In this document: positions 1 through 64,000 of the stretch, piece by piece
Layout: each line of letters opens with the position of its first letter
Position numbering within the stretch: position 1 is the first letter of the stretch
Source of the DNA: Parcubacteria group bacterium
Lineage (GTDB): Bacteria > Patescibacteriota > Minisyncoccia > Phycocordibacterales > Phycocordibacteraceae
Direction of reading: 5' to 3'
Length of the DNA stretch: 64,000 nucleotides
NCBI GenBank assembly: GCA_028286605.1
Contig: JAQBRE010000002.1
Location: forward strand, 399,687-463,686
Notes under the pieces: model-generated
Database searches by the model: none
Told to the model about the DNA's origin: nothing
What the model saw: the letters and a program-made list of their open reading frames with translations, nothing else
Program-made: the position numbers and the translations under genes

Positions 1-1297
1 TAAGCTTCAGGCTGCCAGATTCCCAGCGTGCGCCAAGCACGACCTTTCCGCCTGATGCGTTGAACACTTTCAATACCTTTGCCTGACCCATGATCTCCTC
101 GCTGGAATAGCGTGGTGCGCGTTCCTTTACGAGTTCTTCGATACGTTCCTTCAGTTCGTAAATGATCTTGAATGACTCTATAAGGATGCCGGCACGCTCT
201 GCAAGCTCGCGTGCAGAGGTGTCCGTACTAACCGTGAAGCCGATGACGATAGCGCTGCTCGCCTGCGCATTCTTCACATCGCGTTCGTTCACGGCACCGA
301 CGCCTTCCTGAATGATGCGAATAGCGACGCGTTCATGTGCGATCTTATTGAGCTCGTGCTTGATAGCTTCGAGGCTGCCCGTAACATCTGCCTTAAGAAT
401 GATAGGAAGGACCATCTTTCCGTCTTCGGTCTCGAGCTTCGTTGCAGGAATGTTCGCAATAATCTCTTTCTGCGTAGCGAGCTTCTCTGCCTCTTTTCGG
501 CTTGAAGCAGCTGCAAATGGCGTGCCTGCGGGTGGCAGGGAGCTCCAGCCTGCAATAAGTACGGGCTGTGAAGGAATGGCCTGCTTGATGCGGTCGCCTT
601 TGAAATCCTCGATGAAACGGACAGGGGCGACAGCTTCGCCAGCAACGACGAATGAGCCAACGGCAAGAGTGCCGTCCTTAACGATGAGCGTAGCGGTCAT
701 GCCCTGGCGTGGGTCCTGAGATGATTCAAGCACGAAGCCTGATGCTTCTTTAGTGGTGTCTGCGGTGAGCTCTGCGAAGTCTGCTGTAAGAAGAACGAGG
801 TCAAGGAGTTCAGGAACACCTTCGCCGGTCTTCGAGGAAACGCCCGTGTATGAAATAGTACCGCCAAGACCTTCAAGGTAGATGCCGTGCTCGATGGTGG
901 ACATCTTGGCTTTCTCGATATCTGCACCGTTCTTGTCGATCTTCGTGAATGCCACGACGAAGGGCGTCTCAGCTTCCATGATCGCGTTGTACGCCTCGAT
1001 GGTCTGCGGCTTCACACCTTCCTCTGCAGCGATAACAAGAATGGCGACGTCTGCAGCGGTTGCTCCGCGTGCGCGAAGAACGCGGAAGGCTTCATGGCCG
1101 GGAGTATCCAGAAAGGTGATGGTGCGCGGCGTACCCTCATGCTCATGCACGACTTCATAGGCCGAGACATGCTGGGTGATACCGCCGGCTTCGCCGGCTG
1201 CGACGTTGGACTTTCGGATATAGTCGAGCAGCGACGATTTGCCATGGTCGATGTGACCCATGACCGCGACTACCGGCGGGCGAGGAGTTGATGCCAT
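1..1297 (-). CDS. infB: Translation initiation factor IF-2 (partial; C-terminal end lies beyond the window start). The N-terminus begins directly with the GTPase domain.
   Basis: Reverse-strand translation begins MASTPRPPVVAVMGHIDHGKSSLLDYIRKS...TPGHEAF...TKIDK (G1-G4 GTPase motifs) and continues through IF-2 domains to position 1. The start codon is the complement of 1295-1297. Confidence 0.85.
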   Translation of the reverse strand, partial: MASTPRPPVVAVMGHIDHGKSSLLDYIRKSNVAAGEAGGITQHVSAYEVVHEHEGTPRTITFLDTPGHEAFRVLRARGATAADVAILVIAAEEGVKPQTIEAYNAIMEAETPFVVAFTKIDKNGADIEKAKMSTIEHGIYLEGLGGTISYTGVSSKTGEGVPELLDLVLLTADFAELTADTTKEASGFVLESSQDPRQGMTATLIVKDGTLAVGSFVVAGEAVAPVRFIEDFKGDRIKQAIPSQPVLIAGWSSLPPAGTPFAAASSRKEAEKLATQKEIIANIPATKLETEDGKMVLPIILKADVTGSLEAIKHELNKIAHERVAIRIIQEGVGAVNERDVKNAQASSAIVIGFTVSTDTSARELAERAGILIESFKIIYELKERIEELVKERAPRYSSEEIMGQAKVLKVFNASGGKVVLGARWESGSLKL

Positions 1298-1390
1298 ATT
1301 GTATGTATTATTCCATAAAATAGGCCGTTTTGCAATGTGAACGGCCGCCCGATGGGAATCGGGCGGCCTGATGTTCGTCGAAGGTGCTGT

Positions 1391-1687
1391 TTAGAGGTAT
1401 CCGCGTCTGCTCGTTCCGCCCCAGAATTTCCGGAAGGAAAGATCGGTGACGATACCGAAGAACAGATAGACGCCGAAAGCGATGCCGTAGACGAATAGAT
1501 GCGACAGCGAAGAGAAGACGCTCTCCAGTACTGCTACGGTAAGCACTGGCAGCATGACACCACAGATGATCGTAAACCAGAGGTCATCACGGGCATCAGT
1601 CCTGCTGTCGAAGCTTTCTAAGAAAGCCACGATTGGAAAGACGAGCAACCTGAACATGTAGCCGATAACAGCTATGAATTTTTTCAC
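1391..1687 (-). CDS. Small integral membrane protein (3 predicted TM helices). The start is uncertain (GTG at 1687 or ATG at 1657).
   Basis: Hydrophobic ORF ...FIAVIGYMFRLLVFPIVAFLESF...VMLPVLTVAVLESVF...VYGIAFGVYLFFGIV. The longer M1 start would overlap the divergent cysteine desulfurase gene. Tandem hairpins at 1318-1366 act as its terminator. Confidence 0.45.
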   Translation of the reverse strand: MKKFIAVIGYMFRLLVFPIVAFLESFDSRTDARDDLWFTIICGVMLPVLTVAVLESVFSSLSHLFVYGIAFGVYLFFGIVTDLSFRKFWGGTSRRGYL

Positions 1688-1767
1688 CGATGCCTCCCTG
1701 AGTTGTTTCTGGTGTAACGCTAGCACTCGCCATTGCGTGTGTCTACTGGGTAGCCTAGGCTGTAGGT

Positions 1768-2922
1768 ATGAAGCGGACCTATCTGGATTGGGCATCGGCG
1801 GCACCGGTTTCGAAGACGGCGCAGAAGGCATTCGAGCGTGCAATGAGGGCCGACGGTAATCCGTCGGCCCCGCATGCGGAAGGCCGTGCTGCGAAGGATA
1901 TTCTTGAAGCAGCGCGCACGGCCATCGCCCGTATGGCAGAAGTGAAGGTTGACGACGTGATTTTCACCTCAGGCGCAACCGAAGCGAATAATCTCGCCAT
2001 CTTTGGATTCATACAGGCAACGCGCGCAGTTGATCCTTCTCGCATGCTCCATATCCTGTATCTTCCGATGGCGCATGCGTCCGTAATCGAAACAGTTGAG
2101 ATGGTGGGCGGCTACGGCGTAGAGATTGAAGCGATCAGGCTTGTTGATGGCGCAATAGATTTGCAGGCGCTCAAGAAGCAGATTCGTCCTGACACCGTAT
2201 TGGTTGCGGTCGATGCGATCTGTGGCGAAACGGGAACGCGCTTCGCGACACGTGATGTACGTCGCGTGTTGGATGAGGTACGAAAAGGTATCGTGCTGCA
2301 TGTTGATGCGAGCCAGCTGCCGCTCGTTGAATCGTTCGAGCTAACGCGCCTTGGTGCAGACTTGCTTACTCTTGATGCGCAGAAAGTCGGGGGCGTGCGA
2401 GGAATCGGCGCGTTGGTACGACGTCATGGCGTACCGCTTGCGCCGATCATGCGCGGCGGCGGGCAGGAACAGGGAATGCGACCAGGAACGGAACTGCCTG
2501 CGCATGCGGCGGCATTCGCCGCCGCCCTGGAAGAAGCGAAGAAGAACCGAGACGCATTCGTGCAGCGTGCGGGCGAAGCCCGCACGCAACTGATCAAGAC
2601 AATCAGTGCTGCAATTCCCGATGTCGAAATAAATGCAGGCAAGCAGCATGCGCCGCACATCCTTAATCTCTCCTTTCCAGGCCGTGACACGGATTACGCA
2701 GTCGCTCTCCTCGACAAAGAGGGTTTCGCCGTCTCAACGAAAAGCGCTTGCGAAACAGATGCAGAGGGTTCGCGCGTCGTGCTCGCGCTGACGAATGATG
2801 AAGCTCGCGCAGCGAGCACTCTGCGCATATCATGGGGACCCTCAACATATGAAAAAGATATGAAGAGCTTTGCCTCTGTACTCGTGCGCACTATTCGATT
2901 TCTTGATGCGCATCGTCTATAA
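1768..2922 (+). CDS. Cysteine desulfurase / class V aminotransferase (NifS/IscS family)
   Basis: 384 aa. Motifs: YLDWASAAP, FTSGATEANNLAI, HVDASQ, GADLLTLDAQKVGG (PLP-Lys region) and STKSACETD (active-site Cys loop). Confidence 0.8.
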   Translation: MKRTYLDWASAAPVSKTAQKAFERAMRADGNPSAPHAEGRAAKDILEAARTAIARMAEVKVDDVIFTSGATEANNLAIFGFIQATRAVDPSRMLHILYLPMAHASVIETVEMVGGYGVEIEAIRLVDGAIDLQALKKQIRPDTVLVAVDAICGETGTRFATRDVRRVLDEVRKGIVLHVDASQLPLVESFELTRLGADLLTLDAQKVGGVRGIGALVRRHGVPLAPIMRGGGQEQGMRPGTELPAHAAAFAAALEEAKKNRDAFVQRAGEARTQLIKTISAAIPDVEINAGKQHAPHILNLSFPGRDTDYAVALLDKEGFAVSTKSACETDAEGSRVVLALTNDEARAASTLRISWGPSTYEKDMKSFASVLVRTIRFLDAHRL

Positions 2923-2931
2923 TCAGTACAT

Positions 2932-3684
2932 ATGAATATCGAGGATCTAACGAAGACTCAGTTGCTCCTCCTCACCATCCTGGTGAACTTTATCGTGTCA
3001 ATCGCCACGGGTGTGCTCGTGATATCCATGCTCGATCAATCGCCTGCGCCTATTACGCAGACCGTGCAGCAGATTGTCGACCACACGATTGAAACGATCT
3101 CTACGCCTATCGCGAGCCCTATCACGGTGAAGCCGTTACCAACAGCTGCAAGCCCGGAGCAGCAACTCACGAGTGCAATCGCTGCAGACAATTCGCGCAC
3201 AGTGCTTATCTACAGGCAAAACGCGACGACATCGCCTGCTCTTGCCTTTGGCGTCTATCTTCCGAAGTCACGCGCCGTTGCAACGACATTCAGTCTTCAG
3301 CTGCCGAAGGAAGTAACTATCATGTTCCCAAATGGCAGCACCGCTGATGCTTCACTTTCAAAGAATGGCGACACGATCGCTATCTATGGATTCTCGGATG
3401 CAGCAACGCTTCCCGCTGCGCCTGCCGCAAGTCCGGTTGCCATCGGCGACCTTATGCAGGGTGAGACAGTAATCGGGCTCACGAAAGATAAAGCCGCCTT
3501 AACCGGCATAATAAGTAAGGTCGATAAAACCGGAATCGTAACGAGCCTTTCCGGCGTGCCAGCGGGCGCGGGTATGGTCGACCTTGCGGGAAATGTAGTT
3601 GGTGTTTCGGCAGGCGATGGAAGGCTCTATTCGACTGATTCCATCATGAGCCTGCTTGAAACGCCGGCCGCTCCCGCACCGTAG
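2932..3684 (+). CDS. Membrane-anchored hypothetical protein. Its C-terminal region weakly resembles a degenerate trypsin-like fold.
   Basis: N-terminal TM helix (LLLLTILVNFIVSIATGVLVI). The C-terminal GETVIGL...GAGMVDLAGNVVGVSAG resembles the S1-protease GxSGGPxxNxxGxVIGInt block but has no GDSGG and no obvious His/Asp/Ser triad. Confidence 0.5.
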   Translation: MNIEDLTKTQLLLLTILVNFIVSIATGVLVISMLDQSPAPITQTVQQIVDHTIETISTPIASPITVKPLPTAASPEQQLTSAIAADNSRTVLIYRQNATTSPALAFGVYLPKSRAVATTFSLQLPKEVTIMFPNGSTADASLSKNGDTIAIYGFSDAATLPAAPAASPVAIGDLMQGETVIGLTKDKAALTGIISKVDKTGIVTSLSGVPAGAGMVDLAGNVVGVSAGDGRLYSTDSIMSLLETPAAPAP

Positions 3685-3728
3685 TATCTATATTGGGCAT
3701 TTAGTAGCCGTTTAGCTATCATATATAT

Positions 3729-6434
3729 ATGCCCCCTTTCAAAAACTTCACCACAAAAGCAAAAGAAGCTATAAAGCGAGCCCACGAGCTCGCTATTGAG
3801 CGTGGGCAGAATCACGTCAGTCCGCTTCACCTTTTAACAGCACTTATCCATCAGGAAGAAAGTCTGGTCTTTTCAGTGCTCGACCGCATGGATATCGATA
3901 CGATGGAACTTTCCGATACGCTGCTCGAATCCCTTGAATCTCCGGACCCCACCTCAGTCCTTTCTCCTTCATTCAACCTGTATCTCACGCCGGAACTCGC
4001 ACAGGCGCTTGAATCGGCAGGGAAGGTCGCTGCACGCATGAATGACTCCTATATAGGAACGGAGCATCTGTTCCTTGCAGTTATTGAGAATCCAGGACCA
4101 GCGGATGATATCCTCACGCGTTTCAAGATAGATGAAGAGACCGTCGAAGCAGTTCTTAAGGAACTCAAGACTTCGAAGGACGGACAGGTTGCCGAACCGA
4201 AGCGGTTCCGCGCGCTTTCCAAATACACGCGCAATCTTACGAAGCTCGCGGCAGACAATGCGCTTGATCCGGTTATCGGCCGTGATCAGGAAATAAATCG
4301 CGTGATTCAGATACTCTCGCGCCGCACGAAGAACAATCCGGTGCTTATCGGCGAAGCAGGCGTGGGTAAGACAGCGATCGCAGAAGGTCTCGCGCTGCGC
4401 CTTTCAACCGGCGAAGTTCCAGAATCCCTGAAGGGCAAGGAACTCCTTTCGCTTGACCTCGGCATGATGATCGCCGGCACGAAGTACCGTGGCGAATTCG
4501 AAGAGCGTATGAAGGCTGTGATGAAGGAAGTAGAGAAGTCCGATGGCAAGGTCATCGTCTTCGTTGATGAGCTGCACACGCTCGTAGGCGCCGGCGCCGC
4601 GGAAGGATCCCTTGATGCGACGAACATGCTTAAGCCGGCGCTCGCACGCGGCGAGATTCGCATGATCGGCGCGACCACGCTTAAGGAATATCAGCAGCAT
4701 ATCGAAAAGGATGCTGCGCTTACGCGCCGCTTCCAGCCGGTATACGTGAATGAACCGAATGAAGAAGACGCTATCGCGATTCTTCGCGGCCTACGCGACA
4801 AGTACGAGCTCTTCCATGGCGTCCGCATCACGGACGGCGCTATCGTTTCCGCTGTGGAGCTTTCTAGTCGTTACATTTCAGACCGTTTCCTTCCAGACAA
4901 AGCTATCGACCTTGTGGACGAAGCCGCTTCCGGCCTTCGCATCGCGCTTGAAAATAAGCCACCGCAGCTTGAAGAGACAGACCGAAAGATCCGCCGCCTT
5001 GAAATCGAACGACAGGCTCTTAAGAAGGATGATGAAACGCTTTCCGAACAGGCTCCGGCGAACACGAAGGAGATTCGCGAGCGCGTGAAGGCTATCGATG
5101 CGGAAATCGCAGATTTCCGCGAGAAGACGGCCGAGCTCGAGCTTAAGTGGAAGAACGAAAAAGAAGTCCTGCAGGACATCCGCGCACTCAAGGCAGAACT
5201 CGATCGCCTGCGTGTCGCTGCTGATAACGCCGAAGCCACTGCAGATCTGGGCACTGCCGCAGAAATCCGCTACGGCCGTATGCCGCACTTGCAGAAGGAA
5301 CTCGAAACAAAGACGAAGCGCCTCAAGACGCTTCAGAAGTCGCGTCGCATCCTGCATGAGGAAGTTACCGAGCATGAAATTGCCGGTGTCGTCTCACGCT
5401 GGACCGGTATCCCGGTTGCAAAGATGATCGAGGAAGAAGCAGCGAAGCTCGCGCGCATGGAACTCGACCTTACGACAGCGGTCATAGGACAGAACGCCGC
5501 GATCAAGATCGTTACGGACGCAGTGAAGCGCTCGCGCGTGGGTATCGCGGACCCGAATCGTCCGATCGGTTCGTTCATGTTCCTTGGCCCGACCGGCGTC
5601 GGAAAGACGGAACTCTCGAAGCGTCTCGCTGAATTCATGTTCAATGATAAGGATGCGCTGGTTCGCGTCGACATGTCTGAATTCATGGAACGCCACTCGG
5701 TCGCTAAGCTCATCGGTGCGCCGCCAGGATATGTGGGCTACGACGAAGCAGGTTCGCTCACCGAACGCATCCGTCATCGCCCGTATTCAGTCGTCCTCTT
5801 CGATGAAATCGAGAAAGCGCATCCTGAAGTATTCAACATCCTTCTGCAGGTTCTCGATTCCGGCCATCTTACCGACGGGAAGGGTCGCAAGGTGAACTTC
5901 AAGAACACCATCATCATCCTTACGTCGAACATCGGCGCGGAATACATGGACCGCATGGCGAACATCGGATTCGGCAGCGCAGAGCACGGCGAAGCCACCG
6001 CGTACGAACAGATGAAGGAGAAGGTCATGGGCTCGCTCAAGGAACAGTTCCGTCCTGAATTCCTGAACCGTCTTGATGACATCATTATCTTCGATCCGCT
6101 TTCCAAGGAAGCGCTCACGGAAATCGTGGAGAGCCAGGTCGTCGAAGTGGTCTCCCGCCTGAACGGCAAGCGCATCACGCTCGCCATTACTCCCGAGGTA
6201 CGTGCATGGCTGGCGGAAAAGGGATACAACCCGCAATACGGCGCTCGTCCGCTTAAGCGCACGATTCAGGACAAGATCCTTACGCCGATCGCGTCGCTTA
6301 TGGTGGGGCAGGGAATCATGGAAGGCGGCACCGTAACGGTATCGCTCAAGAATGGCGAACTGCACTTCGATGTTAAGAAAGGTTTGACGAAGACTCGTCG
6401 TACCAAGGCGCAGGCGGCCGCAACGGCCGCCTAG
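3729..6434 (+). CDS. clpB: ATP-dependent chaperone ClpB
   Basis: 901 aa. Clp_N repeats, two AAA+ modules ([15 protein letters not shown]; [15 protein letters not shown]), a long coiled-coil M-domain between NBD1 and NBD2, and the C-terminal ClpB_D2-small domain. Confidence 0.93.
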
Positions 6435-6470
6435 TTGCCCCAGCCCATTCCATCTGGTACAGTATTTCCA

Positions 6471-6623
6471 ATGTCACAGGTAAATCTAATCAAGGTAAAG
6501 AGCGCTTCCGGGCACGTCCTCTTCACCCGCAAGAACAAGAAGAAGGTGGAGCGCAAGCTCGAACTCAAGAAGTTCGACAAGACCACCCGAAAGCGTGAAA
6601 TCTTCAAGGAAGTTAAGAAATAG
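6471..6623 (+). CDS. rpmG: 50S ribosomal protein L33
   Basis: MSQVNLIKVKSASGHVLFTRKNKKKVERKLELKKFDKTTRKREIFKEVKK matches the L33 signature (Y/FTTxKNKRxxPxKLELKKYDPxxRKHVxFKE). An upstream in-frame ATG at 6435 is also possible. Confidence 0.8.
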   Translation: MSQVNLIKVKSASGHVLFTRKNKKKVERKLELKKFDKTTRKREIFKEVKK

Positions 6624-6625
6624 AA

Positions 6626-6670
6626 CATGAGCAAGAAAAACCGCCTACCCAGGCGGTTTTTCTTGCTCAT
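6626..6670 (+). terminator. Rho-independent terminator after rpmG
   Basis: Perfect 20-bp stem atgagcaagaaaaaccgcct / aggcggtttttcttgctcat with a 4-nt loop and an internal U-run. Confidence 0.75.
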
Positions 6671-6764
6671 AGTATTCTCATAAATATATGTTATAGTGCT
6701 CGCGAGACCGGAAAGTCCGGTTCTTGATCTTCTTTCTTCAATCTGGACCAAAGGGGTACTGGGA

Positions 6765-7421
6765 ATGCACTTTAAAAACCATCTTTTGGGCGCCGCAGCC
6801 GCGGTGGCTCTCATGTCGTTCGCCGTTCCGGCGTTCGCCACGGACTACGTCTTCACCGGCACGTCGATGACCAACCCGGACATCGTCAGTGTCGATGGGG
6901 AAGGTGTCTATATGGCGCCGATGGACTTTCAAGGCGTGCAGTCCATCGAGGCTTGGTGTCTCGATGTCACTCACTTCATCAGCCTCGGCGCTCAAAACCC
7001 GGCGCTGGAGTACAACAAGGAGACGCTCACCACGTCCACGATGTTGAACGGCAACCCGTCGTTCGGCGCGCTGCAGATCGGCGAAATCAGCTATCTGATC
7101 AACATTCTCGCTCCGACGCTGGCTCCTGGTCACGCGTTGAATGAGGTGCAGGGCGCCATCTGGGACATCACTCTCGGCGGCGTTGGCCACGTCACTTCCG
7201 GCGATTCTGGAATCCAAGCGGGCATCGACCACTTCGCCACGCTCGGTCTGACCTCGGGCCGCACTGTCATCGGTCTCGAATCCACCGGAATCACTCCGAA
7301 CGTGCAGGACTTCGGGATGGCCGGCGGCGTGCCTGAACCGGCGGCCTGGGCTCTGATGCTCCTCGGCTTCGGCGGCCTCGGCGCTGCGCTTCGGCACCAG
7401 CGGCGAGCGGCGTTCGCCTAA
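6765..7421 (+). CDS. Secreted PEP-CTERM-anchored protein (exosortase substrate type)
   Basis: N-terminal signal peptide MHFKNHLLGAAAAVALMSFAVPAFA. The C-terminus GGVPEPAAWALMLLGFGGLGAALRHQRRAAFA* is a VPEP motif, a hydrophobic helix and an Arg cluster. It uses GC-rich third codon positions. Confidence 0.75.
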   Translation: MHFKNHLLGAAAAVALMSFAVPAFATDYVFTGTSMTNPDIVSVDGEGVYMAPMDFQGVQSIEAWCLDVTHFISLGAQNPALEYNKETLTTSTMLNGNPSFGALQIGEISYLINILAPTLAPGHALNEVQGAIWDITLGGVGHVTSGDSGIQAGIDHFATLGLTSGRTVIGLESTGITPNVQDFGMAGGVPEPAAWALMLLGFGGLGAALRHQRRAAFA

Positions 7422-7454
7422 CAACGTTCGCTACGCATCTTCGGATGCACACCA

Positions 7455-7492
7455 AGGGCTCCCTTCGACTTCGGTCGTCGGGAGCCTTTTCT
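7455..7492 (+). terminator. Rho-independent terminator after the PEP-CTERM gene
   Basis: Stem ggctccc...gggagcc with a nested cgac-ttcg-gtcg hairpin, followed by ttttctatttcc. Confidence 0.65.
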
Positions 7493-7572
7493 ATTTCCAT
7501 ACTTTCTTTATTATTCTCTCAAGATTCCTTGACCATCAAATTGCTAGAGTTTATCCGGACAAGGAGGTTCTC

Positions 7573-7650
7573 ATGTGGATGATGATTCTGGGATTCAGCA
7601 TGGTTGGAATCATGCTGCGGTATCTAAAGCATAGGAAGCGAGTTTCTTAA
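7573..7650 (+). CDS. Small hydrophobic peptide (25 aa) with a strong Shine-Dalgarno sequence
   Basis: aaggagg lies 7 nt upstream of the ATG. The product MWMMILGFSMVGIMLRYLKHRKRVS is a single TM helix plus a basic tail. It is followed by the hairpin at 7657-7682. Confidence 0.4.
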   Translation: MWMMILGFSMVGIMLRYLKHRKRVS

Positions 7651-7654
7651 TACG

Positions 7655-7688
7655 AAAAGAGGGTCCGGAACGGACCCTCTTTCTTCAT
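7655..7688. terminator. Bidirectional terminator hairpin between the small peptide ORF and the convergent 7702-8799 gene
   Basis: aagagggtccg-gaa-cggaccctctt is a perfect 11-bp stem. It is flanked by A-rich sequence on the left and T-rich sequence on the right. Confidence 0.7.
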
Positions 7689-7701
7689 ATCTTGCTAACT
7701 G

Positions 7702-8799
7702 TTACAGACTCGAAATCTGAGACTCAATGAGCTGTATTGCGCTCAGGATGCTTAGGAACTCGGTCTGTATCTGACTCTTCACTGATGAGTTCGTCGTGCT
7801 CGTTACAGGCGTTGCTGTGTTCGTGGTGCCTACTAATGCGTTAAGAGCAGCACGAGTCGTTGGGCCAACATTGCCGAGCTGTGCAATTTTATGCGCTGCC
7901 TGGAATTTGATAACTGCGGCCTTTGTGGCATCTCCGAAGTGGCCGTTTGCTGTTGCGGTCAGGTCACCTTGTGCAATAAGAACCTGCTGAAGGGTCATCA
8001 CCTGTGGATCATTAGACCCAAGGGCAAGATCCGTGGTGAAAGTAGGATCTGCTGCGGTCGTCTGCGTGGCAGTCGTTCCGGTGGTACCCGCTGCGGTCTG
8101 CACAGCGATAACGACTGACGAAGTAGCGATTCTGCCCGCCGTATCAGCAGCAGTAATGTTTATAAGATGCGTGCCCGCATCGTTCGTTTGCGGCGTCCAG
8201 GAAAATACACCATTACTGCTAATGTTCGTATTCGTAATGCTGCTTGCTTCTGAACTATCGAATACGGTGTAGTTCGGTGCGTCAGGAAAACCGGATGCAA
8301 CTGCGCTCACCGTAACGGTTTGACCAGCATTCACTTTTGAAGAAGGGGAAACCCCACTCAAAGAAAGGGAAATAGGAGAGGTCGATACAGGATTGCTACC
8401 GCTGCTTGAAATGCTTGTGCCGCTTGGCGTAACGGTAAGGGTGTAGTTGGCGGTAGCAGCATTGCCGGAACTGTCAGAAACGACTATGGCAAGGGGATGC
8501 GTGCCCACATCGTTCTGTACCGGCGTCCATGCGAACTGACCCAAAGAATCCAGATCGTACCCGCCAAGACTCCCATTGTGATATCCATCACTCAATACGT
8601 ATTTTGGACTATTGAATCCAGTCGCCGTAACGGTAAACGTAACTTTCGTACCTACGGGGATTGAATTGCCAGGAGAAATGGAGTTAATGTTGATAGTGCC
8701 GGTATTCGCATATGCGCCCGTTGCCGTACCAAGCAAAAGCAATAGCCCGCCAGCATATCCGGCAATACGCACAGCATTCATTTGAAATGATTTGTTCAT
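7702..8799 (-). CDS. Secreted protein with two tandem Ig-like repeat domains and a C-terminal peptidoglycan-binding (PG_binding_1-like) domain
   Basis: Signal peptide MNKSFQMNAVRIAGYAGGLLLLLGTATGAYA. The internal ~100-aa repeat (TGFNSPKYVLSDG...AWTPVQNDVGTHPLAIVVSDSSGNAATANYTLTV and SGFPDAPNYTVFDSS...FSWTPQTNDAGTHLINITAADTAGRIATSSVVIAV) occurs twice. The C-terminus LALGSNDPQVMTLQQVLIAQGDL...GHFGDATKAAVIKFQAAHKI...GPTTRAAL matches the PG-binding helical repeat. A canonical RBS ggagga is present. Confidence 0.75.
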   Translation of the reverse strand: MNKSFQMNAVRIAGYAGGLLLLLGTATGAYANTGTININSISPGNSIPVGTKVTFTVTATGFNSPKYVLSDGYHNGSLGGYDLDSLGQFAWTPVQNDVGTHPLAIVVSDSSGNAATANYTLTVTPSGTSISSSGSNPVSTSPISLSLSGVSPSSKVNAGQTVTVSAVASGFPDAPNYTVFDSSEASSITNTNISSNGVFSWTPQTNDAGTHLINITAADTAGRIATSSVVIAVQTAAGTTGTTATQTTAADPTFTTDLALGSNDPQVMTLQQVLIAQGDLTATANGHFGDATKAAVIKFQAAHKIAQLGNVGPTTRAALNALVGTTNTATPVTSTTNSSVKSQIQTEFLSILSAIQLIESQISSL

Positions 8800-9068
8800 A
8801 GAAAATTATTTAGCCTTTCCTCCATTATATCCTACGCAGAAAACGAAGTACGCGTTGCGTATATATTACTAAGTTGATTCAAATATTTTGAATCCGTGGT
8901 GGCGGGCTCTGACGGAAGATTTTAGAACTATTGATTGGGCGAGGGAGTATCCGTTTCCTACGAGTGCACTACGTGAACTACAAAGTATTTTTGTATAAAA
9001 GAAAACCGCCCACAAGTGTGACCCAATGGGTCAGCTTTCCTAGTGGGCAGTCTCGATCTTGTATAAGG

Positions 9069-9542
9069 TCATTCATTCAATATTTGTCGAAGCTTGTTGC
9101 GAGCTTTTGCTATGCGACGATGCACCTCAGAGAGTCCTATGTTCTCCTCAGAAGCAATCTCTGATGGAGATTTACCTTCGACAGCCTTACGAAGTGTTCG
9201 GGCCCAAGCTTGAGGTAACATCTCAATAGCAAACAGTACCTGGTTGAGCTCAGCAGCGAGGGCTTGGTTTGCTTCGATGTGCTTACCAGGGTCTTGTATT
9301 TTGTGCGAGAGAGATATGCGTATGCTCCTTTTCCGTAGCATGTCGTAAAATCGATGACGCATACTGATTCGCAGTGAGGCTCCCATACTTTCCTCTGAGG
9401 CAAAGTCTGCTCGATATTTAAGCGCCTCACACATTACTTCGTGCAGAAGATCCTCAGCATCGTGATGATTACGCGTTACGCCCCAGGCGTATCTGAAGAG
9501 TGGGCCATAATGACCCATGAGTTTTTGCTCAAACGGGTCCAT
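9069..9542 (-). CDS. ECF-type RNA polymerase sigma factor (sigma-70 family, regions 2 and 4)
   Basis: DAEDLLHEVMCEALKY (region 2.x) and SPSEIASEENIGLSEVHRRIAKARNKLRQ (region 4.2 HTH). 157 aa. Confidence 0.75.
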   Translation of the reverse strand: MDPFEQKLMGHYGPLFRYAWGVTRNHHDAEDLLHEVMCEALKYRADFASEESMGASLRISMRHRFYDMLRKRSIRISLSHKIQDPGKHIEANQALAAELNQVLFAIEMLPQAWARTLRKAVEGKSPSEIASEENIGLSEVHRRIAKARNKLRQILNE

Positions 9543-9710
9543 TTGTTACCTTTCAGGCGTTGCTTGGTTCTGAAATAAGTATGCCAAATAAATAAATTGT
9601 GTCAAATAGGCGGGCTTACGGAGTCTGGAATGGAACTCTATTGAAGAGACAATATTGAAATGGAAGAAGCATTCTGAACAACATTGAAACGAAAATGATA
9701 TAATTAGAAA

Positions 9711-10214
9711 ATGAGCCCCGATGTAGAGAAGGTGAATATCGCTTATATAGATGCTGCAAATCTAGACAGAGCCTTGAAAGATTTAAACTGGAAACTAGAT
9801 TACAAGAAATTTAGAGTCTGGCTTTCTGATAAATATAAAATTGAGCGCGCTTATATTTTCATAGGGTTAATTCCTAAATACAAAGATTTATATACTCATT
9901 TCCAAGAATGCGGATTCACGGTCATCTTCAAGGAGGTGGTGTATCAAGGAGGAGGAATTCCTAAAGGGAACTGCGATACAGATTTAATAATGCAGGCAAT
10001 GGCAGATGCCTATGAAGGAAGCCTTCAAAAGGCACTGATCATTTCCAGTGATGGTGATTACGCCCCGTTAGTTAAGAAATTACAGTCGCGAGAGCAATTC
10101 CTAGCAATACTATCTCCTGCTCCGGCTAAGAAATGTTCGATACTTTTGAAACGAACAGACGCACCCATTGCATATATTAACGATCAACGAGGGCTCCTTG
10201 AGGAGATTAAATAA
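9711..10214 (+). CDS. NYN-domain (LabA-like / PIN-like nuclease) protein
   Basis: VNIAYIDAANLDRA...(D)...LIISSDGDYAPLVKKL follows the NYN/LabA pattern (FIDGxNL ... SGDGDF). The surrounding islet is AT-rich (~35% GC). Confidence 0.65.
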   Translation: MSPDVEKVNIAYIDAANLDRALKDLNWKLDYKKFRVWLSDKYKIERAYIFIGLIPKYKDLYTHFQECGFTVIFKEVVYQGGGIPKGNCDTDLIMQAMADAYEGSLQKALIISSDGDYAPLVKKLQSREQFLAILSPAPAKKCSILLKRTDAPIAYINDQRGLLEEIK

Positions 10215-10384
10215 AAAGGCCCCCGATGCGGACGAGCCGCATAAGGGTCCTTTTCGTGGTGATATCTAGAGTATACTCGAACACCATGAGGATTTCAAGA
10301 AGAGGTGTATAACCCCTGATTTCTAAGATGTGTTTCCTGTGGACGAGATTCGACGATTCCTGACGACAAGCATAATATAAATAT

Positions 10385-10918
10385 ATGACCTACGCACAAG
10401 CCGAGGCGAAATTTAAGAGCATAAAGACTGCTATTGGAAAATGGTTGGGGATCAAACGGGTAAAGAAACAAATTCACGATCAGGCAACTAAGGATGCTTT
10501 TGCGAAATCAGACCCTGATACAAAGATGAAGCTTATCGGACCCCAACTCGAAATCTTTACTTCATCGGTGTCTAGAAAGTCAGATCTTCTTCCAACTATT
10601 GCTACTCTCGTTGCGGCTCTAATAGTTGTTACTACCCTAAATCATGACCTTGTACCTCTTCGACCTACTGAAACCAAGGCAATTTTAAGCCTCTTCTTAA
10701 TCCTTATTCCGATTACTCTTAATTACTACATAAAAGTAATGGAGCATACGGCAAGGGGAGCTGTCGACATAATCGATTCTTATCAGGGATTCAGTACGTT
10801 CGAAAAAATGGGACCAGTCTCGTTTCTTCAGAGTTTAAGTTCCGAGTTTCCAATAATAATTGTTTATATAATTTATGGTGTCGTTGGATTAATTATATTC
10901 AGAATCTGGTACGGATAA
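10385..10918 (+). CDS. Hypothetical membrane protein (AT-rich islet)
   Basis: 177-aa ORF with three or more hydrophobic helices (LLPTIATLVAALIVVTTL; AILSLFLILIPITLNYYI; FPIIIVYIIYGVVGLIIFRIW). Its AT-rich composition matches the neighbouring NYN gene. Confidence 0.5.
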   Translation: MTYAQAEAKFKSIKTAIGKWLGIKRVKKQIHDQATKDAFAKSDPDTKMKLIGPQLEIFTSSVSRKSDLLPTIATLVAALIVVTTLNHDLVPLRPTETKAILSLFLILIPITLNYYIKVMEHTARGAVDIIDSYQGFSTFEKMGPVSFLQSLSSEFPIIIVYIIYGVVGLIIFRIWYG

Positions 10919-10924
10919 ATAAAT

Positions 10925-10998
10925 TGGCGGGCCCACGAGGAATCGAACCTCGGCCGACGGTTTTGGAGACCGACGTTCTACCATTAAACTATAGGCCC
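10925..10998 (-). tRNA. tRNA-Trp (anticodon CCA), with CCA encoded
   Basis: The reverse complement GGGCCTATAGTTTAATGGTAGAACGTCGGTCTCCAAAACCGTCGGCCGAGGTTCGATTCCTCGTGGGCCCGCCA folds as a cloverleaf: 7-bp acceptor stem, T-arm CGAGG-TTCGATT-CCTCG, and anticodon loop CTCCAAA. Confidence 0.88.
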
Positions 10999-11079
10999 TA
11001 TAGCGCCACGATAGCAGACGCAGACCCTGTGGGCAAAGGAACTATCCAGCCAGCTATGCCGTACAATGGAGGTATCGTT

Positions 11080-12081
11080 ATGGGCACTCGCGCTACTCTT
11101 ATATCCTCCGGCATCCTCGCGCTCGCTGCGATGCCGCTTTCTGCATTCGCTGCCACGACGAACTTCTTCGGCCCGATCATTCCGCAGGGAGGGAACTGTC
11201 TTTGTGCAACAAGCGCAATGGACTGGGGCTGCGTAATTGCGGTTGTCCAAAACGTACTGAACCTATTGGTCTCGCTTGGCGTTATTGCCGTGGTGTTCTT
11301 CTTTGCCTGGGCAGGATTCACGCTCGTAGCAAGCGGTGGGAGTCCTGCAGCGCTCACGAAGGCGAAGAATCGTATGCTTAATGCCGTACTCGGTCTCGTG
11401 CTTATCCTTGGTGCGTGGACGATTATCGATACGATCATGAAGGTCCTCTACAATCCTTCTGCAGCATTTACTGGCGGCACTTTCGGTCCATGGGAAAGCG
11501 TTCTTAATGCGAATAACGGCGCGTATTGTTTGAAGCCTAATACTTCTCCAGGAATTCTTACGAATGGAAGTATCATTGGGACACTTATTAATGCAGTGAA
11601 TCCCGGCACAGCAAACTCTTCATCGAATCCTGGTAGTTGTAATGTTGCTTCTGGCGGACCATGTACCGTTTCTAATTTGACGCCGGTATTTGGTAGTAAT
11701 GCAAGTCAGGCAGCGCAAATCTGTTCTGCAGAGAGTGGTAATAACCCGCAGAGCACGAGTAAGTCTGATAAAACTTCGGACGGTAATTCTTATTCTGTTG
11801 GTTTGTTCCAAATAAATCTGACAAACTCCTTTAATCAAAGCGTTGATGGACAGAATTGCAGTGCCGCATTCTCAAAGAAATGCCAAGGTAGCGCCGTTGT
11901 GCAATCGGGATCATCAGCAGGTTCATGTAGTGCAACTGTTATAAACCCACAGCTGTATAGTGATTGCGTTGCCGCCGCTCAGAACCCAACCACAAACATG
12001 CAGGCGGCTCAGGCAATCTACAGTCGGAACGGTAATTGGAATCCATGGTCAACCTCTAATACGTGCGGTCTTCATAGTTAG
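11080..12081 (+). CDS. Secreted fusion protein: TrbC/VirB2-like pilin domain, Cys/Ser/Asn-rich linker, and VirB1-like lytic transglycosylase (SLT) domain
   Basis: RBS ggaggt. Signal peptide MGTRATLISSGILALAAMPLSAFA. Two hydrophobic helices separated by a short basic loop (LVSLGVIAVVFFFAWAGFTLVASGG-SPAALTKAKNR-MLNAVLGLVLILGAWTII) match VirB2/TrbC pilin topology. The C-terminus CSAESGNNPQ...DGNSYSVGLFQINLTNS...NPTTNMQAAQAIYSRNGNWNPW matches the VirB1/SLT catalytic signature (ES..NP...GS.D.GLMQIN...Y..G.W..W). The ORF-track start at 10924 would overlap tRNA-Trp and is rejected. Confidence 0.7.
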   Translation: MGTRATLISSGILALAAMPLSAFAATTNFFGPIIPQGGNCLCATSAMDWGCVIAVVQNVLNLLVSLGVIAVVFFFAWAGFTLVASGGSPAALTKAKNRMLNAVLGLVLILGAWTIIDTIMKVLYNPSAAFTGGTFGPWESVLNANNGAYCLKPNTSPGILTNGSIIGTLINAVNPGTANSSSNPGSCNVASGGPCTVSNLTPVFGSNASQAAQICSAESGNNPQSTSKSDKTSDGNSYSVGLFQINLTNSFNQSVDGQNCSAAFSKKCQGSAVVQSGSSAGSCSATVINPQLYSDCVAAAQNPTTNMQAAQAIYSRNGNWNPWSTSNTCGLHS

Positions 12082-12098
12082 CGATATATACTATTTAT

Positions 12099-12614
12099 AT
12101 GAAAAAACTTGGAATAATCATTGCAGTTTTCATTGTGATCTTGATCGTGCTTGGGGTATTTGCATTTGTCTTGAGCAATATGAATAAGGGAATCGTGAAT
12201 CAAGCTCCAAATCCTTTCGCGAGCACTACCTCTGGTAATATTTCTCCATCACAGACTCCGCTTCCACTCACGCTTACTGACGGAAGCAGTCTTTCAGTCC
12301 CAGATTTTACTAAGCAGAATCAGCCATCAGTTGCTGGGCCCGATACTGGGTATCAGGCTGCAGGTAGCTCGGCGGGTGATTATCAGATTCTCTATTTCCC
12401 GCAGGGATCATATTTTCTTATCAGTCTTCTTAACGAGCCAATCGGTGCTACTCGGCTAGCTGCTCAGGGCGCACTCGAAAGCAAGCTCGGTCTTACTGAT
12501 GCTCAAATGTGCAAGCTTAATATCGAAGTGCGCACCACCATTGCGGTGAACGACACTTTCGGTGGTAAGAATCTTGGAATTAGCTTCTGCCCCGGAGCTA
12601 CGAAGCTTCCGTAG
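12099..12614 (+). CDS. Membrane-anchored hypothetical protein
   Basis: N-terminal TM helix (LGIIIAVFIVILIVLGVFAFVL) followed by a Ser/Thr/Pro-rich linker and a globular C-terminus. It overlaps the miaA 3' end by 17 nt in convergent orientation. Confidence 0.5.
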   Translation: MKKLGIIIAVFIVILIVLGVFAFVLSNMNKGIVNQAPNPFASTTSGNISPSQTPLPLTLTDGSSLSVPDFTKQNQPSVAGPDTGYQAAGSSAGDYQILYFPQGSYFLISLLNEPIGATRLAAQGALESKLGLTDAQMCKLNIEVRTTIAVNDTFGGKNLGISFCPGATKLP

Positions 12615-13446
12615 GGTTTTCGAGACTGGCGAGTTTACGGAGCCACTTCTTCTGTTCGCGCGCATAGTGCCAGAGCTTTACGGATAGGGAACCGAGGAGC
12701 GATTCTTCGGTGCGTTCGTCGCGGAGGTATTCGCCAACAATTCGGTATTCAAGGCCGAGCTCATTCAGACGTGCGTCGCCGACACGTTCGCGGGTCTGGC
12801 GTACCTCCTCGATGAGGCCGTTCTGGAGCGCCTGCAGCAGGCGCTCTTCGATGCGCGGCCGCAATTCCTCCTTTGGTGGGTCTATCACCACCCACTGCAC
12901 ATTGTAGAGCGCCTCACGTTGTACACGTTCCGGCACCGCGCCGCGCAGGGTGATAATCTCAAGCGCACGAACGAGCCTGCGACGGTTGTTCGAATCCAGC
13001 ATGCCAGCACGACGCGGATCTTTAGCGAGGACCTGCGCAAATAGTTCCTGCGTTGAAAGCTTCTCGAGTTCGATGCGCAGTGCCGGGTCACTCGGAATTT
13101 CCGGCAAACCATATATCAGTGCATCGAAATAGAAATGAGTACCGCCGGCAAGGACGGGCACCTTGCCGCGTGCGTGCAAATCAGCGATGAGTTTTTTGGC
13201 ATCGACGACGAAGTCGCCGGCACTGTACGCATCTTCCGGTTCACGGATATCGATCAGATGATGCAGGATGCCCTGCATCTCTTCTTTCGAGATCTTTTCC
13301 GTCCCGATATCGAGCGTGCGATACACCTGACGTGAATCTACCGATATGACCTCGCCATCATACTCTTGGGCAAGCGCGATAGCTTTGGCGGACTTGCCGC
13401 TGGCCGTAGGGCCGATGACGGCAATAATAGGTTGAAGAGGCTCCAT
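12598..13446 (-). CDS. miaA: tRNA dimethylallyltransferase
   Basis: IAVIGPTASGKS P-loop, DSRQVYRTLDIGTEKIS and LAGGTHFY motifs. 282 aa. Confidence 0.88.
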   Translation of the reverse strand: MEPLQPIIAVIGPTASGKSAKAIALAQEYDGEVISVDSRQVYRTLDIGTEKISKEEMQGILHHLIDIREPEDAYSAGDFVVDAKKLIADLHARGKVPVLAGGTHFYFDALIYGLPEIPSDPALRIELEKLSTQELFAQVLAKDPRRAGMLDSNNRRRLVRALEIITLRGAVPERVQREALYNVQWVVIDPPKEELRPRIEERLLQALQNGLIEEVRQTRERVGDARLNELGLEYRIVGEYLRDERTEESLLGSLSVKLWHYAREQKKWLRKLASLENPTEAS

Positions 13447-13507
13447 GCGCGTTTATGCAGGCGATGCTATCATACAATCCTCACTAGCAGGTAATTACAC
13501 TCTTCGT

Positions 13508-14188
13508 ATGTCACCAGAAAAAAGCGGCCAGAAGGGGCGAAAGAGCAATTATTGCGAATACTGCGGCGACTTTCACGACTCATTTTGTGAATATACTTGC
13601 GCGGTACGCGTGGGCGAAGTGATTCCTGACTACGAATTCGAGTCGTTCCAGAACGAGAAGATCAGTACGATGAAGTTCTCTGACTTCCGTGGCAAGTGGC
13701 TCGTCGTGATGTTCTATCCGGGAGACTTTACCTTCGTGTGTCCGACCGAACTTGAAGATATGGCGAGCTTCTATGAAAAGTTCCAGGCAATGAATACGGA
13801 AGTGATTTCGTTTTCAACCGACACGGTGTTCACGCACAAGGCATGGCATGACACGTCTGAAGCGATAAAGAAAGTGAACTTTCCGATGGGTTCTGATCCC
13901 TCAGGCAAGATCGCTTCCGCGTTTGGTACGCTTATCGAAGGTGGCGAGCTTCAGCTTACGCCGGACGAAGGTCTTTCGCTCCGCGGTACGTTCGTCATAG
14001 ACCCGAGCGGCACTCTTCGCACGCTCGAGATACATGACAATAGCGTCGGCCGCAAAGCGGCCGAGACATTCCGCAAAGTGCAGGCTGCGCAGTATGTTGA
14101 AACGCATGCAGGCCAGGTGTGCCCTGCATCGTGGGAGCCAGGCGATGACACTCTCGAGCCAGGGATTAATCTGGTGGGGAAAATCTAG
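13508..14188 (+). CDS. Peroxiredoxin (typical 2-Cys AhpC/Prx1 family). It may carry an N-terminal Cys-rich extension, because the start is uncertain.
   Basis: FYPGDFTFVCPTEL peroxidatic Cys motif and C-terminal resolving Cys (QVCPASWEPG). The ATG at 13508 adds NYCEYCGDFHDSFCEYTC upstream of the Prx core. An alternative GTG start just before GEVIPDYEF would remove it. The ORF-track start at 13445 is rejected because it abuts the divergent miaA start. Confidence 0.75.
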   Translation: MSPEKSGQKGRKSNYCEYCGDFHDSFCEYTCAVRVGEVIPDYEFESFQNEKISTMKFSDFRGKWLVVMFYPGDFTFVCPTELEDMASFYEKFQAMNTEVISFSTDTVFTHKAWHDTSEAIKKVNFPMGSDPSGKIASAFGTLIEGGELQLTPDEGLSLRGTFVIDPSGTLRTLEIHDNSVGRKAAETFRKVQAAQYVETHAGQVCPASWEPGDDTLEPGINLVGKI

Positions 14189-14214
14189 CGAGAAAATAAA
14201 GAAAAGATAAAGTA

Positions 14215-14248
14215 AAACCCGTCCGATAGTCTGGACGGGTTTTCGCTT
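14215..14248. terminator. Bidirectional terminator hairpin
   Basis: aaacccgtccgatagtctggacgggttt with the stem cccgtcc/ggacggg. It lies between the prx stop and the minus-strand small ORF. Confidence 0.6.
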
Positions 14249-14264
14249 TCGCGTGAGCGCTGTT

Positions 14265-14468
14265 CTAGCGCTGGGTGGAAGCCGTTTCGGTTTCCTTGGT
14301 TCTTATTTCACGACCTCGCTTCATCCAGTCGAGTACTGTCTTCCGTGATGGGAATTCACCGGATTTCTTTTCCGGAACAGGCTTGCTAAAGGCGTCGTGA
14401 ATCATCCGTACGTCGTGATCATCTTCTTCGCACATAGTTCCCCCGAACAAAGGACAAGGTATGAACAT
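14265..14468 (-). CDS. Small basic hypothetical protein (67 aa). Low support.
   Basis: The ORF abuts the end of the ndk-like gene and overlaps its stop by about 1 nt. No recognisable domain. Confidence 0.3.
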   Translation of the reverse strand: MFIPCPLFGGTMCEEDDHDVRMIHDAFSKPVPEKKSGEFPSRKTVLDWMKRGREIRTKETETASTQR

Positions 14469-14469
14469 A

Positions 14470-14889
14470 TCATGACGGAAAGAAAAGTGCGATATCCCGT
14501 TTGGCCTCCCGCATATCCACCGGACGATGCATCACATTTTCCCACCAGTCCCATCCGTCGATATGCTGCGGGCTCGTGTGCTCGCTATAACGGAATCGAA
14601 TACTGTTAGGAGAACATCGGCGAGGGTCGCTGTGGCAACCAATTACCGCAAGAAGCTGCACGATGTTTGGCGTACGTACTTGCAGCGCAAGACCAGCTTT
14701 CCCAATCATACTCGCCGCGATGTGTGTACGTGCAGCAGCATTCATGTGGTCATAGAGCTGGTGAATCATATCCTCGGTATAAATGATTCGACTACGTTCT
14801 CGTACGCACATACCAGCACGCACAAGCGACTGAATGATTTCCGCTGCGTGCGGCAGGCCATCTGGTTTAATGATGCAACACACGTCCAT
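14470..14889 (-). CDS. Nucleoside-diphosphate kinase-like protein (divergent)
   Basis: N-terminal CIIKPDG (NDK IKPDG motif) and C-terminal NVMHRPVDMREAKRDIALFF (compare NxIHGSDSxExAxREIxLWF, catalytic His retained). The central region is divergent. Confidence 0.55.
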   Translation of the reverse strand: MDVCCIIKPDGLPHAAEIIQSLVRAGMCVRERSRIIYTEDMIHQLYDHMNAAARTHIAASMIGKAGLALQVRTPNIVQLLAVIGCHSDPRRCSPNSIRFRYSEHTSPQHIDGWDWWENVMHRPVDMREAKRDIALFFPS

Positions 14890-15044
14890 CGAGTTTTCTC
14901 CCCATGAGTGTCAGTCCGTGAATGAGTATAGCTAATAAGGCATCAAGGAGTCTTAAAGACTTCCTAAAGTTTTCCTGAAGATATAAAAGAGTTATTTGGC
15001 CTCAAGACAAGCTGAATAGAAGCCTGCAGCCATAGAGTTATTCT

Positions 15045-15431
15045 ATGGAAGATTTTGATTCATGGAACAAGTCCAAAAAACTGGATTACAGTAACTCTAA
15101 ACCGGAAGTATTTCCAAAAGCAGGAGAAGTTTGGTTAACCGTTCTTGGAAAGAACATTGGATACGAACAGAATGGAGTGACCGATAGATTTATTAGACCT
15201 TGTCTCATTGTTAAGAAATTTAATAATGGGATGTTTTGGGTGGTTCCACTCTCAAGTAAGCAAAAGAAATTTAATTTCTATTTTAATTTTCTTGATCCAA
15301 ATGGGTTACCTGTGTCTGCGATACTTGCCCAATTAAGAATGATAAGTAGCAAGCGCTTTTCAAAGCGTTTGTATAGTATGGATATCAAAACGTACCTTCG
15401 AATTAAGGGCAGACTAAAATCGTTTTTATAA
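15045..15431 (+). CDS. PemK/MazF-family toxin-like protein (mRNA interferase fold), apparently solitary
   Basis: FPKAGEVWLTVLGKNIGYEQNGVTDRFIRPCLIVKK...FWVVPLSSK follows the PemK/MazF pattern (GE[IV]W..D...G.EQ.G.RP.L[IV]V......VVPLTS). The islet is AT-rich. No antitoxin-sized ORF lies upstream. Confidence 0.6.
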   Translation: MEDFDSWNKSKKLDYSNSKPEVFPKAGEVWLTVLGKNIGYEQNGVTDRFIRPCLIVKKFNNGMFWVVPLSSKQKKFNFYFNFLDPNGLPVSAILAQLRMISSKRFSKRLYSMDIKTYLRIKGRLKSFL

Positions 15432-15432
15432 T

Positions 15433-15462
15433 AATCCAAAATCCCGCCGTGAGGCGGGATTT
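15433..15462 (+). terminator. Rho-independent terminator after the mazF-like gene
   Basis: aaaatcccgcc-gtga-ggcgggattt stem-loop. Confidence 0.65.
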
Positions 15463-15595
15463 GTTGGAGTCCACAATGGACACTTTGGCTATGGATCCCT
15501 AATTAATAGAAATCTCCCGGAGCCCACGAGGGCGCTGTCGCGAACCGGAGCTCGCTTGTGGCCATTATATCAAATCTGTTTTTTGAGTCTAGCAG

Positions 15596-15676
15596 TGCCG
15601 GGGGAGGGACTCGAACCCTCAAGCCTTGCGGCAGAGGGTTTTGAATCCTCCGCGTATACCATTCCGCCACCCCGGC
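15596..15676 (-). tRNA. tRNA-Leu (anticodon CAA); CCA not encoded
   Basis: The reverse complement GCCGGGGTGGCGGAATGGTATACGCGGAGGATTCAAAACCCTCTGCCGCAAGGCTTGAGGGTTCGAGTCCCTCCCCCGGCA has a 7-bp acceptor stem, anticodon loop TTCAAAA, an ~11-nt variable arm, and the T-arm GAGGG-TTCGAGT-CCCTC. Confidence 0.85.
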
Positions 15677-15695
15677 GATATCGACATCGTACGCT

Positions 15696-15730
15696 AGCAT
15701 CCGCGCATCGCAAAGCGATGCGCGGATGCT
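15696..15730. promoter_or_regulatory. Perfect 16-bp inverted repeat (3-nt spacer) overlapping the parB -10 element. Candidate operator.
   Basis: agcatccgcgcatcgc-aaa-gcgatgcgcggatgct. The right arm runs into tgctacaat (extended -10), 9 nt upstream of the parB ATG. It sits between the divergent tRNA-Leu and parB. Confidence 0.55.
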
Positions 15731-15744
15731 ACAATTCCTCCATC

Positions 15745-16752
15745 ATGGCTGACGCGAATTACGTTCCTACCAAGTACGACTCCGTATTCTGGGTACCCAC
15801 TGAGCGTGTCCAGCCCAATCCATACCAGCCGCGGCGCGAGTTCGACGAAGAGCGCCTGAAGGCGCTCGCCGAGAGCATCCGCCAGTATGGCGTGCTCCAG
15901 CCGCTCGTGGTGACGCGTAGCGAGGTTGAGACGCTTATGGGTGGCCTGCAGAGTACCTATGAACTTATTGCCGGTGAGCGCCGCTTACGCGCCTCACGAT
16001 TGATCGGTCTGAAGGAAGTGCCGGTTATCATCCGCGTCGGCGAACAGACTGACGGCATGAAGCTCGAGCTCGCGATCATCGAGAACGTGCAGCGCGAAGA
16101 TCTTAATTCAATAGACCGCGCAAAGGCGCTCGCCCAGCTCGCTACCGAGTTCGGCCTTTCGCATGGTGAGATCGGCGCGAAGGTTGGTCGCAGCCGCGAA
16201 TATGTTTCTAACTCGATTCGCCTGCTCCTCCTTCCTGATGCGATACAACAAGCAGTGGTAGATAAAGAAATTACTGAAGGCCATGCGCGCGCACTTTTGA
16301 TGCTTAACGATAAGCCGGAGGAACGCGATACGCTCTTCAAGGAAATCGTTCTTAAGAAAACATCCGTGCGAATGGTAGAGCAACTCGCGCGTCGCTTGGC
16401 ACAAGACAAGATCCGCAAGCATGACAAGACGCCCGAAATGATGGCTTTGGAGAAGTCGCTCACAGAAACACTTGGTACGCGCGTGCTTATTGAAAACCGC
16501 CCAAAGGGCGGTCGTGTCCTCATCGAATTCTTTTCTCCGGAAGACCTCTCGCACATCGCGCAGATACTTGCAGAGCGTAATGAGCAGCAAGCTGCGATGA
16601 GCAAAGAAGCGACTGAATCAGTAGAGACGATGCCTGAACCGATGCCAGTGCACCCGAACACCACGCAGCTTACGCGCGAAATGCCTGAAGAAGCGGTTGC
16701 AGAAGAAGTCGTTGACGAAGACCTCTACGCGGTGAGCAGCTTCAGTGTCTAG
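15745..16752 (+). CDS. parB: Chromosome partitioning protein ParB/Spo0J
   Basis: ParB N-terminal box LIAGERRLRASRLIGLKEVPVIIR followed by an HTH and a C-terminal dimerisation region. The ORF-track N-terminal extension (from 15556) overlaps tRNA-Leu and is rejected. The parB stop overlaps the convergent rel stop. Confidence 0.85.
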   Translation: MADANYVPTKYDSVFWVPTERVQPNPYQPRREFDEERLKALAESIRQYGVLQPLVVTRSEVETLMGGLQSTYELIAGERRLRASRLIGLKEVPVIIRVGEQTDGMKLELAIIENVQREDLNSIDRAKALAQLATEFGLSHGEIGAKVGRSREYVSNSIRLLLLPDAIQQAVVDKEITEGHARALLMLNDKPEERDTLFKEIVLKKTSVRMVEQLARRLAQDKIRKHDKTPEMMALEKSLTETLGTRVLIENRPKGGRVLIEFFSPEDLSHIAQILAERNEQQAAMSKEATESVETMPEPMPVHPNTTQLTREMPEEAVAEEVVDEDLYAVSSFSV

Positions 16753-18431
16753 TTAGATTTCTTGTGCTGCGACTTCATGTGTCGCGGTGCTTTTTTCGTA
16801 CGTATCTTCACCGGCTTCAAATCTCCCTTAGGAGAAACGGTACCTCGTTCGGATATTTCAAGCGCAACACGGACTTGTCGGCGTGCGAGGCTGGTGCGTG
16901 CGTAGTCTAACCATTTCGCAGTGGGATGCGCTGAAGCGCGCTCAAGAATTTCCACTACGTCGCCGTTTCGAAGCGCGGTATCGAACGATACGAGCTTACT
17001 GTTTACTTTCGCTCCATACATATGATTTCCAAGCTCGCCATGTATCGCATAGGCGAAATCAACTGCCGTTGAGTTGGTGGGAAGGTCTATAACGTCGCCC
17101 TTCGGCGTGAATACGAATACGCGATGCGAGAAGAAGTCTTCACGGAGGCCCTGTACGAAATCTTCGCTTCCTGCGGCTGGGGCATGCGCATCGGCAAGTT
17201 CTGCAAGCCAGCGCGGAGCCGTCTCTACTTTCTTTGCTTTGGGCTTTTCTTTCGATTTAGTGGGCGCAGGCGTAATAGGCGATACGTTCTTGCCGCGTGA
17301 AAGATTAAGAAGGCTCGGCACGAGTCCGCGCATCCATGATAGCGAAAGGCGCTGGAATGCTTGCTTCTGCGCACCGGTACCTAGCTTGCTTGCCGTGTCG
17401 CCAATCTGCTTATACGACATATGCGACGCGATGCCGTACTGGGCGCGCTGATGCATCTCTTCCGTGCGGACCTGCACTTCTACGATGCCCGCGTCGCTGG
17501 TTAGCACGGTGGTATGCAACGACTGATAGCCGTTCGGCTTCGTGAAAGAAATATAGTCTTTGAATTCACCCGGAAGTGGCTTCCAAAGCGAATGGATAAC
17601 GCCGAGCACCACGTAGCAATCATCAACGCTCTGCACTATTACGCGCAGCGCAGCGATGTCATGGATCTTCGTGATGTCGTCGTTCTTGCGCTTCAGTTTC
17701 TGATGTAGGCTCCACAAGCCTTTCATGCGCACGCCCGTACGAAAATTCTTCAGGCCGCGACGTGCGAGCGCATGCTGCAGCTCCTTCTGCACGCGAACCA
17801 ACCCTTCTTCAGTCTCTTTCGTCTGCATCTTACGGAGTTCGAGCACGTGCGCATGCGCGTCCATATCGACGAACGGGAAAGAAAGATCCTCGAGATCTCG
17901 CTTCAGCATTCCCATACCGAGGCGGTCTGCTAGCGGGGCATAGATTTCCAGCGTTTCAAGAGCGATGCGTTCGCGCTTCGCTTCGGGCACGTGCTGGAGC
18001 GTCGTCATATTGTGATACCGATCTGCGAGCTTAATGATGAGCACGCGCACGTCTGCGGAAGTCGCAACGAGCAAGCGGCGCAGGGATTCAGCGTGGCGCT
18101 CTGCGCCACGATACTTATGCTTTCCGAGCTTCGTCACTCCCTCTACCAAAAAGCGCACATCGCTTCCGAATTCCTTTTCAATCTCATCTTCAGTAACGCC
18201 GGTGTCCTCAACCGTATCGTGCAGCAACCCTGCAGCGATAGTGTCCGCGTCCATACCAAGCTCGGCCAAATGCTTCCCAACTGCCGCAGGGTGAAGGAAA
18301 TAGGGCTCGCCAGAATAGCGCTTGTGTTCCTTGTGCGCGTTCTCTGAAAAGGCATACGCTTTGCGTACCAACGCTTCCTCATCCGCAGACGGTTCGCGCA
18401 TTGCTGCCAGAATCTCCTTGACGGTAGTCAT
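16749..18431 (-). CDS. rel: Bifunctional (p)ppGpp synthetase/hydrolase (RelA/SpoT homolog), short form (HD + synthetase + TGS)
   Basis: HD domain (HPAAVGKHLAELGMDADTIAAGLLHDTVEDT), RelA_SpoT synthetase region, and TGS domain (VFVFTPKGDVIDLPTNSTAVDFAYAIH). At 560 aa it lacks a long C-terminal ACT region. Confidence 0.88.
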   Translation of the reverse strand: MTTVKEILAAMREPSADEEALVRKAYAFSENAHKEHKRYSGEPYFLHPAAVGKHLAELGMDADTIAAGLLHDTVEDTGVTEDEIEKEFGSDVRFLVEGVTKLGKHKYRGAERHAESLRRLLVATSADVRVLIIKLADRYHNMTTLQHVPEAKRERIALETLEIYAPLADRLGMGMLKRDLEDLSFPFVDMDAHAHVLELRKMQTKETEEGLVRVQKELQHALARRGLKNFRTGVRMKGLWSLHQKLKRKNDDITKIHDIAALRVIVQSVDDCYVVLGVIHSLWKPLPGEFKDYISFTKPNGYQSLHTTVLTSDAGIVEVQVRTEEMHQRAQYGIASHMSYKQIGDTASKLGTGAQKQAFQRLSLSWMRGLVPSLLNLSRGKNVSPITPAPTKSKEKPKAKKVETAPRWLAELADAHAPAAGSEDFVQGLREDFFSHRVFVFTPKGDVIDLPTNSTAVDFAYAIHGELGNHMYGAKVNSKLVSFDTALRNGDVVEILERASAHPTAKWLDYARTSLARRQVRVALEISERGTVSPKGDLKPVKIRTKKAPRHMKSQHKKSN

Positions 18432-18455
18432 AGCAAGGAGAGTATAGCATTTAGG

Positions 18456-20927
18456 CTATTTCAGATATTCAGCGGCTTCGAGCGGCGTGAGTTCGTCGGC
18501 TTTCTGCGATTCAGGAAGGTAGATGCGACGGAGGCCTTTCTTCAGGAAGAGTCCCTGTTTCGATTTGTAGAGGACGATGGTCTTGCCGGTCTTCGGATGC
18601 TTTCCGACTTCCTGCACGATTTCAACGCCGCGTGGCGGCTGCTTCGGCATCGCAAGTATGGCGAGGGCTTCTTCAAGCGTGATCGTGTACGGATCACCCT
18701 TCTTTATTGAACGGAATTCGCCGTCGTACGCGATGTACGGGCCGAAGCGTCCGGTGTTCGCCATGATCGGCTTTTCAGTTAGCGGATTATTGCCGAGCTC
18801 GCGGGGAAGGGAAAGATACTTCACGGCATCAGCGAGGGTAACGTTCGCAAGGTCTGTTCCTGCAGGAATGCTGGCGCGCTTCACATTGAGCTTCGGCTTC
18901 TTCGCTTTCGCGACACGCTTCTTTGCGACTTTCTTCGCCGTCTTCTTGGCTGATTTCTTTTTCGGAGTCGTTTCTGTCGCTTCGATAGCTTTCTCCACAT
19001 CATCAATAACTTCAGTAGCTGGCTCTTCTGCAGGTGCAGTCTCAAGCGGCATCTCTACGTAGGGACCGAAGCGACCCGTGCGAATGAAAATAGGCTGGCC
19101 TGTTTCAGGATGCGTGCCGATCGGCTCGTCCTGCTTGAGTTCTGTACCGTCTTCCTGGCGCGCGCCGACGCATTCCGGATAGCGGGTGCAGCTCATGAAT
19201 ATGCCGCCACGGCCGAGCTTGAATTCCATCTTCGCACCGCAGATAGGGCACGGGAATTCGTCGGGTACGGCGCCAAGCGAGGTTGCTTTTGGTAGTGATT
19301 CCTTCGAGGCGATCGCTTTCTCGAACGGTCCGTAGAAGGCAGTCATTGTCGGAAGATAGCCGCGTTCGCCGCGTGCGATCTCATCGAGCTCATCTTCCAT
19401 CTCTGCCGTGAAGACGTCTGAAATGTATTCTGCGAAATGCTCTTCGAGCCAGCCAGATACCACCATGCCTGTTGCGGTTGGCGTTAGGGTACGTCCTGTT
19501 TTTTCAACATAGCCGCGATCCTGAATGGTCTTCATCGTGGATGCGTAGGTTGAAGGACGGCCGATGCCGCGCTTTTCCAGTTCCTTGATCAAGCCCGCTT
19601 CGGTGTATCGATTGGGCGGTTCGGTCTGTTTCTCTTCTTCACCGAGCGAGAGGAGCGTGAGCGCTTCGTTTATCTCGAGTTTCGGAAGTTCTACATCTTC
19701 GCCGCGCGCTTTGGTATCGCAGGCGAGCCATCCGGGGAAAAGAATGCGCGAACCGGTCGTGGTGAATGCAGGAATATCTGCCTCTGCCTGCGATGTAACG
19801 GTGGTACGCAATGTACGAGCCGCCTTCATCTGCGAAGCGACCGTACGGCGGCGTATGAGGTCATACAGAGCCTGCTCATCGCCAGGAGCACCTGCCTTTA
19901 CGTTGCCAGGATTCGTCGGACGCACTGCTTCGTGCGCTTCCTGCGCATTCTTGCTCTTCGTCTTATAGATATGGCGTTCTGCATATTCTTTTCCGAACTC
20001 GCTTTCTGCTACGGAAAGAAGTTTCTCGATAGCATCCATGCCGAGGTTCACGGAGTCTGTACGCATGTACGTGATGTGTCCGGCTTCGTACAGCTTCTGC
20101 GCGGCACGCATAGTGCGCGAAGGCGAGAAGCCGAGACGGGTAGAAGCAGACTGCTGCAGGGTTGAAGTGGTGAATGGGGCACGCGGAACGCGTTCTTCCT
20201 CACGCTCCTTGATGTCTGCGATCTTCCACTTAGACTCACGGCCGAGCTTCACGATTCGCTCTGCTTCTTCGCGGGTTGCTGGCTGCTCCACGCACTTCGC
20301 CAGGAACTCTGCACCGCTCTTCGCTTTGAGCATCGCTTCGAGTACGAAATAGGTGACCGGGATAAATGCTTTTATTTCGCGCTCACGTTCCGCAAGGATT
20401 CGAAGCGCTGGGGATTGCACGCGGCCAGCTGAAAGGCCATAGCGCACCTTCTTCCAGATGAGTCCCGAAAGATCGTAGCCCACGATGCGGTCCAGCACGC
20501 GGCGCGCCTCCTGCGCTTCGCGCAGATTCTCATCTATCAAGCGCGGATGCGCGAGCGCTTCTTCCACCGCAGCCTTGGTAATTTCATGAAAGACCACACG
20601 CTTCGGTTTCTTCAAGCCCACAGCCTGCTGGATGTGCCAGGCAATCGCTTCGCCTTCGCGGTCGGGGTCTGTCGCAAGAAAGATATCGCTTGCCCGGGCT
20701 GCTGCCTTCTGGATCTTCTCGATAACCTCGCGCTTGTCTGCGTTGATGACGTAGCGGGGAATGAAGCCGCCTTCGATGTCGACGGCGTCCTTATTGGTTT
20801 TAGGGAGGTCTCGTACGTGGCCTACGGAAGCAAGCACCTCGTATTCATTCCCGAGGTACTGCTGAATAGTCCGAGCCTTCGCCGGAGATTCCACTATGAG
20901 AAGTTTTTTGCCAGTTGCTGATGCCAT
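18456..20927 (-). CDS. topA: DNA topoisomerase I
   Basis: N-terminal TOPRIM (KKLLIVESPAKARTIQQYLG...VGHVRDL), the Topo IA core, a C-terminal Zn ribbon (CPICGAKMEF...CTRYPEC), and a Lys-rich tail. Confidence 0.92.
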   Translation of the reverse strand: MASATGKKLLIVESPAKARTIQQYLGNEYEVLASVGHVRDLPKTNKDAVDIEGGFIPRYVINADKREVIEKIQKAAARASDIFLATDPDREGEAIAWHIQQAVGLKKPKRVVFHEITKAAVEEALAHPRLIDENLREAQEARRVLDRIVGYDLSGLIWKKVRYGLSAGRVQSPALRILAEREREIKAFIPVTYFVLEAMLKAKSGAEFLAKCVEQPATREEAERIVKLGRESKWKIADIKEREEERVPRAPFTTSTLQQSASTRLGFSPSRTMRAAQKLYEAGHITYMRTDSVNLGMDAIEKLLSVAESEFGKEYAERHIYKTKSKNAQEAHEAVRPTNPGNVKAGAPGDEQALYDLIRRRTVASQMKAARTLRTTVTSQAEADIPAFTTTGSRILFPGWLACDTKARGEDVELPKLEINEALTLLSLGEEEKQTEPPNRYTEAGLIKELEKRGIGRPSTYASTMKTIQDRGYVEKTGRTLTPTATGMVVSGWLEEHFAEYISDVFTAEMEDELDEIARGERGYLPTMTAFYGPFEKAIASKESLPKATSLGAVPDEFPCPICGAKMEFKLGRGGIFMSCTRYPECVGARQEDGTELKQDEPIGTHPETGQPIFIRTGRFGPYVEMPLETAPAEEPATEVIDDVEKAIEATETTPKKKSAKKTAKKVAKKRVAKAKKPKLNVKRASIPAGTDLANVTLADAVKYLSLPRELGNNPLTEKPIMANTGRFGPYIAYDGEFRSIKKGDPYTITLEEALAILAMPKQPPRGVEIVQEVGKHPKTGKTIVLYKSKQGLFLKKGLRRIYLPESQKADELTPLEAAEYLK

Positions 20928-20977
20928 AAAGCTAACTCATACCGCGCATACCTATATATGGTCAAGCGGTGCATACC

Positions 20978-21859
20978 TTATATACGGTGCCAGGTACCGA
21001 ATCGTTCTGTTATAAAACCCTGTAATTCTAAGGCGCTTAGGGCTGAAAGCACTTCGTGCGTTCGCATATTTGCGCGACGAATCAAATCGTCGCGCGAACA
21101 CGGCTCTGCAAGCAGTTCGTACAGGATTCGTTCGGTCTCTGAAAGAAGCGGGAGCGCGTGCTGCGCAATATCTTCAGGTGTTTCCGGAATGGCGATACCG
21201 AGCGCTTCTAGTATGTGCGCCGGCTCGCTCACGAGCATTGCGCCGAGGCGCAGGAACTGATGCGAGCCGGCACTGTGCACTCCTTTAATAGGATGCGGCA
21301 CGCACAGCAAATCCCGATTATAATCTGCAGCCAATCGTGCGGTTATGAGCGTTCCGGATTTCTCACCCGCCTCAATCATAAGCACCGCCTGCGATATCCC
21401 GACCATAATTCGATTACGCGAAGGGAAATCATACTGCCGCGCAGCGTGGTCTGGCGGATGTTCTGAAAGCAGCGCGCCGCCCGCATCCAGAATCTTCTGT
21501 GCGAGGTCTCTATTCGATCGCGGATACAGGACGTGATCACCTAAGCCGGAACCAGGAATCGCGACCGTGTGCAATCCGTTAGCGAGCGCTGCACGATGCG
21601 CACAGGCGTCGGCGCCGAGGGCTAAACCAGAAACGATAGAGATGTTGTAGCCCGATAATCCTGCAATCAAGTATTCGCATGATTCACGCCCGTACCGAGT
21701 GAGTGCCCGTGAACCTACGACCGCAAGCAGCTTCGTTTCAGGAGAAGGCAATGTGCCCCGCAGCCATAGCTTTTTCGGTGGCTGCGGTATTTCCAGCAGT
21801 TGGGGTGGCAATGAATCTGATTCAATGGTGGTGATTTCCATGCCACTAAGTATGCACAT
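20978..21859 (-). CDS. dprA: DNA processing protein DprA (Smf)
   Basis: Rossmann-like DprA core: AVVGSRALTRYGRE...SGLALGADACAHRAALANG...TVAIPGSGL...GTLITARLAADYNRDL. The start could alternatively be 21841. Confidence 0.85.
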   Translation of the reverse strand: MCILSGMEITTIESDSLPPQLLEIPQPPKKLWLRGTLPSPETKLLAVVGSRALTRYGRESCEYLIAGLSGYNISIVSGLALGADACAHRAALANGLHTVAIPGSGLGDHVLYPRSNRDLAQKILDAGGALLSEHPPDHAARQYDFPSRNRIMVGISQAVLMIEAGEKSGTLITARLAADYNRDLLCVPHPIKGVHSAGSHQFLRLGAMLVSEPAHILEALGIAIPETPEDIAQHALPLLSETERILYELLAEPCSRDDLIRRANMRTHEVLSALSALELQGFITERFGTWHRI

Positions 21860-21873
21860 TGGTGGTAGGAGAA

Positions 21874-21917
21874 AGATAAAGGCGCGCTAGATTCTTTATG
21901 AATCTTGCGCGCCCTTG
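21874..21917 (-). terminator. Terminator hairpin for the minus-strand hypothetical gene (21930-22292)
   Basis: aaggcgcgc...gcgcgccctt stem with a nested agattc/gaatct. On the minus strand it is followed by a T-rich run. Confidence 0.5.
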
Positions 21918-21929
21918 TCCACCGATGAA

Positions 21930-22292
21930 CTATTTGAATCCGAGAGCCTTTCTGAAGTACGAGTTTTTCATAACGTGCTGCACCCGTGATTGGTCCTCCG
22001 TAACGACCGTGAGGACTTCGGCGGCGACGCTCTCTCGAAGCGAATCGCACACCCCGAGTTCGTGATAAACGAACAGTATCCGCGTCACATGACGCATGAT
22101 TTCTATCTGTTCGCTGGTGGCGCTGTCAAAGCGCGTGAGCGCTTTGTGCACCTGACCCCGCAACGCGCTCTCTGGCGGTTTTGGTTCCGGAGGCTTTGCG
22201 TAAAGCCTGCTTCTTGCCGTATTCATGTACTGCCCCTTCTGCTTAAAGTCTTCCGCAAGCACTATACTCTCTCTTTCCGGAAGCGCATCCAT
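21930..22292 (-). CDS. Hypothetical protein. The start is uncertain, because longer forms would overlap the divergent serS start.
   Basis: About 120 aa from MDALPERESIV... No recognisable domain. Weak call. Confidence 0.35.
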   Translation of the reverse strand: MDALPERESIVLAEDFKQKGQYMNTARSRLYAKPPEPKPPESALRGQVHKALTRFDSATSEQIEIMRHVTRILFVYHELGVCDSLRESVAAEVLTVVTEDQSRVQHVMKNSYFRKALGFK

Positions 22293-22311
22293 GTCGTAGA
22301 ATGCGGAGAAC

Positions 22312-23580
22312 ATGTTAGATATCAATTTCATCCGCGAGAATGCCGACGTCGTGAAGGCAGGGGCCGCTAAGAAGCTCATTGAGGTGGATATCGATCGCCT
22401 TCTTTCGCTCGATTCGGAGCGTAAGATGCTGCGTCAGAAGCTGGATGACGGCAAGGCGGAACAGAACCGCATGAGCGCGACTATTGCGAAAGCGGAAGGC
22501 GATCAGCGTACCGAATACATCGAACGCATGCGCGCGGTGAAGGACGGTTTGACCGAAACAGAAGAGCAGTACGAAAAAGTGCTCGCGGAATGGCAGCTGC
22601 TCATGCTCACCGTCCCGAACATCCCAGACATGACTGTGCCGGAAGGCGAGAGCGATGCGGATAATCAGGAAGTGAAGAAATGGGGAGAAGCGCCGACGTT
22701 CGCGTTCACGCCGAAGGATCATATCGAACTCATGACGGCGAGTGGCATGGCAGATTTCGAACGCGGCGCGAAGGTTGCCGGTTTCCGCGGATACTTCCTG
22801 AAGGGTGATGGAGTACTGCTTGCGAATGCCGTTTCGCAGCTCGCACTGAATCACTTCGTCGGAAAAGGATTCGAACCGATGATGGTGCCGTCGCTCGTTC
22901 GTCGCGAAACGTTCCTTGGCACAGGGTATCTGCCGCAGGGAGAGGAAGATTTATATAAGACGCAGGATGGCGAGTATCTAGCTGGTACGGGCGAGGTGGC
23001 GACGATGGGATACTACATGGACGAAACGCTCGAGGCGAGCGACCTGCCGAAGAAGTTCGTTTCGTATTCGCCTTGTTTCCGTCGTGAGGCAGGAAGCCAT
23101 AGTAAGGACACGAAGGGATTGATCCGTGTGCATGAGTTCTTCAAGTGGGAGCAGGTCGTGCTTGCAGAAGCTTCGCACGAAGGTTCTGTGCAGCTGCACG
23201 AGGAGCTCACCGCGAATGCAGAGGAATTTCTGCAGAAGCTCGGCCTTGCGTATCGCGTAGTGGTGAACTGCGGCGGCGATCTTGGTTTGGGACAGGTGAA
23301 GAAATATGACATCGAAGCGTGGCTTCCTTCGCAGGAAACGTATCGTGAGACGCATTCTTCTTCATACTTCCATGATTTCCAGACGCGCCGTCTGAACATC
23401 CGCTATCGCGACAAAAATGGAAAGATGGCCTTTGCGCACTCGCTCAACAACACTGCAGTAGCTATGCCGCGCATACTCACGATGCTCGTTGAGAATTATC
23501 AGCAGGAAGACGGCACGATTCGCGTTCCTGAGGCATTAGTCCCGTATGTCGGAAAGGAAATCCTGGGACGTCGTCCGTAA
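22312..23580 (+). CDS. serS: Serine--tRNA ligase
   Basis: MLDINFIRENADVV N-terminus, the coiled-coil arm, and class II aaRS motifs (FRREAGSHSKDTKGLIRVHEF; GLGQVKKYDIEAWLP). Confidence 0.92.
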   Translation: MLDINFIRENADVVKAGAAKKLIEVDIDRLLSLDSERKMLRQKLDDGKAEQNRMSATIAKAEGDQRTEYIERMRAVKDGLTETEEQYEKVLAEWQLLMLTVPNIPDMTVPEGESDADNQEVKKWGEAPTFAFTPKDHIELMTASGMADFERGAKVAGFRGYFLKGDGVLLANAVSQLALNHFVGKGFEPMMVPSLVRRETFLGTGYLPQGEEDLYKTQDGEYLAGTGEVATMGYYMDETLEASDLPKKFVSYSPCFRREAGSHSKDTKGLIRVHEFFKWEQVVLAEASHEGSVQLHEELTANAEEFLQKLGLAYRVVVNCGGDLGLGQVKKYDIEAWLPSQETYRETHSSSYFHDFQTRRLNIRYRDKNGKMAFAHSLNNTAVAMPRILTMLVENYQQEDGTIRVPEALVPYVGKEILGRRP

Positions 23581-24517
23581 GCCGGTGCAGGCGCGGCCTG
23601 CGGCCGCGCCTGAAGAAACCGGCCATCCCGTCGCTACTCATGCGCCGAAGCTTTCTAATGGCCCGCGTCGCGGCACGAAGAAGCCAGCACCTGCACGACC
23701 GCTTCGCGAGAAGCGTAAGAAGCAGGAACGCTTCTATCAAGTCTTTTTAATACTGTTGCTGCTTGCGCTCGTTGCGGGTGCGTTTTATCTTTTGTGGCTG
23801 CCAGCGCTTCGGGTAAATACGATAGATGCGCAAGGTCCTGATGCAGATGGTGGGAAGCAGATAACAGCGAGCGTGATTGAAGGAACCTACTGGTATGTCT
23901 TTCCGCGCAATTCTATATTCATGCTACCGGAATCAGATATACGCGCACCAATCCTTAAGCAGTACCCGGACATCGAAGCCATTTCTATAAAGTCTACATC
24001 GCTGCATGGTATCGACATCATCGCCACGCCACGCCAGGCTGCGTTCATATGGTGCGGCGTGTCGGTAAATGCGCTTGACGCGAACGGTTCATGCTTTGAT
24101 GCCGATGCAGACGGACTTCTCTTCGCTCCCTCAGACCCATCACTCGTGAATGCAAGTTCCACGCTGCGCATTTTCGCACCGCTTGATCGCGATGTGGCGA
24201 TAGACAGTTCTCCGGTACGCGCGCACGTGGTCGCGTCGAAACAGATTCCTGATGCGCTTCGCTTAGTGAAAGCACTCCGCGATCTTGGTGCGCCGGTTAC
24301 ATCTCTTTCTATACAAGGAGACGAAGGTGATCTGTATCTGAATGGCAAGACGAGGGTGTTGTATGTGCTTGGTCACGAGGAACAGGCGGCTGAACTTGCG
24401 GCAAGCACGTTCCCGACCCTTAACCTTATGGACGGCACCATTGATTACGTAGACCTTCGCTTCGTAAGCGAACCGAACCAGCCGGGGAAGGTCTACGTGA
24501 AAAGATTCGGACAATAA
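23546..24517 (+). CDS. FtsQ/DivIB-like cell division protein (POTRA-containing). Tentative.
   Basis: Basic cytoplasmic N-terminus, a single TM (FYQVFLILLLLALVAGAFYLLWL), then LRVNTIDAQG... (POTRA-like) and a beta-rich C-terminus. It overlaps the serS 3' end. Confidence 0.55.
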   Translation: MSERKSWDVVRKPVQARPAAAPEETGHPVATHAPKLSNGPRRGTKKPAPARPLREKRKKQERFYQVFLILLLLALVAGAFYLLWLPALRVNTIDAQGPDADGGKQITASVIEGTYWYVFPRNSIFMLPESDIRAPILKQYPDIEAISIKSTSLHGIDIIATPRQAAFIWCGVSVNALDANGSCFDADADGLLFAPSDPSLVNASSTLRIFAPLDRDVAIDSSPVRAHVVASKQIPDALRLVKALRDLGAPVTSLSIQGDEGDLYLNGKTRVLYVLGHEEQAAELAASTFPTLNLMDGTIDYVDLRFVSEPNQPGKVYVKRFGQ

Positions 24518-24531
24518 GGTACTGTCCCAGT

Positions 24532-25527
24532 ATGGAATCGTTCTGGAAAAACCTACCGAAGCCCTTCTTCGGACTCGCGCCTCTGGCGGATGTAACAGAC
24601 CCTGCGTTTCGCAGATTAGTCAGCGAATACGGAAAGCCCGACGTGATGTGGACGGAATTCGTTTCGGCGGACGGCTTGTATCACACACGCGAAAAGAAAG
24701 GCATGAAGGACGAAGAGAATCCGCTCTTCCGCGACTTCGGCTACACCGAAGGTGAACGGCCGATCGTCGCCCAGATATTTTCCAGTACGCCGGAGATGAT
24801 CGAATATGCCTCGGAGCTTGCTGCGAAGCTTGGGTTCGATGGAGTGGACATAAACATGGGATGCCCGGATAAATCCATCGAGAAGCAGGGAGCCGGTGCA
24901 GCAATGATAAAGACTCCGGAGCTGGTGGCACCGATAGTGGAAGCCGCGCGCCGCGGAGCGGCGCGCGGCAAAGAAGGCGGCCTTCCCATTTCAATAAAGA
25001 CTCGCATCGGCTACAACCAGGAAATCATGGATACGTGGCTTCCCGTAGTTCTCGCTGCAAAACCTGATGCTCTTACCGTGCACCTGCGCACGCGCAAAGA
25101 GATGTCGCTCGTAGATGCGCACTGGGAACTGATGGCGCGCGCGGTGCAGCTCAGGAATGAACACAGTCCTGAAACGATAATCCTTGGCAACGGAGATGTG
25201 AAGGATCTTGCTGATGCGCGAGCAAAAGCAGAAGCGACCGGTGCAGACGGTATCATGCTCGGTCGGGCGGTCTTCGGAAACCCGTGGCTCTTCACTGAGC
25301 GTGCATCCGAAACCATCTCGCCGCGTGAACGTGTCGAAGCATTGCAGAAGCTCACCACCTATTTCAGCGACCTTCGTCCTGCAAAGTCTGCGCACCTCCT
25401 CAAGAAGCATTTCAAGTCGTTCATAACCGGCTGGCCTGAAGCATCGAAGCTCCGATCAAAGCTCATGGACGCGCCATCGCTCGAGGCTTTGAACGAAATT
25501 CTCTCGGAAGAGCTCACCCTGCTATAA
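24532..25527 (+). CDS. tRNA-dihydrouridine synthase (Dus family)
   Basis: GLAPLADVTDPAFRRL, DINMGCP and ISIKTRIG motifs of the TIM-barrel Dus enzymes. Confidence 0.88.
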   Translation: MESFWKNLPKPFFGLAPLADVTDPAFRRLVSEYGKPDVMWTEFVSADGLYHTREKKGMKDEENPLFRDFGYTEGERPIVAQIFSSTPEMIEYASELAAKLGFDGVDINMGCPDKSIEKQGAGAAMIKTPELVAPIVEAARRGAARGKEGGLPISIKTRIGYNQEIMDTWLPVVLAAKPDALTVHLRTRKEMSLVDAHWELMARAVQLRNEHSPETIILGNGDVKDLADARAKAEATGADGIMLGRAVFGNPWLFTERASETISPRERVEALQKLTTYFSDLRPAKSAHLLKKHFKSFITGWPEASKLRSKLMDAPSLEALNEILSEELTLL

Positions 25528-25534
25528 TCACTAT

Positions 25535-26563
25535 ATGCATCAGTCCCTGTATCGAAAATATCGTCCGCATACCTTCAAGGATGTCGCCGGACAGGATCAG
25601 GTTATCGTACCGCTCCTGGCACAGATAGAAGGAAAGACCGTCGGGCATGCGTACCTCTTCGCCGGCTCACGCGGCCTCGGAAAGACGTCTATCGCACGCA
25701 TCTTTGCACGCGAGCTCGGCACGAAGGATTCCGATCTCTATGAGATAGACGCCGCATCGAACAATAGCGTGGACGATATCCGTGCGCTCACTGAAAACGT
25801 GTACACGCTTCCATTCGCGTCGCCCTATAAGGTCTACATTCTGGACGAAGCGCACATGCTTTCGAAAGGCGCGTGGAATGCATTCCTGAAGACGCTCGAG
25901 GAACCTCCTGCGCATGCGCTTTTCATACTTGCCACCACAGAGCTCGATAAAGTTCCTGAAACGGTGCAATCTCGCTGTCAGGTATTTCAATTCCGTAAGC
26001 CGACGCGCACCGGGCTCGCATCGCTCGTTTCTGATATCGCAAAGAAAGAAGGCTATACGATGGAACCGGCTGCAGCAGACCTCGTTTCGCTCATGGGAGA
26101 CAACTCATATCGCGATGCGCTTTCCGTTCTTGAAAAAGTGCTTGCATCAGCGTCAGGCAAGAAGCTCACACTCGAAGAAGTGGAGCAGGCAACTGGCGCA
26201 CCTAAGCATGCACTCGTGCACGCGCTCATAACAGCGCTCTCGGAAGGGAATCAGGAAGCAGCACTTACCGCTATCGGTAATGCGAACACTGCTGAAGTGA
26301 ACATGTCGCTGTATCTCACGCTCGTGCTTGAACGCATGCGTCTTATCCTGCTCGCTCGCCACGCACCCGAGACGCGCAAAGATATAAAAGAAGAGCTTGG
26401 TGCTGAAGATTATGCAGAAATCGAAACAGTAGCAGCAAACAAAGAATCAAAACTTACGCACCAGACGCTCCGCATCTTCCTTGAAGCAGCGAGCCGTATG
26501 CGATTCTCTCCTATTCCATCGCTTCCGCTTGAACTCGCGGTACTTGAACTCGCCACAACTTAG
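25535..26563 (+). CDS. dnaX: DNA polymerase III subunit gamma/tau (short form)
   Basis: YRKYRPHTFKDVAGQDQVI, Walker A GSRGLGKTSIARIFAREL, YILDEAHML and the SRC motif TVQSRCQVFQFRKP. It has only 342 aa and no tau C-terminal domains. Confidence 0.85.
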   Translation: MHQSLYRKYRPHTFKDVAGQDQVIVPLLAQIEGKTVGHAYLFAGSRGLGKTSIARIFARELGTKDSDLYEIDAASNNSVDDIRALTENVYTLPFASPYKVYILDEAHMLSKGAWNAFLKTLEEPPAHALFILATTELDKVPETVQSRCQVFQFRKPTRTGLASLVSDIAKKEGYTMEPAAADLVSLMGDNSYRDALSVLEKVLASASGKKLTLEEVEQATGAPKHALVHALITALSEGNQEAALTAIGNANTAEVNMSLYLTLVLERMRLILLARHAPETRKDIKEELGAEDYAEIETVAANKESKLTHQTLRIFLEAASRMRFSPIPSLPLELAVLELATT

Positions 26564-26877
26564 CGTTGCCCTAACAGGTTTCCGCTCGTATGTATCGTCT
26601 GTATTTCCGCATGCGGTCGCGGGGTGATCTGATAGTTCGCCTGTACGTAGCAAAGATCACGCCGAAGCTCGCGAGCAGCGATCCGCTCCTTATCGGTAAC
26701 TCCTTCTGATTCGCATCGCTCGAGTGCCTCCTCTACGAATCCCATCATGGTAGCCAGGAAAGCGAAATAGTCGCCGGCTTGAATATGGAAATCAATATGC
26801 GCAGGCGAGTCGTTAAGCATGAGCGTACTTGAAGAAGTTTTGTACATAGGTTCAGTGTAGTAATCATAGTGGCCCAC
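26560..26877 (-). CDS. Hypothetical protein
   Basis: 105-aa ORF overlapping the dnaX stop by 4 nt. No recognisable domain. Confidence 0.4.
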   Translation of the reverse strand: MGHYDYYTEPMYKTSSSTLMLNDSPAHIDFHIQAGDYFAFLATMMGFVEEALERCESEGVTDKERIAARELRRDLCYVQANYQITPRPHAEIQTIHTSGNLLGQR

Positions 26878-26975
26878 GCACTACGAATTGCCTAGGGACA
26901 ACGCACGTTCTTCTTCATATTTTCTGTATTTTTCTCTTAATTTCTTCATATCTTAAATCAGTACAATAGGCACTG

Positions 26976-27713
26976 ATGAGTAAAGATCGAAAACAAGTAG
27001 CGATACGAATGCGTAAAGAAGGTAAAACCTATAGTGAAATTTGTAATGAACTTACTATTGCCAAATCAACTCTCTCACTCTGGTTACGAGCTGTGGAATT
27101 ATCCAAACCTCAAGAGCAGAGAATAACTGAAAAGCGTACCCAAGCAGCTGCACGAGGAGGAAAAGCACGCCACGATACTCGCATAAAGGAGATCGAGTAT
27201 TCAAATATCGCTGGGATAGAAAGTATCGGCAAGCTAACCCCGCGCGAATTGTGGCTTATCGGTATTGCCCTTCATTGGGCCGAGGGTTCAAAACAGAATG
27301 AACGCTCACTAAGTGCAGGCATCGTGTTTAGTAATTCCGACTATCGAATGGTCCAGGTCTTTCTGTTGTGGTTAGGTCTATTTAAAGTACTCGATGAGGA
27401 CATTATCTTTGAATTATATGTACACGCCAGTAGAAAAGAGGAAATAGAATTATTCAAAGGGTGGTGGTCCGAAAGACTTGCAGTTCCGATTGAAAATCTT
27501 TCCCGTATATATTTAAAGCAAGGAAATCCTCAGACAAGACGCACGAATACAGAAGACTTGTATCATGGCCTCATCCGCATTAAAGTTAAAAAGAGCACCG
27601 CGATGAATCGCAATATACAGGGCCTGATTCATGGCATTGCAACTCAATTGGGGAGTGGTGTAATTGGTAACACGTCTGCCTTTGAAGCAGAAGACTCTAG
27701 GATCGTACCCTAG
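26976..27713 (+). CDS. HTH-domain protein with a LAGLIDADG-like motif (possible free-standing homing-endonuclease-like gene) in an AT-rich insert
   Basis: N-terminal HTH (RMRKEGKTYSEICNELTIAKSTLSLWLR). The downstream ELWLIGIALHWAEGSK resembles the LAGLIDADG / LxGxxxG(D/E)GS motif. Local GC is about 40%. Confidence 0.45.
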   Translation: MSKDRKQVAIRMRKEGKTYSEICNELTIAKSTLSLWLRAVELSKPQEQRITEKRTQAAARGGKARHDTRIKEIEYSNIAGIESIGKLTPRELWLIGIALHWAEGSKQNERSLSAGIVFSNSDYRMVQVFLLWLGLFKVLDEDIIFELYVHASRKEEIELFKGWWSERLAVPIENLSRIYLKQGNPQTRRTNTEDLYHGLIRIKVKKSTAMNRNIQGLIHGIATQLGSGVIGNTSAFEAEDSRIVP

Positions 27714-27765
27714 CTCCCCAGCATCTATAACCAGCATTCGATCTCCAGTCTCCCAGCAATAAAAT

Positions 27766-27797
27766 AAAACCCCGCCGGGGTGTGTGCCGACGGGGTT
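27766..27797 (-). terminator. Rho-independent terminator of the 27819-28082 gene
   Basis: aaccccgccgg-ggtgtgtg-ccgacggggtt hairpin. The minus-strand side is followed by ttttattttatt. Confidence 0.65.
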
Positions 27798-27818
27798 GAA
27801 GATTCTGGTTCGCAAAAG

Positions 27819-28082
27819 TCATGCGTCCAAAGTGATCTGATGAGGGTGGGCTTCGACGCGACGGAACTCGCCGCCAACATCGAAATCTACATCGAAAAGA
27901 TCAGGAGCGCCCGACGCCCGTCCGTGTACGAGACCTCGTGTACCGAATGGGATATCTCGTAGTGATGGTCCTCGATATGTTCCGAGTGGCGGTGTGATTC
28001 GTCCAGAGAAGTCCTCTGTGGCGATCACAAGGTCATCTTTGCGAATCTTGTTCGGGTTCGGTTGATGTCGCTTGTTAGCCAT
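27819..28082 (-). CDS. Hypothetical protein (87 aa)
   Basis: Start MANKRHQPNPNK... is preceded by gggagg with a 6-nt spacer. The longer ORF-track start lacks an RBS. Confidence 0.5.
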   Translation of the reverse strand: MANKRHQPNPNKIRKDDLVIATEDFSGRITPPLGTYRGPSLRDIPFGTRGLVHGRASGAPDLFDVDFDVGGEFRRVEAHPHQITLDA

Positions 28083-28182
28083 TTGTGACCCTCCATTGAC
28101 TGTATATATTATACATCTATAGATTTGTAAGTCAATAGTTAGATTCAAACATCGTTTCAGCCAGTATATTTAGAAAATAGAA

Positions 28183-28216
28183 AGCCGCCCGTATCTTTCG
28201 ATAGGGCGGCTAAGCA
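28183..28216 (-). terminator. Rho-independent terminator of the 28247-28564 gene
   Basis: agccgccctatcgaaagatacgggcggct hairpin followed on the minus strand by tttctattttct. Confidence 0.65.
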
Positions 28217-28246
28217 GTGGGTTTGCTCATACCTGTTGTCGCGCTT

Positions 28247-28564
28247 CTATTGCAGCTGCGTTATCTGCTCTTCGAAGCACCACTGAATCGCGATCGGGCC
28301 TTTCGAGTGCATCTGCACCGTATAGGCGAGCCGGTCTCCTTTTTCAGGAATGCGAAACGTGTCGCCATTCTCGAGCTGAATCAGAATGATCTGGCCCGAG
28401 GTATCCTTTTCAGGACGGCTTATGTTCTTCCAGAAGAAATGCAGATACTCGACGCCGCTTCGCGCGACATCAGGGACAATGAAGCCCTTCGCGACAGGGG
28501 AGTAGGTGGAATCGAAATCCGTAACCGTGCCATACTCGATCGTCTTAACAATAGATTCGCTCAT
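28247..28564 (-). CDS. Hypothetical protein (105 aa)
   Basis: ORF with its own terminator. No recognisable domain. Confidence 0.5.
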   Translation of the reverse strand: MSESIVKTIEYGTVTDFDSTYSPVAKGFIVPDVARSGVEYLHFFWKNISRPEKDTSGQIILIQLENGDTFRIPEKGDRLAYTVQMHSKGPIAIQWCFEEQITQLQ

Positions 28565-28655
28565 AGGTATGTATCCTTCGTGCGGATTGTGAAGCCCGAG
28601 AACCTCGGTTCAAGGGCATGTTCAAGCTGAAATCATAGTATCATATAAACAAGTA

Positions 28656-29141
28656 TTGTCAATACACCCCCAATACGGCCAGCGAGATTACATGAGGTAC
28701 AATTACGCTATGTCAGAAAAACCACCACGCTTCGAGGCCAAGAAAGAGCTCACCGATCAGGAAAAGGAATGGAAAGAGCTAGAAGAATCTTATGCGGACA
28801 AGATAAACGCATATGCCACCGCAGAAGCAGGGCAAGACAGTCCTGAACACTGCGCAGAAAAGATAGAGGAATTGAATACGCTTCTCGATTCTTTTGAAAA
28901 GACACACGATGTGGAGGCACTATATGCGATTACCGAACTCGATCGTCACGTCGCGAAAGATCATCCGACACGCGAACCCGCCCGGCAGGACCTGGCGCCA
29001 ATCGTTGCGCTCTTGAATTATCTAGCGAAACAGGAGGCAGTCTCGTCTGAAGCGTTTGCCACCCTAAAGGCAAGGCATCGCCACATTGATCAAGCTATTG
29101 GAACTATACGTAACGAGAATCAGGTCATACATCTTAAATAG
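28656..29141 (+). CDS. Hypothetical acidic protein (161 aa)
   Basis: ORF only. Predicted helical and Glu-rich. Confidence 0.45.
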   Translation: MSIHPQYGQRDYMRYNYAMSEKPPRFEAKKELTDQEKEWKELEESYADKINAYATAEAGQDSPEHCAEKIEELNTLLDSFEKTHDVEALYAITELDRHVAKDHPTREPARQDLAPIVALLNYLAKQEAVSSEAFATLKARHRHIDQAIGTIRNENQVIHLK

Positions 29142-29219
29142 CCTGTAGATGAAGGCTCAAAGGCGAGATTTGTCATATTTAAATTATATGATATAATGAC
29201 CCTACGATAACAATCTATT

Positions 29220-29723
29220 ATGGCCGAATACAAAAAGAACACTGGTTTTAAGAAGAGCTTCGCAAGCCGCGGAGCGAGCGGTCCTGGCCGTTTCAGCCGT
29301 CCGAATAGCGACGGACCTCGTGAAATGTTCAAGGCGCAGTGCAGCAACTGTAAGAATGAATGCGACGTCCCCTTCAAGCCGAACGGTACGAAGCCGGTAT
29401 TCTGCCAGAACTGCTTCAAGCGTGATGAAGATCGCGACTCACGTGATTCACGTGGCCCTCGCGATTCCTTCCAGAAGCGTGATTTCAATGCGCCGCGTTC
29501 ATTCGCACCCGCATCGCAGTCTAATGATCACCGTATCGATGATCTGAAGCGCCAGATGATGACTCTTGATAGCAAGCTCGACCGTGTCGTGCAGATGCTC
29601 GAGTCTTCTTCTCGCAAGGCTGCTGCATCCGCACCGGAAGCTATCGTTGCTGAGGCAACCGTAGAGGAAAAGCCTGTCAAAAAGGCGGCAACAAAGAAGG
29701 TCGCAGCAAAGAAAGCGAAGTAA
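29220..29723 (+). CDS. Zinc-ribbon (CxxC-x17-CxxC) protein with an Arg/Asp-rich linker, a coiled coil and a Lys/Ala-rich histone-H1-like tail
   Basis: AQCSNCKNECDVPFKPNGTKPVFCQNCFKR, RDEDRDSRDSRGPRDS low-complexity, and the C-terminal KKAATKKVAAKKAK. Confidence 0.55.
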   Translation: MAEYKKNTGFKKSFASRGASGPGRFSRPNSDGPREMFKAQCSNCKNECDVPFKPNGTKPVFCQNCFKRDEDRDSRDSRGPRDSFQKRDFNAPRSFAPASQSNDHRIDDLKRQMMTLDSKLDRVVQMLESSSRKAAASAPEAIVAEATVEEKPVKKAATKKVAAKKAK

Positions 29724-29742
29724 GAAATCTGAAGTATTCATG

Positions 29743-29768
29743 ATTCACGCGCGGTTTATATAACCGCG
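29743..29768. repeat. Perfect 10-bp-arm palindrome (acgcgcggtt-tatata-aaccgcgcgt) after the Zn-ribbon gene. Terminator or operator.
   Basis: Read directly from the sequence. GC-rich stem with an AT loop, and no strong U-tract. Confidence 0.5.
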
Positions 29769-29855
29769 CGTATACTTCGTGTTCTGTGTAGAGAAACGCA
29801 ACGGATGTAATGGAATGACGACACGCACAGTCATTACTACATAACGCACATATCT

Positions 29856-30626
29856 ATGAAGAATACGCAGAAACATTTTGCGCTGGTTCGCGGTGTCGTT
29901 GGCACCACGATGAGCGTCGCATTAGTAGCGGGTACGCTTGTTCCATTCGCATACGCGCAGACGACCGGTACGACGGATACAGGAACGAGTACGACCGCTA
30001 CGAGTACCGATACGGGAACCGGAACGACGACCGGCGATATGGGCAGCACGACGACCAGTACCACCACGACTGGCACTGGTACCACAACAACGGGAACGGG
30101 TACTACTGGCACGACCACCACAGGAACCGGCATGACCAATGCAGACATCACGGCTGCGTTAGCACTGCTTCAGGTGAAGATTGATGCGCTGTCACAGGTC
30201 ATCCAGGATCTTAAGAATGAACTCAGCGCATTCATTGCTGGAAACGGAAACACCGGTACGGGTACGGGAAGTGGCACCGGTACAACTACAACGGGCACAG
30301 GTGGTACAGGAACTACTACCACAACCGGTGGTAACGGTACGGGGACAACAACAACGGCTACCACGACGACAGGAACGACCACTACTGGTACCGGCTCGAG
30401 TAGCACGACAACAGGAACAGGGGGAACTACTACCGGCCCTAGCTGGTTGAACGGCGTGCTCTCTCAGCTCTTCGGTAACGGATCTGGCACAGCAACGTCA
30501 GGCCCAACAGGAGCATCTGCAGGCGGCACTATTAGTACAGGTAATGGCGCCGCAGTAGTGAACAGCAACGGTGATGTAATTTATGCAGGGCAGGGCGGTT
30601 CAGGCATCATTCGCGCGACGCACTAG
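29856..30626 (+). CDS. Secreted Thr/Gly-rich low-complexity protein with a central coiled-coil segment
   Basis: Signal peptide (VALVAGTLVPFAYA). Long (T)n-G-T-G repeats flank ADITAALALLQVKIDALSQVIQDLKNELSAF. The antisense PVPVVVVP ORFs are artefacts of the repeat. Confidence 0.6.
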   Translation: MKNTQKHFALVRGVVGTTMSVALVAGTLVPFAYAQTTGTTDTGTSTTATSTDTGTGTTTGDMGSTTTSTTTTGTGTTTTGTGTTGTTTTGTGMTNADITAALALLQVKIDALSQVIQDLKNELSAFIAGNGNTGTGTGSGTGTTTTGTGGTGTTTTTGGNGTGTTTTATTTTGTTTTGTGSSSTTTGTGGTTTGPSWLNGVLSQLFGNGSGTATSGPTGASAGGTISTGNGAAVVNSNGDVIYAGQGGSGIIRATH

Positions 30627-30655
30627 GGGATTTTAAGAAAGGTATAAGAGTGTGA

Positions 30656-30692
30656 CGAAGCACCGGCGGGCCTATGGCCCGCCGGTGCTTCT
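30656..30692 (+). terminator. Strong rho-independent terminator
   Basis: gaagcaccggcgggcc-tat-ggcccgccggtgcttc is a perfect 16-bp stem. Confidence 0.7.
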
Positions 30693-30713
30693 GCGTAATG
30701 CTAGTATTTATGC

Positions 30714-31502
30714 ATGAATCCTTTCATAATTTCGGCGATCTTCCTTTTTATATACATGTGCTTCGCCTTCGTAATCTCGCTCATCCGCAAAGACAATGGA
30801 ACGGCAGACATCGCCTACGGCTGGGGCTTCGTGCTTCTTGCATGGATCACGTTCGCGCACGGCATGCCAGGATTGCCTGCGCTTGTCGCGAACATACTGG
30901 TTACGATATGGGCCGTGCGTCTTTCAGTTCGCATCTATTTACGCGGCATCGGTAAGCCAGAAGACTTTCGTTATAAGAAGTGGCGCGAGGAATGGGGAAA
31001 GACGTTCGTGGTGCGCAGCTTCTTTCAGATATACGTACTGCAGGCCGTTGTGATCTATCTCGTTTCAATTCCGGTGATGATGCTTAACGTATACAACGGG
31101 CCTTTGGTCTTTGGGCTCATCTCCTTATTCGGTCTTGTCGTCTGGATCAAAGGATTCGTCTTCGAAGCGGTCGGTGATTACCAACTCGCGCACTTCATGC
31201 GGAACCCTGCGAATAAAGGCCACGTCATCCAGACCGGTCTCTGGCATTACACGCGTCATCCGAATTACTACGGTGAATCGCTCATGTGGTGGGGTCTTGC
31301 GCTTGTTTCATTCGGTACTATCGGCGCGACGCATTCGCTCTGGTTCGCGGCTATCGCGTTCGTCGGACCGATTCTCATCACCTTCTCGCTCCTGAAAGTT
31401 TCGGGCGTACCGCTTCTTGAAGCGCACTTCGCAGGCCAGCCAGAATGGGAAGCATATAAAGCGAAGACGAGCGTCTTCATCCCGTGGTTCCCTAAGAAAT
31501 AA
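30714..31502 (+). CDS. DUF1295-family membrane protein (steroid 5-alpha-reductase / ICMT-like fold)
   Basis: Multi-TM protein with GLWHYTRHPNYYGESLMWWG, the DUF1295/3-oxo-5-alpha-steroid dehydrogenase C-terminal signature. Confidence 0.7.
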   Translation: MNPFIISAIFLFIYMCFAFVISLIRKDNGTADIAYGWGFVLLAWITFAHGMPGLPALVANILVTIWAVRLSVRIYLRGIGKPEDFRYKKWREEWGKTFVVRSFFQIYVLQAVVIYLVSIPVMMLNVYNGPLVFGLISLFGLVVWIKGFVFEAVGDYQLAHFMRNPANKGHVIQTGLWHYTRHPNYYGESLMWWGLALVSFGTIGATHSLWFAAIAFVGPILITFSLLKVSGVPLLEAHFAGQPEWEAYKAKTSVFIPWFPKK

Positions 31503-31550
31503 AAGGCCAGCACTGGGCTAAAAGCGCAACATGCGGTAAGCTATATGTAA

Positions 31551-33044
31551 ATGGCCGAGAAAAAGAATAGTGAGCAGAATGGAGCGCCGCCGCGCGAAAT
31601 AGTAACGCGGTTCGAGACCGCTTCATTCGAATACGGGCACAATCACCCCATCTTGGAAGAGGTGGATTTTTCGCTACGCAAAGGAATGAAAGTTACGCTC
31701 ATGGGTCAGAACGGCGCAGGCAAGTCCACGATCTTCAAACTCATTACGGGCGAGCTTCATCTGCAGAGCGGCAAGATTCAGATTCCTCGCGGCGTCACTA
31801 TCGCTATGGCGAGCCAGGTTATTGCACCCGCACTGCGTGAGAAGACCATTCGTGAGTTCTTCGAGGCATGCTTCAAAGATAAGACCTACGATATCGACCC
31901 GAAGATAGATGAAGTGCTTGAGGTGGTGAATCTGCATGCGCCGAAGGATCGCATCATCAGTTCGTTCTCGGGCGGACAGCAGGCACGTCTATTGCTTGCG
32001 AGTGCGATCATTCAGGACCCAGACCTTCTTCTTCTCGACGAGCCGACGAACAATCTTGATCATGCGGGTATCGAGCACCTCACTCGGTTCCTTAAGAATT
32101 ACGAGAAGACGGTTCTTGTTATTTCTCATGATGCAGAATTCTTGAACTCATTCTCTGACGGCGTGCTCTACCTTGATGTGTTTACGCGAAAGATGGAGCA
32201 GTATTCAGGAAACTATTACGACCTCCTGAAAGAAATAACCGCACGTATCGAGCGCGAGAATCGTAAGAATGCGCAGCTCGAGAAGCAGATTCAGGCGAAC
32301 AAGGACAAAGCGAACTTCTTCGCGCAGAAGGGAGGCAAGATGCGCGTCGTGGCGAAGAAGATGCGTACGCAGATCGAAGAGATGGAGGAAGACAAGGTGG
32401 ATGTTCGCAAGGAAGACAAGACCATCCGACCGTTCGTTATTCCTTCGCAGCCAGAAATCGTCGGCGATGTGATGAACATTACGTCGTATACCACTATGGA
32501 TCCGAAGACGCACAAACCAGTGGAGCATAAGAAGGACCTTCCGCTTCGAAAGAAACAGCATCTATTACTACGTGGCCCGAACGGTATCGGCAAGACGACG
32601 CTGCTTGAAGCGCTCGCAAGCGGAAAGGCAGAGGGCGCGAAGATCGCGAAGGATGTACGCGTCGGCTACTATCGTCAGGATTTCTCCACGCTTAACTTCG
32701 ATCACACGGTTCGCGAATCCCTTCTTTCCGTTATGGATAAGCAGGACGAAGAGAAGATGCGCGCGACGGCGGCTGGGTTCCTTATCACTGCAGACCAGAT
32801 TGGAAAGAAGATCGGCGTGCTTTCTGAAGGACAGAAAGGTCTCGTTGCCTTCGCACGCCTCGTGCTTGAGCGCCCAGGCCTTCTTATCCTGGACGAGCCG
32901 ACGAACCACATCAACTTCCGTCATCTTCCGGTTATTGCCAAAGCATTAGACCAATATGAAGGCGGCATGATCCTTGTGAGCCACGTTCCTGAATTCGTCA
33001 CACAGATCCGCATTGACGATATTCTTGATCTCGATAAGAAGTAA
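31551..33044 (+). CDS. ABC-F family ATPase (tandem ABC domains, no TMD)
   Basis: Two Walker A motifs (GQNGAGKST; GPNGIGKTT), two ABC signatures (SGGQQAR; SEGQKGL), two Walker B motifs (LLLLDEPTN; LLILDEPTN), and a charged inter-domain linker. Confidence 0.85.
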   Translation: MAEKKNSEQNGAPPREIVTRFETASFEYGHNHPILEEVDFSLRKGMKVTLMGQNGAGKSTIFKLITGELHLQSGKIQIPRGVTIAMASQVIAPALREKTIREFFEACFKDKTYDIDPKIDEVLEVVNLHAPKDRIISSFSGGQQARLLLASAIIQDPDLLLLDEPTNNLDHAGIEHLTRFLKNYEKTVLVISHDAEFLNSFSDGVLYLDVFTRKMEQYSGNYYDLLKEITARIERENRKNAQLEKQIQANKDKANFFAQKGGKMRVVAKKMRTQIEEMEEDKVDVRKEDKTIRPFVIPSQPEIVGDVMNITSYTTMDPKTHKPVEHKKDLPLRKKQHLLLRGPNGIGKTTLLEALASGKAEGAKIAKDVRVGYYRQDFSTLNFDHTVRESLLSVMDKQDEEKMRATAAGFLITADQIGKKIGVLSEGQKGLVAFARLVLERPGLLILDEPTNHINFRHLPVIAKALDQYEGGMILVSHVPEFVTQIRIDDILDLDKK

Positions 33045-33053
33045 AATAGCGAT

Positions 33054-33767
33054 ATGAAGACGATTCGTTTCGATGCAGATACACGCGGAGGTGGCGATTA
33101 CGGCTGGCTGAATACGCGCTACAGTTTCAGCTTCGCGAACTGGATAGACAAGAACCGTATGGGCTTCGGCGCGCTTCGCGTCCTTAATGATGACACCATC
33201 GCGCCGGGCAAAGGCTTCGATCCGCACAGCCATGCAGACATGGAAATCATCACGCTCGTGATGAAAGGAGCGGTTGCGCATGAAGACAGTGGTGGCGGAA
33301 AGGGAGTAGTGGTTGCTGGCGAAGTGCAGGTGATGTCTGCAGGGACGGGTGTTACGCATGCCGAATTCAATGCATCCGAAACAGATCCACTCGAACTATT
33401 CCAGATTTGGATCATGCCGAAGACACTCGGCGGCGAACCGCGCTATGCGACTCGCTCATTTGAAGCGCTCGGTTCGATTCCAGGGATCACGCTGCTCGTT
33501 ACTCCGGAAAGCGAGACGGAAGGTGATGACCTTTTTATTCGCCAGGATGCCTATCTTTCATTCATCACGCTCGATGCGAGCGGCGAACAGATATATGAAT
33601 TGAAACAGGAAGGGAATGCCGTATATGTTTTCGTAATAGAAGGAACGCTCACGACGGCAGGCGAAACACTGAATGCACGCGATGCGCTTGGCGTGGTGGA
33701 AACGAATGAGATCGCGTTCGCGGCCTCCGGCCATGCCACTGCGCTTATCATCGAGGTTCCGGTCTAG
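33054..33767 (+). CDS. Pirin-family cupin protein (YhhW-like)
   Basis: GFDPHSHADMEIITLVMKGAVAHEDSGG...GEVQVMSAGTGVTHAEFN matches the pirin N-domain metal-binding motif (HPHRGFET...HxD...GDVQWMTAGxGIxHSE). Confidence 0.8.
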   Translation: MKTIRFDADTRGGGDYGWLNTRYSFSFANWIDKNRMGFGALRVLNDDTIAPGKGFDPHSHADMEIITLVMKGAVAHEDSGGGKGVVVAGEVQVMSAGTGVTHAEFNASETDPLELFQIWIMPKTLGGEPRYATRSFEALGSIPGITLLVTPESETEGDDLFIRQDAYLSFITLDASGEQIYELKQEGNAVYVFVIEGTLTTAGETLNARDALGVVETNEIAFAASGHATALIIEVPV

Positions 33768-33841
33768 TTCGATGCCTAGTCTGCCAACTTGCATTTAGTA
33801 TATGTGCGACTATAGTTCGAAAAGAGAAACGGAGGTGGAAC

Positions 33842-34138
33842 ATGGTTCTAGATCTTATAATGAAGCGCGGGTGGTGGCACTGGGAGAGAGATCGCAATGA
33901 TTCTTCGTACTGGTCTCTGGCCCGCAAAGACAATGTGTTCAATTTGAAACTTCCAAGCGAAGCTGTTCTGCAAAGGCTCTGGAGGGAATCAACCCCCAAC
34001 GCCGCATTCAGGCCTCTGCGTGTCCTGGCACGCCTGGACTGGGGTTGTATTGCCGCAACCCCAAAGTATATCCCCACATCAGTGCGGGTCCGATTCCTTG
34101 CGAAAGTCGCCAAGAATCGAGCAACTAGAGAGTCTTAA
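33842..34138 (+). CDS. Hypothetical basic protein (98 aa)
   Basis: RBS ggaggtgg. Trp/Arg-rich. No recognisable domain. Confidence 0.45.
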   Translation: MVLDLIMKRGWWHWERDRNDSSYWSLARKDNVFNLKLPSEAVLQRLWRESTPNAAFRPLRVLARLDWGCIAATPKYIPTSVRVRFLAKVAKNRATRES

Positions 34139-34140
34139 CA

Positions 34141-34174
34141 AGAGGCGTTCGTGAATTCACGAACGCCTCAAAGT
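34141..34174 (+). terminator. Perfect 14-bp-arm palindrome centred on GAATTC. Terminator of the 33842-34138 gene.
   Basis: gaggcgttcgtgaattcacgaacgcctc followed by aaagtttt. Confidence 0.6.
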
Positions 34175-34204
34175 TTTACTAAAGTTCCAACGTCGACCTA
34201 GACT

Positions 34205-34360
34205 GTCAGCGTGCTACGATGCGCGGGTCGTAGCGGTGGAAATCGGAACACCCTCGTGACTAGCCGACAACCGAAACGGAACATCCCAGTGTGGCCTCTG
34301 TGGCTCTGGTTGGATAGGGTCAGCTACGACAGCCGTCTGCAGCGATGCAGGCGGCTTTTC
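34205..34360 (+). ncRNA. Candidate structured non-coding RNA or leader (class unknown) ending in an intrinsic terminator
   Basis: 155-nt ORF-free segment. 5' hairpin gctacga-tgcgcgg-tcgtagc. The downstream gctacgac (34323-34330) can pair with the same gtcgtagc, giving alternative pairing. Terminator gccgtctgca-GCGA-tgcaggcggc + ttttccttt at 34332-34364. A possible -10 tagact lies at 34203-34208. Confidence 0.35.
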
Positions 34361-34380
34361 CTTTGGGGTATACTCACCCA

Positions 34381-34980
34381 ATGAAACTAGACCGGCTCAT
34401 GGCTTTCGTGGAGATGCAGCAGACATTCCAGAAAGTGGATCGCATTATACGTGTGCCAGGTATGCCCGATCGCTGGGAGAACGATGTGGAGCATAGCTAC
34501 AACCTCGCGATGCTCGGCTGGTATATCGTCACGAGTGAGAAGCTCGATTTGAATGCGGACCTCGTCATCAAGTACGGCATGATTCATGACCTCGTTGAAG
34601 TGTATGCAGGCGACACCTATATTTATGAAAAGGATGCTTCACATCTTGCCAGCAAGCACGAGCGCGAAGCTGCCGCAGCGGTACAGCTAGCTGAAACCTT
34701 TCCTGAGTTCCCGGACCTACACGAATTAATAGAGACGTATGAAAAGCGCGAAGACGCAGAGAGCAGATTCGTGTATGCACTTGATAAGCTGCAGCCGATC
34801 CTGCATATCTATATGGATGATGGTGCGACATGGAAGGAGATGGGAATAACGCTTGCGATGGCTATAGAAAACAAGACACCGAAAATCGCCGTGTCGCCCG
34901 AAGTGCAGGTGTACTATGACGAACTCATGCTCATCCTGCACGAGCGTCAGGAAGAATTGTTCGGTTCAGTGACGGTCTAG
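34381..34980 (+). CDS. HD-domain phosphohydrolase (YfbR-like 5'-deoxynucleotidase family)
   Basis: NDVEHSYNLAMLGWYI...IKYGMIHDLVEVYAGDT (the H...HD...D metal ligands of the HD_3/YfbR family). ggggTATACT sits 6 nt upstream of the ATG. Confidence 0.75.
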   Translation: MKLDRLMAFVEMQQTFQKVDRIIRVPGMPDRWENDVEHSYNLAMLGWYIVTSEKLDLNADLVIKYGMIHDLVEVYAGDTYIYEKDASHLASKHEREAAAAVQLAETFPEFPDLHELIETYEKREDAESRFVYALDKLQPILHIYMDDGATWKEMGITLAMAIENKTPKIAVSPEVQVYYDELMLILHERQEELFGSVTV

Positions 34981-35774
34981 AGGCCGAGGGACTTCAGGAA
35001 TTCTTTCAGTTCTTCACCTTCGATGGGGCGGAAGTCACCGGCATTCATCTTGCCTATTTTTATATTGAGCACGCGACTGCGCTTGAGGTCTTCAACTTCG
35101 TTATGCATAGCAACCACCATGCGGCGCACCTGATGCTTCTTTCCTTCGGTGAGGGTAATAGCGAATGATTTCTCGCCGAGGATCTTAACCTTGGTGGGCT
35201 TCGTCATATAGCCTTCTATATCTACCCCTGCCTCCATATGCGTGCGGAAACTATCGCGAAGCGGGTACTTCACCTTAACGATGTATTCCTTATCGTGCTC
35301 TGCGTTGGGATTGAGGAGACGGTCCGTAATGCGGCCATCATTCGTAAGGATGATGAGGCCATGCGAATCCTTATCGAGGCGGCCGACGGGGAAGACGCCT
35401 TGCTCTGCGAGTTCAGGAACATCTTCGCGGATATCCGTTTCATCTTCACCGGGGGAATGCGTGATGACGCCGCGCGGTTTGAAGTATGCGTAGTACAGGT
35501 TCGTCGTCGGCTTCTTTCCTGACTTGATTTCAACTTTGTCGGTGGCTTCGACTTTGTCACCAAGGACCGCGATGCGGCCATTGATGATGACACGGTGCTT
35601 CTCTATGAGTTCATCGGCGCCACGACGCGTGGAGTGACCCTTGAGTCCGAGGTATCGGTTGATGCGCATCGGGTATTTCGGCTCTTCCGCATCAGGGCGT
35701 ACAGACGCAGCGCGCCGCAGCGGCGCGCGTTTCTTAGGAGCAGTCTTCTTAACAGACTTTCGTATCATACGCAC
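34977..35774 (-). CDS. Pseudouridine synthase, RsuA/RluB family (S4 domain + catalytic domain)
   Basis: S4 domain (MRINRYLGLKGHSTRRGADELIEKHRVIINGR) and the catalytic motif VFPVGRLDKDSHGLIILTNDG. It has a Lys-rich N-terminal extension. Confidence 0.85.
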   Translation of the reverse strand: MRMIRKSVKKTAPKKRAPLRRAASVRPDAEEPKYPMRINRYLGLKGHSTRRGADELIEKHRVIINGRIAVLGDKVEATDKVEIKSGKKPTTNLYYAYFKPRGVITHSPGEDETDIREDVPELAEQGVFPVGRLDKDSHGLIILTNDGRITDRLLNPNAEHDKEYIVKVKYPLRDSFRTHMEAGVDIEGYMTKPTKVKILGEKSFAITLTEGKKHQVRRMVVAMHNEVEDLKRSRVLNIKIGKMNAGDFRPIEGEELKEFLKSLGL

Positions 35775-36037
35775 AGTATAGCGCGTATCGGTTTCTCACG
35801 CTGTCTTCATCGTGGTGCGCGTATCATGCGCGAGTATTCAATTACTTCGCACGTAATCAAAAATTTCTATGCTTAAGAATATGAAATACGATCTGATGCT
35901 CGCGGTTCCTGCACTTATGCTTGCAAGCGTGCTCGGCGCATTCGCGATCGCGCACTCGTAACAAATTAATCTGATACGATAGAGGGGCGACGGACGAAGG
36001 ACGGCGTAAGATACGCCGTCCTTTTACGTCATATCCT

Positions 36038-36547
36038 ATGGACCAAAACGAAGCAAAAGCCTACTTTTTGAGCATTTATGACAAGCATGCGGACGAGATA
36101 TTCCGCTTCTGCTTCATGAAGGTGTCAAATAAGGAAAAGGCGGAAGATCTGACCCAGGAGGCATTCATGCGCTACTGGCAGTCGCTCCGTACCGGTGAAC
36201 CGGTCCGCAACGACCGTGCCTTCCTCTATACCTTGGCTCGCAACCTTGTTATCGATTGGTACCGTAAGAAGAAGGAATCATCACTCGATGTCATACAGGA
36301 AGCAGGTATCGATTTCGCCGGCGAAGGCCGTGCAGACGTCGAGCAGGCGGCGCAGATGAATGAAGTGATGGCAGTCGTGAATCAGCTCGATGAACCTTCG
36401 CGCGATGTCATCCTTTTGCGCTTCGTAGAAGGATGGTCTCCGCAGCAGATTGCGGAACTGAATCATGAATCTGCGAATGCTGTTTCCGTGCGTCTCAACC
36501 GTGCTATCAAGAAAGTGCAAGAACTCATCCATGCAACTCAACCCTAA
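36038..36547 (+). CDS. ECF-type RNA polymerase sigma factor
   Basis: Region 2 (EDLTQEAFMRYWQS...LYTLARNLVIDWYRKKK) and region 4 (ILLRFVEGWSPQQIAELNHESANAVSVRLNRAIKKV). Confidence 0.8.
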   Translation: MDQNEAKAYFLSIYDKHADEIFRFCFMKVSNKEKAEDLTQEAFMRYWQSLRTGEPVRNDRAFLYTLARNLVIDWYRKKKESSLDVIQEAGIDFAGEGRADVEQAAQMNEVMAVVNQLDEPSRDVILLRFVEGWSPQQIAELNHESANAVSVRLNRAIKKVQELIHATQP

Positions 36548-37574
36548 AACAACAGAAGAACTTAAAATGCTACGGGCAGTGATGCTTGATGAGCGTACTA
36601 AGACGCGTCTGCGGGATGAGCTCAACGCATACGTCGATCTGCACGCTGTGAGCGGACCGCTTCCGGTACGCGTCGCCGTACGCAGCCCCTTTTCATATAT
36701 GTTCTCACGTGCCGGCGCGAGCGTGCTTGCCTTTGCCGTACTGCTTTTGGTTGGCGGAACCGGCGTCAGCTACGCCGCAGAAGGAACGGTACCCGGTAAT
36801 ACGCTGTATCCGGTGAAGGTTGCAGTGATTGAACCCATACAGGGAGCGCTTATAACGACGGCAAAAGGTCAGGCAGCGTGGCATGCGAATCTCGCGAGCC
36901 GTCGCCTGGACGAAGCGACGACACTTGCCGTTGCGAACAAGCTAGACCCAGCCACGCAAGAATATCTGCAGACAAAATTTAATACAGAAGTTGATGCGTC
37001 TAACGCAGATGCGAATGCACTCGCCGCAACAGGTAATGACAGTGCGGCGCTTGATGTACGTTCGGATCTTGAGGCACGCATTACGGCGCATGCAGAGATT
37101 CTTGCGGTGATCACTAATCATATGGATGCGACGGCAAGTTCGACTGCGTCAACGACGTTTGAAAGCACAAAGACGCTGCTCGCAGCGGTGCAGGAACGTC
37201 GTCATCAGGTTACGGAAGCACGTCTTGCGCTTGAGGATTCGACACTCGCAAGCACGACGGTAAGGGTAGCAGTAGCATCGCCGGTAGCAGATTCAGCATC
37301 TACGACCGTCGCGGTCGCGACATTCGCACCGCATCCGATGCGTGCGGCAAAGATCCGCATGCCGGCTAGTGTTCTTGTTGAGCCGACAACCGCCACGCTC
37401 GCCGTTCAGGCAGAGAATGATGCGCAGGACGCTGCACGTACTTCGGAAGTGGCTTCCATACTATTGCAGCACGCAGCTTTGCTGCGTGCCTATGGACCTA
37501 TCGCAACCACCAGTACCTCGACTATGGCGACCACCACGGTGGTAGCCTCCACTACGATAGAAATTCAGAAATAA
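36531..37574 (+). CDS. Putative anti-sigma factor: single-pass membrane protein with a DUF5667-like domain and an Ala/Thr-rich tail
   Basis: Overlaps the sigma gene by 17 nt. TM ASVLAFAVLLLVGGTGVSYAA followed by GNTLYPVKVAVIEPIQGAL...AAWHANLASRRLDEA. The ORF-track start at 36465 is rejected. Confidence 0.55.
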   Translation: MQLNPKTTEELKMLRAVMLDERTKTRLRDELNAYVDLHAVSGPLPVRVAVRSPFSYMFSRAGASVLAFAVLLLVGGTGVSYAAEGTVPGNTLYPVKVAVIEPIQGALITTAKGQAAWHANLASRRLDEATTLAVANKLDPATQEYLQTKFNTEVDASNADANALAATGNDSAALDVRSDLEARITAHAEILAVITNHMDATASSTASTTFESTKTLLAAVQERRHQVTEARLALEDSTLASTTVRVAVASPVADSASTTVAVATFAPHPMRAAKIRMPASVLVEPTTATLAVQAENDAQDAARTSEVASILLQHAALLRAYGPIATTSTSTMATTTVVASTTIEIQK

Positions 37575-37624
37575 TTTATATTTCCTTTATCTGGGCCGTA
37601 TTTTGAATTTGCTACAATGAACCT

Positions 37625-39328
37625 ATGAGGCAGTCTGATGCGTTGCGCATACTCGCAACGGGCGCGAATGTATTCCTGACCGGCGAACCGGGCAGCGGCA
37701 AGACGCATACCGTTAACGCGTATGTGCAGTGGCTGCGTGCTCGAGGTATCGAACCAGCTGTTACTGCATCCACTGGTATCGCTGCAACACATATTCAGGG
37801 CATGACGATCCACTCGTGGAGCGGTATCGGCGTGAAAGAATCGCTGAGCGAAGCGGACCTTGATTTCATCGCGAGCAAGGAACATGTCGCGCGACGCATC
37901 CAGCGTACGAACGTTCTGATAATCGATGAGGTCTCGATGCTTTCCGGCAATGTACTTACTATGGTGGATCAGGTGTGTCGCGAAGTGCGTCGCCGCCCTG
38001 ACGATGCGTTCGGAGGCTTGCAGATCGTTCTAGTTGGCGACTTCTTCCAGCTGCCGCCGATATCTAGAAACAATACCGCTCAGTTCGCCTTCGAATCTCC
38101 TTCATGGGAACGCGCTCGCTTGATCATATGCTATCTTACCGAGCAGCATCGTCAGGAAGATCAGAAATTCCTGAATGTGCTTGGTGCTATACGTGCCCGC
38201 GACTGGGATCAGGGAACCGTCTCGACCATCATGACGCGCGAGACAGACGGTTTCGAGCTGGACGAAGATATTCCTCGCCTCTATACGCACAACGCGGATG
38301 TCGATCGCATCAATGTGGAGAAGCTGACGACGCTCACCGGCAATGCGAAGACGTATCGCATGAGCAGCGAAGGTGCGCCGCCTCTTATAGAAGGACTGAA
38401 GCGTGGCTGTCTTTCGCCTGAAATCCTAACGCTTAAGGAAGGCGCAGTGGTTATGGGAACAAAGAACAATCCGACGAACGGCATGACGAATGGCACGCTC
38501 GCCACCGTCATAGGGTTCGAACGCGGTACCGATTACCCGATGATCGAAACATTCGATGGTCGTGAACTCACTATCGCAGAAGCGGAATGGGCTGTTGAGG
38601 AAGGTGGCCGTGCACGTGCAAAGATTCGCCAGATTCCGCTTCGCCTTGCGTGGGCAATAACCGTGCACAAGAGCCAGGGCATGAGCATGGACGCTGCGGC
38701 GATAGATCTTTCGCGTGCTTTTGAATATGGGCAAGGATATGTTGCGCTTTCGCGCGTACGTTCGCTTGCCGGCCTTCATATCCTTGGCTGGAGTGAAAAC
38801 GCCTTTCAAGTGCATCCGGAAGTGGGAAAGATGGATGATTCGTTCAAAGCGCTTTCGGAAGAGGCTGCAGTGCAGTTCGAACTGCTTGAAGAAGCGGGCG
38901 AGCTTGAATCGCTCACGCGTAACTTCCTTCGCGCCTCGGGCGGCAGCTTTGAGCCTTCATTCGAGAAAGATGTAGACGGAAATGCGGTCGCTGGAAAGAC
39001 AGGACTCGCTAAAGCGGTGAAGCGAAGCACCTATGACGAAACGTATGATCTGATGATCGAAGGGAAGTCGCTGGCAGATATTGCGAAGGAGCGAAACCTT
39101 ACTCTTGGCACCATCTGCGGTCATGCAGAAAAACTTCTGCAGGCAAAGCGAATCGAACGCGACCTTGTTCAGGCGAGCATCTCAGATAAGTTGAACGCGA
39201 GCCTCCCGAAGATCCATCTGGCCTTCGAGAAATTTCCCGGCAAAGAACTCACGCCGATATTCGCTTTTCTTAAGGGTGCATACACTTTCGATGAGCTCAA
39301 GCTCGCGCGGCTGCTTATGGCTGAATAG
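37625..39328 (+). CDS. PIF1/RecD-family ATP-dependent DNA helicase
   Basis: Walker A VFLTGEPGSGKTH, LIIDEVSML (Walker B), LVGDFFQLPPI (PIF1 signature), and the C-terminal AVTVHKSQGMSMD motif. Confidence 0.82.
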   Translation: MRQSDALRILATGANVFLTGEPGSGKTHTVNAYVQWLRARGIEPAVTASTGIAATHIQGMTIHSWSGIGVKESLSEADLDFIASKEHVARRIQRTNVLIIDEVSMLSGNVLTMVDQVCREVRRRPDDAFGGLQIVLVGDFFQLPPISRNNTAQFAFESPSWERARLIICYLTEQHRQEDQKFLNVLGAIRARDWDQGTVSTIMTRETDGFELDEDIPRLYTHNADVDRINVEKLTTLTGNAKTYRMSSEGAPPLIEGLKRGCLSPEILTLKEGAVVMGTKNNPTNGMTNGTLATVIGFERGTDYPMIETFDGRELTIAEAEWAVEEGGRARAKIRQIPLRLAWAITVHKSQGMSMDAAAIDLSRAFEYGQGYVALSRVRSLAGLHILGWSENAFQVHPEVGKMDDSFKALSEEAAVQFELLEEAGELESLTRNFLRASGGSFEPSFEKDVDGNAVAGKTGLAKAVKRSTYDETYDLMIEGKSLADIAKERNLTLGTICGHAEKLLQAKRIERDLVQASISDKLNASLPKIHLAFEKFPGKELTPIFAFLKGAYTFDELKLARLLMAE

Positions 39329-39372
39329 CCTTCATCATTCCTCTACCTCTCTTCCTGTACAGTATCTAGCTT

Positions 39373-39846
39373 ATGAAAACCGTAGGAATGTTTATCCTCG
39401 GGCTCCTCGTCGTGGGAGCTCTCGCCTTTTGGGTCCGCATGGAAGTGGGCTTCCCGAGCGCGCCTGTACTCTCGGTGGCAGCACTCGTGGGAACATCTAC
39501 GTCTGCAGCTACGCTAACCGCAAGTGCAGCGAATGCGGTGAACACCACGAAGGGTACGGCGGCAACCGATGGTGATTACGAAGACCTCACCGGCACCATC
39601 CTGCTTGATACGACTGGCGGAACATCTGTGCCATTCATTCAATATATCGGTACGAATAACAAGATAGCGACGAAACAATTGGTATACGCAGATAGCCGCG
39701 CATGCGCGGTTAATGCCGGCGATCTTCCTTGCGTTGACGTGAATCCGAACGATGCGTATCCGCAATATCCAACGGGCACGCGGGTCCGTGTTCGCGGTTT
39801 GCACACAGCAGACCGTATCCTGGTGTATGAAATTGACCCGCTCTAG
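39373..39846 (+). CDS. Secreted hypothetical protein
   Basis: N-terminal signal/TM MKTVGMFILGLLVVGALAFWV. No recognisable domain. Confidence 0.5.
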   Translation: MKTVGMFILGLLVVGALAFWVRMEVGFPSAPVLSVAALVGTSTSAATLTASAANAVNTTKGTAATDGDYEDLTGTILLDTTGGTSVPFIQYIGTNNKIATKQLVYADSRACAVNAGDLPCVDVNPNDAYPQYPTGTRVRVRGLHTADRILVYEIDPL

Positions 39847-39878
39847 GTGCTTGGGCTTAGGGTAGCTATACTGTCTCT

Positions 39879-40460
39879 ATGACCCGTTTTGGCTGGCTGG
39901 TATTCATAATCGTTCTGCTCGTAATCGCGGGCATTATCGGCGGCTGGTATCTCATCATGCGGTATCATCCGCCCGTAGCTGCTGTTCCATCAAGCACCGT
40001 TAGTACCAGCACGCAGCCAGATCTTTCCTCCTCTTCTATCTATACGAATGGCGTTTACGGGTTCTCCCTCGTGTATCCAGCAGCAGATACTGTGGCACAA
40101 ACCTTCGCTCCGTGGCGCGAAGGTGCTATCGCTACCGGCACGCCACTCGTTGCGCTCGTCGATATTGACGGTTCAGTACGCGTCGGCGCCAGCACGAGCA
40201 CTAAAGAAGTGAAGGCGTGCACGAAAGTCGGTCCTGCAGAAAGCACGCTTGCAGATATGAACTTGGGCAGTACTACCTTCAAAGCATTTACTCGCGACGA
40301 CATGGGTACCGACAATCAGCAGCGCATCACGAGCTATCGCAGCGTGCATGACGGCGCATGCGTAGCAATCGAATCATTCCAGACGCTTCAAGGCGGAGCG
40401 GTCGCGAGCAGCACGAGCATTACGAATATCGTTCACAGCTTTTCGTTCGCTCGCCCTTAG
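39879..40460 (+). CDS. Membrane-anchored hypothetical protein
   Basis: N-terminal TM FGWLVFIIVLLVIAGIIGGWYLIM. No recognisable domain. Confidence 0.5.
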   Translation: MTRFGWLVFIIVLLVIAGIIGGWYLIMRYHPPVAAVPSSTVSTSTQPDLSSSSIYTNGVYGFSLVYPAADTVAQTFAPWREGAIATGTPLVALVDIDGSVRVGASTSTKEVKACTKVGPAESTLADMNLGSTTFKAFTRDDMGTDNQQRITSYRSVHDGACVAIESFQTLQGGAVASSTSITNIVHSFSFARP

Positions 40461-40462
40461 CT

Positions 40463-40960
40463 ATGAAACCCCGCAATCCTATCTTCATGCGCAATCTGAT
40501 CTTCGGTATCGAAGACAGTCTCGTGTCGACGGTAGGATTGCTCGCCGGCCTCGCAACGCAGGCTGCATCAGTACACCAGCTTCTTGCAACGGGAACGATA
40601 TACGTATTCGTCGAAGGATTCTCGATGTCGGTGGGCAGCTATCTATCTGAAGAATCAGCGGAGGAGTATGTCGCAGGTTCGAATGTATCTAACCGCATCG
40701 CAATAACTGGTGCCGGCGTGATGTTCGTTACATTCATCATTGCAGGATTCGTGCCGATACTTCCGTATCTTATCTTCACGAATGGCGCTGCGCTCGGCGG
40801 CTCTATCTTCGTGTCAGTCGGATTGCTTGCGATACTCGGGTTCGTACAGGCACAGTTCTCGAAAGTGAGTCCCTGGTCTCGTGCACTACGCGCTGCCATC
40901 TTCGGCGGTCTGGCTATCGGCGTGGGAGTGCTCGTTGGAAAATTATTCGGCGTCTCATAG
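40463..40960 (+). CDS. VIT1/CCC1-family (DUF125) membrane protein; putative Fe/Mn transporter
   Basis: GIEDSLVSTVGLLAGLA (the GxxDGLVS signature) and a C-terminal TM bundle. The ORF-track start at 40358 lies inside the previous gene and is rejected. Confidence 0.7.
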   Translation: MKPRNPIFMRNLIFGIEDSLVSTVGLLAGLATQAASVHQLLATGTIYVFVEGFSMSVGSYLSEESAEEYVAGSNVSNRIAITGAGVMFVTFIIAGFVPILPYLIFTNGAALGGSIFVSVGLLAILGFVQAQFSKVSPWSRALRAAIFGGLAIGVGVLVGKLFGVS

Positions 40961-40972
40961 TAGAATATTTTT

Positions 40973-41311
40973 ATGAAACTCTTCATTCACTGGATCATCT
41001 CCGCAATCGCGATCATCATCGCGGCATACCTTATTCCTGGCGTGCACGTTACTATTCTTTCCGCGTTGGTATTGGCTATCGTGCTCGGCATCATTAACAT
41101 TTTCTTCAAGCCGATCATCAGCCTCATTACGCTTCCGATAAACATTCTCACACTGGGAATCTTCTCGCTCGTGGTGAACGCGCTGCTTATCATGCTCGCA
41201 GGCGTTATCGTGCCGAACTTTACGGTGGATGGCTTCTGGCCGGCATTCTTCTTCGCGATAGTGCTCGCGCTCGTCAGTGCTGTCTTTCACGCGATGGGGA
41301 AGAAGGATTAA
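40973..41311 (+). CDS. Holin-like 4-TM membrane protein (phage_holin_4 / DUF360 superfamily)
   Basis: 112 aa with four hydrophobic helices (WIISAIAIIIAAYLIPGV...ILSALVLAIVLGIINIFFKP...). Typical of the YvlD/holin-IV family. Confidence 0.6.
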   Translation: MKLFIHWIISAIAIIIAAYLIPGVHVTILSALVLAIVLGIINIFFKPIISLITLPINILTLGIFSLVVNALLIMLAGVIVPNFTVDGFWPAFFFAIVLALVSAVFHAMGKKD

Positions 41312-41320
41312 CTCGTTTAG

Positions 41321-41362
41321 AAAACTCAAAAGACAGGCGGCCTGTGGCCGCCTGTCTTTTGT
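41321..41362 (+). terminator. Rho-independent terminator
   Basis: aaagacaggcggcc-tgt-ggccgcctgtctttt is a perfect 14-bp stem plus a U-tract. Confidence 0.75.
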
Positions 41363-41438
41363 TTTGCAGGGTGGTATAGTCTGGCCGGAATGCATTGAAC
41401 GATTCCATCATGGAGTCGGTTGAAATTGAGGGAATGTC

Positions 41439-42470
41439 ATGACTGTTGATGAAACGGACTTCGCTGTCCAGCTCGAGACTGCGCTTGAAACTCAGAACAA
41501 GCTCGTTGCGCTTATCGGCACTTATCTTAAACCTATCGGAACAGGCAAGGTTCGGTACCTTTTCGATCTCCCACAGCATCCTGACCTTATGGCTGTCTTC
41601 GTAAGTGACAACTGGAGCGCCCGCGATTTCGTCTTCGGCTTCGTTATTCCTGAAAAGGGTAAGTATCTGAACATTGCGACTATCGCGATGAAGCGCTATC
41701 TCCGCAACAAGGAAATCGAAACCGATTTAGTCGCATACGCGCGCTACATCGACGAATATCTTCCGCCCGGGCTCCGGGGTAACCGCGAACTCTGGAACAG
41801 GATGACGATCGTACGTAAGTGCGAAATGATTCCGGTAGAGGTCGTTCTGCGCAACAATCTTTTCGGGAGCGCCTGGAAGGATTACAACAACCCCAAGCTG
41901 GGTCGCGTAGTGTGCGGTCAGTTGCTTAGCGAAGGACTACCTCTTTTCGCTGAGCTTTCACCACCTTTCCAGTCGCCAACGACAAAGGCGAAGACGGGTC
42001 ACGATCTGGCCATGACCAAGCAGGCTGTTGACGAAGAATATCCTGGACTTCTTTCCGAGGGTGTTTATATTCTCGAGTCTCTCAACGAGATTCTTGAAGA
42101 AGATTCACTTGGACGATGTATCGATATCAAGTTCGAGCTTGGGCGAAATCCAGTTACAGGGATATATGTGCTCTGTGACGAAATAAGCCCTGATTCGAGC
42201 AGGCTTTGCCGACTCTCTGACTATCTCGCTCTAGAAAAAGGTGAGGTTCCTGAATTCCTTGATAAGGAATTCGGCCGCGCCTGGGCTGACGCGCTAGGTA
42301 TCGACAAACTCGATCCCGCTTCCGAAACGGACAAGGAACTGGTCCGTTCTTGGAGGCCAGACGAACAGTTCGTTCAAGAGTTCATGCGGCGGTATGCGGT
42401 GGCATTCTGGATTCTGTCGCGCGGACATACGTTGAACGAATATCGAAACTCGATGATGGCGATGAGCTAA
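41439..42470 (+). CDS. SAICAR synthetase (PurC)-family protein; orphan, long form
   Basis: GTGKVRYLFDL, IPVEVVLRNNLFGSAWKDY and CIDIKFELGRNPVTGIYVLCDEISPDSSRLCRL align with the PurC motifs GKAK.VY, VP[VL]E.VVR.Y..GS and VD.KLEFG...GEI.L.DE.SPD.SR.W. No other pur genes are nearby. Confidence 0.7.
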   Translation: MTVDETDFAVQLETALETQNKLVALIGTYLKPIGTGKVRYLFDLPQHPDLMAVFVSDNWSARDFVFGFVIPEKGKYLNIATIAMKRYLRNKEIETDLVAYARYIDEYLPPGLRGNRELWNRMTIVRKCEMIPVEVVLRNNLFGSAWKDYNNPKLGRVVCGQLLSEGLPLFAELSPPFQSPTTKAKTGHDLAMTKQAVDEEYPGLLSEGVYILESLNEILEEDSLGRCIDIKFELGRNPVTGIYVLCDEISPDSSRLCRLSDYLALEKGEVPEFLDKEFGRAWADALGIDKLDPASETDKELVRSWRPDEQFVQEFMRRYAVAFWILSRGHTLNEYRNSMMAMS

Positions 42471-42497
42471 CGATTCTTCAAGGAATTTCTATGACTG

Positions 42498-42531
42498 CAA
42501 GGGCGCGCCGGATGGCGCGCCCTTTTTCTTA
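42498..42531 (+). terminator. Rho-independent terminator after the purC-like gene
   Basis: gggcgcgcc-ggat-ggcgcgccc + tttttctt. Confidence 0.7.
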
Positions 42532-42580
42532 TCCTCCCGTGTACGTATGTATATGCGCATCATCCTTTATACTGAACGTA

Positions 42581-45343
42581 ATGGCACTTGAAGGACCAGC
42601 GCGACCGATAACGTCGCCGGAAGAAGAACTCGCGTACCTGCGTGCGCAGGTACAGGCGAAAGAGCTTGAGCTTTCGGAGTTGCGCGTGGAAAAGCCGCGC
42701 GAGACGGTCGCGCACGAGCGCATCGTGGATCATCGCAGCACGGAAGCTGCGCAGGTACTCGATCCACGCTATCAGATACAGCCGGCAGAGGCAGAAAGCC
42801 TTGCGCTTAACCTTGAACCGCAGAGTGATGACGAAACGATGCAGGAGCTTCGCCGCATTATCGAGACGAAGGGTATCCATAATGCGTTCAGCGTGCTGGA
42901 AAAGCTCAAGAATCCGCACCTTGAGGATGATTTCCACCGATTCCTCGTGCAGTATCTGATTGCGGGTATGCCGATACAAGGCATGAACGAGAAGCAGCCT
43001 GAATGGAAGGGTCTGCACATGACGCTGTATGAGATCTCGCTTCCGGAAGCGAATACTGATGAAGAATCTCGCCGTAAAACGTTGAAAGAGCTTATCTCTT
43101 CGATGGAGCAGTTCTATTCCGGCATGCTCGGCACAGAACATGCCACGACGGGCGAGCCTGCGCACTTCACCCTTGAGCTCGCGGTGCCAGTGAACAAGGC
43201 GCACCTGATGTTCTATGCAGCGATACCGAATTCGAAATGCGACTTGTTCGAGAAGCAGTTGCTCGCCATATTCCCGAATGCGCATATCGCACCGCAGCCG
43301 AACGATTACAACGTCTTCGTTGATGGCGGCGAATCGTTCGGTTCCGTTGCTGCGCTTGGTCGCCCGGCGATGCTCGCGCTCAAGGATTACGGTGATTTCG
43401 ATTATGACCCTATCAACTCGATACTGAATGCCTTCGCGAAGATTGCGCCAGAGAATGAAGGTGCTTCATTTCAGATTACGATCGCGCCGCAAGGGGAGCG
43501 TTTCGTGAAGCACTATCGCAAGGTATTGAATGCGCTTCGCACCGGGCAGGAACGACAGAAGGCATTCAATCTTCCTGAAACCGCATTTGGTGAAGTGGCA
43601 CGTGATATCACGAGCACATTGTTCGGTGGCAGTTCAAGTAAGACGAAGGAGGACGAAGAGAAAGAACGCGCACGCCAGACCGAAGCGAATAAATCTGATA
43701 TCGAGCACGTAGAGCGAAAGCTCGCATCACAGATAGTCGCGACCAATATGCGTCTTGTGGTTTCTTCCAAGGACCCAGGCCGTGCAGAACAGATACTTGG
43801 CGAGCTTGAGTCTGCATTCCATCAGTTCGAGAATCCGACCGGCAACCGTATAGAGTGGCGGCATGTATCGCGCGGCACGCTGCGAACTCTTTTCCATGAC
43901 TTCACCTTCCGTACGTTCGAGAAGGCGACTGAAGTCGCACTTTCTCTCCGTGAACTCACAGCGATATTCCACTTCCCGCCGAACGGCATCGCCTCTTCGC
44001 CGCACCTCAAGCAGTCGAGGTTCACTGCAGCGGCAGCTCCTTTGGAGCTGCCGCACGACGGCATCCAGCTCGGCACCAACGAGTTCCGGGGTCAAAAGAC
44101 TGATGTATTTCTTTCACCTGAAGACCGTCTTCGTCACCTGTATGTGATCGGGCAGACCGGTACCGGTAAGACATCGTTCATGAAAACTCTGATTGATCAG
44201 GATATCAAAGCAGGTAATGGGGTCTGCTTCATCGACCCGCACGGTAACGACATCCTTGATGTGCTGGCAAGCGTTCCTCCGGAACGCTATGAAGACGTCA
44301 TCTACTTCGATCCGGCATACATAGATCGACCATTCGGTCTCAATCTTCTTGAATACGATCCCGCATTCCCTGAACAGAAGACGTTCATCGTGAACGAGCT
44401 GCTCGCTATATTCCGTCGCTTGTATGGCGATGTGCCTGAATCGATGGGTCCTGCCTTCGAGCAGTACTTCCGTAACGCAACATTGCTCGTGATGGAAGAT
44501 CCAGAATCCGGTTCAACGCTTATGGACATCGGCCGCGTGCTTTCGAACAAAGCATTCCGAGACCTGAAGCTTTCTAAGAGCAACAACCCAATCGTGAATC
44601 AGTTCTGGAATGAGATAGCAACGCAGGCAGACGGCGAAGCGTCACTTGCGAACATCGTCCCATATATCACGAACAAGTTCGATGATTTTACTTCGAACGA
44701 TTTCATGCGTCCTATCATTGGTCAGCAGGAATCATCCTTCAAATTCCGCGACATCATGGATAAGCGAAAGATCCTGCTCGTTAATCTTTCGAAAGGACGA
44801 CTCGGTGAACGTAATGCGAACCTGCTCGGGCTCATTATGGTGGGCAAGATATTCATGGCAGCGCTCTCACGTGCAGATGATCCGCGTGGCGTCTTCCCGC
44901 CGTTCTACCTCTATATAGACGAGTTCCAGAACATAACGACCGACTCCATTCCGAGCATCCTTTCAGAGGCTCGTAAATACAAGCTATCTCTTACGATCGC
45001 GCACCAGTTCCTTGCGCAGGTCGATGAGAAGATCCGTGACGCAGTCTTCGGCAACGTCGGCTCCATGAGCGTGTTCCGTGTTGGGCAGGAAGACGGCGAA
45101 GTGTTCGCGAAACAATTCGCACCGACATTCAGCGCGCCCGATTTCATCAACATCGAGAATTACAACGCATACGTGCGTATGCTCGCGCATGGCGTGCCGC
45201 AGAAGCCCTTCAACATTCAGACGCTTCCGCCGCCGCAAGGAAATCCGAATCAGATCGATGACTTGCGCGAACTTTCATACCTCACCTACGGTCGTGACCG
45301 TGCTACAGTTGAAGCATCTATCAGAGCGAGATATCTTTCGTAA
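42581..45343 (+). CDS. Large ATPase of the FtsK/HerA/VirB4/VirD4 (T4SS) superfamily with a ~480-aa N-terminal domain of unknown function
   Basis: C-terminal half: HLYVIGQTGTGKTSFMKTLI (Walker A), CFIDPHGND, ILLVNLSKG, YLYIDEFQN (Walker B) and ARKYKLSLTIAHQFLAQV (the R-K-x-G-x-L-x-TQ arginine-finger box typical of TraD/TrwB/VirB4/HerA). The N-terminal half has no TM helix and no recognisable motif. The ORF-track start at 42350 lies inside purC and is rejected. Confidence 0.75.
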   Translation: MALEGPARPITSPEEELAYLRAQVQAKELELSELRVEKPRETVAHERIVDHRSTEAAQVLDPRYQIQPAEAESLALNLEPQSDDETMQELRRIIETKGIHNAFSVLEKLKNPHLEDDFHRFLVQYLIAGMPIQGMNEKQPEWKGLHMTLYEISLPEANTDEESRRKTLKELISSMEQFYSGMLGTEHATTGEPAHFTLELAVPVNKAHLMFYAAIPNSKCDLFEKQLLAIFPNAHIAPQPNDYNVFVDGGESFGSVAALGRPAMLALKDYGDFDYDPINSILNAFAKIAPENEGASFQITIAPQGERFVKHYRKVLNALRTGQERQKAFNLPETAFGEVARDITSTLFGGSSSKTKEDEEKERARQTEANKSDIEHVERKLASQIVATNMRLVVSSKDPGRAEQILGELESAFHQFENPTGNRIEWRHVSRGTLRTLFHDFTFRTFEKATEVALSLRELTAIFHFPPNGIASSPHLKQSRFTAAAAPLELPHDGIQLGTNEFRGQKTDVFLSPEDRLRHLYVIGQTGTGKTSFMKTLIDQDIKAGNGVCFIDPHGNDILDVLASVPPERYEDVIYFDPAYIDRPFGLNLLEYDPAFPEQKTFIVNELLAIFRRLYGDVPESMGPAFEQYFRNATLLVMEDPESGSTLMDIGRVLSNKAFRDLKLSKSNNPIVNQFWNEIATQADGEASLANIVPYITNKFDDFTSNDFMRPIIGQQESSFKFRDIMDKRKILLVNLSKGRLGERNANLLGLIMVGKIFMAALSRADDPRGVFPPFYLYIDEFQNITTDSIPSILSEARKYKLSLTIAHQFLAQVDEKIRDAVFGNVGSMSVFRVGQEDGEVFAKQFAPTFSAPDFINIENYNAYVRMLAHGVPQKPFNIQTLPPPQGNPNQIDDLRELSYLTYGRDRATVEASIRARYLS

Positions 45344-45346
45344 CTT

Positions 45347-47740
45347 ATGGCATCTAAAGAACGTCCAACGCTGCATCTCAAGAAAACTCCAGACTTCCCG
45401 CCGAAGCCGCCGGTTAATAACGAAGAATCATTTAACTCTTCTGATGAACTTCGCCGCGCAAATAATATCCTCAATGATTTGCGTCAGGATATTTTTGTTG
45501 CAGGTAGCGATACAAAAAAAGTAGAAAAAGAATGGAAAAACGCCATTAAAACGCACAACTCTATAGTTCGCTCCGTTAAAGAATATCAAGCAACGACTAA
45601 TCCAGAAGAAAAAAACAAATTAGAAGAATCTATAAAAAAATCAATTGCTTCCCTCGCATATGAACGGGAGGTTGAAATTCGCGAAGCATATCAGGGTGGT
45701 GACTTCATACCCTTAAATCCTCATGACCCTCAAACCGCGCTTGAGAATAGAGAAGAATATCGAACGTTTATCAAAGAAAAGAACGAAGTAAATACTTCTG
45801 AAGAGCCTGAGGATGTACCATCACCTGAAATTGAGGCTGAGGTGCACGAAGAGATTACAGCACCTGAAGAGATAGTTGAAGCAGATGAAAATGATACTGT
45901 TGTACCTTTTCCAACACAGCCAAGAGTTCGTGTACGAGAAAATGTGCAGCCATACACCCCTGCGATACAGGCAGAAACTGTCATTGAAACTGAGAAGGAA
46001 AGCGATGAGCCGATCGTGATGCTTAATAAAACGCTAAATAAAATTGCCGGCCTAAAGGAAAAGAAAGTAAAGAAAGAAAAGCCACGAAAGGTATTCAAAT
46101 CAGTGAGCGAAGGCGGCACTGTATACAAGGGTCATCAGTTCGACAGTCTTGATGGTGAATCGGGAACAGTCGCTCCAAAGGCAGAAACAGCACCTGAACC
46201 CGTAATCATTCGAGGTGCTCCTGAAACGCGCGCTGAATATATGAGCGTGCTTCGTCGTAACGTAGCGCAGATTGATCATGATATCGAAGCCAAGCGAAGA
46301 ATTATCGAATCGCTCGAAAAAACAGCGTTACAACATACGGGCATCCGAGAAACTGAGAGCGCACGTGCAAGTGTTGGAAAGAACGAAGAGGAACGTTTTA
46401 TGGCACGCAACCACCGAGTTGAGGCAAGCGTAGATGATCAGATCAGACTAACAGAAAAAGAACTAACCGCGCTTTATGATGAGAAGCAAAACAGCATAAA
46501 GACTGAATCTGCTTCGAATGAAAATTCTTCTGCAGAAGAGGCGATCGAAGCGCCGCTTCCTGTCGTTGAAGTTCCAATTGAAGCTCAGGACTGGACCACG
46601 CACGGACCGAATATAAAGAGCCTTAGTGCGGAGCGTGAAGCCCGTATCAAGGAAAAGAATACGAAAAAGAAGCAGAATATGTTCCGTACCGCTCTTGCCG
46701 GCCTCATGGCGTTTGCGGGTTTTGGTGAGCCAGAAAAACTTGCCGCTGCCACTCATGCGCCCACGCCGGTCGCATCACGTGCTTTTAACGCGTCCGTACA
46801 GAATGACCCCGCGTTGCATCACCTTCAGGAAGCGGCACGCGTTGCTGCTGCAGAGAAGTCGCACCCAAGCACTGTTGCAACCATCGAAAAGAATGGCGAA
46901 GGTGCCGATGCGCTGATCGGAAGCCTGAAGGCGAAGCTCAAGGTTCAGTATCCCGAAGGAACTCGTCCGCCGAATGCAGTGGTGAAGCAAATAATCGAGA
47001 TGCATCCGCACATGCTTACCGAGAAACTTAAGGGCATGCACGGAAAGAAAAGCGTACCGATGCACATGAAAGATTCGTTGGAAGTGAATGCGAAAGGTCA
47101 GTTGGTTTTCCATAGTGCCACGCACCACGCAGATCATCCTCAAGTGCTTATGGAATCTACAATCGCGGGTGTGAAATGGACTGGTACTTTCCATTGGCCG
47201 CATGTGCCAGCTGCACACAAGGAACATAAAGCTCCTGCAGCTCCTCATCATGCAGAAACAGTAACGCCGGAAGCGCCTACGGCCCCTCATACTGAATCTG
47301 CACCAGGAACTCCTGCTCCATCACATGAGCAAACTCCAGCAGCCCCCGCTCCTGATGAGGTTCCTTCACCCGTTGCTCCAGTTGCACACCCTGAAACAAA
47401 ACCTACACAAGGAGCCAAGGCAGAGAATATACACGGTCTGTTTGTTGATAAGGAAACACCTCATATATATCAAGATGCGTATGGTGCTTTGATAGCCTTC
47501 GGCGGTTCGAGCGAGCAGCAGCTCAAGATGATTAATGATTTTTTTGAGTCGCCAAGTAATTGGGGTAAGACAATACTTGCAATGACCTCTAAGCCCGACC
47601 CTCTGACTGGCCAGCCAGATCTGAGTTCATTCAGTGTCGATGAATCGGGAAAGACCAGACTGGTCCCCGTGATGACCGACGAACAAAACACAATGATTCT
47701 GCCACCTACGGAGGATGACCTCGTTAAGAAAGTACAATAG
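45347..47740 (+). CDS. Large hypothetical protein (797 aa): acidic, coiled-coil and His/Pro/Ala-rich low complexity. Co-operonic with the T4SS-like ATPase.
   Basis: Starts 4 nt after the ATPase stop. The 5' third is AT-rich. It contains HxxHxxxH and PAAPxP runs, with no TM segments. Confidence 0.55.
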   Translation: MASKERPTLHLKKTPDFPPKPPVNNEESFNSSDELRRANNILNDLRQDIFVAGSDTKKVEKEWKNAIKTHNSIVRSVKEYQATTNPEEKNKLEESIKKSIASLAYEREVEIREAYQGGDFIPLNPHDPQTALENREEYRTFIKEKNEVNTSEEPEDVPSPEIEAEVHEEITAPEEIVEADENDTVVPFPTQPRVRVRENVQPYTPAIQAETVIETEKESDEPIVMLNKTLNKIAGLKEKKVKKEKPRKVFKSVSEGGTVYKGHQFDSLDGESGTVAPKAETAPEPVIIRGAPETRAEYMSVLRRNVAQIDHDIEAKRRIIESLEKTALQHTGIRETESARASVGKNEEERFMARNHRVEASVDDQIRLTEKELTALYDEKQNSIKTESASNENSSAEEAIEAPLPVVEVPIEAQDWTTHGPNIKSLSAEREARIKEKNTKKKQNMFRTALAGLMAFAGFGEPEKLAAATHAPTPVASRAFNASVQNDPALHHLQEAARVAAAEKSHPSTVATIEKNGEGADALIGSLKAKLKVQYPEGTRPPNAVVKQIIEMHPHMLTEKLKGMHGKKSVPMHMKDSLEVNAKGQLVFHSATHHADHPQVLMESTIAGVKWTGTFHWPHVPAAHKEHKAPAAPHHAETVTPEAPTAPHTESAPGTPAPSHEQTPAAPAPDEVPSPVAPVAHPETKPTQGAKAENIHGLFVDKETPHIYQDAYGALIAFGGSSEQQLKMINDFFESPSNWGKTILAMTSKPDPLTGQPDLSSFSVDESGKTRLVPVMTDEQNTMILPPTEDDLVKKVQ

Positions 47741-47800
47741 ATTGTGCTTTCTGGGTTGGTGATATACTGAGAGCACTAACAGCCAATAACAGCTTTTCGT

Positions 47801-48343
47801 ATGCAGGTGACTTCAACAGGTATCGCAGTAGCGCTGGCAGTCGTCGTAGCGCTTGGGCTTCTCTTCTTCGGACCACAGCTCTTTACTGCGTTTTCGGGAC
47901 AGCCAACACAGACGGCGGTAACTGCTACAAGCACCCTGCCTACCGCAACTTCAACTATGGACACTCAAGATACACAGGGAACTTCAGCCGCAGCAGCGAT
48001 TCCTAATCCTCTACCAACGATACTTACGGCAACTGATGAGGTCGTGGGCACCGGTGCAGAAGCAAAGACAGGTGACACGGTTACGGTTGACTATGTCGGC
48101 ATGCTTCCAGACGGAACCGTCTTCGACGCGTCAGCTAATCACGGTACGACTGGATTCTCATTCCAGCTTGGCGGCGGTCAGGTGATTAAAGGTTGGGATC
48201 AGGGTGTTGTCGGCATGAAAGTAGGGGGCAAGCGCCGCCTCATCATTCCTGCAGACCTTGCGTATGGAAATCAGGCAGTAGGTGGAGTCATTCCGGCGAA
48301 TGCGACGCTTGTCTTCGACATTACGTTGCGCGACGTAAAATAG
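47801..48343 (+). CDS. FKBP-type peptidyl-prolyl cis-trans isomerase, membrane-anchored
   Basis: GDTVTVDYVGMLPDGTVFDAS...FQLGGGQVIKGWDQGVVGMKVGGKRRLIIPADLAYG is the FKBP core. N-terminal TM. Confidence 0.85.
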   Translation: MQVTSTGIAVALAVVVALGLLFFGPQLFTAFSGQPTQTAVTATSTLPTATSTMDTQDTQGTSAAAAIPNPLPTILTATDEVVGTGAEAKTGDTVTVDYVGMLPDGTVFDASANHGTTGFSFQLGGGQVIKGWDQGVVGMKVGGKRRLIIPADLAYGNQAVGGVIPANATLVFDITLRDVK

Positions 48344-48366
48344 ATTCCTGAACGAATAAGTATAAA

Positions 48367-48402
48367 AAGAACTGCCATGAGTCTTGGGACTCATGGCAGT
48401 TT
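48367..48402. terminator. Bidirectional terminator hairpin
   Basis: aactgccatgagtc-ttgg-gactcatggcagtt. It lies between FKBP and the convergent lipoprotein gene. Confidence 0.7.
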
Positions 48403-48422
48403 TGTTGAGGATTCGAACGAAC

Positions 48423-49091
48423 CTAGTGGACGATCGGCGGAGGTTCTTCTTCCGTCGTCGAGACCGCGTTCGGGTCGTTGGGAACAGGCTTCAGGGGACC
48501 TTTCGGCCGCTTGATAGCGTGTCCGTTGACGGCATCCGCGTTGATGATGATGTGAGAGCCATTGAAGGCACCCACACGCGATTTCGCGTCAGAGACGAAG
48601 GCGCCGACGCACTGGCCTTGGTTGTAACGATTCCCCGTGAAGTGGCGATCGAGGCCACCGCCGAGGCCGGAGCCGAAGGCAGAGCCACCGCTGGATTTGG
48701 CAGCGTATTCGCCATATCCTTTGGTCGCTGTGGTCACAGACGCGATGCCTTTCGCCGTTCCGTAGCCGCCGAAGATGGCGGTGGGAATGGCGGTGCGAAG
48801 AGCAGTCGTGCCGACCGACTTCACAGCCAGTAGGAACGGGCGCGGAATCTGAATCCGACACTGCTGATCGAGGTAGCCGAGATTCTCCCAGTCGGCGACG
48901 GTGAATTTCGGCACCTCCTTGTTCTTCGCCACCATGTCGGGTGACACGTGCGGCAGATTGGCAGGGTAGGTGACGAGAGCGTATTCGCCGCGACCGACCG
49001 TCTCTTGAGACGAGAAGCCGTGCGTGGTGCCGCATGCGGTGAGCATGAAGCCCACCACAGCAATCGATAGCAAGGTCAGAAGCTTATTCAT
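48423..49091 (-). CDS. Lipoprotein with a glycine-zipper-like Gly-rich region
   Basis: Signal peptide + lipobox LTAC. Central AIFGGYGTAKGIASV...GSGLGGGL Gly-rich segment. Confidence 0.6.
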   Translation of the reverse strand: MNKLLTLLSIAVVGFMLTACGTTHGFSSQETVGRGEYALVTYPANLPHVSPDMVAKNKEVPKFTVADWENLGYLDQQCRIQIPRPFLLAVKSVGTTALRTAIPTAIFGGYGTAKGIASVTTATKGYGEYAAKSSGGSAFGSGLGGGLDRHFTGNRYNQGQCVGAFVSDAKSRVGAFNGSHIIINADAVNGHAIKRPKGPLKPVPNDPNAVSTTEEEPPPIVH

Positions 49092-49212
49092 TGGAGTACT
49101 CCCTCCACTAGGTTGATCCGAATTGGAAAGGGCTTTCGCACCTCTGTGTACTGTTATATCACATACAAATGTATTCTGTCAAGCCCCCTATAATAGGCCC
49201 TAGCTTGCGTAA

Positions 49213-50457
49213 ATGGCAACCCACCGATACGGTAAGGATATGAGTTCACTAGGGTTTTCTATCGAATCACGCGAGGGCGCAGCCCGAGCGGGCACGCTCA
49301 CGACGCCGCATGGCGTTATCCAGACACCAGCCTTCGTACCGGTGGGCACGAAGGCTGGTGTGAAAGGACTGCTTCCAAGTGTATTGAAAGAACTCGGCGC
49401 GCAGGTCGTGCTCGCCAATACCTATCACTTGTACCTTCAACCAGGTGAACAAATAGTGAAGGATGCCGGAGGCCTCGGGAAGTTCATGAACTGGGAAGGT
49501 CCTACCATGACAGACTCGGGCGGCTTCCAGGTGTTCTCATTAGGTGCGGCCTTCGGCCGCACCATCACCAAGATCGCGAAAGGCGAAGAACTCCCGCGAG
49601 AGCAGAGCGTTTCCGTGTTCGATGCAGACGTACAGAGCCAGCATGGCCAGCTTGCGGTTATCGATGATCAGGGCGTTACCTTCACGTCGCACCTCGATGG
49701 TACGCTTCATCGCTTCACGCCTGAACGCTCGGTTGAGATTCAACAGGCGCTCGGTGCAGACATGTTCTTCGCCTTCGATGAATGCACGGCTCCTACGGAG
49801 CCGTATGAATATCAGCGCGAAGCTATGGAGCGAACGCATCGCTGGGCGCAACGCTCCCTTACAACGCATCGTCAGAATATCAAGGCGAACCAGACGCAGG
49901 CAATCTTCGGTATCGTGCAGGGCGGCCGTCACGCAGACTTGCGAAAGGAAAGCGCGAAGGAGATAGCGTCGCTCGGTTTCGATGGTTTCGGCATCGGCGG
50001 CTCCTTCAGTAAGGAAGATATGCACGGCGCATTGCAAGCAGCGATTCCGGAACTTCCGGACGAATTGCCACGACACTTCCTTGGTATTGGTGAACCTGGC
50101 GATGTGCTCACCGGCATTGCGAACGGAATGGATCTTTTCGACTGCGTCGCAGCGACGCGCATTGGTCGTCATGGCTCTATTTATACGAAGCGCGGTCCTA
50201 TCCATCTGAAGGGAGAAAAGTTCAGGAATGATTTAGGTCCTTTGGATCCTGAGATGCTCGTACCTGGGACTGAAGGATTCACGCGTGCCTATGTGGCGCA
50301 CCAGGTCCGGGCAGGAGAAATGCTTGGGGCAATTATCTGCTCGATGCACAATCTCGGATTCATCATCCAGCTTGTGGAGGGCGCTCGCCAAGCGATTCAT
50401 GACGGCCGCTTCGCGGCCTACCGCGAAGACTTCGTCCGTAACTATTACGGTAAATGA
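49213..50457 (+). CDS. tgt: Queuine tRNA-ribosyltransferase
   Basis: TPAFVPVGTKAGVKG, LANTYHL, MTDSGGFQVFSLG (catalytic Asp region) and FGIGGSFS motifs. 414 aa. An alternative start lies at 49240. Confidence 0.85.
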   Translation: MATHRYGKDMSSLGFSIESREGAARAGTLTTPHGVIQTPAFVPVGTKAGVKGLLPSVLKELGAQVVLANTYHLYLQPGEQIVKDAGGLGKFMNWEGPTMTDSGGFQVFSLGAAFGRTITKIAKGEELPREQSVSVFDADVQSQHGQLAVIDDQGVTFTSHLDGTLHRFTPERSVEIQQALGADMFFAFDECTAPTEPYEYQREAMERTHRWAQRSLTTHRQNIKANQTQAIFGIVQGGRHADLRKESAKEIASLGFDGFGIGGSFSKEDMHGALQAAIPELPDELPRHFLGIGEPGDVLTGIANGMDLFDCVAATRIGRHGSIYTKRGPIHLKGEKFRNDLGPLDPEMLVPGTEGFTRAYVAHQVRAGEMLGAIICSMHNLGFIIQLVEGARQAIHDGRFAAYREDFVRNYYGK

Positions 50458-50462
50458 AGTAG

Positions 50463-50490
50463 TATGGTCGGCCTGTTAAGGCCGACCATA
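50463..50490. terminator. Bidirectional terminator hairpin
   Basis: tatggtcggcc-tgttaa-ggccgaccata is a perfect 11-bp stem. Confidence 0.7.
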
Positions 50491-50491
50491 G

Positions 50492-50914
50492 TTAGTTCAA
50501 TTTTGCTTTTCGTTCCGCGTTCAGGTCAGCGAGACGTACATTCACCTGGTCAAGCGCGTCAGGGTCAGTATCGGCCGCTTCTTCTCCAAGCGCCATGAGC
50601 GTTCCCTTGATGAGCCCGACAGCTAATAGAAGGAAGTTACTTGCCTTTTCGAAGAATTTCAATTGCTCGGCCGTGTAATCGCCCTTATTGATCTTTTCTT
50701 TAATCCGCGCGAGCTCCAACGAAAGCAAATGACCACCGGGTACCGCTTTCAGTGAAATAAAAGTCATCCTTGTGTTTGGCTGCCTGAGCGGTTCTCCGGA
50801 GGCATTAATCATGAAGGGCAGGTCCGAAACGATTGCACCTCCCATCATCTCAAAATTTTCAGCTTCAAGACACAGAAGCTGAAACGCTTCAGTAGTTGTT
50901 CCGAGTTCGGACAT
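50492..50914 (-). CDS. Hypothetical protein (140 aa)
   Basis: ORF only. It is divergent from uvrB. Confidence 0.45.
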   Translation of the reverse strand: MSELGTTTEAFQLLCLEAENFEMMGGAIVSDLPFMINASGEPLRQPNTRMTFISLKAVPGGHLLSLELARIKEKINKGDYTAEQLKFFEKASNFLLLAVGLIKGTLMALGEEAADTDPDALDQVNVRLADLNAERKAKLN

Positions 50915-50989
50915 GTGATTCTCCTATCTTTCTGTCTATATATAATCAGTAATTCATCTAAAAGCAATTATGGTATCTTCATAGTACAT

Positions 50990-53062
50990 ATGGCGAACTT
51001 CAAGCTTCACATTCCGTTTCCGCCGGCTGGGGACCAGCCGGCGGCTATCAAAGCCCTCGTTAAGGGTGTTCAGGATGGCTTGCCGTTCCAAACACTTCTT
51101 GGTGCGACCGGAACAGGAAAGACCTATACGATCGCGAACGTCGTTGCGCAGATAGACAAGCCGACGCTCGTTATGGCGCACAACAAGACGCTCGCCGCGC
51201 AGCTCGCACAGGAGTATCGCGAGTTTTTTCCTGAGAACGCGGTGCACTATTTCGTTTCCTATTACGACTACTATCAGCCGGAGGCATACATCGCGCACTC
51301 CGATACGTATATTGAAAAGGAAGCGCAGATCAACGCCGAGATCGATCGTCTTCGTCACGCCGCTACGCAGGCGCTCCTAACACGCAAGGATGTCCTGATT
51401 GTCGCTTCCGTCTCTGCTATCTATGGTCTCGGTTCGCCAGCAAATTATGAGAAGGTGCACGTGAAGCTCGTTAAAGGCGGGAAGGAAGATCGCGCATCGC
51501 TCATTCGTAAGCTCGTCGGTATTTATTTCGAACGAACGAATGCAGACCTGGAACCAGGCAAGCTGCGAGCTGTGGGGAATTCGCTTGAGCTTATGCCGGT
51601 TAACGAGCGAGCGATCTATCGCATCGTATTCGAAGGGGAACTCATCAGCCTGATCGAATCGCTAGACCCTGTCTCGCGCGCAAAAATAGGGGAGCCGGAC
51701 TCCCTATTCATATTCCCTGCCAAGCACTTCGTTTCGAACGAGGAGGAACGTAACCGTGCACTCGAAAGCATCCGTGCGGAGCTCGATGATCGCCTTGAAC
51801 AGCTGAAGCGTGAAGAGAAGCCGCTCGAGGCCGAGCGGCTCAAGCGCCGTACCCTGCACGACATCGCGCTTATCCGCGAGATCGGCTATAGCGGCGGCAT
51901 CGAGAACTACTCGCGACACTTCGACGGCCGCGCACCAGGCGAGCCGCCGCACACGCTCCTTTCCTACTTCCCGCACAAGAAAGACGGCTCCGCAGATTTC
52001 CTTACCGTTATAGATGAATCGCACGTTGCCGTTTCGCAGGTGGGCGGCATGTATGCCGGTGATAAGTCCCGAAAGGATATTCTGGTGGAGCACGGCTTCC
52101 GCTTACCATCCGCGCGCGATAATCGTCCGCTCAAATTCGAGGAATTCGAGAAGCGCATTGGGCAGGTGATATTCACCTCAGCAACACCAGGAGTTTACGA
52201 GCGCGAGCATTCGGTTGCACCGAACGGGCAAATAGTACAGCAGATCATTCGCCCGACTGGACTCGTTGATCCCGAACTCGTCGTGCGTCCTATTAATGAG
52301 TCAGGAGAATACAAAGGACAGGTGGCAGATTTCATCGCCGAGGCAGAGAAGACTATTAAGGGCGGCGGCCGCGCACTCGCGACGACGCTCACCAAGCAGA
52401 TGGCGGAAGACCTTGCAGACTTCCTGCGCGAGAAGGGAATCAAATCCGAATACATTCATAGTGACATCAAGACGATCGAGCGCATCGATATCCTCACTGC
52501 ATTTCGTAGAGGCGAGTTCGACATCCTTGTCGGCGTGAACCTGCTGCGTGAGGGCCTCGATCTTCCGGAAGTTGAATTGGTCGGCATCCTTGATGCCGAC
52601 AAGGAAGGGTTCCTTCGTTCGGAAACATCGCTCATCCAAACTATCGGCCGCGCGGCACGTAACGTGCTCGGTCGCGTGATTCTGTATGCGGATGTAATGA
52701 CCGGCTCGATGGAGCGCGCTATCGGCGAGACTGATCGCCGCCGCACTATTCAGGAAGCGTACAACAAGGAACATGGCATAACTCCGATGACCATCAAGAA
52801 GGAGATCAAGGACATCGCAGAGAGTATGCGCAGCGAGCATCAGAAGACGGTCCATTCGCTCCTTGAGCTCGATTCGAAACTGTATGAGGAAGATCCGAAA
52901 GCGTTCATAAAGGATAAGCGTCGCCAGATGAATGAAGCGGTTGAAGCGCTCGATTTTGAGACGGCTGCCATCATTCGAGACGAGATATATACGCTCGAGG
53001 GCAAGGAAGTGCCAGAAAAGAAGGCGGGAAAGGCACGAAGTACGCGCCGACGGGGTCGATAA
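50990..53062 (+). CDS. uvrB: Excinuclease ABC subunit B
   Basis: GDQPAAIKALVKGV...LLGATGTGKTYTIANV (Walker A), the UvrB beta-hairpin region, helicase motifs, and the C-terminal UVR domain (AVEALDFETAAIIRDEIYTLEG). The ORF-track N-terminal extension is rejected. Confidence 0.92.
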   Translation: MANFKLHIPFPPAGDQPAAIKALVKGVQDGLPFQTLLGATGTGKTYTIANVVAQIDKPTLVMAHNKTLAAQLAQEYREFFPENAVHYFVSYYDYYQPEAYIAHSDTYIEKEAQINAEIDRLRHAATQALLTRKDVLIVASVSAIYGLGSPANYEKVHVKLVKGGKEDRASLIRKLVGIYFERTNADLEPGKLRAVGNSLELMPVNERAIYRIVFEGELISLIESLDPVSRAKIGEPDSLFIFPAKHFVSNEEERNRALESIRAELDDRLEQLKREEKPLEAERLKRRTLHDIALIREIGYSGGIENYSRHFDGRAPGEPPHTLLSYFPHKKDGSADFLTVIDESHVAVSQVGGMYAGDKSRKDILVEHGFRLPSARDNRPLKFEEFEKRIGQVIFTSATPGVYEREHSVAPNGQIVQQIIRPTGLVDPELVVRPINESGEYKGQVADFIAEAEKTIKGGGRALATTLTKQMAEDLADFLREKGIKSEYIHSDIKTIERIDILTAFRRGEFDILVGVNLLREGLDLPEVELVGILDADKEGFLRSETSLIQTIGRAARNVLGRVILYADVMTGSMERAIGETDRRRTIQEAYNKEHGITPMTIKKEIKDIAESMRSEHQKTVHSLLELDSKLYEEDPKAFIKDKRRQMNEAVEALDFETAAIIRDEIYTLEGKEVPEKKAGKARSTRRRGR

Positions 53063-53070
53063 ATAAGTGC

Positions 53071-53097
53071 GTAAAGCGGCCAAAGGCCGCTTTACGG
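53071..53097 (+). terminator. Terminator hairpin after uvrB
   Basis: gtaaagcggcc-aaa-ggccgctttac is a perfect 11-bp stem with a weak U-tract. Confidence 0.5.
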
Positions 53098-53114
53098 GAT
53101 GCTACTATAGGTTC

Positions 53115-54215
53115 ATGAAGATGAGCATCCGTACGCTACTGACCGTACTCGCACTCGCTGCGCTCGTGCTATTTCTCGTGGTCGTGTTCGGAGCCATGTA
53201 CCTCTTGCAGGGCGAGTTCATGCAGCTATTGCCTTCGGATGTCGTTCCTCAGGTTATTTCGGGAATCAGCGCATCACTCATGTATCAGGCAGGCGCATTC
53301 ACGCTCCTTAGTATCATCATCGCGATAACGCTGTTCTTGATTCTGAGCGCAGCGATCGCGCAGCCGCTTCGCGCTATCGTGGTCGCGATGACGGCGTTCG
53401 CAGAACGGGGGGAGCGCGTAGCGCTCCCTAGCTCCTCCCTCATGCCCACGGAGCTGACGTCTCTAACGGCAGCACTCGTCGCCTCGATGGATAAAGTGGA
53501 GCTTTCGCATAAGAAGGACGAAGAAGTCTCCCGTGTGAAATCAGATTTCATCTCTACCGCCGCGCACCAGCTCCGCACGCCGCTCACCGGTATTCGCTGG
53601 GCGCTCGAGGCACTCCAGCAGGAACAGCTTTCGCAGGATCAACAGGCGCTCGTTAAGAGTGCCGTCGATAAGAGTCATGACCTCGTCGCAATTGTCGGCA
53701 CGCTGCTCGACATTTCCGCAATCGAATCAGGAAAATATAAATACAACTTTATACCGATGGATCTTGGCGAGCTCGTGAATGAAGTAGGTAATGATTTCAC
53801 GCCGCTTGCTGCGCAGCGCCAGGTATCGCTTCTATTCCAGCCAAGCGCTGAACCGTTGCCGCAGATAAAAGGTGATCGCGATCGCATCAAATGGATTCTC
53901 AATAATCTTATCGAGAATGCCATTCGCTACACTCCTACCGGCGGTTCCATAACCGTGTCGACAGATATCATCGCGAATCAGGTGCAGGTTCGCGTGCGCG
54001 ACACGGGTATCGGTATCCCTGAACAGGAGCGCGGCAATATCTTCGAGCGTTTCTATCGAGCGGGCAACGCGATAACGAAGGAAAATGCCGGCAACGGTCT
54101 GGGTCTCTATATCGCACGCACGATCGCTACGGATCACGGCGGCGACCTTGATTTCAAGGGAAACACTGAGGGTCCGGGCACCACGTTCATCCTTTCTTTC
54201 CCGGTTAGTGCCTAG
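53115..54215 (+). CDS. Sensor histidine kinase (TM, HAMP-like, HisKA, HATPase_c)
   Basis: H-box FISTAAHQLRTPLTGI, N-box LIENAIRYT, G1 DTGIGIP and G2 GNGLGL. Two N-terminal TM helices. Confidence 0.85.
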   Translation: MKMSIRTLLTVLALAALVLFLVVVFGAMYLLQGEFMQLLPSDVVPQVISGISASLMYQAGAFTLLSIIIAITLFLILSAAIAQPLRAIVVAMTAFAERGERVALPSSSLMPTELTSLTAALVASMDKVELSHKKDEEVSRVKSDFISTAAHQLRTPLTGIRWALEALQQEQLSQDQQALVKSAVDKSHDLVAIVGTLLDISAIESGKYKYNFIPMDLGELVNEVGNDFTPLAAQRQVSLLFQPSAEPLPQIKGDRDRIKWILNNLIENAIRYTPTGGSITVSTDIIANQVQVRVRDTGIGIPEQERGNIFERFYRAGNAITKENAGNGLGLYIARTIATDHGGDLDFKGNTEGPGTTFILSFPVSA

Positions 54216-54233
54216 TGCTATACTTCCTATATC

Positions 54234-54773
54234 ATGGCTGATTCAACGAATTTCATACTAGTGGTGGAGGATGATCCTATTCTTAAGAACTTGCTCGGGC
54301 ACACGTTCGCAGGAAAGTATCAGACGCTGTACGCCTCTAATGGCGCTGAAGCGCTCGCACTGTTCAATCAGTACACGCCGGCAATCGTCCTTCTGGACCT
54401 CATGCTTCCCGACATGGACGGATTCACGATTCTTCAGCAGATCCGTGCACGCCCTGACGCGTCGAAGGATGTGCCGGTGATCATTGTTTCTAACCTTGGC
54501 CAGCAGTCTGATAAGGACAAAGCAATGGCACTCGGCGCTAACGACTATATCGTGAAGGCAGAAGTCGAGATCGAAGAGATCGTGAACCGCATGCAGAAGT
54601 TCATGCCGGTTGCAGGCGCTGCGCCAGTAGCTCCGCCGGCTGCAAGCCCTATGCCTGCTGCTGCTCCGGCACCGACGCCAGCGCTGATGCCAGTACCTGA
54701 AGCGGTAGCCCCTGCTGCTGCACCTGAAATCGGTGATGGAGAAGGAACAGAAGAGAAGCCGTTCGTCATATAA
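54234..54773 (+). CDS. Single-domain response regulator (CheY-like receiver) with an Ala/Pro-rich C-terminal tail
   Basis: Receiver motifs VVEDD, LLDLMLPDMDG (phospho-Asp) and a conserved Lys in YIVKA. No output domain. C-terminal PAAAPAPTPALMPVPEAVAPAAAP. Confidence 0.8.
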   Translation: MADSTNFILVVEDDPILKNLLGHTFAGKYQTLYASNGAEALALFNQYTPAIVLLDLMLPDMDGFTILQQIRARPDASKDVPVIIVSNLGQQSDKDKAMALGANDYIVKAEVEIEEIVNRMQKFMPVAGAAPVAPPAASPMPAAAPAPTPALMPVPEAVAPAAAPEIGDGEGTEEKPFVI

Positions 54774-54895
54774 CGTTCATACACAAGTTTTTATTGTGCG
54801 CAGGTGTTCGATAGCGCAATTACACGCCTACGAGTATACTCATCCAGTACCGGTCCCGCCATGGACCGGGGCAATTCCGTAGATATAAGTCATAG

Positions 54896-57595
54896 ATGAA
54901 GAAAACATCAAGCAAATCTGAAGACGCACACTCGCAATTCACTGGTGAAAACTGGATAGAAGTGAAAGGTGCACGTACGCACAATTTGAAGAACCTCTCG
55001 GTCAAGCTGCCGCGCGGGGCTATGACCGTGCTCACCGGTTTGTCCGGCTCCGGTAAATCTTCGCTCGCTTTTGATACGATTTTCGCCGAAGGGCAGCGCC
55101 GTTATGTGGAATCACTTTCCGCGTACGCGCGCCAGTTCCTGAACCAGATGCAGAAGCCGGATGTTGATGAGATCACCGGTCTTTCCCCCGCTATTTCCAT
55201 AGATCAGAAGAGTCGTTCCAATAACCCGCGTTCAACGGTGGCAACGGTGACGGAAATCTACGATTACCTGCGCGTGCTCTACGCGCGTGCGGGCCAGCCA
55301 TACTGCACGCAGCATGATGTGCCAATTTCCCGCCTTTCGAAGGAAGAGATGATGCGTTTGGTGTGGAATCATGTGTATGCGAAGACAGGAGACACAAAAG
55401 CAGCGGATGGAGAAGATGCTGCAGCCGAGAAAGCACGCGTCATGGGCGTTGAGTTCGATCGTAGCACTGTAACAATTTACGCGCCGGTGGTGGTGGGCCG
55501 TAAGGGCGAGTACTACCAGCTTCTCTACGATCTTTTGAGCAAAGGTTTCGAGCGCGTGGTGATAAATGGAAAGGAACAGTCGCTTCGTGAGAAGGCGGTG
55601 CTCGACAGGAACAAGCGTCACGAGATTGATGCCGTCGTGGATAACATCTTCGTATCTGAATTCGTGCGCACGCCGGACGCTGCACGTGAGCGCCTCTCCG
55701 AGGCGCTCGAACTCGCCCTCAAAGAGGCAGACGGTCTCGTGAAGATCAAGCATGCTGACGGCACGATGGAAACGCTTTCTTCCAAGTTTATCTGTCCTGA
55801 AGACGGCATGTCCTTCCCTGAGGTCGAGCCGCGTTTGTTCTCATTCAATAGCCCGTATGGTGCCTGCCCTGCCTGTAACGGCTTGGGTACGAAGTCTCTG
55901 TTTTCAAGCGAAGTGTGTCCGGTCTGCGAAGGAAAGCGTCTGCGCCCTGAAGCGCTTCGCGTGTATCTTGCGCAGAAGAAAAACACGAAGCAGCACCCGC
56001 TCGGCAATAACATCGTGGACTTCACGAACTTCTCTATACGAGATGCGAAAGACTTCATGGATAACCTGCACATGTCTGACATGCGTATGGAAATCGCGAA
56101 GCCGATCATCCGCGAAATCGTCGCGCGTCTTGATTTCATGCTTAATGTCGGCCTGGACTACCTCACGCTTAATCGCTCTGCAGCGACGCTTTCCGGCGGC
56201 GAGTCCCAGCGTATCCGCCTTGCTTCCCAGCTCGGTACAGGCCTCGTGGGCGCGCTGTATGTGCTTGATGAGCCAACTATCGGCCTGCACCAGCGCGACA
56301 ATGATCGCCTCATTAAAACTATGCTCACGCTTAAGGAGCTCGGCAACACTATTCTTGTTGTGGAGCATGACGAAGACACTATTTATGCCGCAGACTACAT
56401 CGTAGATATCGGTCCTGGCGCCGGGGTACATGGTGGCAAAGTGGTCGCTGAAGGCTGGCTTGATGATCTTCTTACCGCGCCGACGAACGAATCCGGTTCG
56501 CTCACCCTTTCATACCTGCGCGAAGAGACGCGCATCGAACTTCCGGAGGAACGTCGTACGAGCGAGAAAGGCTGGATCAAAGTGAAGGGTGCTTCGTTAC
56601 ATAATCTGGTGAATCAGAATATTGATATTCCGCTTGGAAAGCTGGTTGGCATCACCGGTGTTTCCGGTTCCGGAAAGTCCACGTTCCTGTATGACATCCT
56701 GCACAAGAACGTTGCGGCACGCTTCGCGCGCCGTGAAGTGAAGCTTGAGCACGTTTCAAGTATGACGGGCACCGAATACCTTGCGCGCGTGGTACTTATT
56801 GATCAGTCCGCGATCGGTCGCACACCACGCTCGAACCCGGCAACATACACCGGTTCCTTCACGCATATCCGTGACCTCTTCGCTTCAACAAGCGAAGCAC
56901 GTGCGCGCGGCTGGAAGCCAGGGCGATTCTCCTTCAATGTTCCGGGCGGCCGTTGCGAAGCCTGCCAAGGAAACGGCATGATCGCCGTAGAGATGCACTT
57001 CCTTCCAACCGTGTACGTAACGTGCGACGTCTGCGAAGGAAAGCGATTCATGAAAGAGACGCTCGAGGTTACGTATCGCGGCAAGAGTATCTATGACGTG
57101 TTGCAGATGACCGTTGAAGATGCCGCGAAGTTCTTCGAGGACATTCCAAGTATCGGCGAACGTCTTGAAACGCTCAAATCAACGGGTCTTGAATATCTTA
57201 CGCTCGGCCAGTCTGCAACGACACTTTCCGGCGGGGAAGCGCAGCGAGTGAAGATCGCTGCAGAACTCTATCGGCCGACCACGATGAAGACGCTCTACCT
57301 TCTTGATGAGCCGACCGTCGGCCTCCACTACGAAGACGTACGCAAGCTCATCGAGATCCTTCAGGAACTCGTTCTTCGCGGCAATACTGTCGTGGTTATC
57401 GAGCACAATCTGGACCTCGTGAAGTCCTGCGATTACCTCATAGACTTCGGTCCTGAAGGCGGCATCAAGGGCGGCAAGATTATCGCGAAGGGAACTCCAG
57501 AGGAAGTCGCTGAAAACGAGAACTCATTCACCGGCGAATATCTCGCGAAGATCCTCAAGAAGCACGGCAAGAAAAAGAAAGAGTCTAAGGCGTAA
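54896..57595 (+). CDS. uvrA: Excinuclease ABC subunit A
   Basis: Tandem ABC modules with Zn-finger insertions (CPACNGLG; CEACQGNG), GLSGSGKSSLAFDT, LSGGESQRIRLA, GVSGSGKST and LSGGEAQRVKIA. Confidence 0.92.
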   Translation: MKKTSSKSEDAHSQFTGENWIEVKGARTHNLKNLSVKLPRGAMTVLTGLSGSGKSSLAFDTIFAEGQRRYVESLSAYARQFLNQMQKPDVDEITGLSPAISIDQKSRSNNPRSTVATVTEIYDYLRVLYARAGQPYCTQHDVPISRLSKEEMMRLVWNHVYAKTGDTKAADGEDAAAEKARVMGVEFDRSTVTIYAPVVVGRKGEYYQLLYDLLSKGFERVVINGKEQSLREKAVLDRNKRHEIDAVVDNIFVSEFVRTPDAARERLSEALELALKEADGLVKIKHADGTMETLSSKFICPEDGMSFPEVEPRLFSFNSPYGACPACNGLGTKSLFSSEVCPVCEGKRLRPEALRVYLAQKKNTKQHPLGNNIVDFTNFSIRDAKDFMDNLHMSDMRMEIAKPIIREIVARLDFMLNVGLDYLTLNRSAATLSGGESQRIRLASQLGTGLVGALYVLDEPTIGLHQRDNDRLIKTMLTLKELGNTILVVEHDEDTIYAADYIVDIGPGAGVHGGKVVAEGWLDDLLTAPTNESGSLTLSYLREETRIELPEERRTSEKGWIKVKGASLHNLVNQNIDIPLGKLVGITGVSGSGKSTFLYDILHKNVAARFARREVKLEHVSSMTGTEYLARVVLIDQSAIGRTPRSNPATYTGSFTHIRDLFASTSEARARGWKPGRFSFNVPGGRCEACQGNGMIAVEMHFLPTVYVTCDVCEGKRFMKETLEVTYRGKSIYDVLQMTVEDAAKFFEDIPSIGERLETLKSTGLEYLTLGQSATTLSGGEAQRVKIAAELYRPTTMKTLYLLDEPTVGLHYEDVRKLIEILQELVLRGNTVVVIEHNLDLVKSCDYLIDFGPEGGIKGGKIIAKGTPEEVAENENSFTGEYLAKILKKHGKKKKESKA

Positions 57596-57604
57596 ATTCT
57601 AAAG

Positions 57605-57627
57605 GGCCGTCCAGATGGACGGCCCAG
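57605..57627. terminator. Bidirectional terminator hairpin
   Basis: gggccgtcc-agat-ggacggccc. Confidence 0.65.
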
Positions 57628-57630
57628 GCC

Positions 57631-57876
57631 CTACGCGGCCAGCATAGGGTATATCTCTTCGCAGTAGTTTCGAAAATTCACTAGCGCCTCTTCACTCGTT
57701 CCTCGTAACCTCCAGAGAGATTCCACCTCCTTGTAGAAGTCAGCAATCGCGCTTTCAGGGTACCGCTTGATACGACGAACAAGTTCTTCTTTCGCACGAG
57801 AGCTGAATGTCTGCTCAAGTCCAAGCGTAAGACGAAAGCCAAGCTGCTTCGCATTGTGATCGCTTTCACGACTCAT
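57631..57876 (-). CDS. Hypothetical protein (81 aa)
   Basis: RBS gggagg with a 7-nt spacer upstream of the ATG. Helical, with no recognisable domain. Confidence 0.5.
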   Translation of the reverse strand: MSRESDHNAKQLGFRLTLGLEQTFSSRAKEELVRRIKRYPESAIADFYKEVESLWRLRGTSEEALVNFRNYCEEIYPMLAA

Positions 57877-57939
57877 CTCAATTCCTCCCGGTTCAATTCC
57901 TGTTTCAAACTATATATTGTATAATTAAATAGTCAAATT

Positions 57940-59193
57940 ATGCAGCGCGAAGACCTAAAAAAATTTGAGCTTCCTGACGTTCCTGGCGTCTATCTGTTCA
58001 CGCAGGGCAAAGGTAAGTCCAAAAAGATTCTATACGTGGGGAAGGCGACTTCCCTGCGTGATCGCGTGCGCTCCTATTTCGATATCGAGCTCATCGCGAC
58101 CCGCGGTCCGCGTATCGTAGATATGGTCACGCAGGCAGACGGCCTGATGCATGAGACCACGCCAACCGTGCTGGAGGCGCTCGTGCGCGAAGCCGCACTT
58201 ATTCGTGAATATGATCCGCCGGCGAACACGCTGGGCAAAGACGGGAAGTCATTCCTGTATGCCGTCATTACAGACGAAGAGATTCCACGCGTTCTTGCGA
58301 TACGCGGCAAGGATATTGATTTTGAAAACATGCGTGCGAACGGTTTCAAGCTGAAGCATACTTACGGGCCGTTTCCTTCCGGTTATCAGCTGCGCGAAGC
58401 ACTGCGTCTGATCCGTCGCATCTTCCCGTTCTATGACACGCCGAAGCCTGTGGGCGAAGGGAATAAGCATCTGCAAGCGAAGGTTGAGTTCAACCGGCAG
58501 ATAGGTCAGTATCCGCGTGATATGAGTCAGAGCCAATACATGCGCTCCATACGCAACGTTGGCTATTTCCTTTCCGGCCGCGTGAAAGCACTGCGCACCG
58601 TCCTTACGAAAGAAATGAAAGACTCTGCAAAGAAGGAAGAATTCGAAGAGGCGGGCATAATTCGCAGACAGCTTTTCGCGCTGGATCATGTGCAGGATGT
58701 TTCTCTTATTAAAGATGAACGAAACGAAGACAAAGAGGCGCCGCGCATCGAAGCGTATGACACGGCGCACCTTTCTGGTACCAATGCTATCGGCGTTATG
58801 ACGGTGGTAGAGAACGGCCTCATCATGAAGCGCGAATATCGCACGTTTAAGATTCAGGGTCGTGGTGGCAAGTCCACGAATGATGACATCGCGTCGCTAA
58901 AAGAGATCCTCACACGCCGTTTGGGGCATCCAGAATGGCCGCTACCGCGCGCAATCGTCGTAGACGGCGGGAAGACGCACAAGAAGGCTGCAGAAGAAGT
59001 CTTGAAGCAGTATGAAATAGGTATTCCTGTGGCTGCGGTGGTTAAGGATGAGAAGCACCGTCCACGCGAAGTGATCGGCGCGATGCGCGCCGGCATCACC
59101 GAAGCAGACGCAGTCCTTGCTAATAGCGAAGCGCATCGATTCTCCATAACGCTCCACCGCAAGGCCCGCAACAAGACCATGCGTTCGGCATAA
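57940..59193 (+). CDS. uvrC: Short UvrC-like excinuclease (GIY-YIG + RNase H-like endonuclease domain; lacks the UVR and HhH regions)
   Basis: GIY-YIG: LPDVPGVYLFTQGKGKSKKILYVGKATSLRDRVRSYF. C-terminal UvrC endonuclease-domain-like AIVVDGGKTHKKAA...GIPVAAVVKDEKH. It has only 417 aa. Confidence 0.65.
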   Translation: MQREDLKKFELPDVPGVYLFTQGKGKSKKILYVGKATSLRDRVRSYFDIELIATRGPRIVDMVTQADGLMHETTPTVLEALVREAALIREYDPPANTLGKDGKSFLYAVITDEEIPRVLAIRGKDIDFENMRANGFKLKHTYGPFPSGYQLREALRLIRRIFPFYDTPKPVGEGNKHLQAKVEFNRQIGQYPRDMSQSQYMRSIRNVGYFLSGRVKALRTVLTKEMKDSAKKEEFEEAGIIRRQLFALDHVQDVSLIKDERNEDKEAPRIEAYDTAHLSGTNAIGVMTVVENGLIMKREYRTFKIQGRGGKSTNDDIASLKEILTRRLGHPEWPLPRAIVVDGGKTHKKAAEEVLKQYEIGIPVAAVVKDEKHRPREVIGAMRAGITEADAVLANSEAHRFSITLHRKARNKTMRSA

Positions 59194-59344
59194 TTGAAAT
59201 TTATTTAGAGAGGTATATAATTGACTCATACGTTTTCAAACGTATACCTGACGACAGAAAATTGAATCGGCTTGCTGCGGACACTAATCAAACGGTGTAC
59301 TAATGGGCGAATTGGGGAAATCCCTTGCCGTCGCCCCAGGTAAA

Positions 59345-59380
59345 ATAAACCATCCTCTTCGGGGGATGGTTTATTTATTT
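59345..59380. terminator. Bidirectional terminator after the uvrC-like gene and the convergent 59371-59835 gene. The region may also mark the 3' end of a small RNA (59220-59345).
   Basis: aaaccatcc-tcttcggg-ggatggttt + tttatttc. Upstream lie ttgact (-35-like) and the palindrome atacgttt-tc-aaacgtat. Confidence 0.55.
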
Positions 59381-59835
59381 CTTGCAGTTTTAAAATGAAT
59401 CGAACAAATTTCTGCAGAGTCGTGTTTTTCATCTAATAATATCCGAAGCTGAGGATAGTCTTTTGCTGAATAATCCTTAGTATAGAAATGACCGACAGGT
59501 GTTCGTGTTCTGTCTTCTTCATACAGTTCGTAATCTGTAATAGTCTCCTGGAGATGTTCAAGTGCAAACAATATTCGCCCGAACACCTCTTCCTCAGGAT
59601 GGCGCTTCATAAGATCAACTTTCCGCTCCTCAACGAAATGCTTTAATGATTTGCGACTGATATATACCCGTGTTCCTTTACGTGGATGTTTTTCATGCCT
59701 TGAGCCACGAATATCAAATATTCGCAGTAATTCTAGTGGACGCTCAATTAACTCGCCGTATTCCATATCAAAATACTCGCGTGCAAGTGCTTTGATTGTT
59801 CCGATTCTTCTTGGAATGCTGGCAGGTTCATTCAT
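59371..59835 (-). CDS. Hypothetical protein (154 aa) in an AT-rich segment
   Basis: ORF only. About 40% GC against a ~53% background. Confidence 0.45.
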   Translation of the reverse strand: MNEPASIPRRIGTIKALAREYFDMEYGELIERPLELLRIFDIRGSRHEKHPRKGTRVYISRKSLKHFVEERKVDLMKRHPEEEVFGRILFALEHLQETITDYELYEEDRTRTPVGHFYTKDYSAKDYPQLRILLDEKHDSAEICSIHFKTARNK

Positions 59836-59951
59836 CTATCAAGTATGTGTAATGAAGCAAACACAAGAGGCATTTTTAAATTGGATAAGGGCTAATTCAC
59901 TTTATCTTTTCTTCATCTCAAGCTTGAAATAAGAGCGTGCGCACCGGCTCT

Positions 59952-60262
59952 TGACAATAGAACGTTAGTGGGGTATTTTAAAAACGGTTCGGACGTTCGG
60001 CGAGAAATTGCCGCTGGCCCTCCAGGGAGGGCGGACGCGCCTTCCGCTCAACGCAGCTCGATGCTGTATGATGATCTTTTCGCCATTCGGGGAATGCCAA
60101 TGACTTGGACTCAGGTCGAGGCGTAAGGGAAGAACCCCATTAGAACAATCGCACTCTCAGGGGAGAACGAACTTCCAATGGCACCCTTACGTCTAATCTT
60201 TTGAGGCAGGAGCGCTAATAAATACAGCGGGGGCGGTACGATTTCATTTATCGTGCCGCCCC
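59952..60262 (+). ncRNA. Candidate ~275-nt structured RNA or leader upstream of ddl, bounded by a sigma70-like promoter and a strong intrinsic terminator. Class unknown.
   Basis: ttgaca -17 nt- tatttt at 59952-59980. A 360-nt segment free of ORFs >=60 aa. Terminator cgggggcggtacgat-ttcattt-atcgtgccgccc + tttcctatttcc at 60228-60274. It contains a 21-codon uORF (60061-60126) that lacks an SD. Confidence 0.35.
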
Positions 60263-60302
60263 TTTCCTATTTCCATATTCTTGCCTGCTATACTCTTCAC
60301 AT

Positions 60303-61286
60303 ATGCGTGGCACCGTTGTTGGAGTATTGCGTGGCGGTCCGTCGCGCGAGCATGAGGTTTCGCTTGCGAGCGGGCATGCGATTATTGCGAACCTTCCGAA
60401 AGATCGCTTCACCGTTCGTGACATTTATATAGACAAGCAGGGAGCCTGGCACGAACGTGGCCGTCCTATCACGCCGGATCGCGCACTGCATTCCGTAGAT
60501 GTCGTCGTTATCGGTTTGCATGGCGAATACGGAGAAGACGGCGAGGTGCAGAAACTTTTGGAGAAATACGGTGTGCCATACACCGGCTCAGGTTCATTCG
60601 CTTCGTTCGTAGCGATGCATAAGGTGATGTCTAAGGAGAAGGCGAAAGATGCGGGCCTGCTCACTCCTGAGTATCGATACATCGAAGAGAGCACGAACAA
60701 CATCGAAATGGAAAAGATGCTGCGCGATGTGGTGCGAACCTTCCCGCAGCCCGTGGTGGTGAAGCCGACGCGCTGGGGCTCATCAGTGGGCGTTACGCTC
60801 ACCACGGGCTATGCACCGCTCCACACGGCTGTTACAGGCCTTCTTAGGCAAGGTTCCGGCGGTGTACTGGTGGAGGAATACATAAAAGGAACTGAGGCAA
60901 CCGCGGGCGTCGTGGAAGGGCTTCGAGGCGAAGCCCTGTATGCGCTTCCGCCCATCGAAATCCTCCCACCTGAATCAGACTTCTTCTCGTATGACGCCAA
61001 GTATTCGGGCTCCTCGAAAGAGATCGTCCCGGGCCGCTTCACGAAACAGGTGACGGATGAGCTGATGCGCCAGGCGCGCCTCATGCATGAGGCGCTCGAG
61101 CTGCGCCACTACTCACGCTCTGATTTCATCATCACGCCCAAAGGCATCTATTATCTGGAGACTAATTCGCTTCCGGGCCTCACCGGCGAATCGCTCCTGC
61201 CTAAGTCCCTGGCTGCGGTGGGCGTGTCCTTCGGGGAATTCTTATCCCATATAATTGACCTTGCACGGACAGGAAAGAAACGGTAA
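60303..61286 (+). CDS. ddl: D-alanine--D-alanine ligase
   Basis: VLRGGPSREHEVSLASG, VIGLHGEYGEDGEVQKLLE, the ATP-grasp motifs, and the C-terminal YLETNSLPGLT. Confidence 0.9.
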   Translation: MRGTVVGVLRGGPSREHEVSLASGHAIIANLPKDRFTVRDIYIDKQGAWHERGRPITPDRALHSVDVVVIGLHGEYGEDGEVQKLLEKYGVPYTGSGSFASFVAMHKVMSKEKAKDAGLLTPEYRYIEESTNNIEMEKMLRDVVRTFPQPVVVKPTRWGSSVGVTLTTGYAPLHTAVTGLLRQGSGGVLVEEYIKGTEATAGVVEGLRGEALYALPPIEILPPESDFFSYDAKYSGSSKEIVPGRFTKQVTDELMRQARLMHEALELRHYSRSDFIITPKGIYYLETNSLPGLTGESLLPKSLAAVGVSFGEFLSHIIDLARTGKKR

Positions 61287-61338
61287 AGTTCCAAATACGG
61301 GCCGTTAGCTGCTTGGTGGCCCGTTACGAAATTCACAA

Positions 61339-61411
61339 GGGCCGTTAGCTCAGTTGGTAGAGCGCTTCATTTGCAATGAAGATGTCGCAGGTTCGAATCC
61401 TGTACGGTCCA
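61339..61411 (+). tRNA. tRNA-Ala (anticodon UGC) with the G3:U70 identity pair
   Basis: GGGCCGTTAGCTCAGTTGGTAGAGCGCTTCATTTGCAATGAAGATGTCGCAGGTTCGAATCCTGTACGGTCCA. Anticodon loop TTTGCAA and T-arm GCAGG-TTCGAAT-CCTGT. Confidence 0.9.
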
Positions 61412-61470
61412 CCCCATAAAAACTCAATTTGTCACGGCTGCCCCTGCACCAGATATGACGCATTACTCCC

Positions 61471-62403
61471 ATGTTGTTGGATAACGAACTTGTAACACAT
61501 GGGGTAGGCTATATCCGAGATTTTAAGGTAATTGACCAAGACTCAGATATAGAACTTATTCCCGGTCTGCAGATACTCGGACCAGCTGCAAGAGACGATA
61601 TTAATGAGTATCTAACTGAACTAGAGTCAACAACAGGTATATCCCGTCCTCAAAACGGTCGCTTCATACTCTATACACTTGATAAAAAGCGCTCATTGGA
61701 ATGGCCATTTGAGTTCCAGCAAATGCTCTGGGATTTTATCCTTGTTCTAAGAATTTTTGCTGGCGGCACAGCCCATTCTTATGGCGTCATATACTATGAT
61801 CTCGATTCATCCCCCGTAACCTATTATCCTGGTTATCTGGGTGATGCGGATTCCGTCAGATCCAGTAGCGCAAATATTAAAATGGAGGATTTGCCGCAAC
61901 TGGCTCAGACATATGAGCGCCTATCCGCAATAAAACCACTAATAGACATAAGTTCAGAATCGTTTTCACGATTGAGAAACGCTCTCCGGTTTTTTGATCA
62001 GGCCTACACAACAAACTGGTATTTGATGAAGATTGTTTTACTTTTTATTTGTCTAGAAAGTCTATTTTCTGATCGAGACGACAAGACTGATATATCGTAT
62101 AAGGTTCGGCTTCGAGCCACACGCTTTCTTACTGACGATGTGGAAGAGAGAAAAGATATATTCGAAAATCTTAAAATCGCATACGACTTTAGAAGCTCTA
62201 TTCTCCATGGTGACAATTTTGCTCGCAAGCAAGAACGGAAACTTAAGAATGGAGAATCTTGGGATTACTATCCAAGTTTTCTAGAAAACATTGCAAGACG
62301 CATCTTGCTGAAGATGCTGAGTGATCAGGAACTTTACAACCACTTTTCCAGGAAGACTACAGACAAAGAGGATAGCAACTTCTTTTCAAATCTTGTCCTG
62401 TAA
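61471..62403 (+). CDS. Abi-like protein with a C-terminal HEPN-type Rx4H motif (putative abortive-infection / defense nuclease), in an AT-rich islet next to tRNA-Ala
   Basis: 310 aa at ~40% GC. C-terminal helical region LRNALRFFDQAY...LESLFSD...YDFRSSILHGDNF contains R-x4-H. Predicted cytoplasmic. Confidence 0.5.
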   Translation: MLLDNELVTHGVGYIRDFKVIDQDSDIELIPGLQILGPAARDDINEYLTELESTTGISRPQNGRFILYTLDKKRSLEWPFEFQQMLWDFILVLRIFAGGTAHSYGVIYYDLDSSPVTYYPGYLGDADSVRSSSANIKMEDLPQLAQTYERLSAIKPLIDISSESFSRLRNALRFFDQAYTTNWYLMKIVLLFICLESLFSDRDDKTDISYKVRLRATRFLTDDVEERKDIFENLKIAYDFRSSILHGDNFARKQERKLKNGESWDYYPSFLENIARRILLKMLSDQELYNHFSRKTTDKEDSNFFSNLVL

Positions 62404-62608
62404 ATACTTACTGAGCTGGCGCCTTTCACTCCCGATTCGCACTACTATTGGAAGCTAGGTTGCCTTGCCGGTATCCTTCCCATACCAGTCCTTCTTCAAC
62501 CGCCTCACCCTCCGCTCCCAGTTGAGAGACAGCAAATTACGCAGTAGACACAAACTTTACTGTGCAGCCGTCTTAAAACTTAGAGTTTTAGAGGGGTATA
62601 CTTTCCCT

Positions 62609-62935
62609 ATGAAAGTCCTCGCGCTTATTCTCGCGATTCTTGCCATTGTTTGTTGGTTCGCTATTGGGAATCCGAAGAATGATATTGCGTCGGTAGTGTG
62701 GGCAAATTCGCCTGCACCATGGGAAAGCGTGACTGGATTCTATTATCCGGACAAGAGTGATCTATCTGATAATCCGCAGACACAGGATTCTGGCACGCTT
62801 GGGAACTGTCGTGATTGGGCTGCGATTACGATTACTGCAAGCGTTGATCCGACAGGTCAAAGCAGTACGTATGCGTGCGGAATATCGTGCGCAAATCCGA
62901 AGGATGCGTCTTCATGCCGTTTGCTTGTTAAATAG
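62609..62935 (+). CDS. Small secreted Cys-containing hypothetical protein
   Basis: Signal/TM MKVLALILAILAIVCWFAIG and several Cys (CRDW, YACGISC, SSC). gaggggTATACT sits 6 nt upstream of the ATG. The ORF-track start at 62465 is rejected. Confidence 0.5.
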   Translation: MKVLALILAILAIVCWFAIGNPKNDIASVVWANSPAPWESVTGFYYPDKSDLSDNPQTQDSGTLGNCRDWAAITITASVDPTGQSSTYACGISCANPKDASSCRLLVK

Positions 62936-62937
62936 AT

Positions 62938-63354
62938 ATGAATGAAGGACCTTCGAAGAAACCGAAAGAAGCCGTACTGGCTTCGATGGAACCAGAAGAA
63001 GAGAAACAGCCCGATCCTACGGATGCCGTTGTGATTATAACTGCGACCATTCAGGAAAGAATGGATATCCTTCCTGTTCCTGCAAAGCGCGCTGTTGCAC
63101 AGGTGGAGGCCGCATATAAAAGTCTTTTGCATGTACGTGCGTATCGAGGAGACGTAAGCGCTGCATACGCCGTGTACGTTCAGGCAGCGAAGAATCTTCT
63201 TGCAGAACATTCTCTTTGGAAAGCTATGGAAACGATGTACGCACCTGAATCAATCGAGCATCTTCGCACGTTGCTAGAGACGAATATCGAGCGGCTCACC
63301 ACGGTCATGTTCGAGGATTATGTTATTCCCGTAGACAAAGGCCCTCTTCAGTAA
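62938..63354 (+). CDS. Hypothetical protein (138 aa)
   Basis: ORF only. Acidic and helical. Confidence 0.45.
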   Translation: MNEGPSKKPKEAVLASMEPEEEKQPDPTDAVVIITATIQERMDILPVPAKRAVAQVEAAYKSLLHVRAYRGDVSAAYAVYVQAAKNLLAEHSLWKAMETMYAPESIEHLRTLLETNIERLTTVMFEDYVIPVDKGPLQ

Positions 63355-64000
63355 CTATTTGCCTTGTCCGTAATACTTCTTTAGGAGCGCGACGTGCTCG
63401 GTGTATGTTTTCGTGCAGTGGAAGTTGCCGTTCTGATCATGGAAATAGAAGAGACAGTCCGTCTTCTTCGGGTTGAGTGCAGCCACTACTGATGCTATAG
63501 AAGGATTCGCGATAGGGCCCGGCGGCAAACCGCCATTCATGTACGTGTTGTACGCAGACTTTATATATTTATCCTTCGGCACCACCTGCGGCCACCAGAT
63601 TCCCGTCTTGCCAGTTGTTGCGTTCGCCTTTGCATATTGAAGGGTGGCATCGATCTGAAGCGGCATACCGGCGAAGATACGATTCCAGATAACGCCTGAG
63701 ATATCGCGTGCATCGTCCCATCCCCCAGATTCTCGCTCAATGAGCGATGCAACCGTCATAGCATCCGCGATCGGCACCTGCTCTTCCGTGGTGGTGCTGT
63801 AGCGGGAAAGAACATCGTCCTGGAAACGGCTGTTAAGGAGCGATACAACGTCAGCGGGTTCGGTAACGCTTAGGAAATAGGTGCCAGGGGTGAACTGGCC
63901 ATCAGGAAGGCCTTTATCTTTTTCTGAGGCATGCGCGTCTTTCAGAAATGTCGCTATCTGTGCAGGTTTCCAATCAAGCGTGCCACCGATTGCGGCAGCC
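63355..64000 (-). CDS. mltG: Endolytic murein transglycosylase MltG (YceG-like), partial; N-terminus lies beyond the window end
   Basis: ESGGWDDARDISGVIWNRIFAGMPLQIDATLQYA...YNTYMNGGLPPGPIANPSIASVVAALNP...YLFYFHD matches the YceG/MltG catalytic region. The minus-strand reading frame stays open to position 64000. Confidence 0.82.
   Translation of the reverse strand, partial: AAAIGGTLDWKPAQIATFLKDAHASEKDKGLPDGQFTPGTYFLSVTEPADVVSLLNSRFQDDVLSRYSTTTEEQVPIADAMTVASLIERESGGWDDARDISGVIWNRIFAGMPLQIDATLQYAKANATTGKTGIWWPQVVPKDKYIKSAYNTYMNGGLPPGPIANPSIASVVAALNPKKTDCLFYFHDQNGNFHCTKTYTEHVALLKKYYGQGK

Follow-up and report, generated by a model that had tools for sequence, protein, structure and literature searches.

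The interval between uvrC and ddl in the 64-kb stretch of DNA analysed here (the window) raises the question of what is specified by some 290 nt that carry a promoter and a terminator of their own and no evident protein. A sequence-only reading of this interval had proposed either a large cis-regulatory leader or a small RNA (sRNA). The second half of that proposal is supported, given a separate promoter and terminator, a covarying helix whose G-U pairs are possible on the + strand only and the absence of any conserved coding potential. The first half is not, given that ddl has an extended −10 element of its own and that the terminator persists when transcripts are folded under constraint. We give about an even chance to the reading that the flagged unit (unit 2) is a stand-alone sRNA gene of ~290 nt (59986–60275, + strand), restricted to certain lineages, separate from the ddl mRNA and one of a series of rapidly evolving, dispensable units in the uvrC–ddl interval of a Parcubacteria/Paceibacterota clade.

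The non-coding RNAs of the CPR/Patescibacteria are almost uncharted, these organisms being uncultured and their genomes very small and densely packed. Where so little regulation is known, an RNA unit that runs from promoter to terminator and contains a covarying helix would be a further candidate family of regulatory RNAs, and a single slot between uvrC and a leaderless ddl in which small transcription units turn over and are repeatedly deleted would be a small evolutionary finding in itself. The practical impact is limited, since unit 2 is dispensable and confined to a few uncultured lineages.

Genomic context of unit 2

The genes and units around the interval are as follows.

54896–57595, + strand: uvrA
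57940–59193, + strand: uvrC
59194–59385, + strand: unit 1, a small promoter/terminator unit
59371–59835, − strand: ORF154
59951–60275, + strand: unit 2, the flagged unit
60303–61286, + strand: ddl
61339–61413, + strand: tRNA-Ala(UGC), 3′ of ddl

The window belongs to a CPR metagenome-assembled genome (Parcubacteria/Paceibacterota). Its Ddl protein is identical to an NCBI entry from a Parcubacteria group bacterium, and its best genome relatives are Parcubacteria, Paceibacterota and Kaiserbacteria metagenome-assembled genomes, among which the order uvrC–ddl–tRNA-Ala is kept; related loci are denoted by L numbers below. The GC content of unit 2 (52–55%) resembles that of the core genes and is not island-like. 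Searches of the 64-kb window with nhmmer and blastn found no second copy of unit 2.

Anatomy of unit 2

Within unit 2 and at its boundary with ddl, the following features were located.

59951–59979, + strand: sigma-70-type promoter of unit 2, 10/12 consensus matches
59986–60275, + strand: predicted primary transcript of unit 2, ~290 nt, promoter to terminator
60087–60108, + strand: small hairpin, 60087–60091 pairing with 60104–60108
60100–60126, + strand: putative tiny ORF, AUG ACU UGG ACU CAG GUC GAG GCG UAA (MTWTQVEA)
60120–60193, + strand: core hairpin, GGCGUAAGGG (60120–60129) pairing with CCCUUACGUC (60184–60193)
60229–60275, + strand: intrinsic terminator, a 14-bp stem (9 G-C pairs) and 7-nt loop followed by TTTCCTATTTCC
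60286–60305, + strand: ddl extended −10 TGCTATACT plus ATG, a boundary feature outside unit 2

The near-consensus sigma-70 promoter that had been described is present: a −35 TTGACA (59951–59956) and a −10 TATTTT (59974–59979) are separated by 17 nt, and transcription is predicted to start at about 59985–59987. Since no ATG follows the −10 box, this promoter is not that of a leaderless protein gene. Counterparts occur in relatives, as TTGGCA-17-TATCTT in L169 and as TTGACA in L002 and in the unit 2 of L170. The terminator hairpin spans 60229–60263 with the T tract after it, again as first described, and L169 shares both the flank of the stem and the T tract with the window. The layout of terminator followed by the ddl extended −10 was also correctly read, the distance being 22 nt after the stem rather than about 25.

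The coding capacity of the unit is low. The earlier statement that no ORF of 60 aa or more follows the promoter holds within the ~290-nt unit. Between 59980 and 60300 the longest + strand ORFs are of 52 aa (from a GTG at 59968, inside the promoter) and 31 aa, and those on the − strand are of 40 aa and of 58 aa, the longer one extending over the start of ddl. A 21-codon upstream ORF, MLYDDLFAIRGMPMTWTQVEA, does lie at 60061–60126 on the + strand as reported; only its last eight codons, MTWTQVEA (60100–60126), are positionally kept in relatives. The accompanying claim that it has no Shine–Dalgarno (SD) sequence needs qualifying for this retained part, which is preceded by a G-rich, SD-like run.

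Taken by itself, the window sequence offers modest evidence. Three promoter matches were observed in 2.5 kb against 2.7 expected, so that a lone match is at chance level, and terminator-like sites are somewhat enriched (6 vs 2.5 expected). Compared with shuffled sequences, the folding z-score of unit 2 is −4.45 on the + strand and −2.85 on the − strand, and −2.26 and −1.16, respectively, when the terminator is left out; both the minimum free energy (MFE) and the centroid structures are multibranched. The case for unit 2 rests on its relatives.

Bacterial sRNA genes generally have a sigma-70 promoter and a Rho-independent terminator, lie between genes, measure 50–400 nt and are conserved among close relatives only. 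In unit 2, a predicted promoter and Rho-independent terminator likewise bracket a short, ORF-poor intergenic stretch, and the unit further resembles trans-encoded sRNA genes in being ~290 nt long, structured, strand-specific, narrowly distributed and dispensable, with no conserved ORF. It differs from them in that the conserved part is a helix joined to an SD/AUG module and not an unpaired seed, and in having no known chaperone context in the CPR.

A conserved helix on the + strand

Comparison of the ddl upstream regions in relatives, proposed as a check in the sequence-only reading, uncovered homologous units with a promoter and a terminator at equal relative places and a covarying helix in common. 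When 177 related loci (~0.9 Mb) were searched with nhmmer and blastn, homology was found only in L169 (nhmmer E = 6e-10), L002 and L170–172, where it was confined to the core plus the terminator and ddl-promoter flank. L001, L008, L084 and L082 have variants of the core, and in every case the location is the uvrC–ddl interval.

The core features are common to eight lineages, namely the window, L169, L002, L170, L001, L008, L084 and L082. In each of them a G-rich, SD-like run lies 5–9 nt before an AUG that opens a short ORF, and the stop codon of this mini-ORF is contained in, or abuts, the 5′ arm of a helix. The base helix is of 9–10 bp, and the conserved AAGANCCCCA follows its 3′ arm. The sequence enclosed by the helix is 17–76 nt long and unrelated between lineages; in the window it is a hypervariable distal segment of 54 nt.

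In a hand-anchored table of the eight lineages, 65 of 70 helix cells are paired. At four positions both partners have changed, and a paired deletion is seen in two lineages. The alignment comprises few, hand-picked and trimmed sequences that are related by descent, its register was chosen by hand, and 4 of the 9–10 pairs are invariant. MAFFT alignment of the loop-trimmed cores gave 85.9% paired cells (78.6 ± 2.2 in shuffles, with 2/500 reaching the observed value) and a covariation score of 0.361 (0.222 in shuffles, 2/500), five pairs changing on both sides. Controls in which the register was slid were paired in 33–56% of cells. RNAalifold, applied to the untrimmed sequences of the three clearest homologs, independently recovered the core helix. 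G-U wobbles account for eight paired cells and would not pair on the opposite strand; thus it is the + strand RNA that appears to be the selected molecule. These comparisons support the core helix as a conserved RNA structure on the strand that would be transcribed.

A smaller hairpin precedes the helix. Its 5′ arm is formed by the G-rich run and its loop holds two AUGs (60094 and 60100); RNAalifold predicted it when given the window, L002 and L169 sequences in their natural form, and two of its five pairs change on both sides. In this model, the role of the G-rich run may lie in the fold and not in acting as an SD sequence.

When ~1 Mb of related loci was scanned with a covariance model of the core (R1), the only members recovered were those used to build the model. 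A loose hairpin descriptor (GCG-N2-3-GG ... CC-N-CGY) was set aside for want of specificity, since it matched ~0.5 times per kb everywhere.

From this pattern we infer that the only module kept by selection would be the hairpin of G-run and AUG, the mini-ORF of 2–17 codons and the 9–10-bp helix with its free distal extension. The mechanism that we favour is that the core helix would allow the RNA to work in trans or to serve as a binding platform. Ribosome entry on the mini-ORF could transiently open the helix and so couple its availability to translation.

Distribution of unit 2 and turnover in the uvrC–ddl slot

The distribution of unit 2 among relatives is irregular. It was found in no relative closer than L169 (Ddl 84%) among the loci examined. 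No unit 2 is present, and uvrC abuts ddl, in L161 (Ddl 89%), L165 (89%), L175 (88%), L166 (86%), L176 (83%) and L174 (81%); for these six relatives the locus was examined to ±2.5 kb, and a copy elsewhere is possible. Homologs of unit 1 and ORF154 are present and unit 2 is absent in L162–164 (Ddl 88%), a 98-aa ORF takes the place of the unit in L167/168 (86%), and a different-looking non-coding unit is found in L173 (88%) and L001 (82%). Carriers and non-carriers are interspersed in a neighbour-joining tree of UvrC plus Ddl, which suggests an old element with repeated clean losses and hence a dispensable one; the direct junction of uvrC with ddl in the closest relatives (Ddl 88–89%) likewise indicates that unit 2 is dispensable.

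We surveyed the slot more widely in 42 distinct uvrC–ddl gaps of 200–800 nt, most of which are unrelated in sequence. A promoter match stands at the start of 16 of the 42 (background, 2.7% of random 75-nt windows), and in 11 of these 16 the −35 TTGACA overlaps the TGA stop codon of uvrC. At the other end, 29 of the 42 have a terminator within 110 nt of ddl (background, 5%). Of 39 gaps, 18 contain an SD-like run with ATG and short ORF on the + strand; shuffled sequences gave 10.2 ± 2.4, and the reverse strand has the arrangement in 2 of the 39. The enrichment of promoters at the uvrC stop and of terminators before ddl suggests that the slot has long been home to small, fast-changing transcription units.

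The window carries a second such unit, unit 1 (59194–59385), in which Rfam gave only a sub-threshold leader match, a terminator look-alike. Paralogy of units 1 and 2 was considered and rejected, their similarity not being significant; a GGCG-N-GGGAA motif present in both is only ~3.7-fold enriched, and its counts are non-independent. In some lineages the slot holds protein genes, namely ORF154 (window, L162) and the 98-aa ORF (L167). For ORF154, Pfam gave only a sub-threshold LAGLIDADG_3 match, and searches of PHROGs, NCBIfam and PDB were empty.

Because the closest relatives do without unit 2, the strongest rival to an sRNA gene is a neutral spacer. Unit 2 would then be non-functional, fast-decaying DNA in which only the terminator matters, by stopping upstream transcription before the ddl promoter, while the promoter would be fortuitous and the shared hairpin a mark of recent common ancestry. 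The junction of uvrC with ddl in those relatives is as this explanation would have it, as are the extreme turnover that has left most long gaps mutually unrelated, the chance-level frequency of a lone promoter match, the fold z-score of only −2.26 without the terminator and the failure of R1 to find extra members. It does not readily account for two 10-nt arms that are kept around 17–76 nt of fully replaced sequence, with both-sided changes and a paired deletion, nor for the 16 of 42 long gaps that open precisely with a promoter, where the background is 2.7%. The G-U asymmetry in favour of a + strand RNA also argues against it, as do the compactness of CPR genomes and the core-like GC content of the unit. 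On balance we regard a neutral spacer as a real but doubtful possibility.

The predicted ddl promoter is separate from unit 2

The element TGCTATACT (60286–60294) ends 8 nt 5′ of the ddl ATG (60303). A T(G)nTATACT box is found 6–9 nt 5′ of the ddl ATG in all relatives examined, those that lack the element included, and it is kept even where uvrC stops 2–40 nt before ddl. From this spacing the ddl mRNA would be leaderless or have a 2-nt leader. The layout is common in the window, where TAnnnT precedes the ATG by 5–9 nt in at least 23 of 48 long ORFs and few SD sequences occur; by this measure the genome is predicted to be largely leaderless. Because the box is conserved in relatives free of the element, we consider the ddl promoter to be independent and to lie downstream of the unit 2 terminator.

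These observations bear on the proposal that unit 2 is a cis-regulatory leader of ddl, either a riboswitch or an attenuator in which the tiny, Ala-terminated ORF gates read-through into ddl and tRNA-Ala. The proposal has its attractions, in that unit 2 lies directly upstream of ddl on the same strand, the short ORF ends in GCG (Ala) and a stop codon within the helix and is followed by a strong terminator, D-Ala is used by ddl, and tRNA-Ala(UGC) lies 3′ of ddl. Nevertheless, the TGnTATACT box stands between the terminator and the ATG, is conserved where the element is missing and fits the leaderless pattern, and a read-through RNA would hold the ddl AUG internally with no SD sequence. When transcripts were folded with a ribosome footprint on the short-ORF stop codon held unpaired, the terminator stayed intact in five of five (window, L169, L002, L001 and L008). 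The segment from helix to terminator is not conserved, no riboswitch family matched, and most relatives do without the element. Since ddl has its own conserved box and the terminator remains folded with a modelled ribosome, unit 2 is not read as a leader or attenuator of ddl, a role that we judge improbable. A riboswitch or other cis-regulatory leader was set aside on the ground that the predicted extended −10 separates the element from the gene, and a leader-peptide attenuator on the absence of terminator displacement in the constrained folds together with the leaderless ddl promoter.

Unit 2 does share with leader-peptide attenuators (the trp, his and Phe leaders; Phe_leader in Rfam) a short ORF that runs into a hairpin, a strong terminator and a biosynthetic gene thereafter. 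It differs from them in having no alternative antiterminator pairing, no run of regulatory codons and no match to an Rfam leader, and here the downstream gene is predicted to be transcribed from a separate promoter as a leaderless mRNA.

The mini-ORF does not encode a conserved peptide

The stop codon of the tiny ORF lies within the 5′ arm of the core helix. ORFs of equal length and frame are present in L169 (MLRNSIRA) and L002 (MIWNSTKA), whereas that of L170 is reduced to AUG-GCG-UAG (MA), and those of L001, L008, L084 and L082 are of 9–17 codons and also run into the helix arm. Across the eight lineages the length thus varies from 2 to 17 codons, and the peptide is not conserved. Among the three 8-codon ORFs the third positions of codons 6 and 7 are kept while the first and second vary, and third codon positions overall are no freer than the others.

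Unit 2 might instead be a micropeptide gene, the SD-like run and AUG driving synthesis of a functional short peptide. The enrichment of this arrangement on the + strand (18 of 39 gaps) would fit, as would an 8-codon ORF whose frame and length do not differ between the window, L169 and L002. Against this, the peptides are unrelated (MTWTQVEA, MLRNSIRA, MIWNSTKA, MA, MDFVFKLRCSVR and others) and variable in length (2–17 codons), the substitution pattern at codons 6 and 7 is the reverse of that expected from coding selection, and the G-run is predicted to be base-paired. A micropeptide gene therefore seems to us quite improbable.

Under the sRNA reading, a comparison can be made with dual-function or small-ORF sRNAs, of which SgrS/SgrT, RNAIII/hld and SR1/SR1P are examples. 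A structured RNA with a short ORF after an SD-like element is common to these and to unit 2, which differs in the extreme shortness of its ORF (only 2–17 codons) and in the lack of peptide conservation. Translation of the mini-ORF, if it matters at all, would do so through the movement of the ribosome into the helix and not through the product.

Duplicated, mobile and known RNA origins

An origin of unit 2 from uvrC or ddl by partial duplication and decay, or as cargo of a mobile element at a hot spot, was also weighed. The next-best matches of R1 fall inside uvrC (E 0.007–0.26), one local alignment links the L169 unit with the 3′ end of the L169 uvrC (score 32 vs a shuffle maximum of 29), and the slot holds protein genes in some lineages. 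However, the window unit matches its own uvrC at chance level only, DNA profile HMMs of uvrC and ddl match none of the RNA-like units, and neither matches to phage, plasmid or viral contigs nor a second copy in the 64-kb window were found. Such an origin strikes us as quite improbable. A decayed protein gene was rejected as well, a tblastx search of the gap against all loci being empty.

Infernal searches against Rfam (SRP, 6S, ydaO, glycine and all other classes), the main check suggested by the sequence-only reading, gave no family match to unit 2. At the gathering score, Rfam 15 found only four tRNAs in the whole window, and ARAGORN found the same number and nothing else. With E ≤ 10 and permissive filters, the 4227 families returned only two terminator look-alikes (ncr1175 and a snoRNA) from 59800–60350. 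In 29 related loci (20 + 9), Rfam detected tRNAs and, in L001, one LOOT RNA, with no consistent match in the intergenic units; the nine homologous loci gave none at E ≤ 1 either. A search of the literature on leaderless translation and non-coding RNAs in CPR/Parcubacteria found nothing relevant. Most likely, unit 2 belongs to an sRNA family that is absent from Rfam.

The earlier suggestion of an SRP RNA did not survive, the Rfam models being silent even at E ≤ 10, and covariance models of bacterial SRP RNA (RF00169 / RF01854) matched neither the unit 2 region nor its homologs. 6S RNA (RF00013) was rejected for want of an Rfam match and for the multibranched fold, which is not a rod; tmRNA, for which ARAGORN and Rfam were both empty, RNase P RNA, for which Rfam gave no match, and the known riboswitch classes (ydaO, glycine, TPP and T-box), which matched neither unit 2 nor its homologs, were rejected likewise. 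That unit 2 is nonetheless a housekeeping RNA (SRP, 6S, RNase P or tmRNA) too diverged for the Rfam models is highly improbable: its length of ~275–290 nt would suit a Bacillus-type SRP RNA, CPR RNAs are often divergent and a UCAGGUC...GGGAAGAAC segment is faintly reminiscent of what we take to be SRP domain IV, but no model of these RNAs matched at E ≤ 10, in the homologs either, ARAGORN found no tmRNA, the MFE structure is multibranched and unlike the 6S rod, and an RNA that is absent from the locus (±2.5 kb) in the closest relatives (L161, L165, L166, L174, L175 and L176) and replaced in sequence between lineages would be unusual for an essential one at this locus.

Two other resemblances were noted among the homologs. 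Segments of L002 (CCC-A-UGAU-UUGG-loop-CCAA-G-GCGUAAGGG-AAG) and L170 (GCGUAGGGAAG) recall the P4/P5 pyrophosphate-sensor arm of the TPP riboswitch (RF00059), for which we take the consensus to be ...CCUGAUCUGG-loop-CCAGCGUAGGGAAG. The CUGAGA/P2-P3 half is missing from unit 2, L170 has no P5 hairpin, and the pairing partner of GCGUAAGGG is instead a distal CCCUUACGU. Membership of the TPP class was rejected, half of the aptamer being missing and the covariance model silent even at E ≤ 10. The LOOT RNA (RF03000) of L001 lies 2 kb 3′ of ddl (61.5 bits) and is, like unit 2, an uncharacterized structured small RNA; the two are unrelated in sequence and structure, and the window contains no LOOT match.

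A hairpin within uvrC resembles the core

The uvrC matches of R1 (E 0.007–0.26) all represent one orthologous hairpin inside the gene. In the window it lies at ~58034–58059, towards the 5′ end of the uvrC coding sequence, in the codons for YVGKATSLR of the GIY-YIG motif, and consists of an 11-bp stem with a GNRA loop, the arms of which nearly match the unit 2 core. The likeness may be a coincidence or may reflect a common binding factor. As a long shot, the module could be a translation-gated helix in an organism whose translation otherwise starts mostly on leaderless mRNAs, melted when a ribosome loads onto the mini-ORF, a rare SD-led one that can be as short as AUG-GCG-stop; the sRNA might then serve as a decoy or competitor for a factor, protein or RNase, that binds the uvrC hairpin, so that the expression of uvrC would follow the state of translation, and the uvrC–ddl slot might be a birthplace of new regulatory RNAs in the CPR.

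Unit 1, a second promoter-to-terminator unit between uvrC and ddl

The interval that holds unit 2, the candidate small RNA gene upstream of ddl, also contains a second small unit and an ORF on the opposite strand:

59194-59385, + strand: unit 1, small promoter-to-terminator unit immediately 3' of the uvrC stop
59371-59835, - strand: ORF154, accessory gene of low GC content (~40%), inserted between uvrC and ddl

The promoter of unit 1 (TTGAAA-16-TATAAT) has 11/12 matches, the predicted transcript of ~155 nt has a fold z of -4.16, and the 15-bp terminator (59343-59376) doubles as the end of ORF154. Homologs of unit 1 were found in the related loci L177, where the unit sits directly upstream of ddl, and L162-164. 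Covariation was observed in its hairpin GGGCGA...UCGCCC, which reads GGACGA/UCGUCC in L177 and GGAUG/CAUCC in L162. Searches against Rfam placed unit 1 in no family, and its similarity to unit 2 was not significant.

A hairpin within uvrC resembles the core helix of unit 2

58034-58059, + strand: uvrC-internal hairpin, perfect 11-bp stem with a GNRA loop, ACGUGGGGAAG-GCGA-CUUCCCUGCGU

This hairpin coincides with the codons of the GIY-YIG motif YVGKATSLR and is conserved among relatives, its co-changes being synonymous (in L166, GUA pairs with CUA). The arms of the core helix of unit 2 are close in sequence to those of the uvrC hairpin, and the covariance model built from this core matches the uvrC hairpin in all close relatives (E 0.007-0.26).

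Repeats within the units of relatives

Two related loci carry two tandem promoter/terminator units with internal repeats between uvrC and ddl:

L170, 1782-2500
L005, 2626-3000

In L170 the repeats, CACAGATCATACGGAATCACG and GAAAACCGATCAGGCA, precede each terminator, and in L005 the terminator and the -10 box are present as a duplicate. These internal repeats suggest that promoter/terminator units arise or grow through local duplication. In L169, a hairpin of the unit (2398-2417, GGCATCCGCAAGCGGATGCC) is similar to a uvrC coding segment close to the 3' end of that gene (2091-2111, GGCATCACGGAAGCGGATGCC); their local alignment scores 32, whereas shuffled sequences reached at most 29. In this one lineage, the hairpin may be a trace of sequence derived from uvrC.

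Cargo of the uvrC-ddl slot

A homolog of ORF154 (67% identical) occupies the equivalent site in L162-164. The sole Pfam match of ORF154 was a sub-threshold one to LAGLIDADG_3 (E = 0.023), and PHROGs, NCBIfam and PDB returned no match. In two loci whose Ddl is 86% identical to that of the window, a coding gene lies in the slot instead of an RNA-like unit:

L167/L168, 2201-2497, + strand: 98-aa protein-coding ORF

As this ORF shows, different kinds of cargo can occupy the slot.

The region downstream of ddl

61471-62403, + strand: 310-aa ORF of low GC content (~40%), directly 3' of tRNA-Ala(UGC)
L001 ('Parcubacteria bacterium C7867-008'), 5971-6104, + strand: LOOT RNA (RF03000)

The segment 3' of ddl and tRNA-Ala differs between relatives, L168 for example carrying a Shedu-type SduA_C gene. 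Together with the low-GC 310-aa ORF, which gave only a weak PHROG match, this variability suggests that tRNA-Ala(UGC) is an integration hot spot. The LOOT RNA (61.5 bits; gathering score 46.4) lies ~2 kb 3' of ddl in L001, and none was found in the window.

Leaderless gene starts

Throughout the window, Shine-Dalgarno sequences are scarce and gene starts are mostly leaderless (for example 2932, 12099, 16752-, 25535, 35768-, 39879, 54234 and 60303). A TAnnnT box, frequently GCTATAAT or GCTATACT, lies 5-9 nt upstream of the ATG in at least 23 of the 48 long ORFs.

Follow-up and report, generated by a model that had tools for sequence, protein, structure and literature searches.

A solo gene for a predicted two-domain HEPN endoribonuclease, probably acquired as cargo at a tRNA-Ala hot spot of a Parcubacteria group bacterium

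Introduction

The hallmark of HEPN proteins is an Rx4-6H motif in which the arginine is followed by a polar residue, together with a second conserved acidic residue that typically lies in the context Ex3[KR] (PMC3710099). Among the HEPN families, DUF4145 (PF13643) is tied to restriction-modification and defence (PMC3710099). Upon sensing a ligand, ApeA cuts either the anticodon loops of tRNAs or phage RNA (10.64898/2026.01.26.701840; 10.64898/2026.03.20.713152), and it represents an experimental precedent for HEPN defence by a single protein that carries its sensor at the N-terminus (10.64898/2026.01.26.701840).

Here we describe ORF310, which follows a tRNA-Ala(UGC) gene in a 64,000-nt stretch of DNA from a Parcubacteria group bacterium (the whole stretch that was analysed, called the window below). 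With moderate confidence we regard ORF310 as a solo gene that was gained by horizontal transfer, as cargo at a tRNA-Ala hot spot, and encodes a predicted two-domain, Abi-like HEPN endoribonuclease.

Results

Fold, motif and family of ORF310

Modelling of ORF310 with AF2 from an alignment of 123 sequences (A4) led to a structure of two domains with a pLDDT of 92.2; the model from 3 sequences (pLDDT 37) was unusable. According to the model, the C-terminal domain is an up-down four-helix bundle of the HEPN fold, and HepT-type HEPN toxins are among the best structural matches. In the 123 sequences of A4, E196, R241, H246 and G247 were invariant and S242, Y238 and R215 nearly so, with the same conserved motif residues in alignments A2 and A3. 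The sequence-only reading had taken FRSSILHG in this 310-aa protein for the HEPN RNase signature, which was borne out by the family, as R241-x4-H246 (62191-62208) is invariant among relatives and fits Rx4-6H with the polar S242 following R241. E196 sits in LESLF with Ser instead of Lys or Arg at the +4 position, and hence outside the usual Ex3[KR] context. As Foldseek searches of the model against PDB and BFVD gave no match at E < 0.2, the N-terminal domain stays unclassified; profile searches (A1, A2) of the PDB sequence library likewise led to no meaningful match.

ORF310 itself gave no Pfam or PADLOC model at E <= 1 and no NCBIfam match, and 2918 proteins matched the 3-sequence family profile at E <= 1e-3. 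Two HEPN models turned up among 111 distant relatives, namely one sub-threshold match to HEPN_Apea (4.8e-4) and one match to HEPN_RiboL-PSP. Relatives are labelled 'HEPN domain-containing protein' by NCBI, and NCBIfam and Pfam scans of those so labelled returned no model. ORF310 probably belongs to a HEPN family that has no curated model. Full-length members are rare and patchy (clusters of 1-2 members), and the nearest homologues, with 46-52% identity, lie in unrelated contexts, one of them likewise of low GC and directly after tRNA-Arg. More distant members of the family occur in defence islands. Family members adjoin an EcoRI-type methylase, GmrSD and DndB (L004/L005), share an integrase island that also encodes Shedu SduA_C and AAA_15/21 (L091), have CTD1/MComp1 (L092) or a resolvase together with a caspase-like peptidase (L090) nearby, or adjoin a phage integrase as well as an HNH gene (L088). 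The association with defence islands is not universal, because some relatives are found in housekeeping contexts, within the S10 operon (L096) or downstream of the gene for a class I aminoacyl-tRNA synthetase (L006).

Layout and composition of the locus

The features of the locus are collected in Table 1. The presence of a tRNA-Ala(UGC) beside an AT-rich reading frame, and of a small Cys-containing protein followed by a second hypothetical one (ORF108 and ORF138), had been read from the DNA before and was confirmed, for the tRNA by ARAGORN and Rfam. On the left, uvrC-ddl synteny was present in most of 80 relatives and the order of ddl and tRNA-Ala(UGC) was mostly kept across the clade; on the right, DNA similarity to the relatives L024, L020, L023 and L029 restarted exactly at 63355, the distance between tRNA-Ala and mltG in relatives being approximately 0.6-5.5 kb.

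Table 1. Position and strand of the features at the tRNA-Ala locus (window coordinates)
Feature	Position	Strand	Basis or remark
ddl (D-Ala-D-Ala ligase), conserved left anchor	60303-61286	+	Pfam Dala_Dala_lig_C 3.2e-35, Dala_Dala_lig_N 5.4e-25
Hairpin between ddl and tRNA-Ala	61297-61324	+	12 nt of its 5' arm duplicate the tRNA 5' end
tRNA-Ala(UGC), intact	61339-61413	+	ARAGORN; Rfam RF00005, 73.1 bits
L motif: last 9 nt of tRNA-Ala and 33 nt of flank	61405-61446	+	blastn, alignment A6
ORF310, 310 aa, two-domain	61471-62403	+	open reading frame
N-terminal alpha/beta domain, residues 1-137	61471-61881	+	AF2 model
C-terminal helical HEPN domain (predicted), residues 138-310	61882-62400	+	AF2 model
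E196 codon	62056-62058	+	invariant in family
Codons R241-S-S-I-L-H246-G247 (Rx4H motif)	62191-62211	+	conserved in family alignments
R remnant: last ~20 conserved codons (...NWERRVRRLKKDWYGK... to the stop) of a ~60-aa gene	62455-62556	-	core 62472-62525
ORF108	62609-62935	+	hydrophobic N-terminus, five Cys
ORF138, hypothetical	62938-63354	+	start 2 nt past ORF108 stop
mltG/YceG, 3' part, conserved right anchor, runs off window	63355-64000	-	Pfam YceG 4.1e-44

In windows of 300 nt, GC fell from 0.55-0.59 over ddl to 0.38-0.43 at 61450-62350, climbed to 0.46-0.49 thereafter and reached 0.51-0.55 over mltG. ORF310 had a GC of 0.404 and a GC3 of 0.379, compared with 0.563 and 0.634 for ddl, and deviated from the window (mean 0.520, sd 0.037) with z = -3.09; a GC this low occurs in just 0.3% of 933-nt windows. 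An AT-rich islet with about 40% GC after the tRNA, as claimed by the sequence-only reading, is therefore found for ORF310 but not for ORF108 (0.483) and ORF138 (0.484), which are intermediate. Depending on whether the ORF310 cassette or the whole variable region is considered, the islet measures approximately 1.1 kb or 1.9 kb. Foreign composition and presence/absence polymorphism among relatives, which are among the marks of a tRNA-integrated genomic island, are both found here.

ORF108 and ORF138 showed no family match in Pfam, NCBIfam, PADLOC or PHROGs. ORF108, which may be secreted to judge from its sequence, had no counterpart in relatives, nor did one lie next to the homologues of ORF310; ORF138 is missing from the 80 related loci. 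Both are strain-specific and probably acquisitions separate from ORF310. A promoter-like site was detected upstream of ORF108 (62573-62602).

The cassette is bounded by two motifs that recur in relatives. The L motif matched relative L009 with 88% identity at 8660-8701 and 82.5% at 7641-7680 (blastn), and these copies precede two cargo cassettes there. The core of R showed 94% identity to two copies in L009 and 86% to L012, compared with 74-78% for ddl/uvrC DNA, and the L and R motifs of the window also flank the cassettes of L009. A reading of R as the end of an element was dropped, since the motif proved to be the final part of a small, conserved gene on the minus strand. The family of this gene (proteins P0155-P0163) bounds the cargo slot in relatives; in L093 and L012 the gene is complete and runs convergently to the cargo.

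The 12-nt 5' end of tRNA-Ala, GGGCCGTTAGCT, occurs as an exact repeat at 61299-61310 and 61339-61350, for which approximately 6e-6 would be expected by chance over the 100 nt upstream of the tRNA. The duplication inside a hairpin had been noticed before and stands, with the hairpin located at 61297-61324 instead of 61289-61316. Its stability is ordinary (-14.7 kcal/mol, z = -1.4, with 17 of 200 shuffles equally stable). Comparable tRNA 5' fragments were found only in L060 and L067 among approximately 65 ddl-linked tRNA-Ala loci. A search of the 5' fragment and spacer, from the window or L001, for a tRNA intron or another known RNA returned only tRNAs from Rfam. The hairpin with the tRNA 5' copy is probably a recombination scar, and the 5' duplication is not accounted for by ordinary integration on the 3' side of the tRNA.

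Turnover of cargo at the tRNA-Ala slot

The sequence-only reading had called the tRNA-Ala an integration hot spot and proposed to compare it among relatives. ORF310, ORF108 and ORF138 were present in none of 80 related loci, in which uvrC-ddl and mostly ddl-tRNA-Ala are kept, and the contents of the slot 3' of tRNA-Ala vary across the clade, differing in L008, L009, L012 and L093. In L008 a large serine recombinase (Resolvase, Recombinase and Zn_ribbon_recom domains) ends in the tRNA-Ala anticodon arm, and the same island carries a HEPN_AbiV gene (2.7e-19); in L093 a DUF4145 (HEPN) gene occupies the equivalent slot after the tRNA. Displaced tRNA fragments also occur at the same tRNA-Ala in relatives. 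These observations uphold the earlier claim and support the tRNA-Ala slot as a lineage-wide hot spot of cargo turnover.

A recombinase at the slot was found only in L008, and Pfam detected no recombinase domain in ORF310, ORF108 or ORF138 of the window. No displaced tRNA 3' fragment of at least 12 nt was found downstream of tRNA-Ala, a search of the whole window for the 19-nt tRNA 3' end, with at most 3 mismatches allowed, gave no match, and no att-type direct repeats flank ORF310 in the window; L001 showed two collinear 10-mers as weak repeat candidates. Because the islet contains no recombinase, no tRNA 3' fragment and no direct repeat, the route of insertion is read from the relatives only.

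Discussion

Proposed function and alternatives

From the model and the conserved residues, R241 and H246 would form the catalytic pair in the C-terminal four-helix HEPN domain, with the invariant E196 in addition. By analogy with characterised HEPN enzymes, dimerisation may create a composite metal-independent RNase site, which would cut cellular or phage RNA, and the N-terminal alpha/beta domain may hold the HEPN domain inactive until an infection signal is received. The outcome could be an abortive-infection-like defence or a toxin-like growth arrest. The slot between tRNA-Ala(UGC) and the small minus-strand gene would have received cargo repeatedly by site-specific recombination at the tRNA, and the islet may have decayed to the single-gene cassette of today by losing its mobility genes together with the att repeat at its far end.

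That ORF310 is instead an active HEPN toxin serving mobile DNA, either as an addiction or selfish module that stabilises the cassette or as a member of a toxin-antitoxin pair, the other member being lost or not recognised, appears unlikely to us. Between the loci of ORF310 homologues the shared sequence is the CDS only, and since nothing else is common to them a gene-sized selfish unit is suggested; the HepT-type toxins among the structural matches and other low-GC, toxin-like solo genes beside tRNAs in the window (PemK/MazF-like, NYN) point in the same direction. Against this reading, neither MNT nor another antitoxin-like neighbour was found in the window, L001 or L002, several ORF310 relatives reside in defence islands, and ORF310 has its own 137-residue N-terminal domain, as in self-regulated single-protein effectors.

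Slightly less likely still is a decaying or non-functional orphan, a cargo gene left over in a degraded islet, whose expression or activity would have ceased. The lack of a recombinase and a distal att, the cutting of the neighbouring small gene to a 3' fragment and the rarity of the full-length family would fit such decay, as does the lack of a promoter-like site upstream of ORF310. In the promoter and terminator scan nothing exceeded shuffle expectation before or after the gene. However, no terminator lies between tRNA-Ala and ORF310, so that read-through transcription from the tRNA into the gene is possible. ORF310 is moreover intact and full length compared with its homologues, keeps every invariant family residue and is confidently folded in the model.

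We consider it improbable that ORF310 originates from a phage or mobile element and acts against the host or competing elements, for example in host shut-off or anti-defence. Its sole match in direct family searches was a weak one to phrog_28161 in PHROGs (5e-4), and distant relatives are carried by a Klebsiella phage-plasmid or adjoin integrases, but tblastn against 50,697 phage genomes gave no match, IMG/VR pattern scans for the ORF310 protein and for the R core gave none, and the islet carries no phage genes. That ORF310 is a HEPN enzyme with a housekeeping role in RNA processing (Las1-like or tRNA-related), sited by translation genes for its function, is very improbable given its absence from all 80 close relatives, its foreign composition, its rare and patchy occurrence and the small genomes of Parcubacteria, in which most neighbours are housekeeping genes anyway.

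The preferred reading is that of an acquired, Abi-like solo HEPN gene. A more far-reaching and tentative version would be that ORF310 is the founder of a two-domain family without curated model, in which a compact alpha/beta domain serves as the sensor for HEPN, that the protein works on its own as an RNase set off by infection in ultra-small Parcubacteria, and that the slot, throughout the lineage, swaps unrelated HEPN genes which are mobilised in trans by a serine recombinase acting on the tRNA. The HEPN genes in view for such swapping are the ORF310 family, DUF4145 and AbiV.

Significance

Bacteria of the candidate phyla radiation have tiny genomes and are thought to hold few recognisable defence systems. 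To judge from the present locus, some of this repertoire may hide in families unseen by curated libraries. The tRNA-Ala and the small conserved gene define a compact hot spot that can be compared across genomes, and as related genomes carry different HEPN genes at this slot, they represent a natural candidate set for tests of infection sensing by one-protein HEPN effectors. In addition, a new model for this HEPN family could be built from the 123-sequence alignment.

Comparison with known systems

Integron cassettes need IntI and attC hairpins; the window contains no integrase, and of its boundaries L is a tRNA flank and R the 3' terminus of a small gene, neither being an attC-type imperfect palindrome. 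Among the abortive-infection proteins, ORF310 matches none of the HMMs of AbiD/AbiF (Abi_2, PF07751), AbiU2, AbiJ and AbiV, and the membership in the AbiD/AbiF/AbiU2 type assumed from the motif could not be maintained, with neither Pfam nor PADLOC giving a match. The comparison of the ORF310 family profile with the AbiV of L008 by hhalign (probability 0.1%) indicated no relationship. DUF4145, present in the equivalent slot of L093, is not matched by ORF310 in Pfam either, and hhalign of the family profile against this DUF4145 protein and against ORF245 of L009 showed no relationship. HEPN-MNT (HepT/MntA) toxins comprise approximately 130 aa with an adjacent MNT antitoxin, whereas ORF310 adds the N-terminal domain, and no NTase/MNT gene is found beside it (the neighbours being the tRNA, ORF108 and ORF138) or in L001 and L002.

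Compared with Islander-type tRNA islands, which carry an integrase and a displaced tRNA 3' fragment, the islet lacks both in the window, and the recombinase of L008 is of the large serine type and differs from the tyrosine integrases. The islet nevertheless resembles such islands and their decayed, non-autonomous derivatives in its position directly 3' of a tRNA, its foreign composition, its variability and its defence-type cargo. ApeA, with approximately 580 aa, helical N and Mid domains and a split HEPN, differs from the 310-aa ORF310 with its compact alpha/beta N-domain, and neither HEPN_Apea (PF18739) nor the PADLOC ApeA model matched ORF310. Both, however, are single polypeptides that combine a non-catalytic N-terminal region with a C-terminal HEPN domain (in ORF310 as predicted by the model) carrying Rx4H, and ApeA, like some of the ORF310 relatives, is found in defence islands.

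The islet and its absence from relatives

The window derives from a metagenome-assembled Parcubacteria group genome, and the exact product of ORF310, the 310-aa gene directly 3' of tRNA-Ala(UGC), is recorded at NCBI as JWM39_551, a hypothetical protein on a 532-kb contig. GC falls from 0.55-0.59 in ddl to 0.38-0.43 in ORF310 and returns via 0.46-0.49 in the next two ORFs (ORF108 and ORF138) to 0.51-0.55 in mltG. With a GC of 0.404 (GC3 0.379) versus a window mean of 0.520 (z = -3.09), a value reached by only 0.3% of windows of ORF310 length, the drop to about 40% proposed in the sequence-only reading was confirmed.

Scanning one genome per species with the window Ddl protein returned 80 related loci (Ddl identity 83% down to 47%), with near-universal uvrC-ddl adjacency and, in most, tRNA-Ala(UGC) following ddl. 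No relatives of ORF310, ORF108 or ORF138 were found in any of them. DNA similarity ended at the tRNA and restarted exactly at the mltG stop codon (63355), which defines a variable region of 61414-63354; the tRNA-mltG spacing in relatives varied between about 0.6 and 5.5 kb, with unrelated content. As anticipated, the insert is thus absent from these loci and synteny is not kept across the slot. The 1.1-kb gap between uvrC and ddl, which directly adjoin in many relatives, unlike here, holds a 154-aa orphan (GC 0.394) with weak LAGLIDADG_3 as best domain signal (E = 0.023) and no homologue found among the 80 loci.

Coordinates of features in the window and in related loci (L numbers)
Locus	Feature	Position	Strand
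Window	NYN-domain gene and orphan	9711-10214 and 10385-10918	
Window	tRNA-Trp	10925-10998	
Window	PemK/MazF-like toxin gene	15045-15431	
Window	tRNA-Leu	15595-15676	
Window	HTH_23 gene	26976-27713	
Window	tRNA-Gln	27649-27722	
Window	uvrC	57940-59193	+
Window	low-GC orphan	59371-59835	-
Window	ddl	60303-61286	+
Window	hairpin	61297-61324	
Window	12-nt copies	61299-61310 and 61339-61350	
Window	tRNA-Ala(UGC)	61339-61413	+
Window	motif 'L'	61405-61446	
Window	ORF310	61471-62403	+
Window	R gene remnant	62455-62556	-
Window	motif 'R' core	62472-62525	
Window	ORF108	62609-62935	+
Window	ORF138	62938-63354	+
Window	mltG/YceG	63355 onward	-
L008	interrupted tRNA-Ala(UGC) stretches	7024-8536 and 11268-12002	
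L009	interrupted tRNA-Ala(UGC) stretch	7024-10388	
L012	intact R gene	8459-8644	
L093	intact R gene	5001-5186	
L060	partial tRNA-Ala self-copies	4220-4488	
L067	partial tRNA-Ala self-copies	1701-2594	
L096	ORF310-family gene	1808-2839	
L001	tRNA-like element	~3327-3450	
L014	tRNA-like element	~7126-7264	
L039	tRNA-like element	~7146-7268	

ORF310 is a HEPN protein

ORF310 matched nothing in Pfam, NCBIfam or PADLOC, and weakly one PHROG of unknown function. A word-indexed search of 5.8 billion proteins led to two relatives (46% and 52% identity), and an exhaustive HMMER search with the profile of these three sequences detected 2918 proteins at E <= 1e-3, of which 124 reached E <= 1e-10; about 30 matches aligned over the full length, the others sharing the C-terminal 150 residues alone, with differing N-termini. 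E196, R241 and H246 were invariant or nearly so in alignments of 34, 111 and 123 sequences, as was G247 in those of 34 and 123, and S242, Y238 and R215 were nearly invariant as well. The R-x4-H motif noticed at the outset is therefore conserved as RSxxxHG and fits the published HEPN definition (PMC3710099), in which the Arg of Rx4-6H is followed by a polar residue and a further acidic position is conserved, E196 being the candidate here. Two hints, independent of each other, point the same way: sub-threshold matches to HEPN_Apea and HEPN_RiboL-PSP in one distant family member each, and the NCBI label 'HEPN domain-containing protein' on plasmid and chromosomal relatives. A Foldseek search of PDB and BFVD gave no match, indicating that the similarity to HEPN proteins is remote and at fold level. 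Hence the HEPN assignment is sound and the Abi-like character stands, but the AbiD/AbiF/AbiU2 type does not, as ORF310 lies outside all curated HEPN families; no class could be assigned to its N-terminal domain.

Elsewhere the family is frequently, but not universally, linked to defence or mobile DNA. More distant members adjoin an EcoRI-type methylase, GmrSD and a DndB-like gene (L004/L005) or a phage integrase and an HNH gene (L088), lie in an integrase-bounded island with Shedu and an AAA_15/21 ATPase (L091), or are found near CTD1/MComp1 conflict-system genes (L092) or a resolvase and a caspase-like peptidase (L090). Housekeeping contexts also occur: one member follows a class I aminoacyl-tRNA synthetase gene, and a full-length one (343 aa, L096) lies between rpsJ (S10) and rplC (L3), in their orientation, within an otherwise canonical S10 operon. 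The closest homologue (L001), low in GC versus its surroundings, lies 108 nt 3' of a tRNA-Arg with an exact 30-nt copy of the tRNA 5' part upstream; it and the ORF310 locus have nothing but the coding sequence in common.

The tRNA-Ala slot is a hot spot

In L008 and L009, the two closest relatives, the ddl-linked tRNA-Ala gene is split after roughly position 43, and an intact tRNA was not detected within 6 kb. L008 carries a large serine recombinase (494 aa; Resolvase, Recombinase and zinc-ribbon domains), whose stop codon falls within the tRNA anticodon arm, followed by an island with a HEPN_AbiV gene (2.7e-19). In L093, a gene of another HEPN family, DUF4145, lies between tRNA-Ala and a ~60-aa gene, so that, together with ORF310, three unrelated HEPN-type genes are found at the same tRNA in three related genomes. 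The cargo ORFs of L009 differ again and are flanked by the two motifs that also flank ORF310: 'L' (the final 9 nt of the tRNA and 33 nt of its flank) recurs twice in L009 at 82-88% identity; the 'R' core does so as well, at 94%, and matches L012 at 86%, whereas ddl and uvrC DNA reach just 74-78% identity to L009. The hot spot suspected from sequence is borne out by these loci. Several relatives contain classical displaced tRNA-Ala fragments, e.g. positions 43-76 located 740 nt downstream in L067. Exact partial self-copies in L067 and L060 (positions 1-21 upstream, 19-74 and 43-76 downstream) are scars of repeated recombination; the intact tRNA-Ala of L067 is flanked by short inverted repeats. 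No recombinase, displaced tRNA 3' fragment or flanking direct repeat was found in the window islet, which we read as a cassette that has decayed or is non-autonomous.

The 'R' motif is the 3' end of a conserved ~60-aa gene on the minus strand (...NPGHxAIRRINWERRVKRLKKDWYGK*), whose products form nine clusters (P0155-P0163) with the C-terminus ...AIRRINWERRVKRLKKDWYGK and no known domain. It is intact and convergent with the cargo in L012 and L093; in the window it is reduced to its final ~20 conserved codons. ORF108 and ORF138, beyond this remnant, of intermediate GC and never found with ORF310 homologues, were probably acquired separately. The gene occurs downstream of tRNA-Ala in several Parcubacteria and, read along its own strand, invariably comes after a decayed tRNA-Ala 3' half in reverse complement.

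The reported duplication of the tRNA 5' end is exact over 12 nt (chance expectation about 6e-6) and forms the 5' arm of a hairpin, which lies 8 nt further to the right than the 61289-61316 first given and is no stabler than shuffled sequence (z = -1.4). Only 28 nt separate the copies. Among about 65 other ddl-linked tRNA-Ala loci, just 2 have a similar fragment, against both tRNA-linked ORF310-family loci (Fisher p = 0.003), but L001 has similar fragments at another tRNA too. The duplication is real; tRNA 3'-side integration leaves no such 5' fragment upstream, and we treat the duplication as a recombination scar of uncertain origin.

Other tRNAs and a tRNA-like element

A low-GC solo gene lies beside every tRNA gene of the window: an NYN-domain gene (GC 0.395, PF01936, 5.6e-14) and an orphan (GC 0.39) beside tRNA-Trp, a PemK/MazF-like toxin gene (GC 0.346, PF02452, 1.9e-8) beside tRNA-Leu, and an HTH_23 gene (GC 0.427) running into tRNA-Gln. 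Gain of RNase/toxin-type genes next to tRNAs appears general in this genome.

In many relatives, tRNA-Ala and its terminator are followed by a conserved element of 130-190 nt (just after the tRNA in L047, L050, L057, L058, L016, L023, L073, L082 and L084), which is not present in the window. Its ends pair as a helix of roughly 17 bp copying the same genome's tRNA-Ala acceptor stem (including G3:U70) and T-arm 3' strand, around the core GCGAGCCGGGGUCG(A/C)GAG-hairpin-CUCGUGACC. Compensatory changes affect 13 of 21 predicted pairs, and no Rfam match was found. The element may represent a tRNA-like RNA not described before, or else a conserved att structure.

Possible function and known systems

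The overall call of the sequence-only reading was right in substance, with small corrections: at a tRNA hot spot lies an AT-rich islet of foreign origin whose single gene encodes a true HEPN protein. No terminator was found between tRNA-Ala and ORF310, where relatives, unlike the window, carry a strong hairpin after the tRNA, so that transcription might read through from the tRNA promoter. From fold, motif and context, ORF310 would be a self-contained HEPN endoribonuclease gated by its N-terminal domain, whose action would be abortive-infection-like or toxin-like; RNase activity and dimerisation, like the trigger and the target, are inferred. The locus is of value for a family unseen by curated libraries in a Parcubacteria host, and the slot, with HEPN genes replacing one another, offers a tidy, testable comparative picture.

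The experimentally studied ApeA is an analogue, as it joins a sensing region at the N-terminus to a C-terminal HEPN domain in a single protein (10.64898/2026.01.26.701840), which, ligand-bound, cuts tRNA anticodon loops or phage RNA (10.64898/2026.01.26.701840; 10.64898/2026.03.20.713152). Nevertheless, ORF310 is not an ApeA, being half its size with another N-terminal fold and no HMM match. ORF310 is new at the family level only; the kind itself is well known.
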